Shown: positions 1-26,936 of the stretch, in pieces
Position numbering within the stretch: the stretch's first letter is position 1
Layout: each line of letters opens with the position of its first letter
Source: a virus
Lineage: Duplodnaviria; Caudoviricetes
Reading direction: 5' to 3' (one strand)
Length of the DNA: 26,936 bases
Virus record (IMG/VR): IMGVR_UViG_3300017988_000030
Span: 1-26,936 of that record
Position numbers and translations under genes: made by a program
Notes under the pieces: model-generated
Database searches by the model: none
Told to the model about the DNA's origin: nothing
Seen by the model: the letters and a program-made list of their open reading frames with translations, nothing else

Positions 1-8
1 ATCGGAAG

Positions 9-248
9 TTGGACCGTGAGACGGTCTATCAGTTCCTGATGGACGCGTTCAACTTGAACGAGACATTGCGGAAGGCGGAAATGCTGGCGCAGGTGCTTTA
101 CGACTTGAATCGTGGTGAGCTCACCGAAGAGCGCTGCAAGACTGTTATCACTGCGCTCATGGAAGAGGTCGAGCGCCGGCGCGAAAAGGTTCACCGGCAT
201 ATTTACTTGATGTCGGAAATGCCTTACGAGAATGACGTGATCAATTGA
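9..248 (+). CDS. Hypothetical helical protein, probably the 3' end of a gene starting upstream of the window
   Basis: Frame is open back to position 3. TGA at 246-248 is closely followed by the next gene. Confidence 0.6.
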   Translation: MDRETVYQFLMDAFNLNETLRKAEMLAQVLYDLNRGELTEERCKTVITALMEEVERRREKVHRHIYLMSEMPYENDVIN

Positions 249-258
249 GAGGGTTGTG

Positions 259-546
259 ATGGCACACCTTACGCCAGACATGTTCAACACGATCGGGTGG
301 CTCGCTATCACCGCTGCCAACCTGTTCATAGCGTGGCTGGCGTGGCGCACGAACCGGATCGCCCACCGAAACGAAGTGACCCTGCAGATTATTCACACAG
401 CCACAAACAGCATGAAGGATGCGCTTGTCGCGTCGACCGCGAAGGCCTCGTACGCTGAAGGGCACGACGATGCCTCTGCCGAAGCTGCCAAGGCGATGAT
501 CACTGCGAAGGCTGTTGACCGGGTTGCTACCGTCGAGGAGAAATAA
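259..546 (+). CDS. Single-pass membrane protein (possible lysis-related)
   Basis: Hydrophobic segment IGWLAITAANLFIAWLAW then an Ala-rich helical tail. Purine-rich GAGAGGG upstream; ATG 259 (GTG 256 alternative). Confidence 0.7.
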   Translation: MAHLTPDMFNTIGWLAITAANLFIAWLAWRTNRIAHRNEVTLQIIHTATNSMKDALVASTAKASYAEGHDDASAEAAKAMITAKAVDRVATVEEK

Positions 547-613
547 TTAACTTTTTCCCGTACACGCTGTTATGAGTGTCGCTCCGAGAGACTGACGGGC
601 GGCAAGGTTGGGT

Positions 614-640
614 GGTGGGAGTGTACACTTACCTTTTTTT
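614..640 (+). terminator. Possible intrinsic terminator
   Basis: Imperfect stem around the palindrome AGTGTACACT (620-629) followed by T7 (634-640). Confidence 0.3.
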
Positions 641-681
641 AAAGAGTACGCGATAACGTCCGTAGCGTGTTGGAGGTTTCC

Positions 682-909
682 ATGATCCCTGGATTAATTC
701 TTGGCCTGTTGTGGGCCCTGTTTTGGCTTGTCATTCTGGCGGGTATCCTTGCCTTCCTGCTGTACGGGTTCAAGACGTTCGTGTTTGCCATTCCCCCGCA
801 GGTGGAGAAGGGGGTTTGGTTCCTGTTTGTCATCGTTGTTATCATAGCCATCGTGACTGTTTTTGCAGGGGGCGGAGGGTCATCCCTCCATTCCTTTCGG
901 TTATTCTAA
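682..909 (+). CDS. Two-TM small membrane protein (holin candidate)
   Basis: SD GGAGG 672-676, ATG 682. Two long hydrophobic helices separated by PPQVEK. Confidence 0.75.
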   Translation: MIPGLILGLLWALFWLVILAGILAFLLYGFKTFVFAIPPQVEKGVWFLFVIVVIIAIVTVFAGGGGSSLHSFRLF

Positions 910-1085
910 TGACGCCACGACGGGAACCTTACCGCCAGAAGAAAAGCCGATCTGTACTCAGTGTTAATCTGCAAGCGACGCTTGTGGTTCTTGGGATCAT
1001 CGGCTTCGCACTGTTTATGACATACGCAACCAATTGGCTATGGCCATTACCAAAGGAGGCCCCCTATGAAACAATTACTCGTTAG
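909..1085 (+). CDS. Small membrane protein (basic N-terminus, one TM), 58 aa
   Basis: TAATG stop/start overlap at 907-911. MTPRREPYRQKK...LVVLGIIGFALFMTYA. The track's 711 start is an unlikely extension. Confidence 0.65.
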   Translation: MTPRREPYRQKKSRSVLSVNLQATLVVLGIIGFALFMTYATNWLWPLPKEAPYETITR

Positions 1086-1332
1086 TGTGGCGCTGTCGCT
1101 CGTTTTGGCGACGTCAGCGTTCGCTGCTGGCCATGGCGGCGGGGGTGGTCACGCTGGTGGCGGTGGTCACGCTGGTGGCGGTGGTCATGCTGTAAGTCAT
1201 GGCGGTGGCGGCGGTGGGGGTGGTCACGGTGGGTACCGTGGCTATCACGGCCGGCGCGATCGCGGCTGGTACAACGACGGTTTTGATGGCGGCTGCCTCC
1301 CTGGTCCCCTTCCCGTCGTGGGCTGCTACTAA
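1066..1332 (+). CDS. Secreted Gly/His-rich small protein
   Basis: SD AAGGAGG; classic signal peptide MKQLLVSVALSLVLATSAFA; GGHAGG repeats; two C-terminal Cys. Confidence 0.8.
   Translation: MKQLLVSVALSLVLATSAFAAGHGGGGGHAGGGGHAGGGGHAVSHGGGGGGGGHGGYRGYHGRRDRGWYNDGFDGGCLPGPLPVVGCY
1144..1192 (+). repeat. 18-bp tandem repeat GGTGGTCACGCTGGTGGC, two full copies plus a partial
   Basis: Copies at 1144-1161, 1162-1179 and a partial from 1180; encodes GGHAGG. Confidence 0.85.
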
Positions 1333-1352
1333 GTCAATCTGAAGGAGTGTGC

Positions 1353-1652
1353 ATGGGAACGGGTCAAGACTTTCCGAACAATCAACCCGGCATAGGCACG
1401 CAGTATTTGCCCCATGCCGGACCGACTGGCAATCACCCGGTGGGCGCCTCAGGCCCTCTCGGATTTACCGGCCCTACTGGGCACACCGGATCCACCGGAC
1501 CCACCGGGCTCACCCATTCTGCTGGTGGTTTTTATTATTTCTTCGATGACCTCGAGGAACACGTCGAGCGTGTTTACGACGAACTGCGAGGGACCGGCGG
1601 GACGGGGCACACTGGAATGTTCCCGCTGTTTAAGTCCAACCAGCCGCATTGA
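1353..1652 (+). CDS. Mini collagen-like protein (99 aa)
   Basis: SD AAGGAG 1342-1347, ATG 1353. Short G-X-Y run [22 protein letters not shown]. Converges on and overlaps the TerL stop. Confidence 0.7.
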   Translation: MGTGQDFPNNQPGIGTQYLPHAGPTGNHPVGASGPLGFTGPTGHTGSTGPTGLTHSAGGFYYFFDDLEEHVERVYDELRGTGGTGHTGMFPLFKSNQPH

Positions 1653-3084
1653 CTTTTGCCTTCTTTGGCTTAGGCTTTTGCCAGAGCCGTCGAGCCACAT
1701 AGTCCGTGATGCCGCCATGGACGATCAAAGAGACGTACTGCAGGTCGTCAACGACGTGGCTGAACCCGTCGGGGTCATCTTTTTCCGGCTTTGGCTTGAG
1801 TGCGCCCTCTTTAGTCTTCTTGTAGCGGTAACCGCCTGCCATGGCGCGGACCAGATGGGGACAACGCGTTCCATTGATGAGGATGCCGGCGCCGCCGGCG
1901 ATCTGACGGCCCAGCAGCGCTTCAACGGCGCGGATCCGCGGGGAGATTTCATTCGTGGGGGCTGGATACCAGGAGAGCCCAAGCCGGCCGACAGCGTCGA
2001 AACAGCTTTCCTCGCTGATGCTTCCCTTGTAAGCGCCCGACGGATCGCCGATTATCGCAACTTTGTATCCCAAGTATCGCGCCATCAGGACCGGGCGTAA
2101 GCGCTCGTTGATGTGTTTTTCTATTCCGATGTTGGTCGCGGATACTTCCTCATGGACCAGGAGACGGCCCATGTGATCCATTTGACATATGAGCGACCAG
2201 GGGTTGCGACCGAAATCTTGCCCGACCAGGAGCGGGTACCCCGGTATGAGAAGAGTCTCAGGTACAACGTGAATGTTCGACCGAAAGCTTTCCTTGAAAA
2301 CAGCTGCACCCGATGGGTCATTTCCATACTCCGCTTTCACATAGCGCTTCACCCAATCGCTATCCTCGCCGTACATGTTGACGAAGCGCTCGTAGTATTT
2401 GCGCCCCTGCGCGAGGCGTTTCGGATCATCAGTCCCAAGCAGCTTCGTTTCCGGGGTTTGCAGGAGCCACGCTAGGTTCTCCGCTTCTGGTGACAAGCCC
2501 GAGGGCTGTACAAACTTCTGCCAGTCGGCGGGTAAGTTCTCCATGAAGGTGTGCCATGGCGTCATTTCTGTCGGCATGTTTGTATCTGCTATCAAGCCAT
2601 GCCATGTCGGCGTCCCACGAACCCCGGAGGGATAACGCCCGCATCGACCACTCAATGGTGCAACCACGTCCAAGTTCATTTCGATGCACTCTGACAACCA
2701 ACCTCCCGTCAGCTGCATCGACAGGAGGCGGGCTTGGTCCTCCGCGTTCTCCAGCGGGATGAATAACCATTCGCTCACGACCGAATTGAAATTAAGGTGA
2801 AAGCAGTTCTCGGATACTTTCCATTGTCCTATTCCTGACAGGTGGGTTTCGCAGTCTTTGAGGACGGTGTCTTTTAATTGTTTGAGGGTTTGACGCACGA
2901 CGGCGAAGCGCGTGTAGCGGTTCCCATCCGCTGCCGGATCTTGCTCGATGGCGCGCCGGAACAGATCCATAATGCAGCCGGTCGTCTTACCGGAGCCGAT
3001 GGGGCCCGCGATAATCCGACCGAATGCGTTTGACTTTGAGAACCGCGCGATTGTTGGGGCGGCGTCGTACTCTAGTCCTGCCAT
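1630..3084 (-). CDS. terL: Terminase large subunit
   Basis: Walker A GPIGSGKT, RFAVVRQT, Walker B-like GGWLSE, coupling-motif region ADTNMP, nuclease motifs GQDFGRNP and HVVDDLQY. Start at ATG 3084 (MAGLEY) overlaps the upstream stop; the track extends it to 3159. Confidence 0.92.
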   Translation of the reverse strand: MAGLEYDAAPTIARFSKSNAFGRIIAGPIGSGKTTGCIMDLFRRAIEQDPAADGNRYTRFAVVRQTLKQLKDTVLKDCETHLSGIGQWKVSENCFHLNFNSVVSEWLFIPLENAEDQARLLSMQLTGGWLSECIEMNLDVVAPLSGRCGRYPSGVRGTPTWHGLIADTNMPTEMTPWHTFMENLPADWQKFVQPSGLSPEAENLAWLLQTPETKLLGTDDPKRLAQGRKYYERFVNMYGEDSDWVKRYVKAEYGNDPSGAAVFKESFRSNIHVVPETLLIPGYPLLVGQDFGRNPWSLICQMDHMGRLLVHEEVSATNIGIEKHINERLRPVLMARYLGYKVAIIGDPSGAYKGSISEESCFDAVGRLGLSWYPAPTNEISPRIRAVEALLGRQIAGGAGILINGTRCPHLVRAMAGGYRYKKTKEGALKPKPEKDDPDGFSHVVDDLQYVSLIVHGGITDYVARRLWQKPKPKKAKVNAAGWT

Positions 3085-4178
3085 GATACCCAGGCTTTCC
3101 CATCGGTGGCCTTCTGCCGACCTTCCAGGAAAATCTCCCAGCGGGCGGTTGTACCCCATTCCGGGTGATTAAACCAGAGAGCCTGGGAAGGACGGCTGGG
3201 TGGCGCGCGCAATTTGAGGGCGGCGTACTCGTCGAAGCCTTTGGCGGCATTGTTGACAGTGACGCCCGGCAACCATAGCATCTGGTGCCAGTGACACAAA
3301 ATCAACTCGTCGAAGTCGAGGCCAACCTTATGGGTCTGTTGCCCCAGCTTGATCGAACCACGCATTATTGGGCCTATCGCCCCAATGATACCGTCGCCGC
3401 CCTTGACGCCCAAGTTATCGCCATGCGTCAGCATGTAATGCACGCCATAGCTGATAAAGTGCGCGTCGGCCGAGTTCGGAACGTCGATGCGGATATGCTT
3501 TTCTTTCTTGAAGTACCGGGCCAGATTGCAGTACACAGCCCAATCGTAGTTGGTGTAGACCAGATGCTTGAAACGCGGTTTCTTGTGACTGCGCCCGTGG
3601 TTGCCGACAACGCAAACCACGTAGACTTTCCCGAATTTCGACGCCATGAGCTCGATGCCTGCAGCGAGAATGTCTGTCAGGTCATTGACCGATTGGTGCG
3701 GCGTGCGGTCGTTGGTGGCTTCAAGTTCCTCGTGAATATCACCCCCAACCATGTCGCCGCCGAGACAGACGATGATGCCGGGATATTCCGTCTTCGCACG
3801 CCCCATATGATTGTAGGACAAGTCAACTGTCGTGTCGTACAATCGAAAGAGGCGTTTCTTCGCGATGGACGCGTTGTAGACGTTCACTCCATTGACCTCG
3901 TCTTTTGAAATGACCTCGCCATAATGCGAGTCACTCCAGACGGTGATCGGGCAACCCCGACTGCCGATTTTGCCGCCGCGGCCGCTGATCCAAGTGGGCG
4001 GTTCAGGGTTGTGGGCGGCGATAGCAAAAATTTCTGCACGAATTTTTTCCGCGGTGTCGTGCTCAAACTGCAGCGCCTTGATGGTTCGGCGGGCGTCCAG
4101 AAGTTCCAGGTTTTTCTTGCGGAGAATGTCCTCTGCGTCAAGCAGCCGTTGCGCGTCTGACTTTAGTTGTGGTGACAT
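3072..4178 (-). CDS. Calcineurin-like metallophosphoesterase with N-terminal coiled coil
   Basis: Complete motif set: SDSHYG (DxH), GGDMVGG (GD), VGNHGR (GNH), THGD, CHWHQ (HxH). Confidence 0.85.
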   Translation of the reverse strand: MSPQLKSDAQRLLDAEDILRKKNLELLDARRTIKALQFEHDTAEKIRAEIFAIAAHNPEPPTWISGRGGKIGSRGCPITVWSDSHYGEVISKDEVNGVNVYNASIAKKRLFRLYDTTVDLSYNHMGRAKTEYPGIIVCLGGDMVGGDIHEELEATNDRTPHQSVNDLTDILAAGIELMASKFGKVYVVCVVGNHGRSHKKPRFKHLVYTNYDWAVYCNLARYFKKEKHIRIDVPNSADAHFISYGVHYMLTHGDNLGVKGGDGIIGAIGPIMRGSIKLGQQTHKVGLDFDELILCHWHQMLWLPGVTVNNAAKGFDEYAALKLRAPPSRPSQALWFNHPEWGTTARWEIFLEGRQKATDGKAWVSWQD

Positions 4179-4344
4179 AGTATTCCCTCTGGCGTTGCTT
4201 GGACTTTGGTGATTGGAAGTAGCGAAAGGCTCGAGCCTGTCCTTTTGTTGAGTGATCGTACCGCCAATAGGTTTCGTGCCCCTTAGCTGAACCAGCGTAC
4301 CGCTTACGCGTCAAGCGGCCCCTTTGGGAGCGCGCGTACTTCAC
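4138..4344 (-). CDS. Small basic protein with four 13-aa [KR]YxxSx[KR]G repeats
   Basis: KYARSQRGRLTRK/RYAGSAKGHETYW/RYDHSTKGQARAF/RYFQSPKSKQRQR. Fills the 4179-4303 gap. Start uncertain (GTG 4344, TTG 4434, GTG 4461, ATG 4554). Confidence 0.55.
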   Translation of the reverse strand: MKYARSQRGRLTRKRYAGSAKGHETYWRYDHSTKGQARAFRYFQSPKSKQRQREYYVTTTKVRRATAA

Positions 4345-4846
4345 CTGGGCTATGTTGTGTAAACGCTTCTGCTGAGACGTCGATCGTGGGCGGCCGGATT
4401 GTTTCTTCGTATTTGAGTTTTGTATCGGCGCCAAGATTGATGGTGATGGTGAATTTTTCACCCGCGTCCGCGCCGTGCTTTTCTTCGCCGGCGCCGGCGA
4501 GTTTTGCAAACATTTTTGCCGTCTCGGTGACAGCTGAGAGGCCTTCTTTGCCATTGGTCATCCTCGATGCGATCTTGGGGAGGGCGTCTTCAAGGGCGGC
4601 GGCGCTCTGAATAGCGATACGCTTATTGGTGGAGAGCGCGCTCTCCCACTCGAGCACAAAAATTTCGTAGGCCTTTTTATAGAACGGATGCGGGAGAATC
4701 CAGCGATCAAACTGCTCCTGGGTGATGCCGAAGCTCATGCAAATTACGTCGGGATCTTTGACGCCGATCGCCATTTCTCGGGCTAGGCCAGCCATTTTAG
4801 TCTGGTCGAGCTCTATATGCGGAGGCAGCGTCGTTGGCTCGCTCAT
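4304..4846 (-). CDS. terS: Putative terminase small subunit
   Basis: 180 aa from ATG 4846. HTH-like N-terminus, helical core, C-terminal beta strand FTITINLG; first gene of the terL operon. Confidence 0.7.
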   Translation of the reverse strand: MSEPTTLPPHIELDQTKMAGLAREMAIGVKDPDVICMSFGITQEQFDRWILPHPFYKKAYEIFVLEWESALSTNKRIAIQSAAALEDALPKIASRMTNGKEGLSAVTETAKMFAKLAGAGEEKHGADAGEKFTITINLGADTKLKYEETIRPPTIDVSAEAFTQHSPGEVRALPKGPLDA

Positions 4847-4852
4847 AAGCCC

Positions 4853-4881
4853 CGAGTACCACAACAACTTTCCGCACGCAA
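4853..4881 (-). promoter_or_regulatory. Putative sigma70-type leaderless promoter for terS
   Basis: Minus strand reads TTGCGT-N17-TACTCG (preceded by TGG), then 6 nt, then ATG 4846. No SD present. Confidence 0.4.
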
Positions 4882-4890
4882 GCCTATCTA

Positions 4891-4922
4891 TTAGCAGATC
4901 GTTAAGGCCACGTCGGTAGGCT
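4891..4922 (+). promoter_or_regulatory. CtrA-like box plus -10 element upstream of portal
   Basis: TTAG-cagatcg-TTAA (4891-4905), TAGGCT at 4917-4922. Confidence 0.45.
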
Positions 4923-4961
4923 CGCTCGTGCGCTCCGCTGTGCGCAATAGGATTTCCGCGA

Positions 4962-7280
4962 ATGAGTGATATGTCGCTAGGCCAACAAGGGGTGCTCCAG
5001 GTCATCCCGCCGGCACAGCTGGAACTCCAGTTGCAACAGCGGGCCAAGGATCAGGCCGCGGCTAATACGCCAGCCCAGCAAACACCTACGGCGCTGATTG
5101 GTTACATTAAGGGTCAGTTTGAGATTTTTCGCAACCACCGCAATACGAGCGCGGGATGGTCAGAGCGTTTGCTCGTTGCGTTGCGCACATTCAACGGGCA
5201 GTACGATGCGACCAAACTCAACGAAATTCGGCGTTTCGGGGGGTCCGAAGTCTATGCGCGCATCATCGCCCAAAAATGTCGCGCTGCTAGTTCACTCCTC
5301 CGCGATATTTATCTTGGTCAGGATCGCCCGTATGGTGTGAAGCCGCCGACCAATCCGGACGTTCCGCCGGAAATCATGGCGACGATCGAACAGCTACTCG
5401 CCGCCGAGCGCCAGCAGGTGCAGCAAACACAGGGTAAGCCGCCGGATGTGACTGATGAATGGCAGCGGCGCGAAGCGCTCGTGCAGTCCGCGGAGGACGC
5501 TGCCAAGAAAAAGGCGTCCGAGCAGGCGCGGATTAGCGAAGATAAGATCGAAGACATTTTGCGCGCCGGCGGTTTTTATCACGCCCTTGCTGAGTTTCTG
5601 GTCGACTTGCCGATTTTCCCGTTTGCTGTTATCAAGGGACCGGAAGTCAAGGTGATCCCGACTGTGTCATGGCCGCCGAATGGAGGCCAGCCCACAGTTA
5701 AACAGACGCCGAAACTCACCTGGGCCCGCGTATCGCCGTTCGATATTTGGTGGACACCCGGCGTCGCAGATATTAAGAACGCCAATGTCATCGAAAAACT
5801 TCGTATCACTCGGGCCGAGCTCAACGACCTTCTTGACCTCCCGGGGTACAATCAGGACGAAATCCGTGCGGTACTCGATGAGTACGGCCGCGGGGGTCTT
5901 TACGATAACTGGGATACTACGGATGCCGAGCGTGCGGTCCTCGAGAGCCGCGAGAATCCGGCTTGGAACCGTTCTGCACTGTTGAGCATGATGGCGTTCA
6001 ATGGGAATGTCCAAGGTCGCCTGCTTCAAGATTATGGTTTGGCCGTTCCGGATGAATTGCGAGATTATTACATTCAGGCATGGTGCATCGGCGGGCATGT
6101 CATTAAGGCTCAGTTGTCGCCGAGCCCGCGTCAGCGCCATCCCTACTACATTACGAGCTTTGAGAAGGTGCCGGGCACGCCGCTGGGTAATGGCCTCACC
6201 GATCTTCTCGTCGACCTTCAGGAGAGTGCAAATGCTACGTTACGGGCGCTGATCAATAATTTATCAATTAGTTCGGGTCCGCAGGTTGTGGTTAATGATG
6301 ATCGACTGAGTCCCGATGAAACCGGAGAGGATCTGTACCCATGGAAGCGGTGGCATGTTCGGAACGACCCCGTGTCAAACAACGCCCAGCAACCGATCAG
6401 CTTTTTCCAGCCGCAAGCCGTAGCTCAACAGCTGATCCAAGTGTTTCAGGAGTTTGTCTCGATTGCGGACGATGTATCGGCTATCCCCAAGTATATTGGG
6501 GGGCAAGCTGGTGCCGGCGGTGCTGGTCGGACCGCGTCCGGCCTAGCAATGCTGATGGGCAATGCTTCAAAAATTCTTCAAACCGTTTCGGCGAATATTG
6601 ATCGAGACGTGATCGAGGAAGTATTGATGAACCTCACGGATATGATCCTCCTCACGGATACTACGGGTCTACTTACCGGTGAGGAAAAGATTAGCGTTCA
6701 AGGTGTCAGTGTCGCGGTCCAGCGCGAGACGCTGCGACAACGCCAGATTGAATACCTGCAGGCCACGAACAATCCGACCGACATGCACATTATCGGGATC
6801 AAGGGCCGCGGCGCCGTGCTGCGCTCGGTCACCCGGGATATCGGTGTCGACGGTGACGAGGTTGTTCCGCCTGAACAGGTGCTCGAGCAGATGGACGCAC
6901 AGCAGAAACAGCAGCAAGCCAAACAGGCAGAGGAAGGTCCGCTGCAGCAGCGCATTCAGGAGGGTGTCAATAAGGGCGTTGGCATGGGCGTGCAGCGGAT
7001 CACGACGGAGCTCACCGCTGGCGTTCTCGCTCCGGAATTCCAGATGCCCGAAGGACCGCCCGCGCACATTGGCACGCCGGAAGGCGCGCCGGGTGGCCCG
7101 ACCACGAACAACTCGGAAATGGACTTGGGCCCTGGTGGTGATCAGGCGCGGCGCGCTGCCGTTTCGCAGGGTAGCCAGCCTAGTCAGATTGCGAGCCATG
7201 GGCTTGGACCGCAGACTGCCAATTTGGTAGGAAACCAACCTGGACCCGGAGCTAACCCCGTGCACCCTGGACCTGGATAA
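4962..7280 (+). CDS. Portal protein (podovirus type)
   Basis: 772 aa; motifs VSPFDIWW, PLGNGLTDLL, SSGPQVVVNDDRL, GRTASGLAMLMGNA; Gln/Pro/Gly-rich C-terminal tail; position at the head of the morphogenesis operon. Confidence 0.88.
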   Translation: MSDMSLGQQGVLQVIPPAQLELQLQQRAKDQAAANTPAQQTPTALIGYIKGQFEIFRNHRNTSAGWSERLLVALRTFNGQYDATKLNEIRRFGGSEVYARIIAQKCRAASSLLRDIYLGQDRPYGVKPPTNPDVPPEIMATIEQLLAAERQQVQQTQGKPPDVTDEWQRREALVQSAEDAAKKKASEQARISEDKIEDILRAGGFYHALAEFLVDLPIFPFAVIKGPEVKVIPTVSWPPNGGQPTVKQTPKLTWARVSPFDIWWTPGVADIKNANVIEKLRITRAELNDLLDLPGYNQDEIRAVLDEYGRGGLYDNWDTTDAERAVLESRENPAWNRSALLSMMAFNGNVQGRLLQDYGLAVPDELRDYYIQAWCIGGHVIKAQLSPSPRQRHPYYITSFEKVPGTPLGNGLTDLLVDLQESANATLRALINNLSISSGPQVVVNDDRLSPDETGEDLYPWKRWHVRNDPVSNNAQQPISFFQPQAVAQQLIQVFQEFVSIADDVSAIPKYIGGQAGAGGAGRTASGLAMLMGNASKILQTVSANIDRDVIEEVLMNLTDMILLTDTTGLLTGEEKISVQGVSVAVQRETLRQRQIEYLQATNNPTDMHIIGIKGRGAVLRSVTRDIGVDGDEVVPPEQVLEQMDAQQKQQQAKQAEEGPLQQRIQEGVNKGVGMGVQRITTELTAGVLAPEFQMPEGPPAHIGTPEGAPGGPTTNNSEMDLGPGGDQARRAAVSQGSQPSQIASHGLGPQTANLVGNQPGPGANPVHPGPG

Positions 7281-8093
7281 ATGTCGTATCACTTTATCAG
7301 CGGTCTACCGCGATCAGGCTCAACCTTGCTCGCCGCCCTCTTCTGTCAGAACCCCGCTTTCCATGCTGGTATCATTTCGCCGATGGGCCCAATGACGTCA
7401 GCGCTTCGTAGCGCTATGAGCCCGAAGCAAGAGACACATGTTTTCGTTGACGACGTGAAGCGTGGCCGCGTGCTCGAGGCCTTGTTTGATGCATTCTACG
7501 AAGACAATCTGCAGAAGGTGGTCTTTGATACGAACCGCCGTTGGTGTGCTGACATTGCAATGCTTGGCCGCCTGTTTCCGAAATCGCGCGTGATCGCGTG
7601 CGTGCGTCAGCCCGCGCACGTTGTTGATAGTTTCGAGCGTCTTTTTCAGAAGCATCCGTACGCTGTGAGCACGATCACTAAATGCAAGACGGAGGGGACT
7701 GTCTACGATCGCGCGGCGACGTTGCTCGCTATAGACGGTGTCGTTGGGTACGCGTACAACGCGCTGCGGGAAGCATTCTACGGTGCTAATTCGCACCGTC
7801 TGATCATTCTTGAGTATGTCAATTTGGCAAAGGCGCCGAAGGAAACGATGGCGTGGTTGCACGAGTGCTTGGGTGAAGCGCCTTTCGATTACGACTTCGA
7901 TCATATCAAACAAATTCCTGAGGTCGAGTTGTTTGATCGCACGATTGGCACGCCGGGTCTGCACGCAGTTAAGGAAAAAGTTGTCTACACCGTTGAGAAT
8001 ATTGTCTTGCCGCCTGATATCGTGGCGCGTATGCCGCCGGTGTTTTGGCGGCCGCCACCTTCCGTTAAGAAAGACGAAACCAATTCTGGATAG
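7281..8093 (+). CDS. PAPS-dependent sulfotransferase, RaxST-like
   Basis: 5'-PSB loop ISGLPRSGSTLL, VFDTNRRW, 3'-PB motif CVRxxxxVVDSFERL, C-terminal PGLH..LPP..FW. Confidence 0.9.
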   Translation: MSYHFISGLPRSGSTLLAALFCQNPAFHAGIISPMGPMTSALRSAMSPKQETHVFVDDVKRGRVLEALFDAFYEDNLQKVVFDTNRRWCADIAMLGRLFPKSRVIACVRQPAHVVDSFERLFQKHPYAVSTITKCKTEGTVYDRAATLLAIDGVVGYAYNALREAFYGANSHRLIILEYVNLAKAPKETMAWLHECLGEAPFDYDFDHIKQIPEVELFDRTIGTPGLHAVKEKVVYTVENIVLPPDIVARMPPVFWRPPPSVKKDETNSG

Positions 8094-8119
8094 TGTCACG
8101 CTGAATTGAAGGACAGCCC

Positions 8120-8740
8120 ATGACTGCCGGCATTACCTCTGCCCGACAATACGATCGTAATCAGCGTGGTGTCATCCTCGCAGAGGTTGTCAATGCTCTT
8201 GCGAGCGGTCCTACCGGAACAAATACTGGACCGACAGGTCCGACGGGGCCAGTTACAGGTCCGACTGGCGCTGCCGGTGTTCCAGGTCCGACCGGTCCGA
8301 CCGGTCCGTTTGGTTTAGGTACGGGTGGTTTCGGGCCACTTGGGTACCAGGGCCCCACTGGTCCGCGCGGTGCTACAGGCTTCACTGGTTTCACTGGAAA
8401 TAGCGGGCCGCTGGGCGCACAAGGACCAACTGGTCTTGCGAACGGCGCGACTGGCCCGACTGGCCCGACTGGTCCTTCTGCTGGGCCGGCCGGCTATACC
8501 GGTTGGACAGGTCCGACAGGTCCGACAGGATACACTGGACCGACGGGTCCGACAGGTGGATATGGGCTTGTTGGTCCCACCGGGCCGACCGGGCCGACCG
8601 GAACCACGATTACGATTTTCATTCCGCCTACATCGACCCCTGGCATCACGGGCGCGGTGTGGTTCAATCAGAATGCGACCGGCTTGACCGGTGGCCAGCA
8701 ATGGTTGGCGCTTGTAGTGTCGAAGGGACCGGGGACTTAA
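8120..8740 (+). CDS. Collagen-like protein A (GPT-rich)
   Basis: Long interrupted G-X-T triplets; N-terminal YDxNQ..LxEVV motif; C-terminal FIPPTxxPGxxGAVWxN..LVVSxG motif. Confidence 0.9.
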
Positions 8741-8741
8741 T

Positions 8742-9350
8742 ATGGCCAGAGAATATGGTAACGATGGCCCTATCCCGGCCATCCTGAACATCGATGCGAA
8801 CCAGATCAGCCCTGTTCTTCAACAGGTTGTTGATGCATTGAACCAGGGCGTTACCGGCTATACAGGCCCCACTGGCCCGACTGGCGTTGGCAATTTGACG
8901 GGCCCTACCGGCCCGACCGGCACGTTGACCGGTTTCACTGGTCCAACAGGCGGCCAGCCGGGCCCGATCGGTCCTACTGGCCAGACGGGGATCACCGGCC
9001 TTAGTGGCGCGATGGGCTTGCAGGGTGCGCCGGGCCAAACCGGCCCAGGTGGTCCGACTGGCCCGATCGGTTTGGCGCCGTTAACGGGGATCACCGGCTC
9101 AACAGGTCCGACCGGCCCGCAGGGGAAAAATACTGGCCCGACCGGTTCGACCGGTGTGACAGGTCTTACCGGGCTCACCGGTGTTTATGGCGCGACGGGG
9201 CCTTATGGTCCGACCGGTGCCACGGGTCCGACCGGTCCGACCGGTGTGAACTTTCGCAATTTTTTCCCGCCGACTGCGAGCCCCGGGGTGACCGGTCAAG
9301 TTTGGAGTAATGCGGGCGTGCTACAAGTTTCGCTTGGACCTGGGACGTAA
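8742..9350 (+). CDS. Collagen-like protein B (GPT-rich)
   Basis: G-X-T triplets; IDANQ..LQQVV N-motif; [27 protein letters not shown]-motif. Confidence 0.9.
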
Positions 9351-9353
9351 TCG

Positions 9354-10277
9354 ATGGCCACGAACATTGAGAACCCGTTGCTGAGCCCGCCGGACACGTA
9401 CGATGACAACCAGATCCCGGTTGTGTTGTTCGAAGTTGTCGGCGTGATCAACAACAATCAGGCAACCGGCCCTGCCGGTCCCGCGGGCCCGAAAGGTCCG
9501 GGCATTGCTGGAACTGGGTCGAGCGGTCCGACCGGTCTGACAGGCGGCCAGTTTGTGCAATGGGTGACTGGCATCACCGGGACGACCGGCTTTACGGCAT
9601 CCAATGGGTATTTCGGTCCGACAGGACCGTGGGGCGGTTACACCGGCCCGACCGGTAACACTGGCTACACTGGCATCCAGGGCACCGGGGGCGCGACTGG
9701 TCCAACGGGACCATCCGGTATTACCGGTAACACCGGGCCGACTGGCACTGCGGGACCATCCACTTTCCCGGGCCCGACCGGTCCAAGCTTTGGCGTCGGC
9801 ACCGGTTTGACAGGTGTCACCGGGTCAGCCGGTCCTGCTGGAGCACAAGGCCCCGGTGGTCCGTCAGTCAGCGGTACGGGCAGTCCGTATTTCCAAGGTG
9901 TCCTGCCGAGCGGTGCAACCGGTGGTGTAACAGGCCCGACTGGTCCGACTGGTCCGACCGGCACCCTGCAGTACAATTTCTACGCAATCGGTGCTGGTAC
10001 CGGTGTGACGGGTCCGTATGGCGGCTATACCGGTTCTGCCGGTGGCGCACCTGGGTTCGGCTACCCGAGCGGCTATCAAGGTCAGACGGGTCAATCTGGC
10101 TACGCGCTGACAGCCTACACTCAGGTGGGTGGTCCGATTGGTCCGATCGGTCCGGTGCATAATACGATCTTCACACCGCCGACGGTGGATCCGCAGATCC
10201 CGGGCGCCGTGTGGTGGAACCCGCTCTACGGTAACACGGGCCTCTTCGTATCGCCCGGCTTCGTGAATGCGGGCTAA
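9354..10277 (+). CDS. Collagen-like protein C
   Basis: Highly interrupted G-X-T triplets; YDDNQ..LFEVV N-motif; [24 protein letters not shown]-motif. Confidence 0.9.
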
Positions 10278-10279
10278 GC

Positions 10280-10331
10280 TTGACAGATGATAGTCCGGTG
10301 GTGTACCTCCAGGGGATCCATTCCCCTGGAG
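10280..10331 (+). promoter_or_regulatory. Putative promoter plus perfect 10-bp hairpin covering the SD of the glycosyltransferase gene
   Basis: TTGACA 10280-10285, N18, TACCTC 10304-10309. Inverted repeat CTCCAGGGGA (10307-10316) / TCCCCTGGAG (10322-10331) contains GGAG. Confidence 0.55.
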
Positions 10332-10341
10332 CATTCCCCCA

Positions 10342-12336
10342 ATGCGCCTCTGCCTGAATTCCATCGTGAAAAATGAAAGCGCGCGCATCCTCCGGATGCT
10401 TGAAAGTGTCGCCCCCCATATTTCTTGCTACGTGATCGCCGATACCGGGAGCACCGACGGCACTCCGGATATGATTAAAAAGTTTTTCGAAGCCGCGCAT
10501 ATCCCTGGGGAGCTTGTTCACTGCAAGTTTGAGGACTTCTCCCAGGCGCGCAATGTCGCTTTGTTTGCTGCGCAGAAGAGCAATCTTGCGTGGGACTATG
10601 CGATGCTCTGTGACGCAGATATGGAGTTTAAGGTCTACGACGAGAAGTGGATTGAGTTTCTAAAAGACGCGCCGGCGTACGACATGTATCAGGTCGCTGG
10701 CACGCTGCATTACCAGAACCGGCGTTTTGTGAAGCGCGGGGAGCACAACGGGTACCGCGGTGTGACGCATGAATATCTGGACGTCGCCACCGGCGGCTGC
10801 GTGCCGCAAGAGAAGGCGTTCTTCCTTGACTATGCGGACGGCGCCAACCGGCCTGACAAATTCAAACGTGATATCAGGCTGCTTAAGAAGGGTCTTGAGG
10901 ACGAGCCCACAAACGAGCGCTACATGTACTACCTTGCCCAATCGTATCGCGATGCCGGGAAGGCGGATAAGGCGGTTAAATGGTATCAGCGGCGCATCGC
11001 CGCCGGCGGTTGGGACGAGGAAGTTTGGAGCGCGATGTACTGTCTCGCGCATGCGCTTAAAGACCTGGGCGATGAAGCTGGATTTATACGTAAGATGCTG
11101 GACGCGTATAATTATCGGCCGAGCCGGGCCGAGCCGCTTTATGATCTTGCGCACTGGTACCGCGAACGCGGCGAGAACGCTACGGGCTTATTGTTCGCTG
11201 AAACCGGTATTCAGATCCCGACGTCGAAAGACGCTCTGTTTGTCAACGATTTTGTCTACACCGCGGGGTGTCTGGAAGAGTACGCCATCATGGCGTTCTA
11301 TGTTCCTCACAAGCGCACGGCGGGCTACAAAGTCAACAACATGCTCAGTTTGAAGCGGATGGCCTATACGGGTTCTCGGGAGCTCGCGCGCGTAAACATG
11401 TATCACTATTTCGTGCCGCTGAAAGACCTTTGCAAATCGTTCACTTGGAAGCCGCTCGCCTTCATCCCGCCGAAAGACTACGTGGCGATGAACCCGTCGA
11501 TCGCGGCTAATCCGACCACCGGTCAGTTGCACGTTGTCGTGCGGAACGTGAATTATCGCATCGACGACCAGGGGCGATATTTAATCCGTGCCACCGATGG
11601 AACGAGCAACGGGACAAACCCGATCCATACGCGCAACTTTTTGGCTATATTGGACGAGAATTTAGAGATTGTTCCGGATAGCATTAGTGAAATTAGACCG
11701 CCGGTTGACTTGCCGAAGCCGTTGTTTGATCTGGTTATCGGTTTTGAAGATTGCCGGTTATACACGGTTGACGGTGCTTTTTGGGTGTCGGCAACCATGC
11801 GCGAGCTCACTCCGGAAGGTTACTGTGAAATTGTGCGCGCGCGGATAAATCATTTGCCGCCTGTGCAGGTCTTCGACGAAATGACCCGGATGAAGCGCCG
11901 CGGTCACGAGAAGAATTGGATGCCGGTCGCCGACGGTCAGCACCATTTCATGTATCGCTGTGACGAACTTGTGGATGGTACCGGTGAGAGCCTTATCAAG
12001 CACGACGCTGTTATTGACGTCGGTGCTCTTGCTGGCGGGTCGCAGCTGATCCCGATGGCTGATGGTTGGCTTGCCGTTGTGCACGAGGCAACGCTTATCC
12101 CTGGTCAACAGACGCGGTTCTATTCGCACCGGTTCGTTGCCTTTGATAAGAGTTTCGTACTCAAGAAGGTCACGGCGCCATTCTATCTGCACGAGAAGGG
12201 GATCGAGTATGTCTCAGGGCTCGCTCTTTCTAGTGACAAGACAAAGCTGATCCTGTCTTACGGCTTTAAAGATTGTGAGGCGCGCATTGCGACGGTGGAC
12301 GTGAAAGAGTTGGAGACGTTCCTGTGGGCAAGCTGA
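10342..12336 (+). CDS. Multidomain glycosyltransferase: GT2 (GT-A) + TPR + C-terminal GH130/GT91-like beta-propeller
   Basis: LCLNSIVKNE, IADTGSTDGT, DFSQARN, DxD in CDAD, GVTHE; TPR helices (YYLAQSYRD, RAEPLYDLA); propeller-type motifs MNPSI, GFEDCRL, EKNWMP, YSHRF, IEYVSGL, SYG..D. Confidence 0.85.
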   Translation: MRLCLNSIVKNESARILRMLESVAPHISCYVIADTGSTDGTPDMIKKFFEAAHIPGELVHCKFEDFSQARNVALFAAQKSNLAWDYAMLCDADMEFKVYDEKWIEFLKDAPAYDMYQVAGTLHYQNRRFVKRGEHNGYRGVTHEYLDVATGGCVPQEKAFFLDYADGANRPDKFKRDIRLLKKGLEDEPTNERYMYYLAQSYRDAGKADKAVKWYQRRIAAGGWDEEVWSAMYCLAHALKDLGDEAGFIRKMLDAYNYRPSRAEPLYDLAHWYRERGENATGLLFAETGIQIPTSKDALFVNDFVYTAGCLEEYAIMAFYVPHKRTAGYKVNNMLSLKRMAYTGSRELARVNMYHYFVPLKDLCKSFTWKPLAFIPPKDYVAMNPSIAANPTTGQLHVVVRNVNYRIDDQGRYLIRATDGTSNGTNPIHTRNFLAILDENLEIVPDSISEIRPPVDLPKPLFDLVIGFEDCRLYTVDGAFWVSATMRELTPEGYCEIVRARINHLPPVQVFDEMTRMKRRGHEKNWMPVADGQHHFMYRCDELVDGTGESLIKHDAVIDVGALAGGSQLIPMADGWLAVVHEATLIPGQQTRFYSHRFVAFDKSFVLKKVTAPFYLHEKGIEYVSGLALSSDKTKLILSYGFKDCEARIATVDVKELETFLWAS

Positions 12337-13001
12337 CAACGAAAGTCGTCACCGGTTACGTGCGTCTCGAGAACCACACGCGCAAGCCGGAAGAGTATAA
12401 AGCGCTGGGGGAACGGCTGAGTGACGCGCTTGGTGATCATCCGCTGGAGGTCTTCTTCCATCGCAACCTTCGCGACCTCTGGCTGACGCAGTGGATTGAG
12501 CGCTTGCCCCCTATGAAGCCCCCGCTAAGCTGGAGCCAGGGCGATAACCCGCTGAAGAACACTCTCGAGTATCACTGTGTGCAGCACCAGAAGATTGCGT
12601 GGTTGGCGAAGGCTGCCGATATGGATAGCTCGATTGACACGTTTATTTGGATGGATTATGGCATTTTCTCCCAGCCCGGGGTAAACGCAGAAGTCATTCG
12701 GGATTTCTTGTCTAGGATCCGAAAGAACGACTTCGCGTTTCCCGGGTGCTGGCCAGAGGATCCTGACGTCTGGGATGATTATCCGTGTTGGCGCTTTTGT
12801 GGTTCGCTGTTGATAGTGCCGCAGAAGGAAATGCGTCGGCTGGTAGAGTGTTTTTTGGCGTTGACCCGGCTCTACATTCGCACGATGGGGAAGGTGACGT
12901 GGGAAGTGAACACGCTCGCGCGAGTCGAGCCGTTTCTGAAAAAGACCAATTTTCGCTGGTATGAGGCTGACCACAATGCCACTCAGTTTACGAGGTACTG
13001 A
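12324..13001 (+). CDS. HtrL/YibB (WlaTC)-like putative glycosyltransferase
   Basis: GTG start with GGAG; VVTGY, QHQKIAWL, FIWMDYGIF, WRFCGSLL, WEVNTLA. Confidence 0.6.
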   Translation: MGKLTTKVVTGYVRLENHTRKPEEYKALGERLSDALGDHPLEVFFHRNLRDLWLTQWIERLPPMKPPLSWSQGDNPLKNTLEYHCVQHQKIAWLAKAADMDSSIDTFIWMDYGIFSQPGVNAEVIRDFLSRIRKNDFAFPGCWPEDPDVWDDYPCWRFCGSLLIVPQKEMRRLVECFLALTRLYIRTMGKVTWEVNTLARVEPFLKKTNFRWYEADHNATQFTRY

Positions 13002-13003
13002 GA

Positions 13004-14020
13004 ATGTCCAAGAGGATCTTGATCACCGGTGTCGGCGGTTCAATTGGTTGCCATGTCTTGCGGCATGTTCTGAAGCACACGGATTGGCATGTTATCGGCT
13101 TAGACAGCTTCCGGCACAAAGGGCTGACGGATCGCGTGCAGCGCGTAACCTACAAGCACCGAGAGACTTTGTCCCGATTGACAGTGTATACCCACGACCT
13201 CACCGCCCCTATCTCGTCGTTGTTGGAAAGAAAGATCGGGAAGATTGACTACATCATCAATCTGGCGTCTATCTCGGACGTCGACCGCTCAATCGATGAA
13301 CCGGGCTACGTGATCACGAATAACGTGGAGCTCATGGTCAATGTTTTGGATTACGCGAGACGCGTACGACCAACTACTTTCCTCCAAGTTTCGACTGACG
13401 AAGTCTATGGGCCAACTGACGGCCGTACGGCGCACAAAGAGTGGGATCCGATCGTCCCGTCGAACGCCTACTCGGCATCGAAAGCCTGCCAGGAAGCCAT
13501 CGCGATCGCGTACTGGCGCAGCTACGGCGTGCCGCTGATCATCGTTAATCTGATGAACAATTTCGGTGAAATGCAGTCGCCGTCGAAGTTCCCCGCGATG
13601 GTGCAGCGGAGGGTGCGAGCAAACGAGAGTATCGGTATCCATAGGTTTGAAGATGGCTACGGTTCCCGCTTCTACATTCATTCCCGTAACGCCGCGGACG
13701 CTATGTGGTTTTTGCTTCGCCAGTGTCGACCACATTTACATAAACCAGGGACTGTTGATCGACCTAGTCGATATAACATTGTTGGGGACGAGCAGATCAA
13801 TAACCTCACGATGGCATACACAATTGCCGCTGCCGTCGGTAAAGACCTGAAATGGTATGACGTTGACTGCGCTGAGAACCGGCCGGGTCATGACGCGCAC
13901 TACGGGCTTGACGGTACGAAACTTAAAGAAGCTGGCTGGACGTCGCCATGCACGTTTGAACAATCGATGAAAGAGACGGTGACGTGGTACGAGAGGAACC
14001 CCGAGTGGCTGGACCTATAA
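13004..14020 (+). CDS. NDP-sugar 4,6-dehydratase (dTDP-glucose 4,6-dehydratase RmlB/RfbB-like)
   Basis: GxxGxxG (TGVGGSIG), STDEVYG, YSASK, RPGHDAHY, TVTWY. Confidence 0.88.
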   Translation: MSKRILITGVGGSIGCHVLRHVLKHTDWHVIGLDSFRHKGLTDRVQRVTYKHRETLSRLTVYTHDLTAPISSLLERKIGKIDYIINLASISDVDRSIDEPGYVITNNVELMVNVLDYARRVRPTTFLQVSTDEVYGPTDGRTAHKEWDPIVPSNAYSASKACQEAIAIAYWRSYGVPLIIVNLMNNFGEMQSPSKFPAMVQRRVRANESIGIHRFEDGYGSRFYIHSRNAADAMWFLLRQCRPHLHKPGTVDRPSRYNIVGDEQINNLTMAYTIAAAVGKDLKWYDVDCAENRPGHDAHYGLDGTKLKEAGWTSPCTFEQSMKETVTWYERNPEWLDL

Positions 14021-14631
14021 TCTTTGTCCTCACGTATCCGCCGGACTTGGAGAATGGCCGCATTAATGCGGTTCGCGCTACGTGGTTAGACACATGGTGC
14101 GATATGATTGCTTACCGGTTTGCGTTTGATAACACGCACGTTGCCACGCGGGGGGATGAACTTGTGCTTGACGCGCCGACTGGTTTGTTGAACACTTCAT
14201 TCAAGACACAGAGGGCTGCGCAATGGGCTCTCAAGCAAGGATACGACCATGCATTCTTCGTCCCGACCGACTGCTACGTCGCGGTCCCCCTCTTACTTGC
14301 GTCCGGGTATGGGGATCACGACTATACGGGCTTCCACTCTTACGATGAACATCATATCGGTGGGGGTTCAGGTTACTGGCTCAGCCGAAGCGCTCTTCAA
14401 GTTGTTGCAACTTATGTACCCTACCCCGATTACGAAGACCGATGGGTTGGAAGCGCCTGCCGAGACGCCGGTATCCCCGCGGTTCACGACGCCCGATACC
14501 ACTCGTGGGACCACGCTAAGCCCAGCCGCCCTCCAGTCACTAAACACCTTTCTCGAGACACTGGGATTTACGACCCCATGTGGATGATGTTCGTCCACGA
14601 AACATTCCTGGCAACTGGTGATTTGACATGA
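14005..14631 (+). CDS. GT31 (galactosyltransferase/Fringe)-like glycosyltransferase
   Basis: RINAVRATW, KT..AAQWA...YD, GGGSGYWLSRSAL, EDRWVG. The usual DDD position reads PTD. SD GAGAGGA precedes GTG 14005 (track start 13984). Confidence 0.65.
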   Translation: MAGPIIFVLTYPPDLENGRINAVRATWLDTWCDMIAYRFAFDNTHVATRGDELVLDAPTGLLNTSFKTQRAAQWALKQGYDHAFFVPTDCYVAVPLLLASGYGDHDYTGFHSYDEHHIGGGSGYWLSRSALQVVATYVPYPDYEDRWVGSACRDAGIPAVHDARYHSWDHAKPSRPPVTKHLSRDTGIYDPMWMMFVHETFLATGDLT

Positions 14632-15197
14632 CCCCACTTTGCGAGCTCTCCAGAAAGTACGGAACGGACAAGGGCGGCGAGCACATTCCCTACGGCGATC
14701 CCAATCACTGCTGTCACAACTATACGCCGATATACTACGACCTCTTCAAGGCTCGACGCGACGATACCCTAACTCTTCTCGAGATTGGCGTGAGCGAAGG
14801 TAAGAGTATTCACATGTGGCGAGAGTTCTTCCCTCTCGCCGCGATCTATGGTTGGGATCTTCGCATCGATCGGTTTGAGGGTGCGCCGCCTCCCAGCGTC
14901 CATCTGCGCTGTGTTGACCAGAGCAACGCGGACAGTTTGTACGAGGCGCTGATGGAAATTGGTAATCCGCGCTTCGACATTATCATCGATGACGGTTCGC
15001 ATATCTACGAGCATCAAGTGACAGCCCTTGGCGTCCTTCTGCCGTTCTTGAAACCGGACGGCATTTACGTCGTTGAGGATCACACGGAGCCGCAGCGCAT
15101 GATCCCCGACAGTATCTTGCCGACCGGCTGGACTAACACTGTCCACACTGACACAGACTGGCGTAATGTTTTGCAGGTTATCCGCCGTGCAAGCTGA
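14628..15197 (+). CDS. Class I SAM-dependent methyltransferase, sugar O-methyltransferase (MycE/TylE-like) type
   Basis: YGTDK, HNYTPIY, LLEIGVSEG, DIIIDDGSH, GIYVVED; ATGA overlap with the upstream gene. Confidence 0.82.
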   Translation: MTPLCELSRKYGTDKGGEHIPYGDPNHCCHNYTPIYYDLFKARRDDTLTLLEIGVSEGKSIHMWREFFPLAAIYGWDLRIDRFEGAPPPSVHLRCVDQSNADSLYEALMEIGNPRFDIIIDDGSHIYEHQVTALGVLLPFLKPDGIYVVEDHTEPQRMIPDSILPTGWTNTVHTDTDWRNVLQVIRRAS

Positions 15198-15936
15198 TAT
15201 CATTTCGATCAGTCACCCGCGCCCCACGCGTACGATCGATCCGCCGCTCGGCGGCGTTGCGCGCGAGTTTATGAACGGGTTGGACGATGATGGCGGGCTA
15301 TCGCAACGGTGGATCGATATGGTGCCGTTGGACTACATTTGGCGTCATATGAATGATCCCCTGCCGGACTGGCCGGTGCCGCCGATTATCGGTTTTCACG
15401 GCTACCGGAAGCACATTAATTTCCGCGATCCGATGGCAGAGCACGGGCATCAGCTGGCGCGCGGCTGGGACGCTGTCAGTCTGACGCAGTTCCTATCGTA
15501 CCAGGAGTGGCTGGCCAACGATTTGACGGGCACCATGCTTGATAAGATGCTGGACGGCTACGACGTGTTGACGGTTGAGCCGTTTGATTGCTCCTACAAT
15601 CAGAACATGCGCGAAGACTTTATTCGGTCGCGCTCGTTTAACGACTGGCAGACATTTGAGTATGCCATGAGACTGAAGGGCGAGTTTAACTTTGAGACGC
15701 CGTTCATCCGCCCGATGCACTTTGTCTGCCGGCGTCCTGTGTTCTGCCGCTGGATGCGGTTCTTCAACGAAATGAAAGTCCTGGAATTTGTTATCGACTC
15801 CGAAGATGCCGTCGCGCTGGATTATCCGCGCCGCGCCCTGGGGTACCTTGCCGAGCGTATGTGGTCGCTCTGGTTGGACGCATCTGGCCTGAAAATAAAG
15901 ACCCTCCCTCTCATGATCTGTTGGCACGTACCATGA
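15166..15936 (+). CDS. DUF4422-like putative glycosyltransferase
   Basis: IGFHGYRKH, MHFVCRRPVF..W, RALGYLAERMWSLWL. Alternative start GTG 15187. Confidence 0.65.
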   Translation: MFCRLSAVQADIISISHPRPTRTIDPPLGGVAREFMNGLDDDGGLSQRWIDMVPLDYIWRHMNDPLPDWPVPPIIGFHGYRKHINFRDPMAEHGHQLARGWDAVSLTQFLSYQEWLANDLTGTMLDKMLDGYDVLTVEPFDCSYNQNMREDFIRSRSFNDWQTFEYAMRLKGEFNFETPFIRPMHFVCRRPVFCRWMRFFNEMKVLEFVIDSEDAVALDYPRRALGYLAERMWSLWLDASGLKIKTLPLMICWHVP

Positions 15937-16685
15937 TTAACGGCTTAGCTGTTTCCACGGGTATGATGCATTTCACTCACGGGTCGCCGTTTGACCATGC
16001 AGTGATTGACGGCTTTTTGCGGCCTGATGTCCTGCTACGGATCCAGGAGGAATGGCCACAAGACGACGACCCGCGCTGGATCACGTACCACAACGCCCTG
16101 GAAGACAAGAAGACGTGCAACAAGTGGGACGCGTTCGGGCCCTTCACCTATCAGTTCTTTTCGAAGATGTGCAGCCTGGACGTGACGCGATATTTCAGCG
16201 CATGCGTCGGCGTTGACCTTGTGCCCGACTACGGACTGCACGGTGGTGGCCTTCACCAGCATGGTGAAGGCGGCAAGAACGGCGCGCACCTGGACTACAG
16301 CATCCACCCGAAGATGGGGCTGCAGCGGAAGTTGAACATCATCCTCTATATCGCTAAGCCGGGTTTAGGAGGGCATTTTGGCTTGTGGGCCGATCCGGAC
16401 AAGCTAGTCAAGGAAGTCGAGCCGCGGGTGAACCGCGCCGTCGTCTTCGACACGACGCAAAACTCCTGGCACGGGTTGAGCCGGACCGTTCACACGAATG
16501 GAATGAATTATCGAAAGTCGCTTGCCATGTACTACCTGTGCGAGCCGCCACCGGATGCCCCGCAGAACCGGCGTGTGCTGTTCGGTTTGACGCAAGAGCA
16601 GAAGAACGACGCGATGCTTCAGGAGTTTGTGGCGAAGCGCTGCGGTGTGGATACAGCGAAGGAGGTCTATCGTGATCGATTATAA
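15933..16685 (+). CDS. 2OG-Fe(II) oxygenase (prolyl 4-hydroxylase-like superfamily)
   Basis: PFDHAVIDGFL, GGGLH, HxD (HLD), LNIILY, distal His (SWHG), 2OG-binding RKS; ATGA overlap at 15933. Confidence 0.87.
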   Translation: MINGLAVSTGMMHFTHGSPFDHAVIDGFLRPDVLLRIQEEWPQDDDPRWITYHNALEDKKTCNKWDAFGPFTYQFFSKMCSLDVTRYFSACVGVDLVPDYGLHGGGLHQHGEGGKNGAHLDYSIHPKMGLQRKLNIILYIAKPGLGGHFGLWADPDKLVKEVEPRVNRAVVFDTTQNSWHGLSRTVHTNGMNYRKSLAMYYLCEPPPDAPQNRRVLFGLTQEQKNDAMLQEFVAKRCGVDTAKEVYRDRL

Positions 16686-17916
16686 GTGTCGCGGTTGCGG
16701 TTGTTCTCTGGTTCATGTCTTTGCAAACTTGGGTCGATCCCCCCCATCAAATGCATTTCGCACGCTGGAGCAGCTGGACGAACCAGAAATGACGCTCCCG
16801 TTGCGCGTCTTCGTGTGCAGGGAGTGCCAGCTTGTGCAGCTGCCGGCGTACGAGAAGCCGGAAAACATCTTCAATGAGTACGCTTATTTCTCCTCCTACT
16901 CGCCGACCTGGGTTGAGCATATGCGGCGTTATGCTGCGGCGATGACAGCGAAGCACCGGCTCGGTGCTCAGTCGCTCGTGCTCGACGTTGCAAGCAATGA
17001 TGGTTATCTCCTGAAGCACTTCAAGGAGTTCGGTGTTCCAGTGATGGGGGTTGATCCCGCGAAGAATGTTGCTGACATCGCTATCGCGGCCGGTATTCCG
17101 ACCTTTAAGGCCTTCTTTGGTGAGGCGCTGGCGAGGGACATGGTGGTTGGTCACGGTCGTGCTGACCTAATCAATGCAACCAACGTCCTGGCGCACGTTC
17201 CCGATATTCACGATTTTGTCGAGGGCTTTAGGATCATGTTGCAGCCTGCCGGCACCATCACCTTTGAATTCCCCCATGTGCTCAACCTTATACGCGAGTG
17301 TCAGCTAGACACTATTTATCACGAACACTACTCGTATTTATCGTTGCGAGCACTGGAACCGATTTTCAAGACACACGATTTGCGCGTGTACGATATTGAT
17401 CAGTTACCAACGCACGGCGGTTCGCTTCGGTTGCATGTCTGTCACGCGTACGATTACCATGCAGCAATCGTTGCGAACGATGAAGCCATTTATAATATTC
17501 AAGCTTTGGAAGTTGGTGCCGGGCTGCATGAGCTAGAGACATATACGAGCTTCGCTAGCGAGCCGCAGCGCGTCAAAGTGGACTTCCTTGATTTTTTGAT
17601 CAGACAGAAAAAGCGCGGTAAGATGATTGTCGGGTATGGTGCGCCGGCGAAGGCAACGACGCTACTCAATTACTGCGGCGTCGGGCCAGAGCTCATTTCA
17701 TACACGGTGGACGCAACACCGGCGAAACAATGGAAATACATTCCGGGTGTTCAAATTCCCATTTTTCCGGAAGAAGAGTTGGTCAAAGATCGGCCTGACT
17801 TCGTGGTGATTTTCCCCTGGAACTTGAAAGACCCGATCATGCAAAAGGCTAAGGTGATCCGGGAGTGGGGCGGTAAGTTCGTCACCGCGATCCCTAAGCT
17901 GCAGATCATCCCTTAA
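16672..17916 (+). CDS. NDP-hexose C-methyltransferase (Zn-binding N-terminus + class I MTase + C-methyltransferase C-terminal domain)
   Basis: CRGC...CREC zinc site, LDVASNDG, NVLAHVPD, IYHEHYSY, THGGSLR, GYGAPAK, FPWNL; SD AAGGAGGT before GTG 16672. Confidence 0.92.
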   Translation: MIDYKCRGCGCSLVHVFANLGRSPPSNAFRTLEQLDEPEMTLPLRVFVCRECQLVQLPAYEKPENIFNEYAYFSSYSPTWVEHMRRYAAAMTAKHRLGAQSLVLDVASNDGYLLKHFKEFGVPVMGVDPAKNVADIAIAAGIPTFKAFFGEALARDMVVGHGRADLINATNVLAHVPDIHDFVEGFRIMLQPAGTITFEFPHVLNLIRECQLDTIYHEHYSYLSLRALEPIFKTHDLRVYDIDQLPTHGGSLRLHVCHAYDYHAAIVANDEAIYNIQALEVGAGLHELETYTSFASEPQRVKVDFLDFLIRQKKRGKMIVGYGAPAKATTLLNYCGVGPELISYTVDATPAKQWKYIPGVQIPIFPEEELVKDRPDFVVIFPWNLKDPIMQKAKVIREWGGKFVTAIPKLQIIP

Positions 17917-17945
17917 CTGTTCCTTCACCTGCATGCGGTTACATG
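17913..17945 (+). promoter_or_regulatory. CtrA-like box plus -10 element ahead of the head-assembly genes
   Basis: TTAA-ctgttcc-TTCACC (17913-17929), TACATG at 17940-17945. Confidence 0.5.
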
Positions 17946-17980
17946 CTGGCGGGCATAGTCCCGTACGCAGGAGTTTTCCT

Positions 17981-18370
17981 ATGGCCAATTGGCAAAAGAA
18001 GGGCGTCTCTGGTGAGGCGGCCAATGTTGACGCCGGTAGCGGTTCAAAGCGCGATGGCGCCAAGGGCCGCGGTGCCGGTGGTCGCGCGCGAGGGCCGGAC
18101 GTTTCGACTACTGACGGCGGTTCTGGTCGCACCGATAGCGGTGCAGGCGCTTCCGCAACTGAGAAGACCCACAACGTAGAGTTCGCGAAGGGTGGTGACA
18201 CCCATATGTTTGGCGAGCAGGAGGCGAATAAGCAGCGCCCCGGTTACGCCGAGAAAGCGGACGCCCACGGCCCGGGTTCGAAGTTTGCGGAAGGTGGCAA
18301 GAATAAGATGTTCGGCTTTGCCGGCGCGTTGCCGGCGACAGCGGGCATTAGTGCCGCGCGAGAGTCCTAA
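17981..18370 (+). CDS. Low-complexity Gly/Ala/Lys-rich hypothetical protein
   Basis: SD AGGAG 17969-17973, ATG 17981; duplicated FAxGGxxxMFG motif. Confidence 0.75.
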   Translation: MANWQKKGVSGEAANVDAGSGSKRDGAKGRGAGGRARGPDVSTTDGGSGRTDSGAGASATEKTHNVEFAKGGDTHMFGEQEANKQRPGYAEKADAHGPGSKFAEGGKNKMFGFAGALPATAGISAARES

Positions 18371-18609
18371 TGGCAGCCCGGCTCTCTGTCGGGGTGCCCA
18401 TGAAGGGCTCCAAGACTACGCCGACGCCCAGCATGCGGCCTAGCTTCGTGCTCGGTTCCCGGCCGGCCAGCATGCGCACCGGGGCCGTTCCTACGCCCGG
18501 CGCGCGTATCAAGCCCGCGGCCGCGAGCACCACGCAGTATGGAAAGATGAACGGCCAGTCGAACCCGGCGAACGTCGCCGGCCAGTGGCCAGGAGCCGGC
18601 AATGTTTAA
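18370..18609 (+). CDS. Small basic Pro-rich hypothetical protein
   Basis: TAATG coupling to the upstream gene; overlaps the next start. Confidence 0.65.
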   Translation: MAARLSVGVPMKGSKTTPTPSMRPSFVLGSRPASMRTGAVPTPGARIKPAAASTTQYGKMNGQSNPANVAGQWPGAGNV

Positions 18610-18838
18610 GAAGCACATGGTTCCGCTGTCCAAGGGCGGTCAGACTGTCCAGCACGCCGGCAAGGGCTCCCAGCAAGCCCCCATGTCTGCGCGCAACAAC
18701 GTCACCCAGTCGGGCTCGAGCGCGCCCGGCGCTTCAATCGGGAATTATGCCAAAGCGACACCGATGGCGAATCCAACGCCTCCTGCCGCGCCAGATGGTG
18801 GTCTTGGAACGGGTGATTGGCCTGGGATAGGACAGTAA
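18602..18838 (+). CDS. Small Pro/Gly-rich hypothetical protein
   Basis: SD AGGAG upstream; ends WPGIGQ, resembling WPGAGNV of the preceding ORF. Confidence 0.7.
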   Translation: MFKKHMVPLSKGGQTVQHAGKGSQQAPMSARNNVTQSGSSAPGASIGNYAKATPMANPTPPAAPDGGLGTGDWPGIGQ

Positions 18839-18881
18839 ATGACTTCATACCGCTCTCCCCAAGCGGTTAATGAGGAATGAT

Positions 18882-19121
18882 ATGACCCCCGATCCAATCA
18901 AAGTCTACGCCTTGCGTTTGCGCAACGCCGACCCGGCGATATGGGACCAATTTCTCGCCGCGCTCGATGCCGACGCTTACGCGAATATGACTGGCCTCGT
19001 GACCGCGACGTCGTCAGAAATCCTTTCAAAACAAGGGCAAGTCCAGGCGTACACGCGCTGGTTACGGAAATTTAAGGAGTGTGATCGAGAACCGCCTCAA
19101 CAGAAGCCCTCGCCGGCTTAA
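18882..19121 (+). CDS. Small helical protein preceding the scaffold
   Basis: SD GAGGA 18872-18876, ATG 18882; helical with a QGQVQA motif; position typical of podovirus pre-scaffold genes. Confidence 0.7.
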   Translation: MTPDPIKVYALRLRNADPAIWDQFLAALDADAYANMTGLVTATSSEILSKQGQVQAYTRWLRKFKECDREPPQQKPSPA

Positions 19122-19147
19122 TGCCCGCGAGCGCATAGGAGAGCAAC

Positions 19148-20248
19148 ATGGCTACCACGCTTCCCCCCGTTGACACGTCTATTGTCCTCCCCGAATCAGT
19201 CCGACGCGCCGCCGCTGCCGCAGAGGCCCTTCATAAACAGGCTTACCAGACACCCGACACCCCCGCGCCTGATCCCGCTCAGGTACAGCAACCGGCCACG
19301 CAACCGGCACAATTGCCACCGGATCCGGATCAACCCATTAACATTGTTGCAGTTTCAGAGCCGCCACAGCCGGCCACGCAACCGGCCACGCAACAGCCTG
19401 ATCCCACTCAGGTGCAACCCGCGCCTGTTGCAGCGCCTGCTGAACCCAGTCCCCAGCCTGATAATTGGGAGCATCGGTACTATTCGATGAAGGGCCGGTA
19501 TGACCAATCGCAGCAGACGATCGCCGGCCTTCAAGAGAATTTAAGCGAGGCAAGCCAAGAGCTTATGCGGATGACGAATCTCATAAGCCAGCAGCCGCAG
19601 CGCCAGCAGCCGCAGCGCCAGCAGCCGCAGCGCTTGCTGACGGCTGAAGACGAGAAGACGTACGGACCGGAACTCCTGGATACGATCAAGCGCGCGGCTC
19701 AAGAGGCTGTCCTGCCTGCCGTGAACGAAGTTCGCCAGCAAACTCAACAGGTTAAGCAGACTGTGACGCAGCAGGCGATTGCTGGCGTTTACGCTGATTT
19801 GTACGCCCAAGTGTCGAATTGGGAAGAGATTAACAACTCTCCTCGGTTCAAGCAGTGGCTCTCTTTACGAGATATTTACTCGGGTGCTGTAAGAGGACAG
19901 ATGTTGAGACAAGCTTTCAATGCGGCTAACGCCCCACGGGTGCTTGCTTTCTTCAAAGGCTTCCTCGCAGAGGAACAAGCCACGGGTCAGTTGCCAAACC
20001 CGGCCAGTCCACAGCCGCCAGTACCGGCGCCTCGGACCGCTGCCGTCCCCTTGGTGAACTTAGCGGCCCCTGGTGTTCGACCGGCGTCAGATACGAACGC
20101 GCCCGCCGACAAGCCAATCTTCACCCACAAACAAATCGCCGAGTTCTATTCGCACCAAGGCCGCGCGCGTTATGTCGGCCGCGAAGAGGACCGGAAGAAT
20201 GACGAACGCGAAATCTTCGCTGCTCAACGTGAGGGGCGAATTCGGTAA
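19148..20248 (+). CDS. Putative capsid scaffolding protein
   Basis: SD AGGAGAG; Pro/Gln-rich disordered N-terminus, coiled coil, C-terminal EREIFAAQREGRIR; lies directly before the MCP. Confidence 0.78.
   Translation: MATTLPPVDTSIVLPESVRRAAAAAEALHKQAYQTPDTPAPDPAQVQQPATQPAQLPPDPDQPINIVAVSEPPQPATQPATQQPDPTQVQPAPVAAPAEPSPQPDNWEHRYYSMKGRYDQSQQTIAGLQENLSEASQELMRMTNLISQQPQRQQPQRQQPQRLLTAEDEKTYGPELLDTIKRAAQEAVLPAVNEVRQQTQQVKQTVTQQAIAGVYADLYAQVSNWEEINNSPRFKQWLSLRDIYSGAVRGQMLRQAFNAANAPRVLAFFKGFLAEEQATGQLPNPASPQPPVPAPRTAAVPLVNLAAPGVRPASDTNAPADKPIFTHKQIAEFYSHQGRARYVGREEDRKNDEREIFAAQREGRIR
19587..19633 (+). repeat. 15-bp tandem repeat x3 (QQPQR)
   Basis: GCCAGCAGCCGCAGC at 19587, 19602 and 19617. Confidence 0.85.
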
Positions 20249-20289
20249 CCAGGGGGTTCATGTCGGGCCCCCGTGAATTGGGGGTCCAA

Positions 20290-21300
20290 ATGGGCATTCC
20301 GTCTGGTGCATTCCCCGGCGCAACCGCCGGCACTTCGCCTGCCATCTACCCGTCGGGTAGCTCTGGTAACGCTCTCCAGGCCACCGGGTTCATCCCGGAA
20401 ATCTGGTCGGGCAAGCTCGTGGAGAAGTTCTACGCGAGCACGGTCCTTGCTGCGATCAGCAACACGGACTATGAGGGTGAAATCAAAAACAAAGGCGATC
20501 GTGTCAAGATCCGCACGAAGCCGACTATCACCATCCACAACTACGACGCCGATGGCCTCTTGGGCCTCGACCGTCCGACTGGTGGAACGGTGGAACTCTA
20601 CATCGGGAACGGCAAATACTTCTCGCTGATCCTTGATGACGTCATGGAAGTTCAGAGCGATCTGAATATCCTCTCCATGTGGTCTGACGACGCTGCGCAG
20701 CAGCTGAAGATCGCGGTCGACACCGACGTGCTCTCGGGCATTGTCGGCCAGATGAACGCGTCCAACTTCGGTACCGCTGCCGGCGCGATCACCGGTTCGT
20801 TGAACCTCGGCGCCCAGGGCTCTGCTCTTGCCGTCGTGGGCCGCAACGCCGGTAGCGGCCAAGTGGAACTCCTGGACGTTCTCATGCGTATGGGCCAAGT
20901 GCTCGACGAACAGAACATCCCGGAAGTCGGTCGTTGGATTGTGATGCCTGCTTGGGCAGGCCGCATGATCAAACAGTCCGAACTCCGTCAGGCCTACCTG
21001 TCGGGCGATAGCGTGTCGATGCTGCGCAACGGCCGGCTTGGAATGATCGACCGGTTCACGGTCTACATTTCGAACCTGCTCCCGAACAACAGTTCGGACA
21101 GTGCGCAGTTCAACTCGGGCGAGTACCCGATCTTCGCCGGTCACGCTCACGGACTAACGTTCGCGAGCCAGATCAGCAAGGTTGAGACGCTTCGCTCCGA
21201 GCTCACCTTCGGCCAGATCCTGCGTGGATTGCAGGTGTACGGCTATCAGGTGGTGGACGGCCGCGCGCTCGTCCAAGCGCAAGTTACCCCGGCCTCGTAA
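20290..21300 (+). CDS. Major capsid protein (HK97 fold, P22-coat-like)
   Basis: FIPEIWSGKL, NTDYEGEI..GDRVKI, NGRLGMIDRFTVYISN, RGLQVYG; strongly biased C/G-ending codons; followed by a terminator. ATG 20290 preferred over 20260. Confidence 0.9.
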   Translation: MGIPSGAFPGATAGTSPAIYPSGSSGNALQATGFIPEIWSGKLVEKFYASTVLAAISNTDYEGEIKNKGDRVKIRTKPTITIHNYDADGLLGLDRPTGGTVELYIGNGKYFSLILDDVMEVQSDLNILSMWSDDAAQQLKIAVDTDVLSGIVGQMNASNFGTAAGAITGSLNLGAQGSALAVVGRNAGSGQVELLDVLMRMGQVLDEQNIPEVGRWIVMPAWAGRMIKQSELRQAYLSGDSVSMLRNGRLGMIDRFTVYISNLLPNNSSDSAQFNSGEYPIFAGHAHGLTFASQISKVETLRSELTFGQILRGLQVYGYQVVDGRALVQAQVTPAS

Positions 21301-21328
21301 GCCGCGGAAGCGCAGTCTGACTAAGTTT

Positions 21329-21365
21329 TTAGGGCCCGGGTCAAACCGGGCCCTAATCATTTCTT
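21329..21365 (+). terminator. Intrinsic terminator after MCP
   Basis: Perfect 11-bp stem TTAGGGCCCGG / CCGGGCCCTAA, 6-nt loop, then TCATTTCTT. Confidence 0.7.
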
Positions 21366-21385
21366 AACCGCGGAAATGCTAGCGT
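21353..21385 (+). promoter_or_regulatory. CtrA-like box plus -10 element ahead of the adaptor/tail operon
   Basis: CTAA-tcatttc-TTAACC (21353-21369), TAGCGT at 21380-21385. Confidence 0.5.
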
Positions 21386-21410
21386 TCGCTGCCGTTTCAA
21401 GGATCATCCT

Positions 21411-21818
21411 ATGCCCTCGTTCGATCTTCATACTGTAGCGGGTTACATCGCGGATGCACGCGTGCTCCTGCTGGATCAGATCGCGCCGTATCGCTATACC
21501 GATGACTCTCTCCTAGTCGCTCTCAATCTTGCTCTCTTGGATGGTCGCCGGCTGCGACCGGACTTGTTTGTCTACAAGTGGGGCACGCGCGTGCCGAGCT
21601 ACAACGCGGTGACTGGGCAGGAAGTCCCGATCGAGGGGCAGTTTCGCAAAGCCTTTATCTACGGACTTGTGTCGCACGCGCTCGCGCGCGATCAAGAAGA
21701 CGTGCAGGACGCGCGATCGACGTTATTCTTGCAGACCATGGAAGATATTTTGATGGGCACGCGGCGGCCGCCCATTGCTAACGCGGGCACTACGCCGCCC
21801 GGTCAGGCGCAACGCTAA
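21411..21818 (+). CDS. Putative head-tail adaptor (DUF6682-like)
   Basis: ARVLLLD...RYTDDSLL.ALN..L....RLRPDLF pattern; follows the MCP. Confidence 0.65.
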   Translation: MPSFDLHTVAGYIADARVLLLDQIAPYRYTDDSLLVALNLALLDGRRLRPDLFVYKWGTRVPSYNAVTGQEVPIEGQFRKAFIYGLVSHALARDQEDVQDARSTLFLQTMEDILMGTRRPPIANAGTTPPGQAQR

Positions 21819-22480
21819 TGGCTATCCACGAACGAGATTTTGAACGTCTGATGAACCAAGCCCGCATCAAGTTGCCGGGTGCGTCTGATGAAGGGTTGAA
21901 GGGTGAGCTCTTTGACGTCGTCAGCGAGTTCTTCGATGTTTCCAATGCGTGGTTTGAATGGATGCAAATTCCGATCGTCGCCAACCAGCAGGCGTACACG
22001 GTTAACCCGCAGAAGGGTGGCATGATCATCCGCCTTGTCTGCGTCTTCGATCCAAACAAAGTTATTCTGCCGGCGCATATGGCTGAAATTTGGCCTCCGG
22101 GCGCGAACATCTGGTTGACGTGGCCACAGAATATCAACATGACCGCCAACGCGATGTTCATCAAAAATATCATCCTGCCGAACACGCGGGACAACATTCC
22201 AGATGCGCCGGGTTGGCTGTTGCCGATGTATGAGCGCTACATCTTGGCCGGTCTGCTCGGCATGATGATGGCGCAACCGGGCAAGCCGTACACGAGCCCG
22301 GGTCAGAGTACCTATCACTTGAAACGCTTCCGCGACGGCATGGCGGTTGTGAAGACTGCGGTTGCGCGCAGCAACCTTGTCGGCGGTCAGTCTTGGCGCT
22401 TTCCGTCCCAGTTCCGATCAAATAGTCAGCGCGGTGGCGTGAGTACGCCGTTCCCGACGCCAACTTCGTGGGGTGTGTAA
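21818..22480 (+). CDS. Putative head-closure/tail adaptor protein
   Basis: LPGA..EFF...W, ILAGLLGMMMAQPGKPY pattern; TAATG coupling. Confidence 0.6.
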   Translation: MAIHERDFERLMNQARIKLPGASDEGLKGELFDVVSEFFDVSNAWFEWMQIPIVANQQAYTVNPQKGGMIIRLVCVFDPNKVILPAHMAEIWPPGANIWLTWPQNINMTANAMFIKNIILPNTRDNIPDAPGWLLPMYERYILAGLLGMMMAQPGKPYTSPGQSTYHLKRFRDGMAVVKTAVARSNLVGGQSWRFPSQFRSNSQRGGVSTPFPTPTSWGV

Positions 22481-22920
22481 TGGCGTGGCCCAATAACCAG
22501 TCTGGCGTTTCCACCGCGGCGATCGTTGATGTCGTCGCAGCAAACAACACTACATGGCAGGACGCTTTTCAATTTGATCCACCGTCTGTGACCGGGCAGG
22601 CGCCGCCGCCCTATTATAATATTTATGGCACTGGGCCGACATGGGGCTTCACCGGTGTATCGTTTCGGATGGATATCAAGACAAACATAAACGCGTCTGG
22701 TCCATCACTGACATTGCTCTCGAGCGCCGGTCAGTTCGTGATCGATGACTACACGAACCGGATCCTGCATGCGAACGTCCCTGAGAGCGTCCTTCAGGCC
22801 GCGCTCATTCCGGGTACGTACATTTATGATTTCATCATGTGTGACGGCTCGGTGCCGACCGTGCGCACGATGCTCATGCGAGGCAAATTTGTCCTGGTGG
22901 ATGGCGTGACGGGGGGCTAA
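22480..22920 (+). CDS. Beta-rich virion protein, probable fibre attachment/baseplate-upper-like domain
   Basis: TAATG coupling; GTYIYDFIM...RGKFVL..GVT C-terminus typical of fibre-anchoring Ig-like domains. Confidence 0.55.
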   Translation: MAWPNNQSGVSTAAIVDVVAANNTTWQDAFQFDPPSVTGQAPPPYYNIYGTGPTWGFTGVSFRMDIKTNINASGPSLTLLSSAGQFVIDDYTNRILHANVPESVLQAALIPGTYIYDFIMCDGSVPTVRTMLMRGKFVLVDGVTGG

Positions 22921-23817
22921 ATGACTGTCTTCGTTCAAGGCCCCGCACCTGTCTTCGCGCGCCCTGTTGTTGTGCCCAGTCAATTGACGGGTCCAACCGG
23001 TCCCCTTGGTGGGCCTACTGGGCCGACAGGTCCAAGCGCGGCTACGGGGCCGACCGGACCAACTGGTTGGAGCGGACCGACCGGATATGGCGGGACTGGT
23101 CCGACAGGAAATCAAGGGAACACCGGCTACACTGGGCCCCCGGGTAATTCGATCACCGGCTATACGGGCCCGGCCGGCTTCGCTGTGAACACCGGCGCCA
23201 CCGGCCCGAGCGGTCCCACAGGACGCACCGGCCCAGCCGGCACGGCAACGAACACTGGCGCCACCGGTTATACTGGCCCGACTGGTTTCACCGGCCCTGC
23301 GGGGACGGCAACGAACACCGGCGCCACCGGGCCGACCGGCACATTGACTGGCCCGACGGGTGCCACCGGTGCAACTGGGCCAGCCGGTACGGCGACGAAT
23401 ACCGGCGCCACCGGTCCGACGGGAGCCGGTCTTGTCGGTATGACGTTCGGCGTTGGGCTGATTATCAACGGTTTCGGCACGACGCTGCCGACCGGGCCAG
23501 CCGGCGACGTTGTCATGCCGTTCAATGCGACGATTTCTCAGGTCACCTTAGTAGGTGGTCCAACTGGATACGCGTTAGTCGACATCTACAAGTGCGTCTT
23601 TTCAGTCTACGACAATGGCAACACGCATCCGGTTGTCGGGGACAGCATCACGGCGAACGATAAGCCGGTGTTGAATAACACGTACCGATATCAGGATAAT
23701 GCGCTCACCGGTTGGACCACTCAGATAAATGCCAATGACGTGTTGCGTTTCATCCTTCCTACAGGTGTCACCGGGATTGGGCAGCTGACCGCAGAACTCG
23801 CATGCACGAGGCGGTAA
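22921..23817 (+). CDS. Collagen-like tail fibre with C-terminal beta-sandwich head
   Basis: [12 protein letters not shown]-motif, GPT/GAT triplets with repeated [14 protein letters not shown]-domain ..VDIYK..DSIT..P..QD..LTGWTT..DVLRF. Confidence 0.85.
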
Positions 23818-24609
23818 ATGACTATCTCCATCACCGGTTCAACCTTTTCCTCGTTCGCAGCGGAAGGCGCCTCTGCCTGGACGATTGCCACGCCTGCGGT
23901 ACCAACTGGCACGACTGGCCTGATTGCAATCTTTGCCACCGAGCAAAATAGTTCGTCGCCGCCAGCGATCAGCACTCTTACGTCGTTGTATCCGTGGTTT
24001 CAGGTACAGACATTCAGCGCGGTACTGAGCAACGGCGTTGCTTATCAGATAGAAGTTTGGATTTGTGTCTTCCTCCCGCTCCAGCAAGCCGTCGCGCAAG
24101 GGTCGAAGAATGTTACGGTGCAATATGGTGCACCGTTCGATGCTGCCTGTGGTGTCATTTTTGGTGTGACCGGGTTCCCTGGCGATAGTATGAACTTCGA
24201 CCGTGGGACGGTGAGCGGCAGCAGCTTTTTCACCGGCAATAATAATTCCACACAAGAACTTTTAAACTGGAGCACTGTTACTGCAAACACACTCAACATT
24301 TCTGTTGTTGTGCAAGACAGTGGAACTGGATCGGGCGGCCCAGAAGGCTTTACTGCTCTCCAGGGAGGCCACGTATGGCCGACGAATTATCTCGGCTTGG
24401 GCGTTGCGTACCAGAACAGCACGTCGGTCTTGAACAGTGAACAGTTCTCGTGGCTCGCGACTGGCGTGCCGACGATGTGCATGGAATTTTCCTTGACGGA
24501 CGGGTCGAACCTAAATGGTCTGCCGCCGGCGCAAGCTTACGAAGTTATTACCAGCTACAATTACAGTGTGGTCAACACCAGCCTGATCAGTCCGATTATA
24601 GGAGCTTAA
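23818..24609 (+). CDS. Ser/Thr-rich beta-structured hypothetical virion protein
   Basis: 263-aa ORF abutting both neighbours (TAAATG), nearly devoid of basic residues; sits between two fibre genes. Confidence 0.75.
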   Translation: MTISITGSTFSSFAAEGASAWTIATPAVPTGTTGLIAIFATEQNSSSPPAISTLTSLYPWFQVQTFSAVLSNGVAYQIEVWICVFLPLQQAVAQGSKNVTVQYGAPFDAACGVIFGVTGFPGDSMNFDRGTVSGSSFFTGNNNSTQELLNWSTVTANTLNISVVVQDSGTGSGGPEGFTALQGGHVWPTNYLGLGVAYQNSTSVLNSEQFSWLATGVPTMCMEFSLTDGSNLNGLPPAQAYEVITSYNYSVVNTSLISPIIGA

Positions 24610-25398
24610 ATGGCTGTGCCCGTTAGTATTCCTTCGCCAGTCTACGCTCGACCCGTTGTGGTCGTGGGCGCCAGCACGGGGCCTACGGGTCCGTCTGTTG
24701 GTCCGACGGGGACGACCGGTCCGACTGGGGCGACGAGCAATACTGGCCCTACTGGCAACACGGGCCCCACGGGTTATGGGCCGACCGGCCCGACCGGCAT
24801 TCCTGGTCTTACAGGCTTCACCGGTCCTCCTGGTAACTCGATCCAAGGCGCGACCGGTCCACAGGGCGCGGCTACAAACACAGGTGCTACTGGCCCTGCA
24901 GGACCGACCGGTGCGGGTGCTACGGGCCCGACCGGCCCTACAGGTTTTACGGGGTTCACTGGTCCCGGCGGTACGGCCACAAACACGGGTGCAACAGGAC
25001 CGTCTGGCCCCACGGGTGCGAGCGGTCCTGCCGGCGTTGCATCAAATACGGGTGCAACCGGACCGACTGGCCCGACTGGAGCAGGCAGCACAGGCCCAAC
25101 CGGATCTGCCGCCGGTGGTGGGTATACATCTGTGACCGGGACATCTAGCGGCACTGGCACAATTAATTTTGGCGGTCTTATCATGCAGTGGGGGCTTGGC
25201 CCGACTGGAGCCGGCACGCCAACAACGATCACGTTTCCAAAACCGTTCCCGACCGTTTGCATGCACGTTAGCATTACGATGGATGCATCGCCGTCCGGTG
25301 GGGACTCGCCATACGTCACCTTGGTGACAACAGTCAATTTCGTGATGAACAACGCAGGCAACACGAGCGGCTGCTACTGGTTCGCTATCGGGTATTAA
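24610..25398 (+). CDS. Collagen-like tail fibre with gp53-like C-terminal domain
   Basis: [12 protein letters not shown]-motif, GPT/GAT triplets, C-domain [24 protein letters not shown]. Confidence 0.87.
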
Positions 25399-25399
25399 C

Positions 25400-26936
<1,537 letters not shown>

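Follow-up and report, generated by a model that had tools for sequence, protein, structure and literature searches.

Organization of the Locus

The window, by which we mean the whole stretch of DNA analyzed (26,936 nt; IMG/VR record IMGVR_UViG_3300017988_000030), belongs to an uncultured phage of the Caudoviricetes. Open reading frames and Pfam and phrog profiles define twelve plus-strand genes, abutting or overlapping one another, that run from the portal gene to four small genes and the putative scaffold and major capsid protein (MCP) genes (Table 1). They comprise a sulfotransferase, three collagen-like genes, and eight further enzyme genes, all twelve lying where the original prediction had placed them (7281..17916). 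Most of its family labels are also borne out by Pfam (Sulfotransfer_3, Collagen, GT2 and TPR, NAD epimerase/dehydratase, Methyltransf_24, DUF4422, 2OG-FeII_Oxy_3, and C-methyltransferase); the GT31 and HtrL labels, for which the window's own proteins have no Pfam match, are less firm. The count of nine enzyme genes holds, although one domain had been overlooked: because the GT2-TPR gene bears a third, enzyme-like domain, ten catalytic domains are predicted from the nine genes. All cassette enzymes are predicted to be soluble, with no transmembrane segment, and the cassette sits within the late block, distant from the replication genes.

Table 1. Features of the window, in order of position
Feature	Position	Strand	Evidence and remarks
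Portal protein (upstream boundary)	4962..7280	+	PF23899 2.9e-8; phrog_332, phrog_1216
Sulfotransferase, 270 aa	7281..8093	+	PF13469 8e-13; PAPS-binding GLPRSGST motif
Collagen 1, 206 aa	8120..8740	+	Collagen Pfam over cut-off; 41 Gly-X-Y triplets, 24 Thr at Y
Collagen 2, 202 aa, paralogue	8742..9350	+	Pfam over cut-off; 42 triplets, 26 Thr at Y
Collagen 3, 307 aa, paralogue	9354..10277	+	Pfam under cut-off; 50 triplets, 22 Thr at Y, more interrupted
Core enzyme, 664 aa	10342..12336	+	SunS/GmaR-like GT2 + TPR, residues 1-350; GH130/GT108-like five-bladed propeller, 361-664
HtrL/YibB-like putative glycosyltransferase, 225 aa	12324..13001	+	Near-core, 28/35 intervals
NDP-sugar 4,6-dehydratase-like SDR, 338 aa	13004..14020	+	PF01370 2.5e-45; TIGR01181 1.5e-56, below cut-off
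GT31-like glycosyltransferase, 215 aa	13984..14631 (start may be 14005)	+	Atlas 0.98 Galactosyl_T/Fringe
MycE/TylE-like sugar O-methyltransferase, 189 aa	14628..15197	+	PF13578; 3ssm 5e-16; demethylmacrocin O-methyltransferase 9.5e-13
DUF4422/GT111-like glycosyltransferase, WbbM N-terminal type, 256 aa	15166..15936	+	PF14393 over cut-off
2OG-Fe(II) oxygenase	15861..16685 (start probably near 15933)	+	PF13640 4.5e-12; HxD...H and RxS present
NDP-sugar C3-methyltransferase, TcaB9/mycarose type	16627..17916 (start probably 16672)	+	PF08484 3.8e-55 and PF08421
Putative scaffold	19148-20248		phrog_13678; scaffold label by position only
Major capsid protein (downstream boundary)	20260..21300	+	Profile searches (Pfam, phrog)
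Hairpin, 11 pairs	21329-21356		3' of the MCP gene
Collagen 4, Gly-X-Thr	22921..23817	+	Likely further substrate
Collagen 5, Gly-X-Thr with Gp53-like tail-fibre C-terminal domain	24610..25398	+	PF21882 1.5e-15
Collagen 6, cut by window end	25629..26936	+	Podophage Gp77 fibre-tail adaptor, PF23148 6.3e-8, fused to 96 triplets, 62 Thr at Y

The Collagens Are Threonine-Rich and Nearly Uncharged

Collagen 1 has a short N-terminal helix motif and a small C-terminal PPT..G.VW motif. The Gly-X-Y runs of collagens 1–3 each exceed those of all 1000/1000 composition-keeping shuffles, and their threonines fall at Y rather than X (72 versus 6). With 59% Thr at Y, almost no charge, and almost no Pro at Y, the Gly-X-Thr repeats here depart from typical viral collagens, for which PMC3368898 (table 4) lists 8.9% Thr and 38% Lys/Arg at that position. 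Collagens 1–3 contain no Cys, so S-linkage is unlikely. Profile searches with these three matched no known virion-anchoring domain, and no hydrophobic segment was found in the window's collagens. Three of the four additional collagens predicted elsewhere in the window are clear (collagens 4–6); the fourth, an ORF of 101 aa at 1347-1652, contains no more than a short GPT stretch.

PMC11923368 describes (Gly-Pro-Thr)10 as remaining a random coil as long as its Thr is not galactosylated. Since the repeats described here bear hardly any charge and Pro is all but absent from their Y positions, an attached sugar would likely also stabilize the triple helix, and glycosylation is probably needed for the fibres to fold.

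A GT2-TPR Enzyme Fused to a Predicted Propeller

Profiles and the predicted fold both give the core enzyme an N-terminal GT-A domain followed by TPR repeats. Over residues 1-273, its nearest solved relatives among glycosyltransferases are the peptide and protein types SunS, ThuS, and GmaR (PDB 7msp, 7msk, 22ao), from which it differs in its C-terminal domain. SunS/ThuS and Listeria GmaR act on peptides or flagellin. The DxD and THE motifs (D34, D39, D91, D93, and T142-H143-E144) are invariant in 43/43 family members. The family and fold comparison thus agrees with the original view that the cassette initiates a glycan, the predicted initiating enzyme being of the protein- and peptide-glycosylating GT2-TPR type.

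The remaining domain is predicted to form a five-bladed β-propeller. PF04041 matches 3/43 family members (best 7e-4), and the family alignment reveals invariant propeller residues (N384, R401, E469-D470, R472, and E523-W526), which may correspond to the known catalytic residues of GH130/GT108. Identity to GH130 mannoside phosphorylases and Leishmania MTP mannosyltransferases (PDB 9gph, 4kmi, 6q4x) is 11-16%, and the propeller here differs from these in being fused to a GT2-TPR enzyme. We predict that the core enzyme is the initiator and may also extend the chain.

Accessory Transferases and Tailoring Enzymes

The HtrL-like protein has an atlas score of 0.97 and a model pLDDT of 96.6, and hhalign against a clear HtrL protein gives only 6%; PF09612 is matched, below cut-off level, by 10/47 members of its family (best 4.9e-5) and not by the window's own protein. 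The GT31-like family profile matches the core-1 β-1,3-galactosyltransferase C1GalT1 (7q4i, 5.6e-6); its canonical DxD site is mostly P-T-D, with the last Asp alone invariant (9/9). For the GT111-like family, the profile matches WbbM over the whole domain (6u4b, 2.6e-17), WbbM/DUF4422 being classed as GT111 in the part of PMC12269835 drawn on here. UDP-galactopyranose mutase occurs in 2/35 intervals of related phages, once with DUF4422, and is absent from the window.

The dehydratase-like SDR carries GxxGxxG, TDEVYG, and YxxxK. The C3-methyltransferase has full-length homology across its zinc, SAM, and C-terminal domains, an intact zinc motif, and PDB matches to 5t64 (5e-72), 4rv9 (6e-69), and TcaB9 (1e-66). 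TcaB9/MtmC-type C-methyltransferases act on the nucleotide sugar, ahead of transfer. With TcaB9 and MtmC structures as top matches, the C-methyltransferase would not methylate a finished product, as had been proposed. The proposal that the phage builds its own sugar is borne out only in part: the cassette has a predicted dehydratase and C3-methyltransferase but lacks a sugar-activating enzyme.

The sulfotransferase, an accessory gene (8/35 intervals), matches only protein-tyrosine sulfotransferases in the PDB (E about 2e-4). The oxygenase is rare (4/35 intervals), and a PDB search with it gave no meaningful match. Hydroxylation of collagen prolines is not supported: Pro at Y is no commoner where the oxygenase is present (14/431) than where it is not (62/2093; p = 0.41).

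DNA can be a substrate of phage glycosyltransferases and 2OG oxygenases (as cited in PMC12619734), and hypermodification of phage DNA would be another use for such genes. We regard this as extremely improbable, since the cassette is part of the late block and well removed from the replication genes, the TPR-GT2 type is protein-directed, and the thymidylate-synthase/hydroxymethylase family is found in 0/5 complete cassette-bearing genomes, against 10/14 for the control. A search for TET/JBP oxygenases matched 0/5 complete genomes, and the control was likewise without a match.

Collagens and the Core Glycosyltransferase Travel Together

Among loci retrieved by collagen alone and having at least 3 kb downstream (n = 50), 49/50 carry the glycosyltransferase (GT) 43-2446 bases downstream. 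Conversely, among capsid relatives read for at least 4 kb past the capsid gene, at least 10 Gly-X-Thr triplets follow that gene in 23/23 GT-positive and 0/10 GT-negative cases. Complete genomes hold 103-200 such triplets when GT-positive (five genomes) and none when GT-negative (two genomes). In GT-negative relatives the Gp77-like adaptor stands alone (94-98 aa, three cases), and a collagen that does occur there has many charges and little Thr (22 and 7, respectively, in 56 triplets). On the capsid tree this split maps to a single change, so co-occurrence in this phage lineage counts once. The closest cultured phage, Rhizobium phage RHph_TM3_14A (MN988472), has a capsid 67% identical and the same head-gene order, but its 60.9-kb genome has neither the cassette nor a Gly-X-Thr collagen.

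The association recurs independently in bacteria. At least 10 Gly-X-Thr triplets occur at 57/80 bacterial loci of the same enzyme type, none of which has phage head genes; many of the 23/80 loci without such collagens are short. In rhizobia, the enzyme and a Gly-X-Thr collagen adjoin a type I secretion adhesin, and of the 31 strongest collagen matches in five rhizobial genomes (6.9-9.3 Mb), 29 are found no more than about 17 kb from the enzyme. The co-occurrence proposed as a check on the original prediction is therefore found in both directions in phages, and in bacteria.

Outside the clade, 16/25 viral loci with a related GT2-TPR enzyme lack such collagens, as does Erwinia phage Y3, whose head block holds a related GT with 0 Gly-X-Thr triplets in 25 kb. 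Y3, the position of the cassette between portal and capsid genes, and the glycosylated capsid and tail tube of mycobacteriophages (cited in PMC12363180 and PMC12619734) would fit a different acceptor, either another virion protein such as the capsid or collagens that are glycosylated but not part of the virion. We give this little credence, as collagens 5 and 6 bear tail-fibre and fibre-adaptor domains and a capsid is not available to the bacterial sister enzymes as a substrate.

A Conserved Core with Exchangeable Tailoring Genes

The nine enzymes are not a fixed system. Across 35 intervals of the phage clade we find 18 distinct enzyme sets, in which collagen, GT2-TPR, and HtrL recur as the core and the tailoring genes are swappable. 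The GT is kept without cassette collagens in 5/35 intervals, four of which have collagens after the capsid gene.

The accessory enzymes resemble O-antigen and antibiotic-sugar enzymes in PDB and profile matches, so that their tie to a fibre glycan rests on position. Roles may accordingly be split, with the GT2-TPR enzyme adding a short glycan to the collagens while the variable accessory genes are insertion-hot-spot passengers acting elsewhere, for example on a host surface polysaccharide during lytic infection. The interval also receives genes of the HNH/endonuclease VII kind and, in some relatives, lysin genes; the solved relative of the GT111-like enzyme is an O-antigen polymerase; and PMC7029224, in the part considered, reads SAR11 myophage GTs beside tail-fibre genes as host O-chain modifiers. 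We nevertheless consider a split unlikely. Across the 18 sets, accessory genes belong almost entirely to sugar-transfer or sugar-tailoring families, follow immediately on the GT, to which they are coupled, and are missing from six GT-negative genomes. Moreover, the GT2-TPR enzyme of bacteria has MycE-like methyltransferases, HtrL, and additional GT domains as fusion partners or neighbors, and the cassette encodes no membrane protein.

The O-antigen-type families also suggest serotype conversion or superinfection exclusion, a role known for glycosyltransferases of temperate phages (PMC12619734, in part), in which the whole cassette would modify host LPS or exopolysaccharide and the collagens would be unrelated neighbors. 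This is very unlikely: tyrosine integrase/serine resolvase is found in 0/5 complete cassette-bearing genomes (controls positive in 14 and 12 of 14), the cassette has no membrane-embedded transferase, flippase, or transmembrane segment, and the collagen coupling runs in both directions and recurs in bacteria. The integrase, membrane-segment, and hydroxymethylase searches thus lend no support to DNA or lysogenic LPS modification, the alternative targets named with the original prediction.

Discussion

Because the enzymes travel with Thr-rich collagens in related phages and root-nodule bacteria, we favor, at a probability of roughly three in four, a model in which the cassette O-glycosylates the phage's own collagen fibres with a lineage-specific sugar chain, in a manner resembling SgtA/BclA3. 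The analysis establishes the genes, their families, their folds as predicted, and their co-occurrence; the sugar, its donor, and a place for collagens 1–3 on the virion are predictions of the model. Modification would take place in the cytoplasm of the infected cell, on the Thr-rich collagens encoded beside the cassette. The best-founded step, suggested by enzyme family and gene coupling, is that the GT2-TPR half would place the first sugar, from a host nucleotide sugar, on the Thr of Gly-X-Thr. The propeller domain and the HtrL-like, GT31-like, and GT111-like enzymes may then extend or branch the chain. Judging by enzyme family, the dehydratase and C3-methyltransferase would first make a branched 6-deoxy sugar donor from a host NDP-hexose, for later transfer. 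The MycE-like enzyme would add its O-methyl group to a sugar that is already attached. In the weakest step, the sulfotransferase and oxygenase might decorate the glycan or the fibre. The variable outer chain could tune shielding or adhesion.

The C. difficile enzyme SgtA, likewise GT+TPR and the product of a gene neighboring bclA3, modifies the Thr of GPT peptides with O-GlcNAc in vitro (PMC7157674, in part). Both systems place a GT-A and TPR enzyme beside a GPT-repeat collagen gene, with the Thr acceptor shown there and predicted here. SgtA, however, has 358 aa and no propeller; its substrate BclA3 is a membrane-anchored spore exosporium protein rather than a predicted phage fibre; and extenders of the BclA3 glycan were not found in C. 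difficile, as far as the cited portion of PMC7157674 goes, whereas candidate extenders and tailoring enzymes are clustered here. The phage cassette is thus predicted to work like SgtA/BclA3 and not to be a member of that system.

Mycobacteriophages also use their own glycosyltransferases on virion proteins, as predicted here (Freeman et al. 2023, as cited in PMC12363180 and PMC12619734), but on capsid and tail tube subunits. In this phage the predicted acceptors are collagen fibres with tens to hundreds of sites, and the cassette is variable and includes methyl-, sulfo-, and oxygenase genes. Mimivirus L230 and giant-virus glycogene clusters share virus-encoded collagen modification and clade-specific clustering of sugar synthesis, transfer, and methylation genes; there, L230 glucosylates hydroxylysine, in eukaryotic viruses and with other enzyme families (PMC9614988, in part). 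The literature searched yielded no tailed-phage system of the present kind and no paper on a glycosylated collagen adhesin locus of Mesorhizobium/Bradyrhizobium.

More speculatively, and with the odds somewhat against it, the locus may be a "glyco-serotype" locus of a podophage clade, whose collagen fibres fold only when glycosylated. Its two-headed GT2-TPR/propeller starter would be shared with an undescribed rhizobial type I-secreted collagen adhesin system, and its outer methylated and sulfated sugars would be reshuffled between phages like an O-antigen locus, possibly mimicking the host adhesin glycan.

If the favored model is correct, clade-wide glycosylation of collagen fibres with hypervariable tailoring would give tailed phages a second kind of virion glycosylation and would be a new dimension of their diversity. 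With small soluble proteins it would become testable whether Thr glycosylation folds microbial Gly-X-Thr collagens, left open in the available text of PMC11923368, and which enzymes extend such glycans, for which none is given for BclA3 in that of PMC7157674. The model further suggests what HtrL-like, GT111-like, and propeller domains may do, and it directs attention to a glycosylated collagen adhesin locus of Mesorhizobium and Bradyrhizobium.

Gene Content of the Cassette

The twelve genes lie where the original prediction placed them, on one strand, and neighbors abut or overlap. Scans for promoters (6 versus 7.2) and terminators (18 versus 17.0) stayed at chance level, so the operon structure rests on gene coupling. 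The collagens are genuine, as the triplet runs of col1–3, the three collagens of the cassette, exceed those of 1000/1000 shuffles. Threonine occupies the Y position 72 times and the X position 6 times in col1–3, and the Y position in 145 of 246 triplets across the window; the triplet runs hold at most one charged residue per collagen. Col1–3 are paralogs that share two motifs, a short D..LxxVVxxxN at the N-terminal end and PPT..G.VW at the C-terminal end; both are kept in relatives, where copy number ranges from one to four. We infer their place on the virion from gene position only; collagens 5 and 6, judged by sequence, are probably tail fibers.

Features of the window and of comparison loci (L-numbers)
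Sequence	Positions	Strand	Feature	Remarks
Window	1066-1332		Small Gly/His-rich protein	Signal-like N terminus
Window	1347-1652		101-aa ORF	Short GPT stretch
Window	1630-3159, 3072-4178, 4304-5047	-	Terminase genes and the gene between them	Opposite orientation to portal; large terminase on + strand in several relatives
Window			Phosphoesterase/exonuclease-like gene (phrog_284)	Between terminase genes; present in only some relatives
Window	7281-17916		Cassette	
Window	8120-8740, 8742-9350, 9354-10277		col1-3	
Window	10342-12336		GT2-TPR gene	664-aa core enzyme
Window	17933-19121		Four small Gly/Pro/Ala-rich genes	Cassette-to-scaffold gap; order kept across clade; no family match
Window	22921-23817, 24610-25398, 25629-26936		Collagens 4-6	
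Window	23818-24609, 25400-25642		Genes among downstream collagens	No family match; one gene among these collagens has a Thr/Ser-rich 263-aa product not found in ten other genomes
L003, L009	6323-7015, 5151-5822		Further cassette family (7 loci)	Examples; GT-like match only faint
L112	9627-10001		Endonuclease VII-type gene	Repeatedly inserted inside cassette (19 similar ORFs)
L055/L060, L064, L068, L069, L099			Lysin genes (muramidase, amidase, GH25)	Inserted in portal-scaffold interval
L144	268-17318		Rhizobial locus	Same locus type in L162, L180, L204
L263 to L264 (G006)	15696 to 1807		1707-aa frame	Very long collagen, pectate-lyase-like head
L264 (G006)	6110-6898		PAPS-reductase-family gene	Directly after capsid gene; genome bears sulfotransferase
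L297 (Erwinia phage Y3)	12046-13218		Related GT2-TPR gene	Inside head block; no Gly-X-Thr collagen in 25 kb
L298 (Synechococcus phage DSL-LC02)	5177-11621		Stand-alone propeller gene	Divergent to Thr-rich collagen and fiber genes, then methyltransferases

The Phage and Its Relatives

The window covers 26.9 kb of an uncultured tailed phage, is identical in sequence to locus L081, and encodes terminase, portal, putative scaffold, and capsid. The nearest cultured phage is Rhizobium phage RHph_TM3_14A (67% capsid identity), and complete relatives measure 63–70 kb. One of these, G006, encodes a DNA polymerase, helicase, primase, internal virion protein, and fibers, and no tail tube, sheath, or tape-measure match appeared among the 39 of its 60 long ORFs scanned. 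This gene content, together with a Gp77 podophage adaptor, suggests a podophage. An alphaproteobacterial host is probable, judging by the cultured relative together with the tree of the enzyme; no prophage of the clade turned up in the 80 best of 240 bacterial loci of the enzyme.

Glycosyltransferase and Collagens Co-occur

The association was approached from the collagen and from the capsid. An alignment of collagen 2 fetched 80 loci (best of 106); once the window's own record is set aside, together with loci having under 3 kb downstream, the GT2-TPR gene lies within 2.5 kb in 49 of 50, the exception being the weakest match. On the capsid side, 98 distinct capsids comprised 40 GT-positive, 19 GT-negative, and 39 undecided. 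Among decided capsids with at least 4 kb read past the capsid gene, at least 10 Gly-X-Thr triplets were found in 23/23 positives, which include the window and some loci from the GT scan, versus 0/10 negatives, a contrast not to be over-read, as the split is one change on the capsid tree (59 rows, support 98). Five complete GT-positive genomes carry 103–200 such triplets, and the complete GT-negative genomes G003 and RHph_TM3_14A carry none. Four partial negatives likewise showed none in the sequence fetched, which for G004 was all but the last 713 bases; those encode a partial collagen of 26 triplets, 7 with Thr. The Gp77-like adaptor stands alone in three GT-negatives.

Beyond the clade the association loosens, with Gly-X-Thr collagens in 9 of 25 other viral loci. 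Tunturi_5 and DSL-LC02 have them; Erwinia phage Y3 has none in 25 kb, and its related GT2-TPR enzyme may act on another virion protein. That the cassette itself has an acceptor other than collagen fibers seems to us highly improbable.

The Same Enzyme in Bacteria

Bacteria offer an independent setting for the co-occurrence. Out of 240 bacterial loci, we took the best 80, many from Mesorhizobium and Bradyrhizobium; they contain at least 10 Gly-X-Thr triplets in 57 cases (54 of 66 where 2.5 kb or more was available upstream) and phage head genes in none. Of the 31 strongest collagen matches in five rhizobial genomes, 29 are no farther than ∼17 kb from the enzyme. In two annotated rhizobial loci the enzyme is fused to additional GT domains and is transcribed divergently from a long Gly-X-Thr collagen gene, behind which comes an ABC transporter. 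The L144 collagen carries a DUF4347 domain, with an HlyD gene next. A fast tree places the phage enzymes in a single group (support 98) adjoining 60 bacterial enzymes.

L144, L162, L180, and L204 (Mesorhizobium, Bradyrhizobium) combine HlyD and ABC transporter genes with a DUF4347 protein of 200–670 nearly pure Gly-X-Thr triplets; a multi-domain glycosyltransferase cluster runs divergently. By its gene content this locus looks like a glycosylated, type I-secreted collagen adhesin, of which no description was found in the open-licence PMC/bioRxiv literature.

A Fixed Core and a Swappable Tail

We compared 35 intervals, each covered completely between the portal and the small head genes and each with the glycosyltransferase; two rows are near-copies, and one row has frameshifts. 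Collagens occur in 30 and HtrL in 28, followed by O-methyltransferase (15), dehydratase (12), sulfotransferase and DUF4422 (8 each), C-methyltransferase and GT31 (6 each), and oxygenase (4); some methyltransferase is present in 27. We counted 18 distinct enzyme sets, of which some include UDP-galactopyranose mutase, a reductase, or other methyltransferases; the window's is among the fullest. The nine-enzyme unit originally proposed was thus not borne out; the counts describe a fixed core and a swappable tail. It is unlikely that the accessory genes act on something other than the collagens.

Tyrosine is more frequent in collagens of phages with the sulfotransferase (57/961 triplets versus 38/1563 without, p 0.008), a lead only, since most of these phages are close kin of the window's. 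A role of the oxygenase as collagen prolyl hydroxylase found no support in the interval comparison. The 1707-aa frame of G006 is, by sequence, a predicted collagen-stalked tailspike.

Proposed Function

Considered together, we put at roughly three in four the probability that the cassette O-glycosylates the phage's own Gly-X-Thr collagens. Conversion of the host surface by these enzymes is much less probable, given that integrase and resolvase are absent from 5/5 complete relatives and the cassette encodes no membrane segments. Least probable of all is DNA modification, for which no hydroxymethylase was found in 5/5 complete genomes; a Tet_JBP search gave no match in these genomes, nor in its control.

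For collagen glycosylation, the best-founded step is initiation, in which the 664-aa enzyme would start a glycan on Thr. The model is SgtA, likewise a GT+TPR enzyme encoded beside a collagen gene (bclA3), which puts O-GlcNAc on Thr of GPT peptides (PMC7157674). Extension, branched-sugar synthesis, and O-methylation would follow, as drawn from families and gene position; the targets of sulfation and hydroxylation are guesses.

The cassette would work like SgtA/BclA3, yet it falls outside that spore system. It is also distinct from Mimivirus L230 (PMC9614988) and from mycobacteriophage glycosylation as described in citing papers. No published description of a phage collagen-glycosylation cassette was found in open-licence PMC/bioRxiv text; genes of this kind could still appear in supplements of phage genome papers.

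The glycan is likely to serve a structural as well as a surface purpose, because (Gly-Pro-Thr)10 folds only once galactosylated (PMC11923368), while the usual phage collagens are charge-stabilized and E. coli EPclA is unglycosylated (PMC3368898, with its table 4).
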